A DNA stretch of 64,000 bases from Octopus vulgaris. Lineage: Eukaryota. This document shows, piece by piece, positions 1 through 64,000 of this stretch. The position numbers and the translations under genes were made by a program. The notes below the pieces were generated by a model. That model did no database searches. It saw only the letters and a program-made list of their open reading frames with translations, and was not told the DNA's origin. The number at the start of each line of letters is the position of its first letter. The first letter of the stretch is position 1. The stretch covers positions 67,270,001-67,334,000 of the forward strand of contig OX597816.1 of the NCBI GenBank assembly GCA_951406725.2, read 5' to 3'.

Positions 1-3000
1 ATCACACTCGGATGGTACTCTTAGCACTCCGCTAGCACGGATGCCAGTCATGCAGTGCTCTCATCAAATTTGATTTTGATTTCAATTTCACTTGCCTCAA
101 CAGGTCTTTGGAAGCAGAGTTTAGTGGCCACTGAAGGAAAGGTACACATAAGTGGGCTATAAATGATTTGAAGTGGAATTAAGAAGTATAAAAATCATTA
201 TCATAAGTCAATATAGAAAGTCATACAGCAATGATGAAACCATTATGACTTTGTAATATTAACTCATGATAATAATTTTTATACTTCTTAATTTCACTTC
301 AAATCATTTGCACGTATATATCTTTGTTTTTATTTTTAAAAAGTCATTATTTTTATACCTAGGGCACATTTTCTTTGTTTCTTTTTACTTTTCCCTATTT
401 ATACCACGTGTAATCTTTTTTCTTTGAAACCTGTTTCTATTATATATATATATATAATGGCTAATTCAGAGGAGGGAATTATTCTGGTCCAAAATACTTG
501 CAGCCAGGGGAACTCTGCAAATGATATCCAAGAACCAGGTGGCAGAACCATCTTAGCATTATACGCCCTTGATCAGACTGCCAGATACATAAATCAGAAA
601 CACCTAATCTAATAGGAAAGTTCTACTAGGTGGTGGTGAAAAACTAGATATCAGAACAGAAATCAGGATAAATAATAAAGTGCCAGCAGCCGTTCAAGTT
701 AAGGAGTCAGTGACTTGCATCTTACCATTAATCACTATCTATGGACAAAACAACTTTCATTGATTCAGTCTACCCAAAGGTACATAAGTTCAAGAGAAGA
801 TTATATCATTTGCAACCAAAATGTAGTAGAAGCTAACTGACAAGTATTTTGTTAACATGGGTGCCTGGGTCAGATTGTTTGCCATAACACTGGAGTAGAG
901 AGCAAGGTAGCACTAGACTATTTTTCTCAAGCCATCCTGAAGTCACCATGATAAAACCTATTGTTCCATGTATTCCATGCTTCAACCCGGACATGCAGTA
1001 ATAAATTATATGTGACAGTCTGAATAAATTGTACTCATACTTTTTTCCTCCCCGTTCTACACTGTATACCACAAGAAAATGGAGTTGATGTTTAGTGCAG
1101 GTTTAAGAGAGATTGGGACTGTAGAAGCAAGTCTCAAACACTGATTCAAAGAAAAAGTTTGCATGGGAATGGAACAAAGATAAAAGAGTTTTGTTTGACT
1201 TACTTTAAAATTCTGGATGGAAATAAAGAAAAAAAAACTATGTTACTTTAAGATTTAATCTAGACTGGTTTTCCATTCATCCATTTAGAAGCAAAAAAAA
1301 CTGAAACAAAAACTTCAAGCTGGGAAGAACCACATAGGTGTGGTGATGAGAACTGTCAGAAACAATACAATGAAAGTCACCTTCAAAAAAAAAAAGAGAG
1401 AGAGAGAGAGAGCTTGTTATTGATAACTGAATATTTAATTTGTTCATTCAAAATCCAGAACATTCGGTGGATGTTATGCTCTTTCAATGGTGTGGTGACT
1501 CTGTCTCCAGTTTCTTCTACTTACTGTTCCTCCTCTCACCTTTACTTTTTGTCTTGTTTAAGGCACTGATTATTTATGTTTTGGCTTGGCAAATCTTAGC
1601 ACTCACTTATTGGATTTCAGACTTTCAGCCTCTCTGTCCATTTCAGTTTCTTCCCTTGCACTTTCCTACAACTCAAGAACAACATCACTCTTCTCACTCT
1701 TTTTCACTTTTGAGTAAAAAGCAATGGCCTCAAAAATTAAATCCTACACTCTACAGAGAGATTGTAATTATTGAACTTTCTTATTCAATTAGGTGTTTCA
1801 TTGTATTTTGGAAGGGTTGTTATGCCAATAAAAAAACACACACTGGTTCTGTTTCACATGCAGCCTTTCCTTTACATGCTCCACATAATCAGAGCCTGTC
1901 CCCTCATGTCTCTACACTGTACCTTTCCATAATTGTTTTTTGTAGTTCATTTTATTAGTAATTTGGTTAACCATTTAACCAATTAACAAACTGGTTTCTT
2001 GATTAATTATTTAGTCAATCCCCCAATCAGCTAGCTCTGTCAAAGCCCTTTTGCCCCCCCCCTCCAAGTAACAAAACTGCAACTGTTTCTGAGAAACCAT
2101 TTCTTTATTTCTCAGTTCTTCAGGCAAACACCAAAGTTAGGCAATGTTTGAACTTGTACTTAAACAGATAACTGCTTAGGAAACCAAGTGTTGTAAATAA
2201 TTTTGATTCTTGTATTGACTGCAAGACTTGATTGGTCCTTCATTTCATGAAAACTTGGAAACATAAAAGGTAAATTGAAACTCAGAACACAAGGAATTAG
2301 AACAAATACAGCAAGGTATTTTATTCTGCCGATCCAATGCTTCTTTACTGCTCTGATAATAATTTTGCAGTTGAGTTGCTAAGGCTCAATCATGCATACA
2401 ATAAAATTTACGCTAAGTATTACAAAACCATTGGGACGAACAAAGCAAAAGTTATATAAAAACAAGTAGAGGGGTAAAGAAGCATGTTAATATTTCTTTA
2501 ACTACACAAAATAATTAAATGAATATATAAACAAAGACATTTTAAAGAAAATTCACAACCTACAAGGTTAGATCAGGTCTCTCCACAATTCTGATAATCT
2601 TCCTTGTCTCCCACCCCCTCCCTATCTCACTCAGGTACAGTGTATAATCTGTCCTGAAAGTGTCCATGAATAATTCAGATCTCAAAGTGGGCAAGAAAGG
2701 GCCCATATATTCTTTGTGATTTAGTTACAGATTTGCATCATACTCAAAAAGTGTTTTTCACATGCAGCCTTTCCTTTGCATGCACCACATAATCAGAGCC
2801 TGTCCATTCGTGTCTGCACACTGTATCTTTCCATAATTGTTTTTTGTAGTTCATTTAAATCATCCATTTCTAATACTTTGTTTAATATATGATGTACTGT
2901 GAAAAACAACCATAAACCTGCAGGATGAGATCCACTTAAGACAATTTGAGAAGTTGGTTAGTTTCTTACTATTGTGATAAATGTAGTTTAACTATTATAT

Positions 3001-5357
3001 TTTTGGATGTTGTGTATTATAGTATTATTATTCTAATCATCCTCTTAACATCGATGGGCTGGCCAGATCTATAACAGAACATATTGCAAATTAATCTCAG
3101 TTCCATGTCATTTTATTTACGAGACCCAAATTCCTCATATCTAACTTAACCATTTTGCCTTACAACTTGCTTAGTCGTTTTTCTTCTGCCAGTGGTGCCT
3201 TCCACTCTTAATACATAGTACTACACACATCAATACTTTTATACACTCCACTTGAATGAGCTACTAAAAATACAAAAAAAAAACAACTCTACATGGTTGC
3301 TTGACATACCTAAATCATACGATTTCATCTTAAATATGGAAAACATTGGATAATGTAGTTCTAGTTATACCGCAGACAAGAATATCACTGCTGAAATATG
3401 TCTAATCAGAGACCACCTCAATTGGGGATGACCGGACACTAAACAATGACTTAATCTGAGATGATGTTTTTAAATGACCAATTGCTCTCTCATACTTGTA
3501 TTCCACCTTTCATCCATGGTAATACAATATATTTAATAGTGTACTTGACTAGTTTCATTTCAGCTTCCATAGACCTAGATTTACAGAATATATTACATTT
3601 GATCATTTTGCAATTAATATACAAACTTCATACAGTAAAGCATCTACATAGAGTCAGGTTCTTAGAAATTCTCATAATAAACTGAATATATGAAAATAAA
3701 ATATTTTAAAACGATGTTTGCCATCAAATTACAAACAAAGAAGCAGAGTGGAGATAAAAGTGCAATTAAAATATATCTGGATTAATGGAAATATATCAAG
3801 GCAAGAAAAGTAAACTACCTGAAGCTATAATCCTACATTGATCTTTGATACAACACTATACATAATATGTTCAAGTATCATTGATACATCATGATAAACT
3901 GAATAATTAACCAGTGTGTGTTCAACTGTGATAAGTTAGCCTAAAATAAATAATTTTCATTCAATTAGCCAACTGATAATTAGTAATCAAATTTCATGGT
4001 GAACTAACATGGGTAGTTGTGTATAAATTTTACTTAGTTTAAAATTGTTCAGTCAGGTATAGAAGTAAAATACAACAAAGAAAAAAAAAATGATAAATTG
4101 CAAGTTTGCAGATTTCTCAGCTGATAGCAATTTAAGCTGAAAAAGATCATTAGACAAACTTTGAGAAGACTAAAATTTGCTAGCTATTTCTAGCAACACC
4201 CTTACTCTAAGTAGGTAAAACAGGTTGAATACCTCAGTCATATAACTGGTTACTCTTTTGAATTGCTCAAATAAAGCTACAGAGTTGTAGTGTATTGGAG
4301 GAGTTTTTTAAAAGACAACTATCACGACCTGATAATGGTCTAGCAAGATGCTAGAGACAGTGAAGCTGCTGACTTTGTCATGGATAATAGTAAAAGCAGA
4401 CTGATCAATTGGCGAGTGTACAGCATCTCTTACATTGTGGACTGTCCCATATGGAAACTGAACAGAATATAGAAGAAGAAACCTAAGATAAACCCCCAGT
4501 GAGCATGCACGGTAAACTACTTTTTGAAAATTGATCAGCTATTTGAAATATAAGAGTAACAGTAGAAGCGAATCACTTGAAAAAAATATCTATTATTCAG
4601 AAGTAATTGACTCAACTAATATAGTATAAGTATATGAAGAAAGATATACAAGGTTTCCCTAATTGCAGTCAAGTCTCTCCATATTGTACTCTTCCTTGTT
4701 TTGTAAAATAGAAGGATGCAAAATTGAACAAGAATAGTGATGGAACAAGAGAACTATTCATAAACTATGGAATATTACATATAAGTTGGTAAATTTAATT
4801 AATTGCAATTTTTAAAGCTAGCAAGTTAAAAATTATTTTACAGGCTAACATATATATAGATTAGATATATTATATTATATATTAGAAAAAAAGTGTTCAA
4901 GGAGAAAACACATGGAGAGGGATACATATACGAATTACATGTGATTTACATCTATGTTATATATTTAATGTTTCAATTATATACAGATAATAAAAGTACA
5001 CAGATTTCATATATGTATACATGTGATTACATGTATGCTCCATGTATTAAATTACTAAATGATCAATAATTATTATCAAATTTTTAATTAAATCAATACT
5101 AAGTACATACTTATGTAAGTGTGTGTGTATATATATATATATATATATTATTCTTTTATTCGTTTCAGTCATTTGACTGCGTCCATGCTGGAACACCACC
5201 TTTAGTTGAACAATTCAACCCCAGGACTTATTCTTTGTAAGCCTAGTATTTATTTCATCAGTGTCTTTTGCCAAACCACTAGGTTACAGGGATGTAAACA
5301 CACTAACACCGGTTGTCAAGCGATGGTGGGGGGGGGGGCAAACACAGACACACAAAT

Positions 5358-5426
<69 letters not shown>

Positions 5427-5482
5427 GCTTCTTTCAGTTTCCGTCTGCCAAATCCACTCACAAGGCTTTATATATTATATAG

Positions 5483-5513
<31 letters not shown>

Positions 5514-5720
5514 CTCAAATTGAAAGAGTAATATTTAGAATGATAGATTACATGATTATTGGAACACCACTTTATATATCTCCTACAATGAGAAGGTGAG
5601 TTAGCTTTCAAAACAGCACTATTCTGAATAAACATCTTGAAGTGGTAACTGAAATTATGGATGTTCCTGTGAAGACTATGTAACATTTTTTGAAAGAGAA
5701 ATTCTATTTGAAGCTGTTCA

Positions 5721-6098
5721 TCATAAACTTTCATACAGTTCCATTTCTTTAATTTTATCATCTATGTTTACGAAATATTTCAACTTCATCAGAACCTCTT
5801 TGGCACCAACTAAGTCCTTTTGACGGAATGCTTCAGATAAAATCTCATAGCACTGGTTCAAATTCCGTATATTAAGGTCTTCGATAATCCGAAGTTCTTC
5901 AACATTAATTACATTCTCCAAATCTTCATTGGTTCTCATGATATTGGATAAGAAATCAAAGTCATCACATTGTGTGGTTTCATCTAGAGAACACCCATTT
6001 ATGTCCAACAAATACTGACCACGAGATAATGGCTTGAGCAAAGTGGTATATGCAAGATTGACCAGGGAAGACTGTTCAGCTGAAAATGTTCTTTCCAT
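5721..6098 (-). CDS. HSCB: HSCB coding exon 2 (125 codons + TGA; end of J-domain and C-terminal domain)
   Basis: Acceptor ttattctctttcAG|ATGGAA, phase 0. SSLVNLAYTTLLKPLSRGQYLL, FLSNIMRTNEDL and KLKYFVNIDDKIK match remembered HscB motifs. TGA followed by a second TGA. Confidence 0.95.
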   Translation of the reverse strand: MERTFSAEQSSLVNLAYTTLLKPLSRGQYLLDINGCSLDETTQCDDFDFLSNIMRTNEDLENVINVEELRIIEDLNIRNLNQCYEILSEAFRQKDLVGAKEVLMKLKYFVNIDDKIKEMELYESL

Positions 6099-7050
6099 CT
6101 GAAAGAGAATAACACAGACATTAATATTAGTTAAAACGAGAGAGGGAGAGGCAGTATTTTATGTTTTTTTTAAGGGGTTCCAGGATTAATAGTTGGGAAA
6201 GAAGACAGAAATTGCAATTCCAGGTTGATCAGGGACAAAATTCTAATGCTTACAGAAAGGATTCTACCAAAGGCCAGCAAGGCCAGGCAGTAATACTTAA
6301 CCACACAAAGGATAAAGTTTATTATGAAAATAATAATGAAATTATTGTATACAGTGCTCAGGTGCACCACAACTTGTCAAAAGTGCATATAAAGTATGTG
6401 CAGTAATGTACAAATGTCTGGAAAGTGAACAGTGTATGAGTCAGATACATGCTTGCGTGTGTATGGAGGGGAGAAAATCAGGTGTAGTGTTGGCGTATCT
6501 CAGGAAGCATGGAAGTTTTGAAGGATGCAGTATATTCACATCATTCATAAATAAGTTTATATCAAATACTTAGCTTGCTGTATCGTTTTGGCAATGACGA
6601 TTCCTGTTTATAATTATAAACACCAATTTGAGACAGAAAAGGAACAGGTCTTCTGACAAGTCAAAAATGATGTACCAACACTTGCCAAACAGTTACTCTT
6701 TTACTTGTTTCAGTCATTTGACTGCGGCCATGCTGGAGCACCGCCTTTAGTCGAGCAAATCGACCCCGGGACTTATTCTTTGTAAGCCCAGTACTTATTC
6801 TATCGGTCTCTTTTGCCGAACCGCTACAACGTGGATTACTGTTTCAGCTCAGATAAATAGGTTATATAAGGAATCTGACAAAATATATGATAGAAAGGAG
6901 TTATTTTTGAAACTTCATTTCACCAAAACTTTCATTTTCTGTTTCCTGTCTAATATACTTCACACCTAAATATTTATTTATAATTTACCAAGTTAAGGCC
7001 GCACGCTTGTAGAATCGTTAGCACGCAGAGAAAAATGTTTAACGGTGTTA

Positions 7051-7690
7051 GGGCAGCGAGCTGGCAGAAACGTTAGCGTGCCGGGCGAAATGCTTAGCGG
7101 TATTTTGTCTGCCGCTACGTTCTGAGTTCAAATTCCGCCGGGGTCGACTTTGCCTTTCATCCTTTTGGGGTCGATTAAATAAGTACTAGTTACGCACTGG
7201 GGTTGATATAATCGACTTAATCCGTTTCTCTGTCCTTGTTTGTCTTTTCTGTCTTTAGCACCTTGTGCGTAGTAAAGAAATAGATATTTCGTCTGTCGTT
7301 ACGTTCTGAGTTTAAATTCCGCCAAGGTTGACTTTGCCTTTCATCCTTTCAGGGTCGATTAAATGAGTACCAGTTACGCACTGGGGTCGATATAATCGAC
7401 TTAATCCGTTTCTCTGTCCTTGTTTGTCCCCTCTGTCTTTAGCTCCTTGTGGGTAGTAAAGAAATAGGTATTTCGTCTGCCATTACGTTCTGAGTTCAAA
7501 TTCCGCCAAGGTCGACTTTGCCTTTCATCCTTTCGGGGTCGATTAAATAAGTACCAGTTACGCACTGGGTCGATATAATCGACTAAATCTGTTTGTCCCT
7601 TCTTTGTTTAGCCCCTTGTGGGTAGTAAAGAAATAGGTGTTACGTTCGTCTTTGTGTTCAGAGTTCAAATTCCACCGAGGTCGACTTTGT
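7051..7690 (+). mobile_element. SINE family B, head-to-tail multimer. Single copies near 13455-13684, 22225-22412, 38903-39133, 39543-39770, 58592-58826, 59940-60150, 63218-63445
   Basis: Head ggcgagctggcagaaacgttagc; B-box-like gagttcaaattcc; core gcctttcatcctttcggggtcgat...aagtaccag. The 58592 copy has a 12-bp target duplication GTATCAAAAGAG. Confidence 0.85.
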
Positions 7691-8071
7691 CATAGTCGCT
7701 GACCATCTACAATAGGCAAGACTTGTCTCCCTTATATTCATTGATATCAGTTTAAAAGTAACAGCTCATAATAATACAAAATTACGTTAATATAAATCAA
7801 ACCATTTCGCGCACAACGAAATGGTCGGCTACTTAGTTTTGTTTTTAAAAATCAATGCAATACTCAACTGGTACTTAAAGTCTTTTTGGGAATTAGAGTA
7901 ATATAGTCCTAGAGACACTACTCCAGAAAATAAATGTATAGTTTCTACCTATCCAAACTTCAATAACAAGGTATTGATCAACCAACGTTGCTATTGCAAA
8001 AGAAGAATCTCACAGTGGGGGATGAACCAGGAACTACAAAGTTACAAAATGAACTTCTTAATCACACAACC

Positions 8072-8457
8072 ATACTCTTTTGCTTGTTTCAGTCACGTGA
8101 CTGTGGCCATGCTGGAGCACCGCCTTTAGTTGAGCAAATTGACCCCACGACTTATTCTTTGTAAGCCCAGTACTTATTCTATCGGTCTCCTTTGCCGAAC
8201 CGCTAAGTTACGGGGACGTAAACACAACGGTTGTCAAGCGATGTTGGGGGGGGGGGGCAAACACACACACACACACACATATATACATAAATATGACAGG
8301 CTTCTTTCAGTTTCCGTCAACCAAATCCACTCACAAGGCTTTGGTCAGCCCGAGGCTATAGTAGAAGACACTTGCCCAAGGTGCCACGCAGTGGGACTGA
8401 ACCCGGAACCATGTGGTTGGTAAGCAAGCTACTTACCACACAGCCACTCCTGTGCCT
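8072..8457 (-). mobile_element. tRNA-derived SINE family A, full-length example. Other copies near 5147-5468, 6694-6826, 10335-10760, 30222-30495, 30910-31292, 37305-37900, 40712-41050, 54631-55012, 62192-62375
   Basis: Minus-strand head has A-box TGGCTGTGTGG and B-box GGTTCAGTCCC; internal (TA)n/(CA)n; about ten similar copies in the window. Confidence 0.85.
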
Positions 8458-10475
8458 ATTGGAATCCATTTTCATATCTGCAGCCATTTCACTAACTTTG
8501 CTTAATTTTTTTTGCTGGATCAAGTTGTGCACAGTACTGAGCTGGTACTAACCATGTTGCTGTGATTTGACAAGAGGCCAAGAATATTACCAACGTCAGT
8601 GGCATGAAAAATAAGCACTCAAGCCAAAGATGACACGGGAGCTTCATACATCCTTGCACCTAGTTAGATTTTGTTGAACTGTCCAACCCCTGCCAGCATG
8701 GAAAACAAACGTTAAATGATGATGATGATGATAAGGAGGAGGAAACCAAAGACAGAAGTTACTTGTGATGGTTTTGCCTAAGCAAATTCACATTGCACAT
8801 TACAGATTATCACAGTGACAGTCAAGCAATTGTCACTGACCCATGGCAGAGTGAACTATTGATGTTACTGTGAAAATTATCAGATTCCAATTTCTGTGTT
8901 GGTTTTTGTTTATTGTGAGAATCCCTCTTTGGAAGGGCTTGGTGCAGCTACACAGTTTGCAACATGGTAAAAAAAAAAAAGAAAAGAAAAGATATAAAGC
9001 TTTATAGTGCCCCAAGAATGTGCTTATTTTCCTTACTGGTAATCCAGGACTAATGTGATCTCACAAGAACATTTTGCCTGGTACTGCATTATTTATCTCC
9101 TCCACCTCATACAATAGCAATTAGGGACAATGTATTGTAGATGAGGTGTCTTTTCAAGGGCTGTGAAGTCTGAGTCTGTACAATTTTTACAAATACCAAC
9201 TAAATGTAAACTGTAATATACTGTATTAAAATTTTCGGTGCTACTTTGGCATGTGATCTACAAGGAAGATTACTTTAGATTACTTTTTAGCTTACTTTTC
9301 AATTTCTAAAAGCCCATAAGATGTTGGCTAAACATTTTTACGATGTGACCAGTGATGAGATGAAGGCAGTTGCATTTTTACAAAGAACCAACACTAAATT
9401 CACATCATTTCTTAAGACAAAGAAAGGTGATCTACAATTTAGGTTACTTTTTAGTTTACCTTGTGTTAGTGCTACTTTCCATGTGATCTACATAAGCAAA
9501 TTTACTTTGGTGAGTGATCTATGCATTAATTTTAATCATTATATGGTTTTCTTATTAAAATAGTAAGAATTTTGAAAAAACACATTTACAATGCTAAGTT
9601 TGTACAAAATGATTTTAAAAGCAATCTAAAGTTATCTCCCTTGCAGATCATACGCCAAAGTAGCACCAACATAACATTGCTAGGTCAAATGGAAAGGCAA
9701 TCTGCATATCACAATTTCTCAGTAGTTAGTTTGATTAATAAATTACTGATGAGTTATCAATACTTTATTACAATGCTTTTCTATATGACTGTTATAATGT
9801 GAATCCTCGTCCACTTGTATGTTATTGTCAGCACTGTAATATTCTTATCACCACTATTATGTTGTGGCGGTATTCCGTGTCTTATTATCTTTGACTCGTC
9901 TATCATGCTATTGCTGTTAGCTCCACAAGACAGAGACTTGAAACGTCTACCTTGACAGTAACTCGAACTAGTATATATCACGTAACTGATACTAACTCCA
10001 ACTCATAAAACAACTCTACCACTACTAAACCAACTGACTTTATAGTGACTTTGTCACATTGGAAGAGGTGTACCATTTCACTACAACTACAGAATATAGT
10101 TATAGATTTTAGCCAACATTATATGTAATAAAATAGATATAAATACCTTGTTTTTACACACACACACACACACACATATACAAAACAATAATAGTGTTGT
10201 AGTAACTGGGTAGAGGTTAAAAGCAATGTCTGCGGACAGTTAAGGAGAATATTCAGTTATTGATAAAATCCCAACATGGAACTGGAACTAGTTCAGCTGA
10301 TCCCTTTTTATATATCTTTAAAAAAATATTGATGCGGCTGGGTAATAAGAAGTTTGTTTCCCGACTACATAGTTCTGGGTTCAGTCTTCTACTGTAGCCC
10401 CAGAATTTGGGTGAAATGGGTAGATGGAAAACGAAAGAAGCCCGTCGTGTATGTGTACATACATATATATATATA

Positions 10476-10615
10476 TTTCCTGGTGAAGGCCGGTTTATGG
10501 GGTTAAAGAGGTCATAGGCCAAACAGGTCTTGGAGTTTGACGATACGCTATATAGTTAAACCTTTTATGGAAGGAAAACGTACAGTAACCCCATAAACTG
10601 GCCTTCACCAAGAAA
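10476..10615. mobile_element. Small MITE-like inverted repeat inserted in the (TA)n tract of a SINE
   Basis: tttcctggtgaaggccggtttatggggtta / taaccccataaactggccttcaccaagaaa. Confidence 0.6.
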
Positions 10616-11547
10616 AAAATATAGACTGCTCTACTTACAGTGTGCTTCTCCGGATTTATGTATTTCTAAAAACGATTTATATGTATATATATATATAATG
10701 TGTGTGTGTATGCCTGTCTGTCTCCCACCACCGATCGACAGTATTGGTGCGTGTTTCGCACACATACAGACACACATCAGATATACCTACAAAATGAAAC
10801 TAGACATTTCTGAAAAAAAAAAAAAAAATGTGATGTCAGTACGTGACCTGGCGCTCACTCACCACCCACAAAACCGACCCCGCTCCGTCATCGAAAACAC
10901 GGGAATCTGGTAAAAAAAAAAAATCGGAAAGGTCGGGTAAGGGTTGACTGTGCGCCAGGTGAGCCCAATTTTATTTTGCACATAAAATTCCAATATATAA
11001 GTCATCTACACCATCTGAAAGATATTTGAAGAAAATTTCATTAAAAAATACCCTTTTTCCTGAGAGTTATGAGAAAACAAATCCGACTCATGTGAATTTT
11101 CCGAAACTCATCGGAAAACATTTTCTCAACAAATTCGATATAATCGTCATCTACACCACCTGAAGCATATTTGTAGGAAATTTCATAAGTTATCCATTTC
11201 CTGGATGTTACGAGGAAAACAAAGTCGGGGCATGCTTGTGTAAGTATGCCTTAATAAACATTTAATAGCTGTCCACATCTAAGATTCTGAACCGGAGCTC
11301 GATCGCTACTGCCCATAAACTTATTACTATTTTAGGGTGATAATCAAAACAGCAGAACATTAAAAAATGCAGTCTCGAGAAAGTTCATAATCTTTGATCA
11401 TTTAATTACAATACTAGTTATAAAACAACGTCAGTAATTTTTCCATCCTGTTCGGAAGTGTTTAACACATGGAGACATTTCTGAATTACGTAACAACAAC
11501 AAAAGTAAACAAACGAATGAATAAATCTCAAAGAAGCTCAATAATAC

Positions 11548-12030
11548 CTCTGATTTTTGACTGAACTTGTCAGGGTGAAGGATTCTTTGCAAATCTTTAT
11601 ATCGTCGTGTCAGTATATCACTATCGATTTCAAAACCTTCCTCGAGTCCTAGTAATTTAAAATATGTGAGGTTCTTGGAAGGCGAAAGAATAGCACCGCA
11701 AAAGCAGAAGAAAATATCTTTGTTTGGACTTCTAGTTTTATGACATTTCCAGCATTGTGTGTTGTAATTGATGGGTGTTTGGTTGCTGAGTAATTTCTTT
11801 TGAATTATCCCCGTTTCGATTAATGCTGGAGGAGTCGCCAGGGACACACGCAATGTCAATGCTTCACATGTGTTCCACTTTTTAACAAACGAAGACCAGC
11901 ATTTCTTTCCGTTGTTATTTGTGAATAATAACAAAGCTGGGAATCTTCTTGCTTTCCTGTGACACTGGATAACATATCTATATAACATAGTAGTTAAGGT
12001 AGGAACAGTGGAAGTTGTGCGGACGGACAT
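11548..12030 (-). CDS. HSCB: HSCB/Hsc20 Fe-S cluster co-chaperone, coding exon 1 (161 codons: presequence, Cys motif, J-domain)
   Basis: ATG at 12030; basic, Ser/Thr-rich N-terminus typical of a mitochondrial presequence; CWKC...FFCFC motif; J-domain YFKLLGL...RYKDLQRILHPDKFSQKSE with HPD; donor GAG|GTATTA after 11548, phase 0. Confidence 0.95.
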
Positions 12031-14461
12031 TCTTTTAAGAAAGTCAGTAATGAGTTGCTTCTAAAACTTGAAATGTGCTTCGCACGTGTAATATCGTTGC
12101 GAATAGAATGAGACGAAGATTGAATAAATTTTTATTTATTATTATTTAAAAAATCATATTTTGAAATTCACATAATTAAATAAGGTTGTTCAGATTAATT
12201 ATAAATTTATTTTAAAAACAAGTTACATATAATTCATTGTATAGCTTCGAATTTGAAAGTGAAAACACGTGAACACTTGTTCAACTACGTCAATTTAATT
12301 ATATATTAAATAATTGGATAACGTTAGAAGTTACAAGTTACGATTCCAAATGTCTTCGTAAATTATATTCCTCTCTCTCGTCAACCATTTCCAGATATAT
12401 ATTATTTTACTGAAATAAAGTAAAACTGGACTAATCACTTGAAGTTATATGACAGATTTTTTATTTATTTTTAATATTTACAAGCACGAAAAGTACTTCT
12501 GGACGATCGATAAATTCCTGCTTGCTAAGCCGGTGAAATAGGTTCGATTCTAGGTTGAGGCTATTTCACTTCACTTGTATTACTAACGACCTTGTAAGAG
12601 GTACAAACGTCCCACCTTCCTGTCCTGTTTATTCTAGAATACTGGGAATTTGTTTATTTTTAAACGGAAACAAGAAGAGAAAAGCATTAAGTTTTTGTCT
12701 TGCCCACCAAGTGGATTATAAAAGAATAGTGATGACAGAAGTAATAACTGTTCCAAAAATAGGAAGAAACCCAGACATTTGAGAGGAAACTTTAATAAAT
12801 ATATATGAAATAAATAAATAACCCCAATTACGAAACGTGGAGAGAGAACACATATGGGGATGTGGTTGTTCATAAATTTTTCTTTTTTTTCATCGTAGAA
12901 AAATATATTTCGAATGAAATTTCCGTTGTTCTTTGTGCAGTTTTTCAGTATCTGGTACAAATTTGAAGTGATTTCCGATCTTTTCTAAAAGATGGCCAGA
13001 ATTTTCTACTTAACTAAATAATTTGAAACTTCGTATACTGGTAGAATGTGTCAAAAGAAAACATTAATTTCTATTAGTTTTTTGGAGAAAAATGTATTTT
13101 CTAACTTTTACGTAGTTTAATTCTTCGAATTTTAACCAATCGTATTCTCTGTTTTGACCTCAATTCATTTACTTTCTACAATAAGCACAAAGCCTGAAAT
13201 TGTTAGATTGGGAGCTAATCAATTACATCATCCTCAGTTTTCAACTGGTAATTATTTTATTGACCCTGTAGCGATGCTATGTCCATATTTCGGCTGTTTC
13301 ACGTTAAATAGTCCTAATATGGCTCTTACAGGAATTTTGTCTGCAAGTGGTCACATGACCATACCTGTGCGTGCCAATTAATCAAACCTTTCTGCACCAC
13401 AGCCAAAATTATATCCTGTCTGAAGCTACCCGATGGCTATAAAAATAAAGGATTGCGGCGAGCTGGCAGAAACGTTAGCACGTCGGGCGAAATGCGTAGC
13501 CGTATATCGTCTGCCGTTACGTTCTGAGTTCAAATTCCACCAAGGTCGACTTTGCCTTTCAACCTTCCGGGGTCGATAAATTAAGTACCAGTTACGCACT
13601 GGGGTCGATGTAAACGACTTAATCCGTTTGTCTGTCCTTGTTTGTCCCCTCTGTGTTTAACCCCTTGTGGGTAGTAAAGAAATATATAAAAATAAAGAAT
13701 TGCTTTTGAGATTTCAGTGAAGATATTTTTGTCATTATGTTTTTGTGTTTTCCCGTGTAAATCTTCATCTTCAAGAAGCACAAGGAACCTATGTATTTTA
13801 ATTAACAGAAGTATCCATGTACACCAGTTGCTATATTTTCTTTTAGCGGCGAGATAACTGGCAGTCAACTTGTCTTTGTATTTCTTGATGTTCTTTATCA
13901 TGAATCTTATTAAACCAGAAGATTATAATAATACCAAAGCCTTAGCCACATGCATCTTTTCTACCTCGCTAAAAACCCCTAAAAGATAAAAAGCAAAGTA
14001 AACCTCGACGGCATTTGAACTCAGAGCATGAAGACGGACGAAATGCCGCTAAGCATTTAATCCGGCACTAACGACTTAGGAATAGAAATAGAATTATTTT
14101 TAACGATCTCAACACGCGCACACACACACACAAAATGATCAGAGAATTATCATCAGTTAATTTTTTGAAGTACGAAATGTTTTTGCTTTTTTCGTGTGTG
14201 TGTGTGTGTATGTGTGTGTGTGTGTGTGTGTGTGCGTGCGCGCGTGTGGATTAGATCTAATGTGTTGCCTTTGATGCATGTTAATTTATTGATAGGTTAA
14301 CAACGACAAAAATTCTCTTGATTTCTGTTCTTCGTGGTTGTTCCGATCATGTCACTCCAGTTGAAAGTCGGAAGATTGAAATTTCCCCAGAATACAGTCT
14401 CCAAAAGAAATAGATTTAGCATAAAACTCAGTTTACGAGTTAATTAAAAGATAGAGATCTA

Positions 14462-14830
14462 GGATCTTTTCGGTTTGAACGGCAGTTTTTAAAAATAATT
14501 TCTATGTAACTAAACACTTTTAAACTTCGTATACAGGTAGAATGTGTTTATAAAATATCTTTTTCTCTTGGCTTTCTTGAGAAAATTCTGTAGTTTGTAA
14601 GATATTTTCTTCAATTTTGGCAATTTCAATCAATCAATGACGTCTATTGAGGTGAAATTGCCGAAATGCAAGAAATTAAAGACCATATATCTTACAAACT
14701 ATAGAATTTTCTCAAGAAAGCCAAGAGAAAAAGATGTTTTATAAACACATTCTACCAGTATACGAAGTTTAAAATTTTTTAGTTACATAGAAATTATTTT
14801 TAAAAACTGCTGTTCAAACCGAAAAGATCC
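14462..14830. mobile_element. Foldback MITE with ~150-bp inverted arms and an 8-bp target duplication
   Basis: GGATCTTTTCGG...CCGAAAAGATCC ends; GAGATCTA at 14454-14461 and 14831-14838; half copy near 17160-17368. Confidence 0.85.
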
Positions 14831-15218
14831 GAGATCTATAATAAAGGTATAGAATCAGGCAGGACAGAGGCGAATGGATGATTTGCCGTGGGGGTGTGGA
14901 GCTTTTATTGGGACAACACATTTGGATCGTCCTGCGGGATATCCAACTGAATAAAATAAAATCACCCAGACACACTCCAGTCTCTGGTCCACAGGTGTAC
15001 TGGTGGCACTCTGACTGTTCTGTTGATACTATAATGGTCTTTGTTCCTTGGAGCTGGTTTATGGACTCTCCACTCAGACACTCATGCTCTTTCTGTTTCC
15101 CCTTTTCCTCTCAACATTATTGTGTCTAATCTCCTACGCCCAACACTAATAAATACACCAAGTTTTTTCTTCCCAGATGTTGGCCCTCTGGAATTCCTTC
15201 TCTGCTCACATCTTAACC

Positions 15219-15263
15219 ATACATACGTACATGCATGCACGCATACATACATACATACATACA

Positions 15264-15295
<32 letters not shown>

Positions 15296-15424
15296 CACAC
15301 ATGCATACACACACACACATACATACATACACACACACACACACGCACACATACATACATACATACATACATACATACATACATACATACATACATACAT
15401 ACATACATACATACATACATACAT
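15219..15424. repeat. (TACA)n/(CA)n microsatellite; second array near 15905-16016
   Basis: Direct inspection. Confidence 0.95.
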
Positions 15425-15554
15425 GTATCCGGATGAAAATTTACTTCCTCTGCTAAGGGAATTATTGCCTAGGTTCCAATGTCTTTTTATCAAACCTCAT
15501 TTATGAATTTCTTATCAAATTCGTATGAATATATGTAAGCAAATGATCGTTATC

Positions 15555-15890
15555 AGAATTAATTCAATAAACGGAGTTCAATAAATGTCATCAAATAAAA
15601 GAGAAATGAAGCAGATTTTGTTGTTAATGATGGATTATTCATTTATTAAATTATATCTCAGACAGCTGTTTCTGTCAAAAAGACCATGATATCATGACAG
15701 AAACAGCTGTCAGATAATTTAATAAATGAATAATCCATCATTAACAACAAAATCTGCTTTATTTATTTATTTTTATTATATTTTATTTTATCTAGTTTCA
15801 GCTCACGAGCTGTGGCCATGCTGGGGCACCGCCATTTCTCTTTTATTTGATGACATTTATTGAACTCCGTTTAATGAATTAATTCTTATA
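15555..15890. repeat. AT-rich palindrome between two (TACA)n arrays, with a SINE fragment in the right arm
   Basis: Arms aattaattcaataaacggagttcaataaatg...gacagctgtttctgtca / tgacagaaacagctgtc...catttattgaactccgtttaatgaattaatt. Confidence 0.75.
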
Positions 15891-17363
15891 AAGATCATTT
15901 GCTTACATGCATGCATGCATACATACATGCATACATACATACATACATACATACATACATACATACATACATACATACATACATACATACATACATACAT
16001 ACATACATACATACATAGGTGGAAGATTTATAATTATTTAAAAAAATGGAAGAAACATACGTACGTACATACATAAATATATATAATGTTTTCAACATTT
16101 GAAGTTTCATTGTGTAAGGAGCTATTGTCATCATTGTAATGTTTATGTATAAATAAATGGTTTCCTCGAAAAATTAAAATGGACTTGCTTTTAATATAGG
16201 TAACAACATGCAGCCTAATCTGGCCTAAACACACTATCCAGAATCCATCTCACCAGTTCTAAAAAGGAATCCCAGAGGATTAGAGCTCTGGGAAGAAAGG
16301 ATTTGGCATGCGAGATCGGCGAATAAAAGGCATAACATATGTGTATCAATGATGCTCTGGGTCAGATGTATTTCTCACGAGGTGTGGTTAGCACTTGTCA
16401 CGATTGAATGAAAGATGTGAGATAATGATGGTTGAGATGGCTTCAAGCTGCGTATGATGAATGCCCAGGCACTCGTGAGCAGTAAACAGAATTTTATTCA
16501 TCGCATAAAATGTTTTCCATTGTGGTGTTGAATTAAAAATGAAACAACAAAGTTTTCTCATTGAAAGGGCAATTCTGTAGTTATTACAAATAGTTAGGTA
16601 GGCTTTGTAAATAAGCTACCACACGACAAGAGTAAATAGCACGCTGGGTTCACGATTGCAAAACTGTTGCTGCTGTAGTTGTTGTTAAGCAACAAGACGG
16701 GTAAGGGTGATTAGGTGATGGTCTAGGGCTTAGGGGTGGGAAACCCCAGACCTTGGATAAAAAAAAAACTTTGGTCGTCTTGCTGTAGTCGAGGGCTCTT
16801 CATTGACGCCCGACACCACTGGGAGGTGGCCCTCGAAGTCGCTGGAAATGGAGATCTCCAGGTCCAAATTCTTGGACGGCCGTTGCTGCTGTCTACACGG
16901 TCGAAAAAGGACTGTTAAATGCAGCAAAATGAGAATGTGGTTTGCTTGGCGACTGTAGTCCACAAACTGAAATTTCGCGTCCAAAGCATGCTTATTTACA
17001 AGCCTTATTCGGGGCTGAAAGCTAAGGTAGTCCCATAAACCGACCTACTCTAACTTTGTATATATATATGGTGGTTGTCAACTCCTTATGCACAGTCTGG
17101 CCACCTCCTGTACCTGTCAACAACAAATAATTGTTGTTGACAGAGATCCGGAGATATTGTATTCACCTCAATAGACGTCATTAATTGGTTGAAATTGCCG
17201 AAATGCAAGAAATTAAACAACAAATAGCTTACAAACTACAGAATTTTCTCAAGAAAGCCAAGAGAAAAAGATATTTTATAAACACATTCTACCAGTATAC
17301 GAAGTTTAAAAGTGTTTAGTTACAAAGAAATTATTTTAAAAATCTGCCGGCCAAAGCGAAAAG

Positions 17364-17951
<588 letters not shown>

Positions 17952-18659
17952 TAAACAATATGTAAAAAAATAAATTCATTGTTTCTGTTATTCTCTATGA
18001 AAATTATATTATAACTGATTTTAAATGACTTGAAAGATTGTATGCTACGATATTTGGAATTTGATTTAGAAAACATTAAGGAATCAGAGTAGATGTGGAA
18101 GAAGATATTTTTGATATATAAATACATTTGTGACGTTCATACTTTCTGAAAAGAGATAAACATCATAAAAGAACTGGTTACTAATAGGAATCGAAACCGG
18201 GTGGTGAATTTGGTTCTCTAAGCTCTTGCACAAAATATCCGGCTCACGCCATGCGGAAGAAAAATTGTTGTGCTTATATCACCGTTAATCGAGATATGAA
18301 CGACCGGTAAGATATTTACAGCAATAGACTCAATAAACTAATAAATAATTGATAATAAAACAACAGAAAATAATTAAAAATGCAATCTCAATATATATTT
18401 TACTAACTAATTTTATAATGCTCTTATATAAAATTTATAAACTTTGTATTACTGTATGCAACATGGTAATTAGATTGCCTATGATTTTAAACCAAAAGTT
18501 TTGTATTTAATAAACCATGTGGCTGAATCGCTGCTAGCTTCGTATTTACCTTCCCATATTTACCCGTATCTGATGTATTGAGTGGTTAAATTAATAAAAA
18601 ATTTAATTATTTTTAAATTAATTAAAATAATTAATAAATGCAAGTATTTTTTTTCTTAT

Positions 18660-18985
18660 ATAAGTGCGAGACGCATTTATCGCGCATCATTATAGCTATA
18701 CGGTAACTTCCGGTTTAAGACCCACATGGTACACAGGGAGCGATAGAGGCAAGACCGATAGTGTTCCCTATATTTTCTACCCGGTGTGTTGTTGCAGTAT
18801 GAAATACTGCTTAGTATTTACTATGTACGAAGAAAATAATGGTATCTTGCCGTTCGATGGTTTGAAGAAACGCCTTCCGTTCGGATATTGCAACAGTCAG
18901 ACATTATATATAGTGTCCCGTGGTGAATGAATGTCCTCATTGCCACTGTTTCTCCTCCTTTCTTGATAATTTGGAAGTTAACAGC
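18660..18985 (+). promoter_or_regulatory. Probable promoter / 5' UTR of the ICE1-like gene
   Basis: CpG-rich unique sequence after a very AT-rich tract; ETS-type ACTTCCGG near 18706-18713; directly upstream of exon 1. Confidence 0.5.
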
Positions 18986-19042
18986 ATGGACATGGACGAC
19001 TTGAACTCTTGGTTTGACTCTAACTATCAGAATGACTCCCAG
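18986..19042 (+). CDS. ICE1: ICE1-like gene, coding exon 1 (MDMDDLNSWFDSNYQNDSQ)
   Basis: ATG in agcATGg context downstream of a CpG-rich patch; perfect donor CAG|GTAAGT, phase 0, joins exon 2 in frame. The start codon choice is less certain than the exon. Confidence 0.7.
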
Positions 19043-19141
19043 GTAAGTACTGGAGATACTCGCGTACACACGTTTTATTCAGCTGTAACGTAAACACACA
19101 CACATATATGTACAACTACTGATGTAAATCAGTACACACAC

Positions 19142-19268
19142 GTGTGTATATATATTTATGTATGTATGTATGTATATATGTATGTATATATGTATGTATG
19201 TATGTGTATATGTATGTATGTATATATGTATGTATATATGTATATATGTATATATATATATATGTATG

Positions 19269-19299
<31 letters not shown>

Positions 19300-19389
19300 G
19301 TATATATGTATGTGTATGTATGTATATATATGTATGTATATGTATATATGTATGTGTATGTATGTATATATGTATGTATGTATATATAA
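19142..19389. repeat. Compound (TATG)n/(TA)n microsatellite in ICE1-like intron 1
   Basis: Direct inspection. Confidence 0.95.
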
Positions 19390-22300
19390 TCTACACACAG
19401 GTTTACGGCATTCTTTCGTTTAATGTTATATATCTGGAGTTGCGCGTGTAAAGCTTTGTGTGAGGTGTGTGTGTGTAAACAGTTATCCCACGGTCTAGCA
19501 TTCACGTATATTATAAGAAAAAATATAATAATTATTTCAAGTAATAATAATATTAATTATTATTTGAAAAGGCTAGTAATCTTAAGGGTAGAGGATTAGA
19601 GTGCATTATTTCATCCTCTTTACTTCAGTGGTACTTTATCGACCCCGGAAAACAAAGTTGACCTCGGAACGTAAAGAGCCGAAAAAATGCTGCCATGCAA
19701 TTTTTCCCGAGCCCTGGTAGCGAATTTTTTCACTAGTCCCTAATGTATTTTAAAATAAATTTCATTTTCTAAAATTGTGTGTGCTGGTAAAAAGTTTAGG
19801 GGAGCAGTCGAGCATAAAAACTACTTGACTCTCGGGGAAATGAAAGCAAAGTTGACGAATGTAGGATTTGAACTCAGAACGTGAAGAGCCAGAACAAACG
19901 AAAATTTTATTCCGTCAGGGACTCGAATGTATATAAGCCCCAATATATATTCCACTTCATAAATATACAGTCTCGGGAATATATTTATGAAATGTTATTT
20001 TTCTTACGTCATGTTTAAATTTGCCGCTTTACAGTCCCTTTCTCTTTTGATAGTTGTCATGCCCCCTAGTCAATCTTGATTGAGCAGGTCCTTGCATGAA
20101 GATATTCCAGACATGACAATCTCGCATTTTTGAATAACAGAACCTACATTGTTCAAAATATCCTTCGTTTTCCTTTTTAAGATCACAGAGTATGATTTGA
20201 GTTAAATTTTAGCTGGTATTTCTAGCAGGTCGAGCGTTTACGTGCCATCGTTAGCTCTTTCTCTATTGAGTTTTAAAGTTGCTAAACTTTCTCAATTGTT
20301 TGTGAACCTCTTTTTTTTCCCACTGAAAATGCCTTGTTTTCTTTTAATAACATTTACGTTATGAAAATTTTTACCCCCATCGCCCATTTTTTGCCTTCGT
20401 TTTCATTCTTACAATACACTATCATCCATTGTATTAAAATGAATGAACCGATAAAAGTAAGCACGAAACGTTCTCTTTCGTTTTTGCGATGAAGGCTTCT
20501 TTCTATGTAGTCGCTCGACCTTTTAGAAACTGCAGCCAAACCCCCATCAGATCATGTCATACCGTCTTAAATAATGAAGGGACGCATTCGAAAATGCAGT
20601 TGTATGTCCCTCTAAAGCAATGGTTCTCAACGATTTTTTGACTATGGCATCCTTTGATTCCTATTTTACTCAACTGCACCTCCTTTCATCATAGCCATTC
20701 AATGTTTAAAATATCCTATTATATTTTTATAATTAAATATTATTAAGAACTGTTTAAAATAATGTTAAAATAGTTTGTGTATTGTAGAACTATAAACTTA
20801 TTTACTGCATATTAATTTTTACAAGAAAATCTTATATGGGCCCTGGTTCAGAACCACTGCTCGAAAGTGACGTTATGGGCACCAGATGGAATGGTTTTGG
20901 CTGAAATGGGGACAGTAGTAATATTTAACAAGAGTAGTGTAAGACGTTGACAGTTCCTTCTATCTCAAACTTTGACAGGATCATTTCATCAGGGATGGGA
21001 AAACCTCCCCAAGAAGAAATTTTGTCTGCTTTCAAATTTGAATCTGCGGTGTCTCTTTAGACCTGTAGAAACAGTGGTTTAATCATTAGGCTCATCATCA
21101 TCATCCGTTTTCCGTGCTGGCATAGCTTGGACGGTTTGACTGAGGTCTGGAGAGCCAGTGGCTGCACCAGGCTCCAATCTGATCTGGCAATGTTTCTACA
21201 GCTGGATGCCCTTCCTAACGCCAACCACTCCGAGAGTGTAGTGGTTGCTTTCTACATGCCACCGGCACAGGAGCCAGTCAGGTGGGCCTAGCATCGACCA
21301 CGTTTGGATAGTGCTTTCTATGTGCCACCAGAATAGGAGCCAGTTGGGGGGAACTGGCCACAAAACAGTAATTTAATGTATTGTGCCACCAACATTTCTA
21401 ATGTTGGTGATACGATAAAATACATCCAGAACACTGAGTAATTTTTTTTTTATATAAAAAAATACTTTCTTTTACTAAGCAACATGTTTTAGAAGAAGTG
21501 AAGAAAATAACTAAAAGTATAAATGATCAAATTATCAAGAAAACATTCACAATTACCTTAATAAGGAAAAAGAGGAAGAAATTGGCTGGTAGTAGAACTA
21601 ACAGTGTAGGGTTGATAAAACATTTTAGCTGCATCGAGGATATGACAACCTCTGTTGTGCTGGTGCTATGGAAACAATACACCCAGTACACTCTGTAAAG
21701 TGACTGGCATTAGGAAGGGCATCAAAACAGACACCTTGCCAGAGATAGAACATACTGTAAGCCAGACATAGTCGTCTAACCTATTTTGGAGGGCAGTAGC
21801 TCAGATAATGACCACCTGTCTAATCCATGTCAGCATGGCAAATGGATGCAAAATGATCGTGATAATGATGCACAACTATGAATTCGTAAAATTAAAGATG
21901 CTTTTTTTTTTGTTTCTCAGCATAGATGTACACACCCCACCCCACAGGTGCTACAAAGGTTCCCTGTTTCTGCTCTGTATGGTCACTCAAATAGCAGCTA
22001 AATCTCCCTCAAAACACACCCCTACCACTTAATTTTAAAAGCAGAATAAACCATTAAATAATGTGGTATGCAATGCTTGAAAAATAGATGGTAAAGTGTT
22101 GGTTGGATTGCTTTTAATCACGAGTATTTTGCTCTATCAGGGCTGGCTTAGAGTTAAACAATTGTCTTTTATTTATCAGTTGGTAGTCTCACAGGTTAAC
22201 TTTCTGTGGGATAACTCTGAGACAGCTGTATTTCGTCTGCCGTTACATTCTGAGTTCAAATTCTGCCGAGGTCGACTTTGCCTTTCATCCTTTCGGGGTC

Positions 22301-25300
22301 GATAAATTAAGTACCAGTTACGCACTGGGGTCGATATAATCGACTTAATCTGTTTGTCTGTCTTTGTTTGTCCTCTCTGTGTTTAGCCCCTTGTGGGCAA
22401 TGAAGAAATAGGTATTGAACCTGAAATCATGCGGTTGGGAAGCAAATTTCTTGACTGCACCCCTGCATTTTAAGCCTCTCAATGAAAAAAAATTTTAAGA
22501 TGAAAGATCATCTGAAAGTGTGACGGGTTCAGTTTATTTCCACAGTATATATTTCAACATCCATAGTCCTTGTTATTACATGACACCCCCATCCCCCGCG
22601 CATCCATACTCATATGCAACACTTCTGAGCACTAGCACAACACGCTAATTTACTCTACCTCTCACACTGCAGTCATGGCTATGTAGTTATGTTAACTTAG
22701 TAACCATTTGGATCTGGTTGTGATCCCATTGCTTGGCACCTTAACCATGTATTGTAACTGTAGCCACAAGCTAACTAATACCTTGTGGGTGGAGATGTAT
22801 GTGTGTGTGTGTGTATGTGTTTGATACAACACTGTTGATTGGTAAACAAGTATTGATGTGTTACAATGTCTAATTTGACAATTCAATAAAGACTGAAGTA
22901 AATAGTTTAGAAATGAGCTATGAAAAACTCTTGAAAGTAATGGGACTCATGGACATAGCCCCAAAATTGGAACCTTCAAAAGGACATATGACAGGCTTCC
23001 ACACAGTTTCTATCTACTGAATTTAATTTGTAAATCTTTAATTAGATCAGAACTATGGTGAAAACACTTGTCTGAGGTGCCAAGAGGTGGGACCTAACCT
23101 AAAACCTTATGATTTTGAAATAAACAACCATGTAGGATTCTTTTAAGATATAAAACTGGATTGTTTTATTTATTTCACAAGAGATAAAGGGTCATTTGGT
23201 TGACTCACTCACCAGTGCACTATAATCACTGACCCACAGACACACTTTCTCTTCTGTCTACTATACAAATAGCCTCTGCTTCTCTGTTTCTACAAAGATA
23301 TACATGACCTAATGCATGTCTTCCACCTTCTCCTCCAGTCACTCCAATTGCATCACAGTCCAGATTCCTGTATACTAAATACTTACCTAATTCTTTCATA
23401 CCAATGTTGCAACACTATGGAATTTCCTTCTCTTCTACAGAGTTTTCCTTCAGGCATCAATCTTCAGATGCTAAAACTTAACATCAGTCCCTTCAGTTTC
23501 GCTTGTCTGGAATGAACACTGATTAATTGACCTTCCCCTCCACTTGCTAAACTCATCTTGGACTTGTATATACCTCTGGAACAGTTTTCCTGCTGAACAA
23601 TCAATCTGATTGACAAGAAAAGCTTAAAACTGGCCTGACTTCACCCAATTATTCTGATCTTTTAGTCTAGTGAAGTCTAAAACGGTTTTAAGCTCAAATA
23701 TTTTCAGGTTTTGAAACAGAAGGTCAGCTTTTGTGAAAACATTTTGCTGGGTGAAGAATGCTGGGTTATCCATCAAAGATTTCTACAACCTTTTATTCAG
23801 GAGTTAAAGCAGTGCTAATGACCCTTCACGGGGGCCTCTGCGACTAGTGGAAGAGAGAGAGAGAGTACATCCTCAAACTAGAGATGTAACCTGAGGTGTT
23901 TGCAGCACAGTGTAACCACTAAATGCACTCCATGTGGTAGGCAGTGGCATTAAACTAGGTAGCATAATCACAAGATTACTGAAATTGATAGAGATATTCA
24001 ATGTTGGTTGTGTGTTATTCCTGAGTTGTAGAATTGTAGTGTTATTAGGTGTTATGTCTTCATTGTAGTGTGTTGCGAACGTCAACATTCATTAAAGAAT
24101 GCACAAATTTGACGAACCCAGATCAAGTTAGGCGTTTCGGAATACAGGGAGATAACAACATTGATTGTAACCAGATTTATCTCCTCTTACATTAATTTGA
24201 TAACGAAGCAGTTGCTTAAAATTAAGATTTCTTGGCTTAACGAAGTTAATTCGATAATGATAAACATCACGTTGGTTTGGATGGTGTCTCATAATTTTTA
24301 ATCAGGAATTCATGATTTACAAACCGTGGTAGAGTAGGAAATCCTCCTCCTCCTCATCATCATCATCACCATCGTTTAACGTTCGCCTTCCATGCTAGCA
24401 TGGGTGGGACAGTTTCACAAGGGTCTGCAAGGCCGAAGCCAGCACCAGACTTCTGTGACTGTTTTGGCAGGATTTTTACAGCTGGATGCCCTTCTTAACA
24501 CCAACCACTCAGCAAAATGGACTTAGTGCTTTTTACGTGCCACAAGCACAGGCGAGGTCAGTTTTGGCAAGGTTTTAACAGCTGGATGTCCTTCTGAGTA
24601 CCAGTCATTTTGCAGTGTGGACTGGGTGCTTTTAAGTGGCACCTGCACTGACAGGGTCACCAAGTACTTGCAGGACAAAAAAAAATGCTTTCAAGAGGGG
24701 AGGAGGTGATCTTGCTTTGGATTATGAATAGTGAGACAGAAACATGTGTCTTGCTGTAGAGGAAGTACAAGGTTACCCAGCCAGAGAGAGAAAGATCAGG
24801 AATGAAGACAGGGAAGTGCAGGAGAAGGAGCGAGAGAGTGGGAGACAGCAGGATAGAGAAGGTGGCAAAATACCAGGCATACTCACAAGGAATGGGGATC
24901 AGAATATAAATGGGATGGTTGAGTAAAGGAACGGAGAAATATAGACGATGGCAAGTGCCAGGGCATACCCTTGAGGTTCAAATGCCAATATATAAGTGGC
25001 AGGATATTACGAAGGGAGTGTGATTAAAGAGTGCAAGTAAGTGGCGAAAGACCTGGGTATGTATAGAGTTGGTGGGGCTACTGGATAGCCTTGATATAGA
25101 GGAACAGGGGTGTGAGGACAGGATTGGGGAGTGAGAGCTAGGCATAGTGTATGAAGGAGTTACATGTGGGTAGAACACACAGGTTGGAGGCTAACAGATG
25201 GCAAATATAGAGTAAGACAGAACATGTGGGTAGAACACACAGGTTGGGGGAAAGCAGAGAGCAATGATACAATGGTACAGGGCCAAGAGGACAGGATTTA

Positions 25301-25734
25301 GTAGCTTGAGGTAACCAAAGTATATTGAAGCGGAAATGTGAGAAAGAGATGTAGAGACGTAGTTTGGTTTGTTGTAGTAAAGTGTGGGTGGGACACAGTG
25401 CTCCTAGAACTCAGTTTTGCTGATGTGGGCAAGTCTTCTCAAGGACTTCATATTTCCTGACATCTCAGTCCATTGTCATTTCCTCCGTAAGGCCCATCTT
25501 CCTGAAATTGGTCCTTACCTTTTCATCTCACATCTTCCTGGGCTTCCCTCTTCCACTTTCAGTGATCAGTACTTCTTTATGCAGCTGTTCTCATTCATAT
25601 GCATCACATGTCCAAACCAGTGTAGTCTTCTCTCTTGCATGCTACATTTGATTCCTCTTGTGCCCAACTTTTCTCTCAATACATTTGCACTTTGCTGTAC
25701 ATGTGCACCGATGTTGCACATCCAACAGAGCATA

Positions 25735-27690
25735 CTATGCCACCGTGCGGGACTGAGCCAAAGTGGCATAGTACCAAGGGTCTGTTATCTAAACACTACA
25801 TAACCAAAAATTTACTGAACATACGAATAAAAATTCATAGGGTAGGAAGTAAGGCCAATAAGAAGTTCAATGCAATGGTAAAAAGAAGACATCCAAGTTT
25901 ATTAAGTTCAGATTGCTTTTAGTTAATCCTGAAGCTCTCAAAAATTGTCGGCTGACGCATCTTCTTTTGGCGGATTTCATTCATTTCATTGTCTAGCCTA
26001 TCGCACGCCTGCATGACGCTGGGTTTTCTGCTGCTCTGCTGCTGCATAAACTTTTGGATAGTGCTCCATGCTCTCTGGGCATCTGCAAACGAAACGTATT
26101 CCTCTTCCACAATTACCTTGTCATCTTCACTTTCCACCGGCTCTTCGTTATGCATTACCTCCTTTGCTATTTCTTCTAGAGTGAAAGATCCTCCAGTTAC
26201 GAGGCGATCGTCAGCACTGAGAAAATCAAACAGCTCAATTGTTTCGTTCTCATGTGTCTTTTCCTCGGGAGGTAAAGCTTTCCAGATCTCGAGCAGCTCA
26301 GCATCCTCTGGCTCTATTTGTATTTCCTCTTCAATAAACTTGGCTTTCGCGAAACAGTTCTTAATCGTCAATTCACTGACCTGCTCCCATGCACGCCGAG
26401 CAACGTGCAGAGAGTTGAGCAATGTAAATTTAAACTCGTTTCCTTTGTCCATGGCTTCGAGACAGCGGGACAGCAAGAGCTTTTTGTAGTGGTGCTTAAG
26501 ATTTTGTATGATTCTTTGATCCATTGGTTGGGAATTTGCTGTCGTGTTGGGCGGAAAGAAGAGCATTTGGATGTTGTCCAAGTGGACGTCAGAAGGGTGA
26601 CCAGAGAAGTTATCGAGACAGAGCAACACTTTTCAGTTTTGCTGCCCGAGTTGTCCGTCCTACGTTTGTAATATTTCTTCAAAAATTTCTGCTGTCATCC
26701 ACGCCTTCGAATTAGCCTTGTACTTCACAGGAATCTCATTGTTCTTAAACACACGAGGTTGCTTGGAATTTCCGATCACCAGAAGAGGTAGCTTATTGCT
26801 GCCGCTTAAGTTTGCTCCGACCAAAAGAGTGATTCTTTGCTTGCTTTTCTTTCCCCCTGTGCACTGCACTCCCTTGAAAGCCATGGTCTTGTTCGGAAGT
26901 AGTTGCCAAAAGAGTCCAGTTTCGTCCAAGTTGAACACATCGTTCGCAGAAAACTGCCTGAGCAAGGGCCACAGAACCTCTTGTTGCCACTTAATAAGAG
27001 ATTGAGAATTCACCGCTCCAGTTTCGCCCTGCACTGTCTTGAACGTGATGGCGTGACGATTTTTGAAATTGTCTCGCCAACCGTTGCTTGCTCTAAAGTT
27101 CGGAATGTGCATAAGCTCGGCCAGTTTAATTGCTTTCTCCTTCAAAAGTTCACCACTGACCGGCAGATTCTGTCCTCTTGCTTGTTTCAGCCACATTAGC
27201 ATGCCATCATTGAGCTTCGGGTTGTGAGATTGCGTCAGCTTCATGCGCTTCGATGGAATTCCAACGTTGATGGCTGCCTCGATTGCATCCTTTTTGTTGA
27301 GAATGCCCCTCACCGTGATTCTCTTGACTTCGATGCCCCATTTCTTGCTCATTTCTCTAGCCAGCTTAGACTGGTTCGGCTCGTTTTTCACAGCATCGAT
27401 AATCTCCTTCTTTTCCCTCAGCGTAAACTCAGTCTGATTGCGTTTCTGAGCTGACATTGTGTGCTACTTTCTGAACTTTTCCACAAGATTACAAATACGA
27501 AATGTACAAAATGTAGGAGTACAAAATTTCGAAAAGTTGCGTGCGCTTCAGTTTACAAGTGGCATAGTAGCGAGAGTTGAGGGTGGCATAGTAAAAATTT
27601 TTTGTTTATTATTTGGCCGGGACCATGCAAAACTGGCATAGTAGCGAGAGGGGCATAGTAGCGAGGTGGCATAGTAGCGAGAGTTGACTG
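25735..27690 (-). mobile_element. pogo/Tigger DNA transposon, near full length, inserted at a TA inside an RTE LINE
   Basis: One end TA|CAGTCAACTCTCGCTACTATGCCAC (minus, at 27690); the other end keeps only the inner TIR (CTATGCCAC at 25735). Removing the element restores the LINE frame LERNEGN-MLCWMC. Confidence 0.92.
25919..27457 (-). pseudogene. Tigger/CENP-B-family transposase, 512 codons in one frame with two internal stops
   Basis: N-terminal HTH; ASNGW; catalytic motifs FNLDETGLFW / LCLDNFSGH / QPMDQ (DD30D spacing counted); C-terminal QPTIFESF resembles a PIP box. Stops TAG at 26660-26662 and TGA at 26633-26635. Confidence 0.92.
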
Positions 27691-29355
27691 TATTACCTTC
27701 ATTTCTCTCCAGTCTACACATGTCTTCTGCATTCCGAGCCCATGTCTCACTACCATGGAGTACAGACGTTTGTACACAAGCATCATATAGTCCACTGTTC
27801 ACACTGAGAGTTCTTTTGTTGCCAACAGAGGTAATAGCTCTCTGAACTTCCTCCACCCAATTCTTATTCTAGAAACAATACTTAGAATTTCTTCCAACTC
27901 CTTTCCTACATAGTGAGAAGGGCCTTTTACCTGATGGAAAGAGAAAGTTTTATCTTCTTTCTCACTAACAACCACTTTTGTCTTAGGTAGGTTAACTTTA
28001 AGGCCCTTTGTTTCCTTTCCTGGAATTTCTTCTCCATTTCTGCTAAAGATTTTGCAATAAGAGCTAGGTCATCAGTATCTGGCAGTTCCCACAGGCATCC
28101 AGTCTTGAATTCCTCTGTTATGTCCTGGAGGACTATAATGAATATGTGTAGGGTGAGAACTGAGCCCTAGTGAAACACTGAATTTATCACTGTATTTATG
28201 GTCGACTCTCACCTTACTGACAGCACCACTGTACATGGCTTGGACAGCTCTAACGAACTACTCCTCTACTCCTAAATTCCTTAGAGACCACCATATAACA
28301 GAGCAGGGAACTGTTGAATGCTTTCTCCAGGTTAATGAAGGCTAAGTACAATGGCTTACTTTTGGCCAAGTAGTTTCCCTGCAGCTCTCTCACTAGGAAG
28401 ATGCCATCTGTGGTACTCTTCCCCAGTACAAAACCAAACTACATTTCATCTAGTTAATTCTATTTCTAATCAATTGAGCTATAATCCTCTCAGTAATTTT
28501 CATGCCTTGGTCCAGCAGTCTAATACCTCTGTAGTTGTTTCTGTCTAAGGCATCACCTTTGCCCTTGTAGCAGCCAACTATAATGCTACTACACCAGTTG
28601 TTGGGAATGGTGTCTTCCTGAATAACCTGATTAACTATACAGGTGACTAAGCTGTCTCCTACACCACCAGAAATTTTAATCATCTCAGCAGTGATTCCTG
28701 ATGGTCCAGGGGCTTTTTCTGTCTTTGTGTCTTTAATTGCCTTATCTATTATGCTGCTATCAACTCTGATGGCTGGTCCCTCAATTGGTTCGATGTTTGG
28801 TAAACTCTCCTTCTCCCATTCATTTTTCATGTTTAGTAACCTTTCATAGTGACACTTCCATGCATATTTCTTCTCTGAGCCACTAAGTGCAAGCATACCA
28901 TTATCCATTCACACACATTTCTCACCTATCACATCTCTATTTTCTCTGATACACTACTTTGCAATACTGTTCGCCTCACACCTCTGATCCTCACATTGTA
29001 GGACATTTGCAAATCTCTTACCTAGCCACCCTTTTGGCTACCTGCTATAATTCTCTGCTTCCACTGTTTTTCCAGTCTTTCCAGGCCTGTCTTTTTGCTT
29101 TTATAACACTGTCAACCTCCTTGCTCCACCACCATGTCACCCTTGGTCTAGCCAGGACTCTGCACCTGCCACAGATTTCATCTGTAGCCCTCAGTAGATT
29201 GTCCTGCAGGAACTTCCAGTTATCTCCAACTCTTCCTCTCTTTCATCAAAAGCTCCCATTAGTAAATCTCTAATAAAACGAGGACCAATTGAAAGTTGTA
29301 TGATGTTGAAAGATATTTTTGTCTTATATTATTTGATCTATGTTTCTCTTTTCAG

Positions 29356-29414
29356 AAGTTTATTGAGAAGAATTCACTGTTGAAATCTTTGAAAGACAAA
29401 ATCATATCATCTGA
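29356..29414 (+). CDS. ICE1: ICE1-like exon 2 (59 nt; KFIEKNSLLKSLKDKIISS-D)
   Basis: tttctcttttcAG acceptor; GA|GTAAGT donor. LKDKIISSD resembles human ICE1 LKQKIINTD as recalled. Confidence 0.8.
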
Positions 29415-30423
29415 GTAAGTAAATACTAGTTTCTTTTTCTTGGACACCAGGTTTTAAGGTTTTATAGTAGATGGGAAATGGGATATAGTACATGCACTTC
29501 TAAAAAATTTATGTCAATGCTTTCCAACTTGTGTAATGCAAAATTATATAGGTATGATGCAACATTATCTTTCGTTAGAACAGAACAGCTGACTGGCTTC
29601 TGTGCCGGTGGTACATAAAAAGCACCATTTGAGCATGATCGTTACCAACGTTGCCTTACTGGCACTTGTGCTGGTGGCACGTGAAAAAACATTCGAGCGA
29701 GGTTGTGGTCAATACCACTGGACTAGCTCCTGTGCCGGTGGCACGTAAAAAAACACCATTTGAGTGTGGCTGTTACCAGTACCGCCTGATTGGCTCTCGT
29801 GCTGGTGGCACGTAAAAGCACCCACTACACTCTTGGAGTGGTTGGCATTAGGAAGGGCATCCAGCTGTAGAAACTCTGCCAGATCAGATTGGAGTCTGGT
29901 GCAGCCATCTGGTTCGCCAGATATCAGTCAAATCGTCCAACCCATGCTTGCATGGAAAGCGGATGTTAAACGATGAGGAGGAGGAGGATGATGATTGTCA
30001 ACAGTGAGAAATTTTCTCCATGAGAAAACACAGCGAATCCCTTTCTTACAGATTTGAATATGTCTCAAGCATATTTGAACTGTTAGCAAGTTTGTATTTA
30101 TTTACATCACTGCCTAATGCTGTCAGCCCGTACTAAGTGTCTGCATAGATTTTGACTTGCTGCAGGATTAGGCATATGAAGGCTTTTTTTTGACAGTGTG
30201 GGATGAATATGAAAATGACTTATTCTTTACTTGTTTCAGTCATTTGACTGGCCATGTTGGAGCACTGCCTTTCGTTGAGCAAATAAACCCCAGGACTTAT
30301 TCTTTGTAAGCCTAGTACTTATTCTATCGGTCTCTTTTTGCCGAACTGCTAAGTTATGGGGATGTAAACACACCAGCATCGGTTGTCAAGCAATGTTGAG
30401 GGGAAAAACACAGACACACAAAC

Positions 30424-30455
<32 letters not shown>

Positions 30456-30683
30456 GCATGGCCACAGTCAAATGACTGAAACAAGTAAAAGAGTAAACAA
30501 TAGCTTATATGGGTAAAAATCCACCTTACTAATTTGCTCCAAGAAGTAATATGTAAATATTCAAATTTACCAAATCCTTTCTGTTACATGATAGCTTTAA
30601 TCTAAAAAAAAAATCATTTTTGAATTTTTTGTTTTATATATTTTTTATCCTATTACTTGTAATTTTTTTTTCTCGTTTTGCAG

Positions 30684-30718
30684 TAAAATCATGAAGCTAC
30701 TTCAGACCAAGACAAATG
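30684..30718 (+). CDS. ICE1: ICE1-like exon 3 (35 nt; KIMKLLQTKTN-E), ends at a U12 donor
   Basis: tttttctcgttttgcAG acceptor, phase 2 compatible; followed directly by ATATCCTTT. Confidence 0.85.
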
Positions 30719-32056
30719 ATATCCTTTATCTACTTTTTGAGATAATATCTCATTGTTTGCTTTTTAATTTGCTGTATGAATTATTCATGTCTGTTTGTGG
30801 TTGTGTGCATGCATGTGCATACATGAACATATACAAAGTAGGTGCATTTAGATTTACAAATTGGAGGAAAAAGTACTCAACATGCTAAGCAGAGTGAATG
30901 TGTGTGTGTCTCTTTTACTCTTTTACTTGTTTCAGTCATTGACTGCGGCCATGCTGGGGCACTGCCTTTAGTCAAGCAAATCGACCCCAGGACTTATTCT
31001 TTGTAAGCCTAGTACTTATTCTATCGGTCTCTTTTGCTGAACCGCTAAGTTACAGAGGACATTGGTTATCAAGTGATGTTGGGGGGACAAAAACAGACAC
31101 ACAAACACTCACACATATATATATACATATATACGACGGACTTCTCTCAGTTTCCATCTACCAAATCCACTTACAAGGCTTTGGTCGGCCTGAGGCCATA
31201 GTAGAAGACACTTGCCCAAGGTGCCACGCAGTGGGACTGAGCCCGAAACTATGTGGTTGGTAAGCAAGCTACTTACCACACAGCCACTCCTGCGCATCCC
31301 TAAAGACACACACATACATGATGGGCTTTGGTCAGCCCAAGGCTATACTACAAGACACTTGCCCAATATACCATGCAGTGGGTCTGAATCTGGAATCCTG
31401 CAGTTGGGAAGCAAACTTCATACCAAGCAGCTGAAAAAGTTACCCACCCCATAATTGCTATGGTGCTTGAGCTTTGTGAAATGTTGTGCATGAAACCTGA
31501 GTGCCAGATTGACTTTGAAAGATTTTTGCTTTTGTATTATTTTTCAGTTTCAGGTGTATCTATCTACCTGTCTGCTTTCCACCACACACACACACACATA
31601 CACACACATACGCACATACACACAGAGCAATGTTTAGAAAATGTAGGATTGTGTAAAGGTAATAAATGGAATAAGAATTCTAACATATTATATTTTGTGA
31701 TGTAAATATTTTTCGAAGAGCTGTAACTGATGTGATATACTTTTTTAGAAATATAATTATATGGTATAGTTCTTTTTGGTGTTACACAAACTGTTGTGTT
31801 CTATTCACTAGCGTAGCTAGAGTGTGTGCCACCCAGGGCGGCCCCTCTATTTTCCACTCCCAGATCCCACAAAAACCACATGTTGCCTACAACTGAATGA
31901 AAAGTGCTGCCCAAGGTGGGCCACCCTTATAGTCCCCACCCCAGCTATGCCAGTGATTCTATTCATACCATGTTATTGTGTTCGTCCTGAGCTAATACTT
32001 GGTTTGATTTAAAAAATGTCTTTACCAAAATTAAGATAATCCTTAACAGCTATCAC
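30719..32056 (+). other. U12-type (minor spliceosome) AT-AC intron, 1338 nt
   Basis: 5' site ATATCCTTT at 30719-30727; branch point TCCTTAAC at 32040-32047; terminal CAC at 32054-32056. Only this junction keeps the frame open. Confidence 0.92.
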
Positions 32057-32117
32057 AGTCAGCATTTCTTAAGAAAAAGTTGCAGAATTTAGCCGAGTGT
32101 TTAAAGCAAAAAGAAAG
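32057..32117 (+). CDS. ICE1: ICE1-like exon 4 (61 nt; SAFLKKKLQNLAECLKQKE-R)
   Basis: Follows the AC acceptor; open coiled-coil-like frame; donor AAG|GTTTGT, phase 2. Confidence 0.85.
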
Positions 32118-32574
32118 GTTTGTATGATATAATATATTTAACTGTGTTATTTGTGCTGTTTCTGTATTTATTTTTGTCTGCTAAATCTCATTTGCATGAA
32201 AGACTTGATATACTGGAGCATGGCAAGCTATATAAGTAGCCAAGTGAATAGGGTCTGGAATAGTTGCAAGTTTATATGCCATCCTTGGTGCTGTGCTCTG
32301 TTGTACCATTGATGAAATATGAACCCTTGGTTCTCTACTTACCTGGCAGTAGTAGAGCAATTGGAAATACAGGGAATGATGTGGTGGTGGTGGTGAAGTG
32401 TCAGAGCAACTGGAGATTGATAAAACATTTGGTGGATGGTCTTCAGTGATTGGTCATTACTGGTTTATTTGTTGGTCTACAGTTGTAGACCAACCTCTTT
32501 TGCACCGTAGACCAGTTTCATGCGAGATAATTTCCCCCCAGTACAGTGTATCATAAAAAATAAATAAATAAATA

Positions 32575-32823
32575 AATGCGCCCTTTTAAAGCCTAGCTAG
32601 GCTCATGGGCCCGGATTCTCAGTTCCCATGGCGTATGTGTTCCCAAGCTGGACGGGACGCCAGTCCATCGCAGTGTTACTCATTTTTGCCAGCTGAATGG
32701 ACTGGAGCAACGTGAAATGAAGTGTTTTGCTCAAGAACACAATGCGTCGCCCAGTCCGGGAATCAAAACCACAATTTTACGATTATGATGCTGACACCCT
32801 GTCCACTAAGCCACGCGCCTCCA
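32575..32823 (-). mobile_element. tRNA-derived SINE with a CORE-like middle
   Basis: A/B-box head; ttgagcaaaacacttcatttcacgttgctccagtcca middle; gatggactggcgtcccgtccag tail; (TAAA)n end. Degenerate relatives near 33330-34140 and 48460-48770. Confidence 0.7.
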
Positions 32824-33401
32824 CACAGTGTATCATACACATGAAAAAACACAATAAAGTGCATGATATATTACACAATACATATATAATGCAAAAACAC
32901 CTTGCAGTGTATGCTAGTTAATAAAATAGAAATAAACTTTAAAAATTTATTCTTATTGTGTGACCCACTGGTTGAGGATCCCTAGTCTACGGGATTGGAG
33001 ATTTATCACCAATCTGATAATTGGTTAACAGTACTAGAAATCAGACTATGGTTGGTTGTTATTAGTTTGATGGTCACAACTAGTTAATGGTTGGTCTACA
33101 AAACTGAGATCGGCTACAGTTTAATGATATGTATAGCAGTAAGATTATTAATTTAATTGTTTGTATACTGTATTGAGATTGGTCGCTATTTTAATGGTCG
33201 GCCTACTGTTGTGACATTGCTCACTAGTTCATGTGGTTCATCTATAGTGGTAAGAGGAAGTCTGTCATGAACCCAAGGACTCATAAGGCCTGAAAATAAC
33301 CAGGTTCCCATGACATAAGTGACTGAGATTGCAACACTCCCCACTGAAAAGAATGCTGGTCCATTGCAGGGTTAAGTTACCAGTTATTATTACTAAGTTA
33401 T

Positions 33402-33910
33402 TATTATCATCATCATCATCATCATCATTTAGCGTCTGTTTTCCATGCTAGCATGGGTTGGACGGTTCTGCTGGGGTCTGTGAAGCCAGAAGGCTTCATC
33501 AGGCCCAGTCAAATCTGGCAGTGTTTCTACGGCTGGATGCCCTTCCTAACGCCAACCACTCCGTGAGTGTAGTGGGTGCTTTTTACGTGCCACCCGCACT
33601 GGTGCCAGACAGAGCTGGCAAACGGCCACGAACGGATGGTGCTTTTTATGTGCCACCGGCACGAGGGCCAGGCGAGGCTGGCAACGGACACGAAATGGGG
33701 CGGTGCTGGCAACGGTCGCGAAACGGAAAGTTCTCTTACATGCCACCGGCACTGGTAACACATCTGCAATTTCCATTGATCGATTTCCATTGATCGATTT
33801 CGATTCTGATCCTCACTTGCCTCAATGGGTCTTCACAAGCAGAGTTTCGACATGCCACCGGCACTGGTAGCACATCCGCAATTTCCATTGATCGATTTCG
33901 ATTCTGATCC
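33402..33910 (-). mobile_element. Short (GAT)n-tailed retroposon sharing the RTE 3' end. Other copies near 8590-8735, 21093-21360, 29580-29995, 43535-43760, 47100-47860, 48125-48437, 48935-49215, 50043-50495
   Basis: Shared gttggcgttaggaagggcatccagc...ccatgctagcatggaa...(gat)n; 12-bp target duplication TTACTAAGTTAT at 33390 and 33911. Confidence 0.8.
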
Positions 33911-35404
33911 TTACTAAGTTATATTTATTATTACTAAGTTATTATTACCAGTTATTATTACTAAGTTACCAGTTATTATTAAGTTCCCAGTTATTACTGG
34001 TTATTACAGCTGAGTGTACTGGGGCAATAGGAAATGAAGTGTTTTGCTCCAAAACACAATACACTATCCAGACTTGGAATCGAACCCTCAATCTTATGAT
34101 TGTGAGTGTCATACTCTAATCACTAGGCCACATGCCTCCACACAGTAGTGAGCTTGATAACATTTTAATGGTTGTGCACCACATTTGGTTTCTGCAGTAA
34201 GCTACCTAAACAATTGTGAGCACTGTACATATCTAGTCTGTTACAAGTGAGATTTGAACCATGAACACATTGTTTGTAAAGTGCATGACATTACCTATTG
34301 CTCTACTGATCCAAAATAAGGTTGGCTTATTTGCTTTGAAACTGCAAACATTTTATTTTAACTTGTTTTGGAAGGGATTTTACAGCTGGATGCCCTTCCA
34401 GATGCCAACCACGTTACAGTGTAGACTGGGTGCTTTTAATGTGGCACCAGCACTGGCAGGGTAACCAAATAATTCACAAGACAAGGAATTATGAGAGGGG
34501 CAGGGCATTTGTGGAGGGGAACTTGTGACAGAGGATGAAAAGTTAGAGTGTGAAAAAGAGATAGAGAGACAGAAGCAGGTGTCTTGCCACAACAGAGGGG
34601 TCATTTGAGGAGGTGATCCAGTATCAAATGATGAAAGATTAGAGTGTAACAGGGAAATAGAGAGGTAGAAATAGGTGTCTTGTTATAGAGGGGGTACATG
34701 GTTACCCAGAGAGAGAGAGAGAGAGAGAGGGGTACAGAAAGGGGCCATAAACAAGTGTGCTGATATAAAGGAGATAATTAGTTACCTAGTCAGGGGAAAA
34801 CAAGAGAGAGAGAGAGAGATTGACCAAAGGGAAATAGAAAGAGAGTAGGAAACAGCAGAAGAGAGATGGTGTGGTGTTACTCATAAGTAACAGGAATATG
34901 AGCATAGAACCTGGTTAGGAAAATGGGGAGTAGGTGTGGGGAGCAGTGATACAGTGAGTATGGCAGTGTGGGCAAGAAAGGGGATTGGAAAACAATCATA
35001 ATTTATGAAGAGGAAATGTGAGGAAGAGAAAGATGCAATTAGAAAAGGAATGGTAGTTTGATTTCTTAGGGTAGAGTGGGTGAAAAGTGTGTTGTTACAT
35101 GTGGGTGGGACACAACTTTTCTAGCACTCAGTTTTATGGACGGGTCTTCCCTAGGACCTCATATTGCCAAACGTCCTGGTCTACTGTCATTTCCTCCGTG
35201 AGCCCCAACATATAATCTGGTAATATATTTATGCTTACTATTCCATGCTAGCATAGACAGACAAGATTTTTTGAGGCAGTGTTTTGTAGCTGGATACCCT
35301 TCCTCATGTCAGTCTTCTTACTTACCTCTTATGCCACAATATCTTGTCTGTTCTTCAATACTTTTATTTTCTTTCTCTGAAGCTGATTGATTTCTCTTTG
35401 TCAG

Positions 35405-35468
35405 GACTTCTCAAGAACTGCGTTCACAAGTCAACAATCTTCTCAAGGGAGCTGAACTCAATAAGAAG
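35405..35468 (+). CDS. ICE1: ICE1-like exon 5 (64 nt; TSQELRSQVNNLLKGAELNKK)
   Basis: tttctctttgtcAG acceptor; AAG|GTAAAG donor; phase 2 to 0. Confidence 0.8.
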
Positions 35469-35649
35469 GTAAAGCAGACAATTCTGTATCTTTTATTCTT
35501 TTAATGGTTTCAGCCATTTGACTGTGGCCATGGTCGGGGGTACTGTTTTCTTATGCATCTTAAAGTGGATGTTTTGTTGGAACACCAAATAGTGTGTTAC
35601 TTACCCTGAGAGGATCTCTATGGATACATGTTGCATAAAAGCACACATT

Positions 35650-36161
35650 CCATAAATCCTCGACTATAATCCGCACTTTTTCCCCCAAATTTAAAGGTCA
35701 AAATCCCTAGTGTGTACTATATACGAGGTTAAAAATGAAAATTATTTTCTAAGCAATGTCCAAGTCTCTATTTGCTGTCCGGCAATGTTTATTCAGATGC
35801 ATTTTGTGATGTCGGGTGCAAAAATACCTTAAGCTAAGCCTGAAATCAATGAAGTCATAAAAGAATCATCCATAACTTGCAGTAAGCAACATTTATTAAA
35901 CATTATTACTGTTATTTCTTTATTTTCTGCAAACAAAATTCACAAAAAAGCTACACGTTTGCATTATGCTATATATATAATAATAATAAAGGACGTTACC
36001 GTATACATTTTTACAAACCAAGGACGTTATATAGACCTCATTGACTCAAGTTAGAGAAGGGGTGTGTATTATACACAAGGTTTAGGTTTTTCAGAGGTAC
36101 AGCCCCCTAAAAATCCCCTGCGTATTATACTCAAGGGCAGACTGTACTCGAGGGTTTATGG
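35650..36161. mobile_element. Tigger/mariner-type MITE nested in an older inverted-repeat element (about 35560-36550)
   Basis: TIRs ccataaatcctcgactataatccgc / gcagactgtactcgagggtttatgg|TA; the joined flanks are an inverted match to 36435-36480. Confidence 0.65.
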
Positions 36162-38509
36162 TATTTATATCATTGGCAGATGAGAATTCTCTGCTATGGT
36201 TGCCAGTTGGATGTAAAAATTGCCCTTTGGTATTGATACTGCTTCTGTTCTTAATAATTATTTTTGGATGAGCCTGCTGGCTATTTGCAACATCAGTGTC
36301 AGAAATGGCACTAAAATTCTATATATTGTTGGCAGTGAGATTTGTCTGGTATGTGGCTACAAGATGTCTGCCGTTGAAGGAACCGAGTAGGTCAAAATTA
36401 CGTGATTTGGCAATTTTGGTGCCTGTTGCAGACGATTCTCATCTGCCAATGACATAAATATGTGTGCTTTTATGCATTATGTGTCGGTATGAGAGGTTCT
36501 GTCGAAGTAAATACCTCAGCGTTTGCTGTTGTAACAAAGCACTCTCACTGGATATAAAGATTGCCTTTTGATATTAATACCATTTCTGTTGCTAATAATT
36601 ATATATATATATAAAAATTAGAAAAAAAAACACCTTTTATCAATTCAAAATGAACAATTAAATTACACCATCTAGAAAACTATATATAATAGAAATATTA
36701 AAATTAAAATAACAGTAAATTGCAATTTACTTAATCATCGGTATATTATTGTTATTTTGATTTTAATATTTCTATTATATGTAATTTTGTAGATGGTGTA
36801 ATTTAATTGTTCATTTTGAATTGATAAAAGGTGGTTTTTTCTAATTTTTATATATATATATATATATATATTATATTTTGTGAAATTTGATTTAGTATTT
36901 CTAAATTGAATTTTTCCCTGTAAGTTAAGAATAATATTCCCTCAAATAATAATAATAATAATTATTATTATTATATACATATATATGCACACAACACACA
37001 TACAACCATTATCTTCCATGCTGACATGGGCTGGACTAATAATAGATACTGGCTGGGCACATGAAAAATTCACAGAAAATATAAAAAATGTAAGCATTTG
37101 TAAATTGTGTGCTGGTGCCATGAGAAATGTTTCTATATTGTGACAGTTACAGAATATAGAAAGAATTGTAAAACCGATAACTATATAATCCAACCAAAAT
37201 ATCTCAGTTACGCAAACGTGAACAGAATTGCTATTTCACCTTAAAATACATTGTACGTATTCAAAGAACCTTCTTGGTTTAGTGGTACGGAATGTTTTTC
37301 TGATATTCTTTTATTCTTTTACTTGTTTAAGTTATTTGACGGTGGCCATGCTGGAGCACTGCTGTTTAGTTGAAGAAATTGACCTCCGGACTTATTCCCT
37401 GTAAGCCTGGGGCTTATTCTATCAATCTCTTCTGCTGAACAGCGACTATAAAGTCAAAGTCAGTGATAGATTCATTGTACAAGTTTTTCAGTTGGTGTCA
37501 GTGTCAGTTATGTGATACATACGAGTTTGAGTTACCGTCAAGGTATACGTTTCAAAGTCATTGCCTTGCGGAGCTATCACCGATAGCATGATAGATGAGC
37601 CAATATTAGCAAAAACAAACCCCAGGACTTGTTTTTTTTATGTTTGATACTTATTGTTTTGGTCATTTTTGTCAAAATGTTTAGTTGCAGGGGACACCAA
37701 TTGTCAGGCATTGGTGCAGGGGCAAGCACAAATGCAAAGACACACACACACATAATAGGCTTTCAAACAGTCTCTGTCTACCAAATTCGCTCACAAGGCT
37801 TTGGTCAGCCCTGGTAGAAGATACTTACCTAAGAGGCTGTGCCATGGGATTGAACTCAGAACCACATGGTTGCAGGACAAGCTTCTTAACCACACAGTTT
37901 ATCTGCACCTTGCCATGTCTTAAGAAGGGTAAAATGAGAAACAAAAACTAGGAGCTTCTCTATGGTTGCCTGATTTGCTAAAAGTAACAGATAAATCTCA
38001 CTTAATTTGTATCCTACTGTTATTTAAAAGGAAAGATACGTTAGATAATGTCTTTCTAAATATGTTCTTGTCTGAATTAAAGACAGGAGGGATATGATGG
38101 GAATGCTTTTGACCAGAGGTCTATTCAATTAGGGCTAAGCAACTAGAACTGAAGAAATTACTGTATTTTCTGGCTTACAAATCAAATTTTGGTCTACAAA
38201 ATTTGTAGAGAAAAAAGGTACGTCAACTTATACACAAAGATGTTTTGGAAGGACCAAAAAGTTTATGTGAGAGCAGCAAGATTTTGAAAGATATGATGAT
38301 GTTTGAATGTTTACATCGCATACTACATTGACCTGTATCTTGAAAAATACAGTAGTGTTGGCCTGTATCTATGATGTTGTGTTTGTATTAAAAAGGTTAT
38401 TGTTTCTGATTGTCTAATTCTTACTTGCTTTCCTACTATTTAGGTAATATTTGTTTAATTTTAACATTTAACTTCTATTCACCTTTATAAAATGCAATCC
38501 ATTTTTCAG

Positions 38510-38590
38510 CTTAAAGCAGACCATGAGTTGGCTTTGACTAAGAAAGATTCAATTATTGAGGACTTGAAGCTGAAAATCTCTTACATTGAG
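38510..38590 (+). CDS. ICE1: ICE1-like exon 6 (81 nt; LKADHELALTKKDSIIEDLKLKISYIE)
   Basis: atttttcAG acceptor; GAG|GTAAGT donor; phase 0 to 0. Confidence 0.82.
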
Positions 38591-41441
38591 GTAAGTTTCT
38601 AATTGACTGAAAAAACAGTGAATTTATTGATGTTTTTTGTTATTCTTTTATGTTTATTTGTCTGAAACAACATTAGTTTGCTGTTGTTTAGTTGTAATGA
38701 GATATTAAGTCCAGCTGTAGCCTCTGTGTCATATTTTTAGGCAACATACATGACTTTATCTTGAGTTTATTTTGTTGGAAACAAATGTCATTGTTCTTGT
38801 TGGGAAACTGGAAAGAAAAAGCCCATCATGCAAGCAGTGTCTCTTGTTTCCACTCTTCTGTGATAACATCTGGTCATGGAGAAAAGTTACTTTGCTTGGA
38901 AATGGCAAGCTGGCAGAAACGTTAGCACGCCGGGCGAAATGCGTAGCCGTATATCGTCTGTCGTTACGTTCTGAGTTCAAATTCCGCCAAGGTCGACTTT
39001 GCCTTTCATCCTTCCGGGGTCGATAAATTAAGTACCAGTTACGCACTGGGGTCGATGTAAACGACTTAATCCGTTTGTCTGTCCTTGTTTGTCCCCTCTG
39101 TGTTTAGCCCCTTGTGGGTAGTAAAGAAATAGGTGGGGTTAGTAACAGGAAGGACACTGGGCCATAGAAAAGTTGCCTCAACAAATTCTATTTGACCCAT
39201 GCAAGCATGGAAGGCTGTATGTTAAAACAATGATGGTCTCATTAAAAAGGAAGGGCACATGAAATAATTAATGCAGTATTAAATGCCCTGAGTTTGAATA
39301 AAAGACTGGATGGTTATGAATGGAATGGTTATTCAATCAGTGTTGCCCTAAAGTTAAACAATGTTCGGAACCTAAGGAAATTAGTGACGGTCTGTATTGG
39401 CAAAAAAGTATTTGTTAATAAAAGATGTAAGGTGGTGAGCTGGCAGAAACGTTAGCATGCTGGACGAAATGCTTATTGGTCTCTTGTTTCCACTCTTCTG
39501 TGAAAACATCTGGTCATGGAGAAAAGTTACTTTGCTTGGAAATGGCGAGCTGGCAGAAACGTTAGCACGCTGGGTGAAATGCGTAGCCGTATTTCATCTG
39601 TCTCTACGTTCTGAATTCAAATTCCGCCGAGGTTGACTTTGCCTTTCATCCTTTTGGGGTCGATAAACTAAGTACCAGATACGAACTGGGGTCGATGTAA
39701 TCGACTTAATCCCTTTGTCTGTCCTTGTTTGCCCCCTCTATGTTTAGTCCCTTGTAGGCAATAAAAAAGCAAAAAAGATGTATTGGTTGAAATGTTACAG
39801 TTAACCTCTCTCATTGTTGTTCCTATCTCTGCTTACTTCATTGTTTAGTAGTTAACTGTAGGAATGGTAGTGTAATAACAGGCAACAAACTGGCAGTCTT
39901 TTTAGACCATTGGAGAAAATGCCTTGCACTATCTGTTCTGACTCTCTGCTCTGTGAGTTCAAATCCCACTGAGGGTAACTTTGTCTTTCATCCTTTTGCA
40001 GTCAGTAAAAATTGACAGTAATGGGATATCAACTCTGAACTTATAAGAGGGTAACCCATTACCTCAAAGTATTTAAATCATTGCTCTACCAATTCTGTTG
40101 ACCGTAAAAAAGTACAATTGAATATTCTCATCATTATCATCATCATTATTTTATGTCCACTTTTCTATGCCTGCATGGGTCAGATGCAATTTGTTGAGGC
40201 AGATTTTCTATGGCCAGATGCCCTTCCTGTTGCCAAGCTTGTTTTCAATCAAGGTAATAATCATTTAGTCTATCATCAATGGACATAGTTATGATTCTTT
40301 TATTTGCAACATGTCAAGAAGTTCTAAAGTGCTTTCACAGTTGACTGCAAACATACAACACTGATCATATTGATGGATAGGCTGTTGTTTTGTTTAAAGT
40401 CGGTGAACATGTATTGACAGAATTGCCAATTTTACCTGTTTTTTTTTCATTCGGTATAGACTTACCTTGGGTCATAGACTTAATCTATTGCCTAATTGAA
40501 CACCACCATAAGGTGCTTGAGTGTCTTTAACAGTGTTTACTCTGATGCAAACATTTGGGTCAGTTCTCTTGTTTAAGGATAACTTTCCATCTTCTCATGA
40601 CTCTCAGAGACTCTAATAAAAATAAAGGGTCATAATTGTAGCCCTTTCCTCCCTATGTGGTAAAAAAAATGAATGTAAGATAGTAAAGCAGTAAAAGAAT
40701 GTTATCTCATATTTGTTTCAGTCATTGGACTGTGGCCATGCTGTGGCACCACCTTGAAGGGACCAGTCAAACAAATTCATCTTAGTACTTGGTGTTTAGT
40801 TTGGTACATATTTTAACTTTTACTGAGCTGCTAAGTTACAAGGATATAAACAAACCAAGATTGTCAAGTGGTGGTGGGAGACAAAACAAACACAAGGATA
40901 CATACATATAAATATATACCAAATTCACTTACAGGGCATTGGTTGTTCTGGGGCTGTAGTAGAAGACACTTGCCCATGGTACTGGTGGTGGGACTGAACC
41001 TGAAACCATATGGTTGCAAAGCGAGTTTCTTAACCATACAGCCATGCCAGGAAAAATTTTAATGGCTTAGTCCAAAAAGGAATTTCAGCATTCATGACCT
41101 TTTTCAGGGGCTCCAAGACTGATGTGAGAAAGGAAGAGGTCATCTTCGGGTTTGAAATCTGGCTTGAATGCTTGCAACAAAATGTACTTTTATAAAGGTG
41201 ACCATGGCTCAGATCAAATCCACCCCTGATAATAGAAACAACTTTCCAGTAGGCTTCCACACTGTTTCCATTTACCAAATTTCACTCACAAGGCATTGGT
41301 TAATCTGAGGTGATGGTTATAGACACTTGCACATCACTCCACACCAGTATTGAAACTGAAAAGTGAACATTTGCTAAGTAAATTTCTTAACCCCAACGTT
41401 ATGCCTAATTTATAACCTGACTTTTTATTTTTCTACTTCAG

Positions 41442-41551
41442 AGTGATAATAAGATCTTCCGTGAGTCATCTGAAGCCTATCTTGCTGAAAAGAGCAAACT
41501 AAAGGAGTTGGTCTCACAGAAGGAGCTTGCTGAGAAAAAATATTCATTAAA
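41442..41551 (+). CDS. ICE1: ICE1-like exon 7 (110 nt; SDNKIFRESSEAYLAEKSKLKELVSQKELAEKKYSL-N)
   Basis: tttttctacttcAG acceptor; AA|GTTAGT donor; phase 0 to 2; K/E/L-rich. Confidence 0.8.
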
Positions 41552-42318
41552 GTTAGTTGAAGTTTTTATTGTGCATTTATTCATATTTCTGTGAATTGTA
41601 TCAGGTGAAGTCGTTTATTGTTCTTTGCTTCTGATGACATAACTTCGGTCATACTCTCTCTCTCTCTCTCACACACACCTCTACCACCACCAAGTAGATA
41701 CATCTTAATCACTCTTATTGTTCGAACTACAGTAACCATATATCAACCACTAAGCCAACAAGGGAGCCTCTACACAGTTACTCAGCCTTCAAGAAACAGC
41801 AATCAAATCTCCCTCATATCACATCATCTTAGAAAAAAAAAGGAAGACCATTGGATAATGTGTTCTTTGATACACTAAACCTGAAAAAAAAAAGGAAAAA
41901 CAACTGGGTGGCTATGGTTGGAATTTATATTTTGATCATAGGTTAACTCATCATTATCATCACCATTGTCTTTTTAATGTCCATTTTCCCATGCTTACTG
42001 GATGAGAAGGAATGTTTTGAGTTAGATTTTTCTATGGCCAGATTCCCTTTCTGTTGCTAGCCATTACATATTTCGAAGCAACATTTGAGGAAGATTTGGT
42101 TGCAGTTTCTAGTGTATCATGTTACCCTGTATATGCTTCCTTGGTGGCTCAGAACTGTTTTATAATGGACATCTGGTGTAAAACTGTAAAGAATTGGGAT
42201 TCAGAATGACAGGATATTCAATAAAATAAATGTTTTGATATTACGGATTAAAAATATATTGTTGTTCTGTATGTTCTATTGCTGATCATAATAAAAATAA
42301 TTGCGATTTCTGTTGCAG

Positions 42319-42356
42319 CATTGAGAAGAAAGACAAGCGGATTAAAGTGTTAACAC
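42319..42356 (+). CDS. ICE1: ICE1-like exon 8 (38 nt; IEKKDKRIKVLT-Q)
   Basis: tttctgttgcAG acceptor; AC|GTGAGT donor; phase 2 to 1. Confidence 0.8.
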
Positions 42357-42539
42357 GTGAGTTTATAATATTTTAATATTCCTTTTTGTTTTCCTTTTCT
42401 TTTTTATTATATGCTAGTGCTATCAGTTTTGAATTTTAACCCTTACAGAACTGGAATTGTCAATAAGTAATTTTTCTAAAGTACACTGAGAGACAGTAGT
42501 TCTGATTGTCATGCCATTTTCTATCCTTATATAATGCTA

Positions 42540-42935
42540 GGTAGCCATCTACTTTGTCTCCAACAATTCGGTGCGACACCAGTGCAGAATCACCTCCCTT
42601 AGACAAGTCATCCTAACAAGACGTCTGCGTTGGCTGGGTCATGCCTTCCATCGTCAACCAGGGTAATTCATCTACAAAGCAATTGCCCCAGCTCCCCTTC
42701 AGGATTGGCAAAAGTGATGTGGTGGACAACGAAAAACCTGGCTGATGACAGTCAAGGCTGATCTGGAACCCAACCTAGGCCCCCATATCTATGGCGTTTG
42801 CCGCTGGAATAGGGAGTGGTTGGAGATCACGCGATCGTTAGCCTCGTCTGGTCGGCATTTGTGAGAGATGCAGCATTGAGGATGAATGAAGCCAGCTCAA
42901 CCCACCCCGGATGAATGCTGTCCCAAGTCAAGTCA
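42540..42935 (+). mobile_element. Degenerate LINE 3' fragment (RTE-like)
   Basis: RRLRWLGHAF...GGQRKTWLMTVKADLE with stops; caagtcaagtc tail. Confidence 0.6.
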
Positions 42936-44685
42936 TGTATCTTCTGTCCAGCAGGAAACCTTTTTCTGTCTATCATATTTTCACCTCCCAACAACACCAG
43001 GCATAAACCTGCCTCCTCCTCAGTGGAATAGTCTCTATTCTCTTAACATGGCAGCCTCACTTGTACAAGTAGCACAAAAATGTATCCAGAACACTCTGTA
43101 AAGTAGTTGGCATTAATTGGAGCATACATTGAAACTTGGCACATTCTTTTATTTCGGAACCTATCAAACCATCCAACCCATACCAACATGGATGGATGTT
43201 GGCATGGGTTGGATGCTGCTGGTGATGACAAACCTTCAGTTTTAAATATAAATTTTTGCGCCTTTTTATGAGACCACAGTGACATGCTTGAACACCAATA
43301 AGCATAATTAAACAGCTAAACTGGTCAATGTTTAATCAGCATCCATTTACAAAAGACTTTCCACATCATAGAAAGAAAGAAATTATGATAATTATCTGTA
43401 AAGATAATTATTAATTAGTGTGAAGATAATTATTAATTAGTGTTATAGAGAAGTACAAATATACTGTTAATGTGGATATGAAATGTGAAAATATTAGTGA
43501 GTAAACTTCTCTTCGTGTGTGTTTGTGTGTGATCCTCATCATTTAATGTTTGTTTTTCATGCTTGCTTGGGTTGGGTGGTTTGACAGGATCTGAAAACAC
43601 AGGGCCACGCCAAGTTCCAATGTCATCTTTGGTATGGATTCTACTGCTGGATGCCCTTCCTAAAGCCAACACACTTTGCATAGTGTACAGGGTGTTTTTT
43701 TTCCATGTCACTGATACTATTAAGATTGCCAAGTGACTAGCAAGACAAGAAGAAAGAACAGGCAGAATGAAAAAGGAAAAAAAGCCCGCTTGACTAAATG
43801 GGGTGTAGGATGTATTTGAGGAGATATGATGGTTCAATACCAGATGTTTGTCATACACACACACACACACACACACACACATAACATGGCCTTGCTTGGT
43901 TGGGTCTATACGTGTTACTTTGAAATCATAATTCCATAAAATTTGTTTATGGGGAGAAAAATATTGAGAAATATCAATAGATGTGTGAGTGAGAAAGAAA
44001 CGAGGAGGGAGGTTTTGGGATTTAGCAATTTCTTTTTAAACCGAAAATGTTTCTCTCAAATGCTTAGTGAAAAAAGAAGAAAAAATGGCCAAAATCACAT
44101 TGGACTGAGGTGGTGAGGGGTTGGCAGGGTGAAAAAAATTTTTTTCCGAAAAGATGCCTTCCATGATTCTGAAGACTTTGATGGAAAACAATGGAAAAAA
44201 ATCCGTCAAAATTGAGAAATTCCAACTTATGTGGACTGTCTGATCTGAAACATCCATTTTCCAGAAACTCCTCCCCATTGCCCCCTTCTAAAAATTTTGC
44301 TTACAAATTTCTTTATAACCATAATCTACACTGTTTGAAAGGTATTTGTATAAAATTTCATTAAAAAATACCTATTTTCCAGAATGTCATGAGGGGACAA
44401 ATGTCAAGTCTTGTGAATTTTCCAAAATTCCTCTCCCCAACCCCCTCAGAAAATTTTTCCAACAAATCTTTACACACACCCAATCTACAGGAAAAAAGCA
44501 ATTATTTGGTGAAAGTTTTGTTAAAAAGTATCCATTTTTCTGGAAGTTATGAAGCAACAAAGTAGGTGGGGTATTAAACTATAGTTATGACTTTTTTCAA
44601 TAAAAGTTAACGTTAATGGATTAACATTAACTTCCATTATATTTTCAAAGAATTAACGGATTAACAAAGTTAACTTTTTGATTAA

Positions 44686-44906
44686 CCCTTTCGTTACCAA
44701 CCTGGCTGAAACTGCCTCTAGCTCAGTAGTACAAATGTCTTATTTGCATAAGTTTTGAATTAAAATCTTCCACCAAACCTTAGTCACAATTTATGTTCCT
44801 AACACTAGCTTAATAATAACTGAGTTATTTTACTAAATTCTTTGTTATGTTTAAAATAATTGAAAGAAACACAGAGCATCTCAAAGTAAATACGGTAACG
44901 AATGGG
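44686..44906. mobile_element. piggyBac-type MITE. Inverted copy near 53343-53570; relatives near 45920-46138 and 58380-58843
   Basis: TTAA|CCCTTTCGTTACC...GGTAACGAATGGG|TTAA. Confidence 0.8.
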
Positions 44907-45466
44907 TTAATGGTATCCACCTCTGTATCTATGTATGTGCATATTTATCTGCCATTTCCTTCAGTATAACTACTTTGTCATTTATGCTTCTCGTCCTTCT
45001 CATGTCTTGATGATTCTGTCTCTCTTACTCTGTGTGTGTGTGTAGCATTTCTTTACTCCTTTGATTTATCCCTCTTTAATTCTCTCTCCATATGATGTAA
45101 AGTATAATGGGAGAAATCAGCCAACCCACATTTATGTTGGTTATGATATCTGTGTGTGTGTGTTTGTGTTACCCATACAGGTGAGTGAAGTGAAATTACC
45201 CGTATGAGTAACACCTCAAATAAAACTGCTTAGGATTGTCAACCTTCAGATTTGAACGTGTTGCAATTTATTTAATATAAATCATCTGAATGCATGTTAC
45301 TATTATATCAAAGGACACTGGGACACTTAACTGACAGAAACACATGTTGGAGTGGAATATGAAGAAAATACTTCAATAAGTAAATTTGGAAGATGTATTA
45401 TTCTCCATTCTTCATTATGATACCTTAATTATATATACACACACACACACACACATATATATCACA

Positions 45467-45768
45467 ATGGCTCAGTGGTTAGGGCAGTGGACTTGTGGTT
45501 GTAAGATCTCAGTTTTGATTCTCAGACCGGGCCTTGTGAGTGTTTATTGAGTGAAAACACTTAAAGCTCCACGAGGCTCCGGCAGGGGGTGGTGGCGATC
45601 CCTGCTGTGCTCTTTCGCCACAACTTTCTTTCAATCTTTCTTCTGTTGGCCTGCTCGCTTAGCCAGCAGGGTGGCGTCATTTGAAGGCTAAAACAATGTG
45701 AAGTGCATTGTGACCAGCGATGTGTAGCAACATCTGATAGCCTGGTCAGTCACAGTGATCACGGTAAC
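45467..45768 (+). mobile_element. tRNA-derived SINE, same head as 51625-51928 but a different tail
   Basis: tggctcagtggttagggcagtggac...ttgagtgaaaacac...aaagctccacgaggctc is shared; sequence diverges after tctttcttc. Confidence 0.7.
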
Positions 45769-46455
45769 ATATATATGCATTCAATCATATTTGAGTTGTG
45801 TTGTGCATGTTTGTTCAAGTGTCTATGTTGATACTGCTTGTAAAACAATGCTCTATGTTCATGTCCTTTGTAAATTAGCAGTTTGAAAAAAGATTGATTA
45901 AAATAAGAGCCAGACTTGACCCATTAGCATTTAAACTGGCCATATCCAGCCAAGGTATTCTACCTATTTAATGTTCAGACTGACCAGATCTTGCCTCTCA
46001 CACCTACCCTACTATGTCATTCTAAAAATAAGCATTCACATATCGAAATCACAAGGATATGAGATAATGTGTGATTAATTCAAAACATTGTGAATAAATA
46101 AGCATTACATTTGACAGAGTAATCTGAATGCTAAAGGGTTCCAAATGATCAACTAAAATCCTTCAAAGCTTTGCCTCAGGAAGACCAAAGTGTTATAACT
46201 GAAACATGTAAATGAGGAAAAGAGAATACAAGAAAATAAAGCTTGATAAATTAAAAGAAAGTAAATTTATGAAAATGAAGATAAATCCTGTATTTACATT
46301 AACCTTCTTAATATCAACAAATCCTCTTTTGAGAATTTATTTTCTGTAACTTTCAAATATTGTTTTTTTTTTTTCTTTCTATGAATGCCATTGTCCTAAC
46401 AATTTAGTAATTAGTGTTTTTCCCCCTCCATGTCTTTCTATTTGTCTCAGGGCAT

Positions 46456-46956
46456 TCAAATATTTTCATTTAAATCCGTGGGTGCTTGTTGATATTTCCT
46501 TCTATAGGACCTGATAAATCTAACAATATAACAAGTAAAAATTATAAGCAATAAAGAACAATTTATACCGACAATGATTAAACCTTCTTTAAAATAGTCA
46601 TATTTGATGTAAATGACCACATTAACCGTGGTATTCATCTTAGTTTCCACCTGCATGCATGTGTAGGAACCAGAATCCTGAACAGTAGCATTTCTTATGA
46701 ATAATGTGTTTGAGATTTGCTCAATATGATTGCCGTCATATTCATTGACCTTGGTACCATTTGGTAAAAGCCAGGTAATGTTTCCTTTGTGTGGGAGGCT
46801 GCATTCGTATTTTAAAGATTTCCCTTGTTCTTGAGGATGAGGAAATGGGTCTATTTTTAGGTCCTGTGAATGAGTTTCAGTGGCTTCACTTGCCTTGAAG
46901 ACAATGGTAATGATGACAATACATAAGACGATCAGTGGTCTTGAATCTGTAGACAT
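46456..46956 (-). CDS. Single-Ig-domain type I membrane protein, 166 aa, nested antisense in ICE1-like intron 8
   Basis: Signal peptide (LIVLCIVIITIVFKASEA); I-set hallmarks YEC...ITW...TLFIRNA...DSGSYTC; four N-glycosylation sequons (NIT, NGT, NAT, NTT); hydrophobic segment GLIIVGINCSLLLIIFTCYIV followed by basic RFIRSYRRK. Acceptor tatttttcAG 5 nt before the ATG; AATAAA on minus at 46336-46341. Confidence 0.9.
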   Translation of the reverse strand: MSTDSRPLIVLCIVIITIVFKASEATETHSQDLKIDPFPHPQEQGKSLKYECSLPHKGNITWLLPNGTKVNEYDGNHIEQISNTLFIRNATVQDSGSYTCMQVETKMNTTVNVVIYIKYDYFKEGLIIVGINCSLLLIIFTCYIVRFIRSYRRKYQQAPTDLNENI

Positions 46957-49305
46957 TATTCCTGAAAAATATATCGTACAAGAATTTAACAAATAAGGTT
47001 TTACTAACAGTTTGATATGTGTGTGTGTGTGTATGTATCATAGATATATATATGTATCATTATATTATATAATAATTTACATGTAATTAGGCATATATAT
47101 CATCATTATAGTTTTATGTCCATCTTCCATGGGTGGGATGGGTTCACAAGAGCCAGCCAGCCAGAAGCCTGCACGAGACTTCTGTGACTGTTTTGGCAGG
47201 ATTTTTACAGCTGGATGTCCTTCCTAACACCAACATCATCATCATCATCATCATCATCAAAATGGACTTAGTGCTTTTTACGTGCCACAAGCACAGGCGA
47301 GGTCAGTTTTGGTAAGGTTTTTACAGCTGGATGCCCTTCTGAGCACCAATCACTTTATAGTGTGGACTAGGTGCTTTTTAAGTGGTACCTGCACTGACAG
47401 GGTCACCAAGTACTTGCAGGACAAAAAAATCGCTTTTGAGAGGGAAAGGGGCATTGGAGAAGGTGATCTTTTGTCAGATGATGAAAGGTTAGAGTGAGAC
47501 AGAGAGACAGAAACATGTGTCTTGCTGCAGAGGAAGTACAAGATTACTGGCTGGTGAGAGAGAGAGAGAGAGATCAGGAATGAAGACAGAAACAGGTGTG
47601 CTACCGCAAATGAAATACATGGTTATCCAACCTGAGGGAAGTCAGGAGAAAGAGAGAGTGGGAGACAGCAGGATAAAGATGGTGGCAAAATGCTGGGCAT
47701 ACTCACAAGAGATGGGGGATCAGAATATAAATGGAATGGCTGAGTAAAGGAAGAGAAAGATATAGATGGTGGCAAGTGCCAGGGCATACCCTTGAGATTC
47801 AATTGCCATAATATAAGTGGCAGGATATTGTGAAAGAAGTGTGATTAAAGAGTGTGGAGTGGGGTATATATATATATATACGAGCAAAACACCCCCCCTC
47901 CAATGGACGAGGCTGATGTACTTGTGCGTACAAATGCACGTTCCCATGGCTTTATTGATCACATTCTTATCTGGAATCGATTTTTGTAATTTTTTCAAGA
48001 CTTATACTCACCCTGATACCTTTGGTATCTACATATCAAATTTGAGCGCAATCGGATGGAGGATGCCTGAGATCCTGGAAGACACACACACAGACAGACA
48101 GAATGGATTTTATATAAGATATATATGTGTCGGTGGCACATAAAAAACACCTTCCGAGCGTGGCCGTCTGCCAGCCTCGTCTGGCACCTGTGTCGGTGGC
48201 ACATAAAAAACACCATCCGAGCGTGGCCGTCTGCCAGCCTCGTCTGGCACCTGTGTCGGTGGCACATAAAATCACCCACTACACTCTCGGAGTGGTTGGC
48301 GTTAGGAAGGGCATCCAGCTGTAGAAACACTGCCAGATCTGACTGGCCTGGTGTAGCCTTCGGGCTTGCCATACCCCAGTTGAACCGTCCAACCCATGCT
48401 AGCATGGAAAGTGGACGTTAAACGATGATGATGATGATATATATATATATTATATCCTGACTCTCCATTGTTTATGACAACAAGTGTTCCAGTTGATCTG
48501 ATCAATGGAACAGCCTACTTGTGAAATTAAGATGTAAATGCCTGAGAACTCCACAGACACACGTCCCCTTAACGTAGTTCTCAGGAAGATTCAGCATGAC
48601 AAGGAGTATGACTAGGCTGGCCCTTTGAATTACAGGAACATTTTTACTTTTTACCAGCTGAGAGGACTGGAGGAACGTGAAATAAAGTTTTTGCTCAAAT
48701 GTACAGCATGCTGCCAGGAATTGAACTCCTGACCTTCTGAATACCCTAACTACTAAGCAATGCACCTTCACTATATCCTACATCCAATTATATAATTATC
48801 TATAGGAGAGTATTGTAGTTCGCTGGAAGCATTGTGTATTGTTTGTGAAATATAACATGTCTTGAATGGCACAACAATGCAGAGTGGACTATAATAACTG
48901 TTATAATTTAATTATTAATAGTCTGATATAATAATCATCATCATCATCGTTTAACGTCCACTTTCCATGCTGGCATGGGTTGGACGATTTGACTGAGGTC
49001 TCGCGAACCAGATGGCTGCACCAGACTCCAATCTGATTGGGCAGAGTTTCTACAGCTAGAGGCCCTTCCTAATGCCAATCACTCCGAGAGTGTAGTGAGT
49101 GCTTTTATGTGCCACTGACAAGAAGGCCAGTTAGGCGGTACTGGCAGCGGCCACACTCAAATGGTGCTTTTTATGTGCCACCTGCACACGAGCCAATCCT
49201 GTGGCACTGGCAATTTTGGAATATAAAAATTCCTTCTTCAAATATTGCTAGGAATTGATCGAGTCACTGCTGTAATTGTTTTTTTTCTTTCTCTTTTATA
49301 ATACA

Positions 49306-49674
49306 CTAGCACTAGCGTTGCTGGGTCATAGTGCTAGTGCATGCATATACAGCTGCGTGCGTGCGCACATACACGCGAGTACTGTCCAAATCTCTGACCA
49401 ATCACATATGCTGGCATTCATCTAGCTGGCATTCAATTGGCGTATCAAGTTTCGGGTAATTTGATTGGGTTTTGGATAGAAATTTCACAAAAAAGTCACT
49501 TCTATTGTTTTTTTAATGGCTTTGCAGGGTGATTGGGGAAATGTAAATATTTGCATGACCACCCTTGGACGGTTTTGAATGACCATAGAAAGTGCGAGCC
49601 CTCTAACTAAAAAATTGTGGATTTGTATAAAGGACACACACACACAGACATTTTGCTGTTTACATATAGAGAGA
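49306..49674 (+). mobile_element. Possible non-autonomous Helitron/Helentron-like element; similar end structure near 47880-48120
   Basis: Starts ACTAG with a short hairpin; ends (CA)n-gaca...tatagagagat, a pattern typical of such elements. No coding evidence. Confidence 0.35.
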
Positions 49675-49838
49675 TGAGCATGTTCCAGAAATGAACTGAC
49701 ATGCATCCAGCTGAAGCTAAATAATATATTGATTGCTAATTTCCCGCCTGCTATTAATTTGGGGCCCTAGTCTGTCCATGAGGATAGCTTCTAAAATGAA
49801 AATGCAAATTTGTATTGTAAATTATATTTATCAATTCC

Positions 49839-49870
<32 letters not shown>

Positions 49871-50991
49871 ATCAATCAATTATCTGCATGACTAGGTAAT
49901 TAAGTTGGTAATCACTCATTGTAGGAACTCATTTGTTGTCCAATAGTGATTTCTAACGTGTATTGATCACAAACTTTGGAGAAGGGTAGGACCACTAAGA
50001 TTCCTTCACCCTCATATTTAGCTACTTGTTATTTCATTGACCCAGTGTGCTGGTGGCACGTAAAAAGCACCATCCATATGTGGCCAATGCCAGCGCCACC
50101 TTGACTGGCTTCCGTGTCAGTGGCACGTAAAAACCACCAACTGATCATGGCCATTGCCAGCCTTCCCTGGCACCTGTGCCAGTGGCACATAAAAAGCATC
50201 ATCTGTACATGGTCGATGCCAGCACCACCTTGACTGGCTTCTGTGCCGGTGGCACGTAAAAAGCACCAACCGATTGTGACCATTGCCAGCCTTCCCTGGC
50301 ACCTGTGCCGGTGGCACGCAAAAAGCATCCACTGTACTCACGGAGTGGTTGGCGTTAGGAAGGGCATCCAGCTGTAGAAACAATGCCAGATCAGACTGGA
50401 GCCTGGTGCAGCCTTCTGGCTTTCCAGACCCCGGTTGAACCGTCCAACCTATGCTAGCATGAAAAAACGGACGTTAAACGATCATGATGATGATGAATAA
50501 AAGAAAGGGAAAATCAAGTTTGATGGGATTTGAACTCAGGAAGTGAAATGGCTGAACCAATTATCACATATTATTTTCTCCATTGCTTTATCCCTTCTTC
50601 CATCAAGCATCTAATAGTAGCAAACATACTGTGTGACTTTTTAAGAAGGTTTAGTGTAGAGGTTATACTAATCCAGTTATGTTGGCCTATGACAGGTATT
50701 TGACTATAATTAGTCATTATAGCTATAATTTATTAGAGTAGGTAAATTCTGGGAAGATAAAGAAAGAAAACTAATCTTGTTTATCATTCAGCTTTATCTA
50801 GTTATTTAATTATTTATTTATTTTTCATCACAGCTTATTAGATTAGTTACTAATGTTATTTAACCCCAGGTCACCCCTGATCCAGTAGACCTATGAACAT
50901 TCCACTATTTTCCTTTATATATATATATATATATATATATTATGGAGATGTACTCGCATAGCAAGTAATTTGATCTGAGATCGTGTGCTGT

Positions 50992-51027
<36 letters not shown>

Positions 51028-51624
51028 GACTGGAGTCTGGTGCAGCCTTCCAGCTTGCCAACCCTGGTCAAACCATCCAACCCATGCCAGTATGGACAGT
51101 GGACACTAAATGAAGATGATGACTGTTTTATCCAATATTTTTTTTTTATAAAATGGTCGAGTGTGCTTTAAAGGTTAAGAAATCACATTGTGGCTCCTTC
51201 ATTGGCTCACTAATAGAGTAATTTAGTAGAGAATTAATTAAAAGAAATTGTTGTAATTATATTATTGATAGCTGTGCATTGATGATTTAAAATGATGAAC
51301 TTCTAATAAAACTTTTATCAGTGAACAAGAGAGCACCACTCTTAAAACTTCTCTCTTATGGCATGGAAGACTATGATAAACAGAAGAACACTGAGGACAG
51401 AGCCATGGTGCCCCTCTCTTCTTCAGTTTTGAACTTGTCACTGTATTCATTGGTAACTCTCGCCTTGTTGAGAGCATGTCTTTATATGGTTTGAATGGCC
51501 TTCTGAAGCCAAGCCATTCATCTACTACTTACCTTAACACCACCCCCTACAGAACATGGAACTACACACACACATACACACATGCACATAAATAATACTT
51601 AAACTATGATCATTTATTTTTATT

Positions 51625-51928
51625 TATGCACCCTTTTCAAGCCTAGCCAGGCTCATGGGCCCAGATTCCCGGTTTCTATGGTGTATGTGTTCCCCCAGCT
51701 GGACGGGATGCCAGTCCATCGCAGCATCACTCAAGAAACGGGAAGAAAGAGTGAGAGAAAGTTGGGGCGAAAGAGTACAACAGGGGTCGCCTCCCCCCCC
51801 TGCCAGAGCCTCGTGGAGCTTTAGGTGTTTTCGCTCAATAAATATACACAACGCCCGGTCTGGGAATCAAAACCGCGATCCTCCGACTGCGAGTCCGCTG
51901 CCCTAACCACTGGGCCATTGTACCTCCA
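51625..51928 (-). mobile_element. tRNA-derived SINE (tRNA-Arg-like head; may correspond to the octopus OR family)
   Basis: A-box TGGCCCAGTGG; GGACTCGC anticodon-like arm; degenerate B-box GGTTTTGATTCC; head shared with 45467, tail shared with 32575. Confidence 0.7.
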
Positions 51929-52689
51929 ATCTATGATCATTAGTCTGACAAACGATATTTTGTTGGATTAATGATTATGGATTAAATATCTTATTCATTC
52001 TTAGACTTATTCTATGTTTATTCTAAGTCACTGGAGATAATTTGTTTTGAACTTGTTACCCCCTGGAATGTGTGTTTGTGTGTGTGTGTTTGTTTCAAGA
52101 TACATCTCACAGATACTCTGGAATGGGATCATATGAGGTTTGGAGTCTTTCACTGTCAGACCCCTTTGTCCAGTTGATCCAATCATCCTATCATTCAGGT
52201 AGCAACAAGCCTTGGGCATTCTTCTTTATTCACTATTAAGTAGGACTTCTCTCAGCAGCTTCAGTGATGGAACACACTGCTGTTTTGTCTTTGCTGCACC
52301 AATATATTTCAAATTTAAATTATATACTTGCATGAATAGTCGAATGGTGTGAATGGTGTTTTTTTTTTTTTTGACACTGTTTGAATCTCAATCACTTGTT
52401 GATAAACCAGTGCTCTTATTTAGTTGCTATGTAATCCCTTTGGCATTTAGCTCAACACATTTTGTCCAACCGAATATTGTTTCTAAATGTAGGCACAAGG
52501 TCAGCAATTTCAGGGGAAGGGATAACACTGACCCAAGTGTTCAACTGGTATTTTATTTTATCAACTCCAAAAGGATGAATGGCAATGTCAACCCTGGTGG
52601 TATTTGAATTCAGAATGTTAGGTCAGAAGAGATGCCACTAAGCATTTCTTCCAGTGCAGTAACAATTTTACCAGCTTGCTACCTTATAG

Positions 52690-53090
52690 GCATAGGAGTG
52701 GCTGTGTGGTAAGTACCTTGCTTACCAACCACATTGTTCTGGGTTCATTCCCACTGCGTGGCACCTTGGGCAAGTGTCTTCTACTATAATCTCGGGCCGA
52801 CCAAAGCCTTGTGAGTGGATTTGGTAGATGGAAACTGAAAGAAGCCCGTCGTATATATGTATATATATATATATATGTATGTTTGTGTGTCTGTGTTTGT
52901 TCCCCCACCGTTGCTTGACAACCAATGGTGGTGTGTTTACATCCCCGTAACTTAGCAGTTTGGCAAAAGCGACCGATAGAATAAGTACTAGGCTTACAAA
53001 GAATAATTCCTGGGGTCAGTTTGCTCAACTAAAGGTGGTGCTCCAGCATGGCCACAGTCAAATGACTGAAAAAACTAAAAGAGTAAAAGA
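52690..53090 (+). mobile_element. SINE family A, full-length copy on the plus strand
   Basis: ggagtggctgtgtggtaag...gggttcattcccactgcgtggcaccttgggcaagtg...gactgaaa...aaagagtaaaaga. Confidence 0.85.
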
Positions 53091-54559
53091 ATTATGTCCA
53101 ACCAAATATTGAACTAAACTAAAGACTAAATAAACTAGATAAACTAAAAGCTAGCTTTAAGAACTAGGGCTTTTAACTTTTTCAATACTGTAATATCCAC
53201 AGTATAAGTCACCTTACTGAGATATTCTGATTTTAACTTAGTCAATATATAAAGCCTTTATATTTTCCCACTTTTGTATAATCCAGTCACTTTGGTTTAA
53301 AGTGGACTACAACACAATTTTGTGCTTTTGGTGAAAAGATGTTTAACATTTTCATTACTGTATTTATTTTGAGATATTCTGTGTTTCTTTCAATTACGTT
53401 AAATATAACAAAGAATTTAGTAAAATAACTTAGCTATCATTCAGCTAGTGTTAGTAACATAAATTGCGGCTAAAGTTTGGTGGAAGATTTGAATTCAAAA
53501 CTTATGAAAACAAAACATTTGTACTCAAAGCCAGAGCTGGTTTCAGCCGAGTTGGTAACGAAAGGGTTAATGTTAAATTAAAATTGATATTATGGGAGAA
53601 TTAACTCCTAAAATATTTGTGTAATGTCAAATACTTTCTTAAAGTTGAAAGTTAAAACCCCAGTTAGTAGCAACATGTTATTTAATATTATCTGTTTGAT
53701 ACACATTACAAGACAGTCTTTTGTATTTTGATATAAATATAATTCTCTACTCTGAAATTTGACTAAAGTTAACTACAGTAGTGAAAAGGTTAATGTCAGT
53801 TGTAAGAAAGAGTGAAGTTGATATTTGCTAGTAGCAATTTATCCTGAACATTGCCGCCATTAATGCTTTATGACTGTTTTTCAATACTGATGTGGGTTGA
53901 ATAGGTCTATTTTTTAGCACAGTATCTCACCACTTTTCAAGGTCCTTCATTATTTGATGCACAAAATAGCAGAGAAAAAGACAATCATTAATCTTGTGTA
54001 TATCTTACTCTGGTCAATATTACAGATGTTGAGCAGTAATTCTGATCCTGTCAAACAAAGGTTTTTTTAACTCAAACACAAGGGATCTTATTTTATAATA
54101 AGATATATTAATAAGAGTGTATATATATGTTTATCAATTTGTGTTGCTGGATTCCTGATGTGAAATGAGTTAATGGACATGAGTTAAAGTAAGAACAGTA
54201 ATAAACAAATAAAAAACAAATATATAGTGTATTTATTTGGTAAAATTTTTTTTTTTTAAATGACATCCCAAAATACAAGTGTATATATAAATATATATAT
54301 ATATATATAGCATGGAAAGCGGACGTTAAATGATGATGATATATATAAATATATATATAAATGTAAAAATTCTATAATTATGAGTATAATTATAATTATG
54401 ATTCAGCAAAAATTTGCTTCACCACATACCGAAATTTAGAAATAGCAGTTAAAACTAACTATTTCACTACCATAAGACAATCTTCCAGACAGCAATACTC
54501 GACAACTCACACAAGTAAAGAGATATTACTGACATTATATATATACATACACACTTGTG

Positions 54560-54595
<36 letters not shown>

Positions 54596-54808
54596 CGTGC
54601 ATGGGCTTTGTAAAGTTTCTATCTACCAAATTGACTGTGGCCATGCTGGAGCACTGCCTTTAGTCAAGCAAATCGACCCTTGGATTTATTCTTTGTAAGC
54701 CTAGTACTTATTCTATCGGTCTCTTTTGCCAAACTGCTAAGTTACGGGGATATAAACACACCAGCATTGGTTGTCCAGCGATGTTGGGGGGATAAACACA
54801 GACACACA

Positions 54809-54857
<49 letters not shown>

Positions 54858-55107
54858 GACGGGCTTCTTTCAGTTTCTGTCTACCAAATCCACTCACAAG
54901 GCTTTGGTTGGCCCGAGGTTATAGTAGAAGACACTTGCTCAAGGTGCCATGCAGTGGGACTGAGCCTGGAACCATGTGGTTGGTAAGCAATTACTTGCCA
55001 CACAGCCACTCCTACACCAAAACTCTGTACAGACAGATTTTTTTTACATGCAGTACCTTCCTATGCATAGAGCGATGGCTAACCATTAACAAACACACAC
55101 ACACACA

Positions 55108-55154
<47 letters not shown>

Positions 55155-55307
55155 GTACATATATAGCATTGAAAACATATATAATATATATATTATAGTA
55201 GTTGGTTATAACAGAAATAATTGAGATTTTTTAAAATATAAATACATTTGTGCAGATGAAAAGAATTGCCTGATAGAAAAAAAAGCATGCATCACCTACA
55301 GCTTATA

Positions 55308-55359
<52 letters not shown>

Positions 55360-56194
55360 AAATGATATTGTGTATCAACATATCACGGTTCCCAACTTTT
55401 GAATTCCAATAGCAAGGTAAAAGTCAAGCTAAGGCTACAGCAGAAGACACTTGTGTGAAATGCCATGCAATGAAATTGAACCTGGAACCATGCAGGTACA
55501 AAACAAACTTCTTAATCAATGACAGACTTTCTGTCTAGTCACTGAAACTGCTAGAAATAGCACCAAATTTCCATTAAGTTACTGTATCAAAAGAAAATGT
55601 GACAGACTGGATATAGTGTTGTCCAAGGGGTACTATTGTTGAAATTAAATTGGGATGGTCATAACTGGAATGCCCATGGTCATAGGTGTGCTTGATAAGG
55701 GCTGGCTTGATGGTGAGCAGCAACAATAACAACAACAACAAATAACCAATGTGTGACATATTAGAATGGAGACTTCACAACTGACTGACTTACCAATGGC
55801 TTTCCTCCTTCTTACTCACTCATTCAACTGGTATTTAACTTTGATGCAAGGTGGTCTACTCTTTACATAATTTTCATGGATTTGTGTGTGTGTGTGTCGG
55901 TGAGAGTGTGCAAGGTGGTGTTGTGCTTATTCTCTTTCCCTCACACCCTGCTGTCAGCTGACTAAACAGCGTAAACACAAATAATATATATAATTGTCTT
56001 CATTCTAGCTGACTTTATCTAGCAACTGTCATTTACATAATGAACTTAACTATTGTGTGATATAATATGTTTACCTTCATACACACACACATTTGTGTGT
56101 GTGTGTGTGTTTTTACTGATTGTCTGTGCCTTTGTAATTGTCTATGCAATGTGTGTGTGTGTATGTATATATATATATATATATATGCATATCT

Positions 56195-56232
<38 letters not shown>

Positions 56233-59200
56233 GCATATCTCTGTGCTTGTGTGTACATGCATAAATTACATTCAGTCTTATACACACATACAATATATAT
56301 ATCAGCAAACTGAAAAAAAATCAGACATACTCACAAACTGATTTAAAATTTGCTGCAATATTATTTTTAAAAATTAATTAAAAACCCAAATGTTAATTAA
56401 TGTCTTGAGCTGGTCTTTGAGAAAATAGATGTCAGTAAGATGAATATGCATAAGAAGATAAGAGAAGAAAATGTTTGTTTTCTAAGACTATAAATAGCTA
56501 GTTAGTGCAGGGCATAATTAATTGGGAAGTGATAGGTCACGGGGTATCTATTTTCACATTTATTGAATAAAAATAGTTCTGTTTTGTTGTTTAGCCCTAT
56601 GTCTATCTTAATTGTGAAGATGTATGATCAAAGATGTTCCAACATTGACTATTCTATCTTCATTCAGTCACAATGTGTCCAGGTTTATGTTACTTGATGC
56701 GGCACCAAGAAAACTTTTATTTTTGAATTAAGGGAAATCTTATCATTGTTGGCGAAAGGGCACAAATTTAGGGAGAAGGTTTAGTTGCTTAACCTGAATC
56801 CAGTACATGATTAGTACTCTATCTTTATCAATGCTGGAAGGACGAAAGACAAAGTTAATCCCTGCAGGATTTGAACTCAGGAACATATAAACAGTGAAAC
56901 AAATACTGTAAGGCATTTGGTTTGACGCTCCAACAATTCTACTAATCAACTACCTTTAATAATCTGTATGTAGTAATTCAAATATGGAGAACCTTGCCTC
57001 TCACAATATAGAAGCATTTCTCATGGCACCAGCAGACAAAATGGAAAAGGTGTTGCCCCAGATGATAGTGTGGCAGATGCACTGGAACAGCCACTCTGAG
57101 TTGTGGACAACAATCTCTGCCCTGATAGTGGTAAGCAGGGATATGGTCCAGGGACCAATGATGCTGGAGGTCTCAATTGCCACAATTTCAACCATAAACC
57201 TGTCAGAGAGTGACCGATACCTTGACGTTTTTTTTCTTCTTTGCCTAATGAGCAACAGAGCCTGGGCTGGTAACTGACACATCAAGTTAATGCTAAGGTA
57301 CAAGGCCAGAAACTTCTAGGTGAGTTAATCAATTAAGTTGACCCTGGTCCTTGACTAATCTTTATTGACTCCACACAGATGATTTTGGAAGTTTTATAAT
57401 GATTGGAGAAGTATGGGGTATTGATTGTAGAAGTTCTGTAAAGGCATAGGGACATGGGATTTTGATTGTGGTAGTTCTATAATAGCTGGAAAAAATTGAA
57501 TATGTTGTATGTGTCATGCTAAACTTACATGAAAGACAGAGCATAAGTGAAGTGAGAGATTAAATATATCAATAGAGGTGATTGCTCTTCTGTGACCATG
57601 AACTGTGAATAGAAGAGGATTACTGCTTGAAAAAGTGCTGTATACTGACATTGAAAGTATTTCATAGTGATACTTTAGTCATGGTGACTTAAAATTCAAA
57701 CTGAATGAGGTATTTGCTGTACTGCACAGTTTTATCAAATCCCTGCCAGTATGAAAAAATGATGTTGTAACAATAATAATAAGGATGGTTTATAAGTTCA
57801 CAAATTCTTAATTTAACAAATTGTCAATACATACCCAGACATTCGTATACTTTATTTTTATTCACTCCTTACCTCACCACTACCACACTATTGCCTCCCC
57901 TCTAATCAGGCTTTTTTTTTATCTTGTAATTGTAAAAGAATAAGAAGGAGATTTAAAGCTGTTTTCCCTCAAAATGTATAAAAATATATTTGAAATTTGA
58001 GTCTGCTGTATATATAATTTGAGATATTTTTTCTTCCCCCACACATCCTGTGATTTTTTTTTCTAAGCTTTCATTGTCTAGAGTCAGTTCTCTTAAAACG
58101 AAACTTAGAATAATGAGATTCATATATCAGGGAAGGAGCTGAACAGATGTCAGAAATTACAGGACTTATCTCTTTGACCTCATGTATCAGCAAGGTTCCA
58201 GAAAGAATCTGATAACTTACTTAGAGAAAGATAAAAATTCATGTTTTTTGTTTTAATTATGACTTAGACGAAAAAGGACAATACTTATAACCTTTTTTTC
58301 AGAGACTCTTAGATTTGTGGAAAGAAAAGAGGAAACTATCCTGAAGTGGGACACTTGGTTTGAATACCTGCAGCAAAGTTGACATGTTACTGTATTTCTA
58401 TTGAAACACACTGCCTTCATTTCAATTAATTTAAAAAAATAAGAAGAATTTAGTAAAAAAAATTTAGTCATTTTTAAGCTGGTGTTTGGAACAGAAATCA
58501 ACATGAAATTTTGACTGAAGTTTTTAATTTAGAGCATTTTAAAACATGGAGTTTGTTTCATAGAACCATGGGTGGGTTAGTATCAAAAGAGGAAGGTGGT
58601 GAGCTGGCAGAATCATTAGCACGCCGGGCAAAATGCTTAGTGGTATTTCGTCTGCCATTACATTCTGAGTTCATATTCTGCCGAGGTCGACTTTGCCTTT
58701 CATCTTTTCGGGGGTCGATAAATTGAGTACCAGTTACGCACTGAGGTCAATGCATTTGACTTAATCCGTTTGTATGTCCTTGTTTGTCCCCTCTGTGTTT
58801 AGCCCCTTGTGGGTAGTAAAGAAATATGTATCAAAAGAGTTAAAAGGCATGTGGTAATGTCAGGCCAGGTGACAGATTAAATCTACCCCACAAAGACAGG
58901 AACAGTTTCTCTGATGTGCTTTCACACAGTTTCTATTTGCTCAAAGTGTCACACACTGGAAATAAAACTAGAACCATGTGGAAGAAAAGTGAACGTCTTA
59001 ACCACATAGCTTTATCTTCTGAGTGAGAATAATCATCACTGTGTGTGTGTGTGTGTGTCCATCCAGTTAGAAGTAATCTGAGTAATTAAGTTACTAATCT
59101 TCTTTCTGGGTCATATAAACACTCCATATTTCAGATAGTTTAGCAGTTGTGGAGATAAATCTTCTCACTGTTTAGGATTTTGCTTGCTGCTTTCCAAAGA

Positions 59201-59701
59201 ATTCTCATAAGTTTGTCTGTAACGTCCATGCTTATTTTCACACTTTCTTCGTTTTTTTTTTTTACCTTCTCCATGAACATTGTTTTGCATTTTCTTGTAT
59301 AGAGGATTCTTGATAAATTCTAAGATCTTCTGTTGCTTTGAACAATAGTAGGTCATGTCTAGCCCTTGCTATATTTAAAAAAAAATTATTTTTTAAAAAT
59401 TAATAAAGATGGGGAATGCTATATGATGAAGTAGGTAGCTAGAAGGAAAACTCTGATGCAACACCTGCGACTTCGTTTACGTGTTATAATGTAGAATAGT
59501 TATTTTTAATAAGCAAATGCATGTGAAGTGAGATTGACACACTCAGCTGAAAAACCTTGGAAGTGGTCCTCCACCATAGCCTCAGTCCAGATTACTGAAA
59601 CAAATAAAAGATTGAGAAAATGCTGATGAAATTTGTATCGTTAAATTCTTGCTAACTAGTTTTATCCTTTTCTTTCTTTCTTTCTTTATTTATTTCAACA
59701 G

Positions 59702-59784
59702 AAAATTTTGAAGGCAATAAACAAATGTTGTTAGAACTGAGAGAAAAATTCAACTCACTGCAAAAAGAAATGCACAAGCTAAAG
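59702..59784 (+). CDS. ICE1: ICE1-like exon 9 (83 nt; NFEGNKQMLLELREKFNSLQKEMHKLK)
   Basis: Long polypyrimidine tract with upstream gctaac; caacAG acceptor; AAG|GTATGT donor; phase 1 matches exon 8 across 17.3 kb. Extra symmetric exons in between cannot be excluded. Confidence 0.8.
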
Positions 59785-59796
59785 GTATGTAGACTC

Positions 59797-59828
<32 letters not shown>

Positions 59829-61324
59829 TCTCATCCTCCTCCTCCATTGAACACTGGGATCAATATAATCAACTTAACCTTCCCCTTGAAATTACTGGCC
59901 TTGTGCCAATATTTGAAATTATTATTATTATTACTAATGTGGCGGGTTGGCAGAAATCTTAGCATGCCAGGCGAAATGCTTAGTGGTATTACTTAGTCTG
60001 TCTGTACATTCTGAGTTCAAATTCTGCTGAGGTCAACTTTGCCTCTCATCCTTTCGGGCTCGATAAATTAAGTACCTAGTTGCATAATGGGGTTAATCTA
60101 ATCGACTGGCCCTCTCCCCAAAAATTTCAGGATTGTGCCTAGAGTAGAAAAGATTTTTACTACTACTACTACCACCACCACCACCACCACTACTGCTGTT
60201 GCTGCTGCTACTACTACTACTATTTCCTTTTATCTTTTTGGAGGGTTTATAGAATACATGCCAGTCTAGTACTGGGTTTGATGCATTTGACTCCCCTCTC
60301 CCCTCAAAAACTACTGACCCTTGACAAAATTTAAAATCACTATTATTATTAGGATGGTGGATGGATAAAATTGTTAGAGCAATGAACAAAATATACCTTA
60401 TGCCATTTATATCAGTTCTTTATGTTCTGAGTACAAATTCTGTCAAGGTCGACTTTGCTCTTCATCCTTCTAAATTCAATAAAATAAAGTACCAGTTAAG
60501 TACTGATGTTGATGGTATTGACTTATCTTTTTCTCTCTGTTAGTCTTGTATGTAAATCAGAAGCAGGTAAAATGCCTTTAGGTACGTCTGTGATGAAATC
60601 CTGGTAATGCCAATTTCGGCTTTCATTCTTTTTTGAGGTCAATAAAATTAAGTACCAGTTGAGCACTGCGATTGACCTAATCTCTTCCCACAAAAATTGG
60701 TTGCCTTGTGCCAACATTTGAAACCATTATTATTATTATTATTGAGTGCATTGCCATCACAGTGACACCGGGGTAAAATATACGAAGCCCAGTATACCCA
60801 TCATGACTACCTGTCTGATAAGAGTACACCAGGCACATGCATCACAACCATATGTGCGCAACATGGCGATTTCATATCAAGATAAACAGCACATGACCTT
60901 GCAGGTGGGACCCAGTTAGAATTTTCTTCTAGTCAAGTAACCCATTCCACTCAAAAGGTCTCTGAATAAGGGTTGCTTAAGGATGTTGAACGAAACACCC
61001 ATGTTTCCAGAGGTGAATTATTAAAACCCCGAAGAATCCCTCTCAACACATGGCTATGATGCTCCCCCACTACTTCTGCTCATGATCAGAGATACACATA
61101 TTGTCAGCCACTAAGGGACATGCTCAACTGGTTATGGTCAAACAACTGACAAGCAAATCTGTGGTATTGAGCAGAATATTTGCTGTAGCTCATCTTTTAT
61201 ACCAAAACAAAACAATGTACATGATAACACTTCCAGTCAGTTAAGATCAGAAGCCATGAGAGCCACTGTCAGGTACTGCATCAGGGCATTGGTACTGCAC
61301 CAGGGCATTTATTATTATTATTAT

Positions 61325-61956
61325 GTTTTTTCCTTCTTTCTTCAAATTTTCTTCTGTTTCTCGCCGAGTGTTTTCCATACACCTAGGGCAGAGAAGGGCA
61401 TTGTATGCATTCCCAGATTACACGCGCAAATTCACAGATAAAATATGTATTTAAAAATTAATAAAAAATAAATTCATGGATGGATGTTATTTTCACAACG
61501 ATAGTGCTCTTCTCAGTACATGAGCCGTTCCAGTTAATACGATTTTTTGCACTTCCTGTAGGGATGGTAAGCCTGGAATCATTTTCAAATAGGTTTCAGT
61601 ACCTTTTTTTATCATTCCTAGAGATCCTACAATCACTGGTACTGTAGTCACCTTGAGATGCCACATTTTTTCAATTTCCATTAGCAGGTCTTTATATTTA
61701 CTAATCTTGTCAAATTCTTTCGCCGCTATATTGTGATCACAGGGAATACTCATGTCAATTAATAAACACATCCTTTTATAGTCCTGTCGGTCTGCACGGG
61801 GAAGTCCCATAGAATCGACACATTTTCTCCCTCAGTCACAGCTTCAGGATGATGTTTATACCATTTGTCAGCGGTTTTGATCTTATAATGCCGACATATT
61901 GTCCAGTGTAAATACTGGCCGACTCTGTCATGTCTTGCTTTATATTCTTTATATTC

Positions 61957-61959
<3 letters not shown>
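61325..61959 (-). mobile_element. 5'-truncated Dong/R4-like non-LTR retrotransposon with restriction-like endonuclease
   Basis: YKARHDRVGQYLHW...WDFPVQTDRTI, then frameshifted LLIDMSIPCD...KISKYKDL...VPVIVGSLG...GTAHVLRRALSL; flanked on both sides by (TAA)n. Confidence 0.85.
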
Positions 61960-61995
<36 letters not shown>

Positions 61996-62731
61996 GATAT
62001 TTTTATTTTCATATAAGTACACCTCTGCTGGTGTCACATAAAAAGCACCTAATACACTCTGTAAAGTGCCTGATTTTAGGAAGGGCATTCAGCCACAGAA
62101 ACCATGTCAAAGCAGACAATTGGAGCCTGGGTGGCTCTCTGGCTTGCCAGCTCCTGTTAAGTTGTCTAACTCATGCCAGCATGGAAAACGGATACTCTTT
62201 TACTTGTTTCAGTCATTTGACTGTGGCCATGCTGGAGCACCGCCTTTAGTCAAGCAAATTGACTCCGGGACTTATTCTTTGTAAGCCTAGTACTTATTCT
62301 ATCGGTCTCTTTTACCGAACTGCTAAGTTACAGGGACGTAAACACACCAGCATCAGTTGTCAAGTGATGTTGGGGGTGGGGGTACTTTATAAAGAGGACA
62401 AGAGTATATAACTTTGGTCTGAAAATGAGTTGAAATAACCTTTTGGTATAAGCATTATACTAATTCACTTAGTATTAAAGTTATTGTATTGTGGCCATGC
62501 TGGTGCACTACTGCTTCATTTACAGTTACAATTGTGGTGCTGTAACCATGGGCACTACATGTCTTCTATTTATATATTACTGTAGTTATTGTTGGATGTG
62601 ACTATCTGTATTAGTGTGTTTACTGTTGCAGCCATTTGACTGTGGCCATACTGGGGCAGTCTGTAGTGGCCATCTAGATTGCTGTTTGTATGATCCACAA
62701 ATATTTATACATTTATTCTTCTTCTTTACAG

Positions 62732-62771
62732 GAACAAAATAAAAGTTTCCCTCCAGTCTTCCAAGATACTG
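62732..62771 (+). CDS. ICE1: ICE1-like exon 10 (40 nt; EQNKSFPPVFQDT-A)
   Basis: ttcttctttacAG acceptor; TG|GTATGT donor; phase 0 to 1. Confidence 0.78.
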
Positions 62772-62993
62772 GTATGTATATTGTTATAATAACTTATAAA
62801 TTCCACCAGATGTAGATCTATTTTTTTGTTTATATTCATATACATTTTGTAAATTTACATGTATAAAATAACTTTTGTTTGTTCATTTTTACTTGATTTT
62901 TTTTTATTTTGCTAAAATGTGGCAGGCTGTGATGTGGTGGTGGTGAGCAGGGTAGAGTATTATGTTAATTTGAAATTTTCTCTTTATTTAAAG

Positions 62994-63109
62994 CTGTCAC
63001 TTCTCCACCTCCAAACCTTCCATCCAGAGATGATGAAATTGCACGTATAATTAGTGAAATGACTTTACCAATTATGTTGTCTCCTATCCCTTCAGAACAT
63101 AATGAAGAG
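62994..63109 (+). CDS. ICE1: ICE1-like exon 11 (116 nt; VTSPPPNLPSRDDEIARIISEMTLPIMLSPIPSEHNEE); gene continues beyond the window
   Basis: ttttctctttatttaaAG acceptor; GAG|GTAAGT donor; open frame with an EM-x-LP-x-x-LSPIP motif; no stop reached. Confidence 0.75.
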
Positions 63110-64000
63110 GTAAGTAGTCTTGTGTACTCTTTTACTGGTTCTGCCATGTAGTAGTGTTTGTGTACATCAAAATGTGTTCTCTTTGTTGTAATGTTGTTAA
63201 TAATTTTTCAGTTGTGAAGGCGGCGAGCTGGCAAAATCATTAGCATGCTGGGCGAAATGCTTTGCAGTATTTCATCTGCTGTTATGTTCTGAGTTCAAAT
63301 TCTGCCGAGGTCAACTTATCCTTTCGGGGTCAATAAATTAAGTACCAGTTATGCACTGGGTTCGATGTAATCAACTTAATCCCTTTGTCTGTCCTTGTTT
63401 GTCCCCTCTATGTTTAGCCCCTTGTGGGCAATAAAGAAATAAGAATCATTTGCACACCAGACAAAATGCTTAACAGCATTTTGTCAGTCTTTATTTTCTG
63501 AGTTCAAATTCCACCAAGGTTGACTTTGCCTTCATCCTTTTGGGATTGATAGAATAAGTAACAGTTGAATATGAGGTTGATGTAATTGACTTACCCATTC
63601 CCTGAAATTGCTGGCCTTGTGCCAAAATTTGAAACCAATATTTTTTCAGTTGGGGCACGGTAGAATTTTTAGAATGTTGGATAATCAGTCTTGCACTATT
63701 TAGTTATGTCCTATGTTCTAAATTCACCAAGGTTGACTTTGCATTTAATCTTTTCAGGATCAATAAAATAAATTACCTGTCAGGTACTGAAGTTTAATTA
63801 ATTATACTCGCTCTCAAAAATTCATGGCCTTCTGCTGCCAGTATTAAAAATCAATTATTCTCAGTTTTAATGTAGTATATTTTCACATGTGTATCATTTA
63901 TTACAGTACTACCTCTATGACCCAGCGTTGCCGGATCTAGTGCTAGCCAAGCATATATGGTCTTTCATGAAAATCCTGCTCTCTTGTCATTCACTTGGTC

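Follow-up and report, generated by a model that had tools for sequence, protein, structure and literature searches.

Minor (U12-type) introns are defined by their donor, their branch site, the spacing between branch site and 3' end and the absence of a pyrimidine tract (Turunen et al., PMC3584512), and according to the same work new U12 introns are very rarely gained. ICE1 is among the genes catalogued as carrying such an intron. According to the supplement of PMC6717393, donor positions -3 to +9 read ATGATATCCTTT in both human and mouse, while the intron measures 2,780 nt in human ICE1/KIAA0947 (chr5:5437115-5439894) and 2,466 nt in mouse Ice1. The supplements of PMC6717393 and PMC11347168 also assign a minor intron to zebrafish ice1, and survey work has argued that the evolution of minor introns is largely neutral (PMC10639083). 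Here we describe the corresponding region of an octopus gene that resembles ICE1.

The window, i.e. the whole 64,000-nucleotide stretch of Octopus vulgaris DNA analyzed here and to which all positions refer, lies in a 2.8-Gb genome and contains 11 coding exons of this gene on the + strand. Exon 1 (from the ATG, 18986-19042) matches the N-terminus of the public proteins P0001 and P0007, and the loose end of a contig from run X18 runs into it. Exons 2 (29356-29414, 59 nt), 3 (30684-30718, 35 nt), 4 (32057-32117, 61 nt), 5 (35405-35468) and 6 (38510-38590) were placed by contigs, exons 7 (41442-41551) and 8 (42319-42356) by P0007, and exons 9 (59702-59784), 10 (62732-62771) and 11 (62994-63109) by reading of the sequence. 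The gene extends approximately 33 kb past the window with a 3.6-kb exon followed by the C-terminal exons, which carry a match to the ICE1_C family. P0007, an O. vulgaris protein, was 100% identical over an exon of 1,190 residues, and relatives were found among the proteins of O. sinensis, O. bimaculoides and Argonauta hians. The public names of the gene's proteins are "probable serine/threonine-protein kinase" or "hypothetical protein". Exon 2 has a tandem acceptor (29353-29358), of which the contigs and P0001 take the first AG, while the O. vulgaris models P0005 and P0007 are short of one lysine at this exon, as the second AG would yield. The large exon includes a seven-residue tandem repeat (L001:4100-4620) that varies in copy number among Octopus species.

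Intron 3 (30719-32056, + strand, 1,338 nt, phase 1), for which both sequence and contigs give AT..AC ends, is cut out exactly at these ends in octopus. The joint from 30718 to 32057, for which the initial annotation had proposed a search of the reads, was present in the contigs of all four runs. These runs carry four study codes and two organism labels, and each contributed one contig with the joint, at depths of 65.8, 11, 9.47 and 12.3. The joint can be slid by one base, but the shifted form is without canonical ends. Each of the four contigs also joins 29414 to 30684 as well as exon 4 to exon 5, both with GT..AG ends. Since these neighboring GT-AG introns are skipped exactly in the same contigs, the molecules were judged to be spliced; that the runs are RNA was a guess and not taken from their records. 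In an initial mapping of the contigs, the joint between exons 2 and 3 was listed for three of the four runs and run X3 had no coverage there, while the assembled contigs of run X9 were slightly deeper around exon 3. Contig joints were listed at a 10% threshold, and contigs lose rare forms and give no retention rate. The identical spliced junction peptide was found in four named octopod proteins (P0001, P0002, P0007 and P0009).

The signals of this intron are those of the U12 class, as the initial annotation had stated. The 5' splice site ATATCCTTT (30719-30727, + strand) matches the consensus and is predicted to pair with the U11 and U6atac of the genome, the branch-point sequence TCCTTAAC (32040-32047, + strand) is predicted to form 6 bp with its U12, and the 3' splice site CAC (32054-32056, + strand, AC at 32055-32056) is not preceded by a polypyrimidine tract. 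The candidate branch adenosines at 32045 and 32046 are 11 and 10 nt away from the last base of the intron, at the lower edge of a published optimum of 11-13 nt for the distance from U12 branch site to 3' end (Turunen et al., PMC3584512). Exon 3 was likewise confirmed to have no usable GT donor, with GT absent inside the exon and a single GC at 30696. The other nine of the ten introns between the 11 exons are GT-AG, and the pyrimidine content near the acceptor was lowest for intron 3 (50% compared to 55-80% for the other nine), even though two of the GT-AG introns of the same gene reach only 55%. Single motifs were at chance level, with 0.61 donors and 0.50 branch sites expected per window, and the two followed each other in order within 5 kb in 5 of 300 approximate dinucleotide shuffles; the proof of the intron is therefore carried by the transcripts. 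None of the further motifs resembling ATATCCTT or the branch site, in the window or in the 200 kb that follow it, is positioned at a located exon end; the located exons cover the gene apart from C-terminal residues ~1617-1690 and 1746-1770. With its class assigned by consensus match, intron 3 is an ordinary conserved minor intron that exhibits every U12-type feature tested, and it is most likely removed by the minor spliceosome, on which the transcript would then depend.

The genome encodes the RNAs of this machinery, with best Rfam matches above the respective cut-offs for U12 (125 bits), U6atac (96.9), U11 (94.5) and U4atac (83.8). Predicted duplexes of U11 and U6atac with the donor and of U12 with the branch site comprised 6-7 bp. 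For U6atac, 43 of 46 scored matches exceeded the Rfam cut-off, compared to one for U4atac, two for U12 and five for U11, and most of these U6atac matches are probably pseudogenes. A published table gives 45 U6atac and 401 minor introns for O. bimaculoides.

Removal of intron 3 at the AT-AC junction keeps the 11-exon frame open for 248 codons in the window, as anticipated by the initial annotation, while use of the AG located 2 nt downstream leads to a stop after four codons. Retention of the intron results in an in-frame TAA at 30886-30888 (+ strand) and a product of 106 residues with the stop at codon 107; the intron interrupts codon 51 of about 1,960, leaving 97% of the coding sequence downstream. 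The further claim that only the AT-AC junction preserves the frame was wrong, as 67 of the 368 donor/acceptor pairs examined (in 62 the donor is a GT or GC deeper in the intron, in five it is the AT donor) and two of eight skipping patterns were open as well. The latter are the skipping of exons 3 and 4 (96 nt, with ordinary GT-AG sites) and of exons 2-5. None of these in-frame bypass joints was among the contig joints listed for the four runs at the 10% threshold, at which rare forms drop out, and a bypass of intron 3 under stress is possible.

Several lines of comparison bear on the identity of the gene. ICE1_C (PF25817) was the only Pfam match of P0001 (E 2e-5), with 24.9 bits against a cut-off of 27 bits, and scored 22.3 and 25.4 bits in relatives, also below this cut-off. 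The C-terminal 393 residues had KIAA0947, i.e. ICE1, as their first match in the Atlas (0.91, 182 shared features), while the N-terminus retrieved only generic coiled-coil look-alikes. The layout of an N-terminal coiled coil, a long low-complexity middle and a conserved C-terminus fits ICE1. Against 1.84 billion representatives, the N-terminal 103 residues matched two octopod proteins and two unnamed multi-stretch entries. A vertebrate ICE1 sequence was reached by none of the homology searches from the octopus protein, and searches of the genome with the PF25817 and PF10505 (ICE2 family) profiles gave no match, which carries no information where a domain is split over exons. For O. bimaculoides, the ICE1 cell in Table S8 of PMC11347168, located by counting columns, is not "no_ortholog". 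Any other entry in this table requires a reciprocal best hit with the human protein at E 1e-10, so that the cell amounts to a published reciprocal best hit. Among the three mollusc rows consulted in the same table, Lottia and Biomphalaria are listed as "no_ortholog" for ICE1. In line with the initial annotation, which had noted a resemblance to ICE1, we regard the host gene as very likely ICE1 as far as sequence comparison can tell, and the public records named kinase or hypothetical protein are very likely ICE1 as well. An ICE1 protein is expected to bind ELL, ICE2 and ZC3H8 and to drive snRNA transcription. Of these partners, the ELL family is represented by two loci in the genome, one of which (G000:C2:101005522-101006358) is an uninterrupted open frame of 423 residues and a possible retrocopy, while the other (G000:C2:162227067-162285261) is divided into exons.

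The window contains other features besides this gene. Intron 1 harbors a Tigger/pogo-type DNA transposon on the - strand (25922-27463; CENP-B_N, HTH_Tnp_Tc5 and DDE_1), which is divided into two open frames by a break near 26650. Intron 8 (42357-59701), which is rich in octopus repeats, spans 17.3 kb, more than any other intron in the window. On its - strand, a single-exon open frame (46456-46956) encodes one Ig_3 domain (E 8e-8) between a hydrophobic N-terminus and a hydrophobic C-terminal stretch, and is suggestive of a small membrane Ig protein, or of one exon from a larger gene, positioned antisense within ICE1. Exons of an HSCB-like co-chaperone (5724-6158 and 11434-12060, - strand; HSCB_C E 4e-13, DnaJ E 0.004) are arranged divergently from ICE1.

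The octopus donor context consists of the same 12 letters as in human and mouse, including three exon bases that are not fixed by the consensus. The octopus intron thus shares with its human and mouse counterparts the AT-start donor identical from -3 to +9, a U12 branch site and its status as the one minor intron of the gene, while it differs from them in length (1,338 nt) and in the branch sequence, which is TCCTTAAC in octopus and TCTTTAAT/C in human and mouse. The simplest reading of these sequences is that the octopus and vertebrate minor introns are very likely one ancestral intron. The initial annotation had proposed a human ICE1 minor intron at this point; that the human intron is catalogued and has the same donor from -3 to +9 stood up, while homology of position was deduced from the identical 12 nt at the donor, from the presence of a single minor intron early in the gene and from the published reciprocal best hit. 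The octopus gene adds one new data point, a transcript-verified protostome copy, and the ICE1 minor intron probably dates to the bilaterian ancestor. In the literature consulted, which mostly excluded subscription papers, the octopus intron was undescribed and a loop between ICE1 and snRNAs unproposed; MIDB, IAOD and intronIC may list the intron.

Alternative readings concern both the nature of the intron and its role. That the major spliceosome removes the intron, as an AT-AC intron of U2 type or via a GT-AG pair, would be in line with public model P0005, in which a cryptic U2-type donor GTAGGT (30838-30843, + strand) is joined in frame to the AG at 32048-32049, with Table S8 of PMC11347168, in which the counterpart in O. 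bimaculoides is given as "major", and with the published use of cryptic 5' and 3' sites of mouse Ice1 in cerebrum and thymus. However, all four contigs have the AT..AC ends, the donor and branch site are of the U12 consensus and the pyrimidine tract is absent. The 42 mostly hydrophobic residues that the P0005 pairing adds are missing from the other four proteins, the pairing is unlisted in the contigs, and the model, which probably mis-splices the gene, is probably a prediction artefact. The Table S8 classes depend on annotation, with intron pairs accepted at a 40% match of 20 flanking residues according to the methods of PMC11347168, and the "major" call is contradicted at least for the present genome. 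We consider it extraordinarily improbable that the major spliceosome handles this intron. It is also very unlikely that the gene is something other than a true orthologue of ICE1, or that the octopus and vertebrate minor introns occupy different positions and arose independently. The ICE1_C scores below cut-off, the generic coiled coil at the N-terminus, the nearly octopod-only outcome of the N-terminal search and the "no_ortholog" entries for Lottia and Biomphalaria (Table S8, PMC11347168) would fit such a case. They are opposed by ICE1_C being the sole Pfam family of P0001, by KIAA0947 as first Atlas match, by the fitting domain layout and by the reciprocal best hit published for O. bimaculoides (PMC11347168), while the identical donor context including the three exon bases and the rarity of U12 intron gain argue against an independent origin.

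As for its role, we consider it likely that intron 3, whose host gene is very likely ICE1, is removed as an AT-AC intron, most likely by the minor spliceosome, and that it is probably inherited and shared with vertebrate ICE1 rather than a dedicated regulatory switch. By the established mechanism, the donor would be paired first by U11 and then by U6atac and the branch site by U12, and the AC 10-11 nt downstream would be picked by distance. A few per cent of the transcripts may retain the intron and be degraded, by analogy to human ICE1, for which the supplement of PMC6800510 gives a retention of 6.5-9.0% in controls. Full-length ICE1 would depend passively on minor splicing, like the products of hundreds of other genes, and any knock-on effect on snRNA supply would likely be slight and buffered, given the stability of snRNAs and given that U6atac, the labile one, is not transcribed by Pol II. 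The long conservation of the AT-AC intron and the sensitivity of the human intron (22-40% retention) would, however, also be expected of a regulatory intron. The initial annotation had gone further and suggested a feedback link, in which minor splicing would set the level of ICE1 through intron 3 and ICE1 in turn the transcription of U11, U12 and U4atac in addition to U1, U2, U4 and U5. Were this the case, an AT-AC intron kept since before the split of molluscs and vertebrates would throttle the little elongation complex and hence all Pol II snRNA supply, the minor spliceosome would stand upstream of both spliceosomes in a slow self-reinforcing switch, and the tie between minor splicing and snRNA supply would be of relevance to RNU4ATAC, RNPC3 and CENATAC disorders. 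We regard the loop as unlikely and the throttling of all Pol II snRNA supply as similarly doubtful. In its favor, retention at codon 51 would remove nearly the whole protein; a review (PMC5493778) describes ICE1 as scaffold of the little elongation complex and as required for Pol II recruitment; and in flies, knockdown of Ell brings raised U12 back to normal, along with spliced U12-type products (PMC6199344), although the direct need of U11 and U12 genes for ICE1 rests on this one review and one fly paper. In RNU4ATAC cells, retention of the human ICE1 intron rose from 6.5 to 22% in fibroblasts, from 9.0 to 22% in amniocytes and from 7.4 to 40% in lymphoblasts (supplement of PMC6800510), and published datasets score the intron as responsive in four of nine human and two of two zebrafish sets. 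On the other hand, it is scored unresponsive in the other five human sets, among them all three morpholino sets (U12, U4atac and U6atac), no mouse row stands among the responsive introns, and the Roifman samples were not significant (ANOVA p 0.11). Human data lean against the feedback link, as other snRNAs were unchanged or slightly up despite impaired minor splicing: their levels stayed about the same in cells of RNU4ATAC patients (PMC9881141) and were not lower in RNU12 84C>T cells, with U4atac slightly up in six of eight clones (PMC7968993). ICE1 retention and snRNA levels come from different cell samples, so that this argument is indirect. In addition, U12 is stable (PMC7968993), the labile U6atac is not transcribed by Pol II (PMC5493778), and the complex also serves the major snRNA genes U1, U2, U4, U5 and U7 (PMC6199344). 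The main texts of PMC6865273 and PMC3291851 leave ICE1 unmentioned. The sign of such a loop would be positive and not homeostatic, no USSE-like tandem U12 donor was found on the + strand of the window, and in-frame bypasses are possible. Nor is ICE1 singled out, as other snRNP-pathway genes of O. bimaculoides, which a reading by column and the Ensembl identifiers suggest to be NCBP1, NCBP2, SNRPE, LSM5, LSM8, INTS4, TGS1 and RNPC3, also carry minor introns. A coupling of minor splicing to nonsense-mediated decay (NMD), where reduced minor splicing would lower ICE1, weaken decay and let mis-spliced transcripts survive, appears extremely unlikely. Human ICE1 promotes EJC-dependent decay via a putative C-terminal MIF4G domain (PMC5896957), and the C-terminal domain is the recognizably conserved part in octopus; yet Olthof et al. 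(2021) had raised this idea for Upf1, Ncbp1, Ncbp2 and Ice1, and known decay targets were not raised in their U11 knockout mice (PMC8034651).

Compared to known systems, the probable dependence of ICE1 on minor splicing has a parallel in the Integrator subunits INTS7 and INTS10 (PMC9881141), whose genes are likewise required for making Pol II snRNAs and carry minor introns that are retained upon impairment of the minor spliceosome. This parallel would also speak for a loop, as loss of protein and 3'-extended snRNAs were measured there, in contrast to ICE1, but the steady-state levels of other snRNAs remained unchanged. The USSE of U11-48K and U11/U12-65K (PMC3584512) and the Drosophila dUrp twintron (PMC4615840) resemble the arrangement proposed for ICE1 in that parts of the minor spliceosome act on transcripts of their own pathway. 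However, these loops are negative and employ tandem donors or poison splicing, whereas octopus ICE1 has productive splicing without a tandem donor and would form a positive loop. The "molecular switch" model of U6atac (Younis et al. 2013, as cited in PMC4615840) shares with the octopus gene that one inefficient minor intron may limit its host mRNA, but this switch is general to genes with minor introns, and since U6atac is not a Pol II product, ICE1 would close no loop on it.

Follow-up and report, generated by a model that had tools for sequence, protein, structure and literature searches.

Basigin, embigin and neuroplastin, proteins with Ig domains and a transmembrane helix, assist monocarboxylate transporters and plasma-membrane Ca2+ pumps as auxiliary subunits, and a central Glu marks the conserved transmembrane sequence specific to their family. 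The vertebrate sodium channel beta subunits (SCN1B-4B) are also auxiliary subunits of a multi-pass protein. Beyond vertebrates, insects and nematodes, little is known about the auxiliary subunits that serve channels, pumps and transporters, and cephalopod neurophysiology is a classic model without known auxiliary subunits. As regards the arrangement of genes, IGSF6 (DORA) is described in the title of Bates et al. 2000 (cited in PMC10688083) as a single-Ig gene within the intron of a gene of unknown function.

We analysed a 64,000-nucleotide stretch of the Octopus vulgaris genome (contig OX597816.1, positions 67,270,001 to 67,334,000; hereafter, the window), in which a small gene lies antisense to a larger one. 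Within coding intron 8 of an ICE1-like host lies a spliced minus-strand gene. Its product is, in our tentative reading, to which we give somewhat less than an even chance, an auxiliary subunit that docks through a conserved face of its transmembrane helix.

Structure and splicing of the nested gene

The complete coding sequence spans positions 46456..46956 on the minus strand and is composed of 166 codons followed by TGA in a single exon, as indicated by the list of open reading frames, by orthologues of 166 aa and by contigs covering it from end to end in all four public runs compared. The intact 166-aa frame in one coding exon, proposed in the original prediction, is thus borne out. On the minus strand, the start of the coding exon reads atttttcag followed by the exonic gaataATG, so that the exon begins 5 nt ahead of the ATG. 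These five 5'UTR bases (46961-46957), together with the acceptor AG (46963-46962) and a pyrimidine run (46970-46964), form the element 46957..46970, which is apparent both in the sequence and in the ends of the contig matches.

In each of the four runs, one contig of 811-910 nt covers the region from 46276/46304 to 46962, and its match stops at 46962, the predicted acceptor. The contigs extend 152-234 letters past the acceptor, with no match on the stretch compared (upstream limit 47004), and no contig from the four runs covers the unique flanks at 46206-46272 and 46963-47004. Since the contig match ends at the acceptor and the extra letters lie off the stretch, the nested gene is spliced and has one or more non-coding exons upstream of the coding exon, as the acceptor 5 nt before the ATG had led the original prediction to propose. 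The runs, none of which is on record as RNA, have 30-99 million letters each and are taken to be RNA on the grounds of their size relative to the 2.8-Gb genome, and the RNA strand is assigned from the splice signal and the reading frame.

The 3'UTR (46276..46455, minus strand; sequence and contigs) contains an AATAAA at 46341-46336, which lies 114 nt past the stop codon, in agreement with the anticipated distance of about 115 nt. The 3' ends of the contigs, one per run, fall at 46304, 46288, 46287 and 46276; contigs cannot pin the exact 3' end of the transcript. In one run (X12), the contig carries two nucleotide differences, the only ones observed, both of which change the protein by our reading of the frame (N71D and G75S); they are too few to interpret.

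The ICE1-like host gene

When the Octopus sinensis host protein (P0171) was mapped onto the window, coding exons were found on the plus strand on both sides of the nested gene. The first coding exon, with the ATG, occupies 18986..19042, and six further exons lie upstream of the nested gene at about 29353-29415, 30685-30720, 32053-32118, 35403-35474, 38507-38590 and 41421-41555. Coding exon 8, the last before the nested gene, is at 42317..42364 (local alignment to residues 156-171, 14/16 identical by our count), and coding exon 9, the first after it, is at 59698..59784 (tblastn to residues 168-196, 96.6% identity, E 1.5e-10). Downstream exons follow at about 62726-62776 and 62993-63109, and a large exon starts 2.7 kb outside the window. 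Coding intron 8 therefore extends over 42365-59697, about 17.3 kb, and is longer than any other intron mapped, the second longest being 10.3 kb. Both the antisense nesting in this intron and the claim that it is the host's largest accordingly hold, the latter among the introns mapped.

ICE1 is the little elongation complex subunit 1. Two octopus orthologues of the host reach 25.4 bits (P0170, E 1.3e-5) and 24.9 bits (P0171, E 2e-5) against the ICE1_C model (PF25817), close to but below its cutoff of 27, and the host's N-terminal coiled-coil-like sequence and large, low-complexity central exon would fit the ICE1 family. In a Pfam scan of 141 plus-strand reading frames (at least 50 aa, from 12 kb onward), the host went undetected at the domain level, its exons within the window being short, and it was recognised only through the large exon outside the window. 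The ICE1-like assignment would correct the gene's database name, which is misleading, and the locus adds another case of nested antisense genes. The nesting itself would be positional, with no functional role.

Domain architecture of the product

The product is, as judged from its sequence and predicted structure, a single-Ig type I membrane glycoprotein of 166 aa. The predicted signal peptide comprises residues 1-25 (46882..46956, minus strand, as for all the following segments), with a hydrophobic core at 8-20; hydropathy peaks at 10-18 and the model has a helix at 6-19, while the cleavage site is inferred. The single Ig domain, residues 39-118 (46603..46842), contains C52, W62, D94, G96, Y98 and C100, and its motif DSGSYTC ends at C100. 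It is followed by a juxtamembrane and transmembrane stretch, residues 119-146 (46519..46602), apparent from the family alignment, hydropathy and the helical conservation moment, and by a short basic cytoplasmic tail, residues 147-166 (46459..46518).

The ectodomain carries four sequons, N59 (NIT), N66 (NGT), N89 (NAT) and N108 (NTT), and a fifth, N132 (NCS), sits within the membrane helix, which also contains C133 and C142. The tail, RFIRSYRRKYQQAPTDLNENI, is basic and about 21 aa long, with tyrosines Y151 and Y155 in the contexts YRRK and YQQA, and lacks an ITAM. The signal peptide, the one Ig domain with its C-W-DSGxYxC pattern, the four ectodomain sequons and the transmembrane segment with two Cys are therefore all present as originally described; of the tail, the two Tyr were correctly foreseen, and the length of about 23 aa was slightly overstated.

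Assignment to the Ig superfamily is based on the Cys-Trp-Cys core, the D-x-G-x-Y-x-C motif, Ig profiles above their cutoffs and a beta-sandwich model. In Pfam, the protein matches Ig_3 (E 6.1e-8, 33.5 bits against a cutoff of 30), ig (26.7 against 21.8) and I-set (23.7 against 23.7). The AlphaFold2 model has a mean pLDDT of 89.7, with seven Ig strands (block pLDDT 91-98) and one helix, 121-157, directly after the Ig sandwich, about five residues from the last strand. The best structural matches found with Foldseek are membrane-proximal or neural I-set/C2 domains, namely those of NCAM, LINGO-1, NGL, AMIGO and FGFR2, with NCAM Ig1 (5aea_B) at E 1.4e-7 and a TM-score of 0.74 normalised to the target.

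An unnamed family of spiralian single-Ig proteins

Sequence comparison places the protein in an unnamed family that spans molluscs, annelids and nemerteans. Its members, proteins of 145-211 aa, made up 41 of the best 150 representative matches and aligned to almost the full query without a break. Each has a signal peptide ahead of a lone Ig domain, then a single helix and a short basic tail, and they are alignable from end to end. Named members come from Octopus, Littorina, the annelid Owenia fusiformis and the nemertean Tubulanus polymorphus, the last two of which overturn the suggestion that the protein might be restricted to molluscs. All 43 aligned members match only generic Ig models in Pfam, and databases carry the members only under non-specific names ('Ig-like domain-containing', 'uncharacterized', 'hypothetical' and 'unnamed protein product'), in agreement with the view of the original prediction that the protein is uncharacterised and belongs to no named family. 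A literature search of limited scope returned nothing specific to the nested gene or the family, which is delimited here.

Within the family tree, the window protein groups with its octopus orthologues and a paralogue (support 100/97). Full-length orthologues of 166 aa are 89% and 83% identical to it, and the reading frame is intact in three octopus species. Given the full-length orthologues and the wider family, the 166-aa frame is not a product of chance, and the nested minus-strand gene is real, but fairly ordinary. The genome holds two loci only, and a central member of the family (P0064), used as the query in place of the window protein, gave the same two. In the paralogue, too, an acceptor precedes the ATG by 5 nt; in 60 kb of the paralogue's flanks, only repeats and reverse-transcriptase-like frames were found, and no host gene was recognised.

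The transmembrane helix is the best-conserved part of the family

In the family alignment, the top-residue frequency averages 0.59 over residues 119-146, falls to 0.45 in the Ig domain and drops to 0.29 in the tail. C52, W62, C100, Y121 and L135 are invariant, and N132, C142, D94, G96 and Y98 are present at 90% or more. The juxtamembrane and helix consensus is LxVYxMPxYFxEGMIIxGINxxLxVIFxxC. The window protein agrees with it at Y116, Y121, F122, E124, G125, I131, N132, L135 and C142, and departs from it at K118 and Y119 (for M-P), L126 (for M) and I139 (for F). The conserved residues Y121, E124, G125, I128, N132, L135, I139 (F in the family) and C142 lie on one face of the helix; the helical conservation moment of 0.395 exceeds that of shuffled sequences (0.172 +/- 0.089) and is reached by 1.2% of 5000 shuffles. 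The same division is evident among the three octopus orthologues, in which 32 of the 118 N-terminal positions vary, as compared to 2 of the 48 positions beginning at residue 119 (Fisher p = 5e-4). The aligned sequences thus indicate that the juxtamembrane/transmembrane stretch, rather than the Ig domain, is the best-conserved part of the family, with its conserved residues sharing one helix face. Meanwhile, the tail tyrosines Y151 and Y155 are not conserved, which, together with the low top-residue frequency of the tail, makes a tyrosine-based signal unlikely.

Proposed role and alternative explanations

In the arrangement that we tentatively favour, the glycosylated Ig domain would sit directly on the membrane, about five residues from the helix. 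The mid-membrane Asn, with small and aromatic residues nearby, would form a helix-helix packing surface for a putative partner, which might be a multi-pass transporter or channel or a second copy of the same protein. C142, near the cytoplasmic end, is a candidate palmitoylation site, and the short, variable basic tail would serve as an anchor only, with no part in signalling. What speaks against this arrangement is that the octopus proteins differ from the family consensus at the motif positions given above (K118, Y119, L126 and I139), and that no sequence similarity was found to the helices of the basigin family or the sodium channel beta subunits. In a language-model feature space, the clusters nearest to two divergent members are embigin, basigin, neuroplastin and TMIGD1 (0.93-0.96), a lead only, with a nematode cluster of an unnamed 278-aa protein also among the neighbours; this closeness may merely reflect the shared layout of Ig domain, helix and short tail.

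The conserved helix face would fit a homodimerising adhesion molecule equally well. An unlikely alternative is that the protein acts in adhesion or recognition, with the Ig domain binding, in the matrix or on an adjacent cell, either another copy of the protein or a different Ig protein, and the helix face serving only for cis dimerisation. The neural adhesion molecules contactin, NCAM, DSCAM, Robo, LINGO and NGL carry the Ig domains most like this one in sequence and fold, the positions that vary among the octopus species fall in the ectodomain, as is often the case for recognition surfaces, and the helix Asn favours this function too, since such a residue within the membrane classically drives self-association. 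However, with its one Ig domain set about five residues from the membrane, the protein reaches only a few nanometres, which is short for bridging cells through their glycocalyces, conservation is stronger in the helix than in the Ig domain, and the tail has no conserved motif for linkage to the cytoskeleton or to PDZ domains. Even an ordinary role in adhesion or recognition would leave something useful, in the naming and delimiting of the family, the corrected name of the host and the nested antisense pair.

It is quite improbable that the protein is an immune-type receptor chain, pairing through its helix with a signalling adaptor as in CD79, CD3 or KIR/DAP12-type receptors. Its layout of a single Ig domain, a helix and a short tail is that of such a chain, Foldseek aligned 136 columns, including the helix, with the 7xq8_B chain from the human B-cell receptor complex (E 1.8e-5, rmsd 8.8), and the CD3 Ig models of Pfam weakly match 12 and 13 of the 43 members. 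The window protein itself scores 16.9 bits against these models, far below their cutoff of 27.3. The tail contains neither an ITAM nor an ITIM, its tyrosines being unconserved, and the conserved polar residue of the helix is a neutral Asn, as compared to the charged Lys, Arg or Asp of such pairings. Moreover, two genome copies are unlike the expanded families of immune receptors. Membership among the ITAM chains (CD3, CD79) was rejected for the lack of an ITAM in the tail and of an acidic residue in the helix core, and for the CD3 scores.

That the protein is secondary, the locus being an antisense unit that modulates its ICE1-like host or a retroposed copy heading to decay, would suit its antisense position in the host's largest mapped intron and the confinement of the coding sequence to one exon, but is very remote in view of the frame intact in three octopus species with an almost invariant C-terminal 48 residues, the conservation of the family over three phyla, the 5'UTR intron at a position common to the paralogue and the absence of a genomic A-run at the transcript end. 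No A-run was found in the genomic sequence at 46276-46304, where the contigs end; this, together with the 5'UTR intron and the paralogue's matching acceptor, led us to reject a processed retrogene and leaves unsupported the retroposition to which the intronless coding sequence had tentatively been attributed. The family itself may nonetheless have arisen by retroposition long ago.

We return to the auxiliary subunit as the reading that we prefer. A family in which the helix is better conserved than the ectodomain over three phyla offers a concrete candidate for testing.

Comparison with known systems

In its genomic setting the locus resembles that of IGSF6, in that the gene for a small membrane protein of the Ig superfamily lies inside the intron of an unrelated host. 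IGSF6, which presumably also lies on the strand opposite to its host, is a vertebrate V-set immune gene, and the likeness is one of gene arrangement.

In size and layout (one Ig domain, one helix and a short tail), the protein resembles the vertebrate sodium channel beta subunits, whose role alongside a multi-pass protein is like the one proposed here. Those subunits have a V-set domain, whereas here the V-set model scores 21 bits, under its cutoff of 26, and the best folds are I-set/C2. Membership was rejected on this score; a match to the Nav beta-2 helix (E 1.2) was not significant.

Membership in the basigin, embigin and neuroplastin family was likewise rejected, on the grounds of the one Ig domain, the mid-helix position of Asn132 and the lack of similarity in helix sequence. 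A search of the PDB with the C-terminal 55 aa gave a single match (E 9.3) and no basigin-family chain up to E 10, and a 19-sequence profile of the C-terminal region gave a best E of 0.12, with no basigin-family chain among its 15 matches. The basigin family has two or three Ig domains, as compared to one in the window protein, and a central Glu in the helix, as compared to the mid-helix Asn132 and boundary Glu found here.

A narrower version of the proposal, possible though rather doubtful, is that the Y-E-G-N-L-F-C helix face docks on a transporter, pump or ion channel, which would make the family an independently arisen lophotrochozoan counterpart of basigin or the sodium channel beta subunits and would give a name to a missing auxiliary subunit of cephalopod and other spiralian physiology. 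The comparison with basigin would in any case be one of likeness in working mode, made by analogy and implying no membership: in both, a type I glycoprotein places a membrane-proximal, I-set-like Ig domain above a single, best-conserved helix that bears a polar residue and ends in a short tail.

Sequence features of the nested gene

The nested minus-strand gene contains an intact ORF of 166 codons (46456..46956). Its product begins with an N-terminal signal, whose hydrophobic core at residues 8–20 was assigned from sequence and hydropathy, and continues into an Ig core composed of C52, W62 and a DSGSYTC motif ending at C100. Four sequons (N59, N66, N89 and N108) are located in the ectodomain, and a fifth, N132, is buried within the membrane helix. 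This hydrophobic helix carries C133 and C142, and the following basic tail bears Y151 and Y155. On the minus strand, the acceptor atttttcAG (AG at 46963-46962) places the exon start 5 nt before the ATG, and an AATAAA (46341-46336) lies 114 nt past the stop. Every feature listed in the original prediction, from the ORF, signal, Ig domain and sequons to the helix, acceptor and AATAAA, is present, and its description of the gene is correct; the tail is basic with two tyrosines as claimed, but is 21 residues long rather than about 23. Directly upstream of the coding exon, 47005-47053 is an (AC)n-type simple repeat.

The nested gene is spliced and expressed

Of 24 public sequencing runs listed, 20, from nine studies, hold all or part of the stretch. 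No listed run is registered as RNA; 14 small ones are tagged "RNA? (a guess)". Contigs from four runs of four studies were matched to 45000-47004. Given that these runs comprise 30–99 million letters as compared to a genome of 2.8 Gb, we infer that they are RNA.

In all four runs, a single contig spans the nested exon and then continues past 46962 in letters absent from the stretch. The contigs cover 46287-46962 in run X1 (910 nt, 234 extra letters), 46288-46962 in X5 (900 nt, 225 extra), 46304-46962 in X6 (811 nt, 152 extra) and 46276-46962 in X12 (862 nt, 175 extra), and the unique flanks at 46206-46272 and 46963-47004 have zero contig cover in each. Since the plus-strand bases at the break are CT, which is no splice donor, only minus-strand splicing fits. 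As the contigs break at the acceptor and go on in off-stretch letters, the gene is spliced and has at least one upstream non-coding exon, bearing out the first exon that had been deduced from the acceptor. The nested gene is real and expressed.

The X1, X5 and X6 contigs are identical to the window across the exon. The X12 contig, from a second coded organism, has two mismatches in 687 bases, at 46734 and 46746, which give the Ig-domain substitutions G75S and N71D (frame read by eye); the two other octopus orthologues likewise depart from the window at residue 71, with D and H. Just downstream of the gene, summed contig depths at 45469-45803 and 45871-46205 range from thousands into the tens of thousands in each of the four runs, made up of many short contigs of 95–99% identity. 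This is the pattern of abundant interspersed repeats whose transcription takes place at some site or other in the genome.

The host gene and the nested arrangement

When the plus-strand ORFs of at least 50 aa in the window were compared with Pfam, none of the 141 exceeded a family cutoff. A plus-strand ORF of 1190 codons begins 2.7 kb past the window end; it is a low-complexity host exon at window-relative 66688-70257. A search with a 600-aa piece of it retrieved two long octopus proteins, P0171 from O. sinensis (1972 aa, 96% identity) and P0170 from O. bimaculoides (XP_014791215, 2018 aa). The only domain found in them is a C-terminal Pfam ICE1_C just below the cutoff of 27 bits (24.9 bits, E 2e-5, in P0171; 25.4 bits, E 1.3e-5, in P0170). 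For this reason the Dictyostelium-style names they bear in databases, "probable serine/threonine-protein kinase DDB_G0282963" and "putative uncharacterized protein DDB_G0282133", look wrong; they resemble artefacts of low complexity.

P0171 was mapped onto the plus strand by tblastn and local alignment. Coding exon 1, with the ATG, lies at 18986-19042, followed by exons 2–4 (29353-29415, 30685-30720 and 32053-32118), 5–7 (35403-35474, 38507-38590 and 41421-41555) and 8 (42317-42364), then by exons 9 (59698-59784), 10 and 11 (62726-62776 and 62993-63109), the large exon and later exons that extend as far as roughly 97.3 kb. The intron separating exons 8 and 9, about 17.3 kb long, houses the nested gene and is the largest mapped (the runner-up is 10.3 kb). 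The mapping thereby upholds the proposed antisense nesting in the largest intron, intron 8, of an ICE1-like gene, the ICE1 match itself being sub-threshold. The first exon of the nested gene might fall outside this intron.

Other minus-strand ORFs in the window were compared by eye. Those at 5721-6158 and 11431-12060 resemble the J-domain (…HPDKF…) and C-terminal helical part of an HscB-type iron-sulfur co-chaperone, and would be a separate gene upstream of the host. In host intron 1, two ORFs of 237 and 267 aa (25919-27463) resemble a pogo/Tigger-type DDE transposase, and one of 152 aa (28450-28908) a reverse-transcriptase fragment.

An unnamed family in molluscs, annelids and nemerteans

A word-indexed search returned only two close relatives, each of 166 aa: A0A0L8I3M4 of O. 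bimaculoides, which is 89% identical, and a Logan-derived protein, which is 83% identical. Orthologues are already in databases, as hypothetical proteins. With E 0.001 as the upper limit, an exhaustive representative search returned 370 proteins. Most top matches are giant multi-Ig proteins aligned domain by domain, and among the best 150 of the 370, 41 proteins of 145–211 aa align as a single segment spanning almost the full query. These 41, the query and the sequence P0001 form a 43-row alignment, sharing a signal peptide, one Ig domain, the consensus LxVYxMPxYFxEGMIIxGINxxLxVIFxxC and a basic tail. Five residues are invariant (C52, W62, C100, Y121 and L135), and six more are conserved in at least 90% (L85, D94, G96, Y98, N132 and C142).

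All 43 rows match generic Ig models alone in Pfam. Among 30 clusters checked, six gave a name and five an organism; the names are generic ("Ig-like domain-containing", "uncharacterized", "hypothetical", "unnamed protein product"), in agreement with the prediction of no named family. The family was not found in print within the limited literature searched. The organisms are O. bimaculoides (twice), the gastropod Littorina saxatilis, the annelid Owenia fusiformis and the nemertean Tubulanus polymorphus. The last two contradict the suggested restriction to molluscs: the nested protein belongs to an unnamed single-Ig membrane protein family of molluscs, annelids and nemerteans.

The octopus genome holds at least two copies. 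The paralogue (170 aa, 38% identity) lies on the plus strand of the same chromosome at 137.97 Mb (137971616-137972050); a single exon likewise holds its entire coding sequence, and an acceptor again precedes the ATG by 5 nt. Compared with the window copy, this paralogue has diverged further from the family consensus (E 4e-7 versus 2.8e-16 with P0064, a central member), and no host gene was recognised in the repeat-rich 60 kb around it. The two octopus genes group as sisters in a phylogeny built by maximum likelihood (support 100/97), indicating duplication within the cephalopod lineage.

The helix is the most constrained part

Across the family (41 rows, two near-identical orthologues left out), the top residue at a position has a mean frequency of 0.59 over residues 119–146, 0.45 in the Ig domain and 0.29 in the tail. 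The three octopus orthologues differ at 32 of the 118 positions N-terminal to residue 119, as compared to 2 of the 48 from that residue on (Fisher p = 5e-4). The helix and juxtamembrane stretch are the most constrained part of the protein. When residues 121–146 are modelled as a helix, the conserved Y121, E124, G125, I128, N132, L135, F/I139 and C142 share one face; the conservation moment is 0.395 versus 0.172 ± 0.089 for shuffles, a value reached by 1.2% of 5000 shuffles.

AlphaFold2, run on the 43-row alignment, gave a seven-strand sandwich leading immediately into a single helix, 121–157 (mean pLDDT 89.7). The nearest solved folds, NCAM Ig1 (E 1.4e-7), LINGO-1, NGL, AMIGO, FGFR2 Ig-C2 and Robo, are all I-set/C2 domains. 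Sequons occur near N66 in 28 and near N108 in 32 of 41 members. These data show a single-Ig type I membrane protein, glycosylated as judged from its sequons.

Possible function and comparison with known systems

Basigin, embigin and neuroplastin are auxiliary subunits of multi-pass membrane proteins, and by analogy the reading we tentatively favour is that the nested protein plays such a role. The conserved helix face, mid-membrane Asn included, would pack against another membrane helix, with the Ig domain resting on the membrane next to the partner's loops; C142 may be palmitoylated, and the tail may serve as an anchor only. For two divergent members, the neighbours in language-model feature space point to the basigin, embigin and neuroplastin families (0.93–0.96), which we take as a lead only. 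A cis-dimerising adhesion or recognition molecule is a less probable reading. An immune-type receptor chain is improbable, given a tail without an ITAM, a neutral Asn in the helix instead of a charged residue and just two gene copies found, a lower bound, in the octopus genome. That the locus is mainly regulatory, or decaying, is very improbable for a family conserved over three phyla.

Membership of the basigin family itself fails on domain number, which does not match, and was rejected also on helix sequence. Against the PDB, the C-terminal 55 residues gave one match (E 9.3), and a 19-row profile of the C-terminal region gave 15 (best E 0.12), with zero basigin-family chains. The match of the same profile to Nav beta-2, at E 1.2, is not significant; membership among the sodium-channel beta subunits was rejected on the type of Ig domain.

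The nested gene is not new in kind, either in its layout of one Ig domain, one helix and a short tail or in its intronic nesting, and it is the conserved helix of the family that is distinctive. IGSF6, which reportedly also lies within an intron of a different gene, is the closest case known to us by gene arrangement. OIG-8 of C. elegans, a small single-Ig, single-helix protein, provides a functional precedent by analogy of layout.
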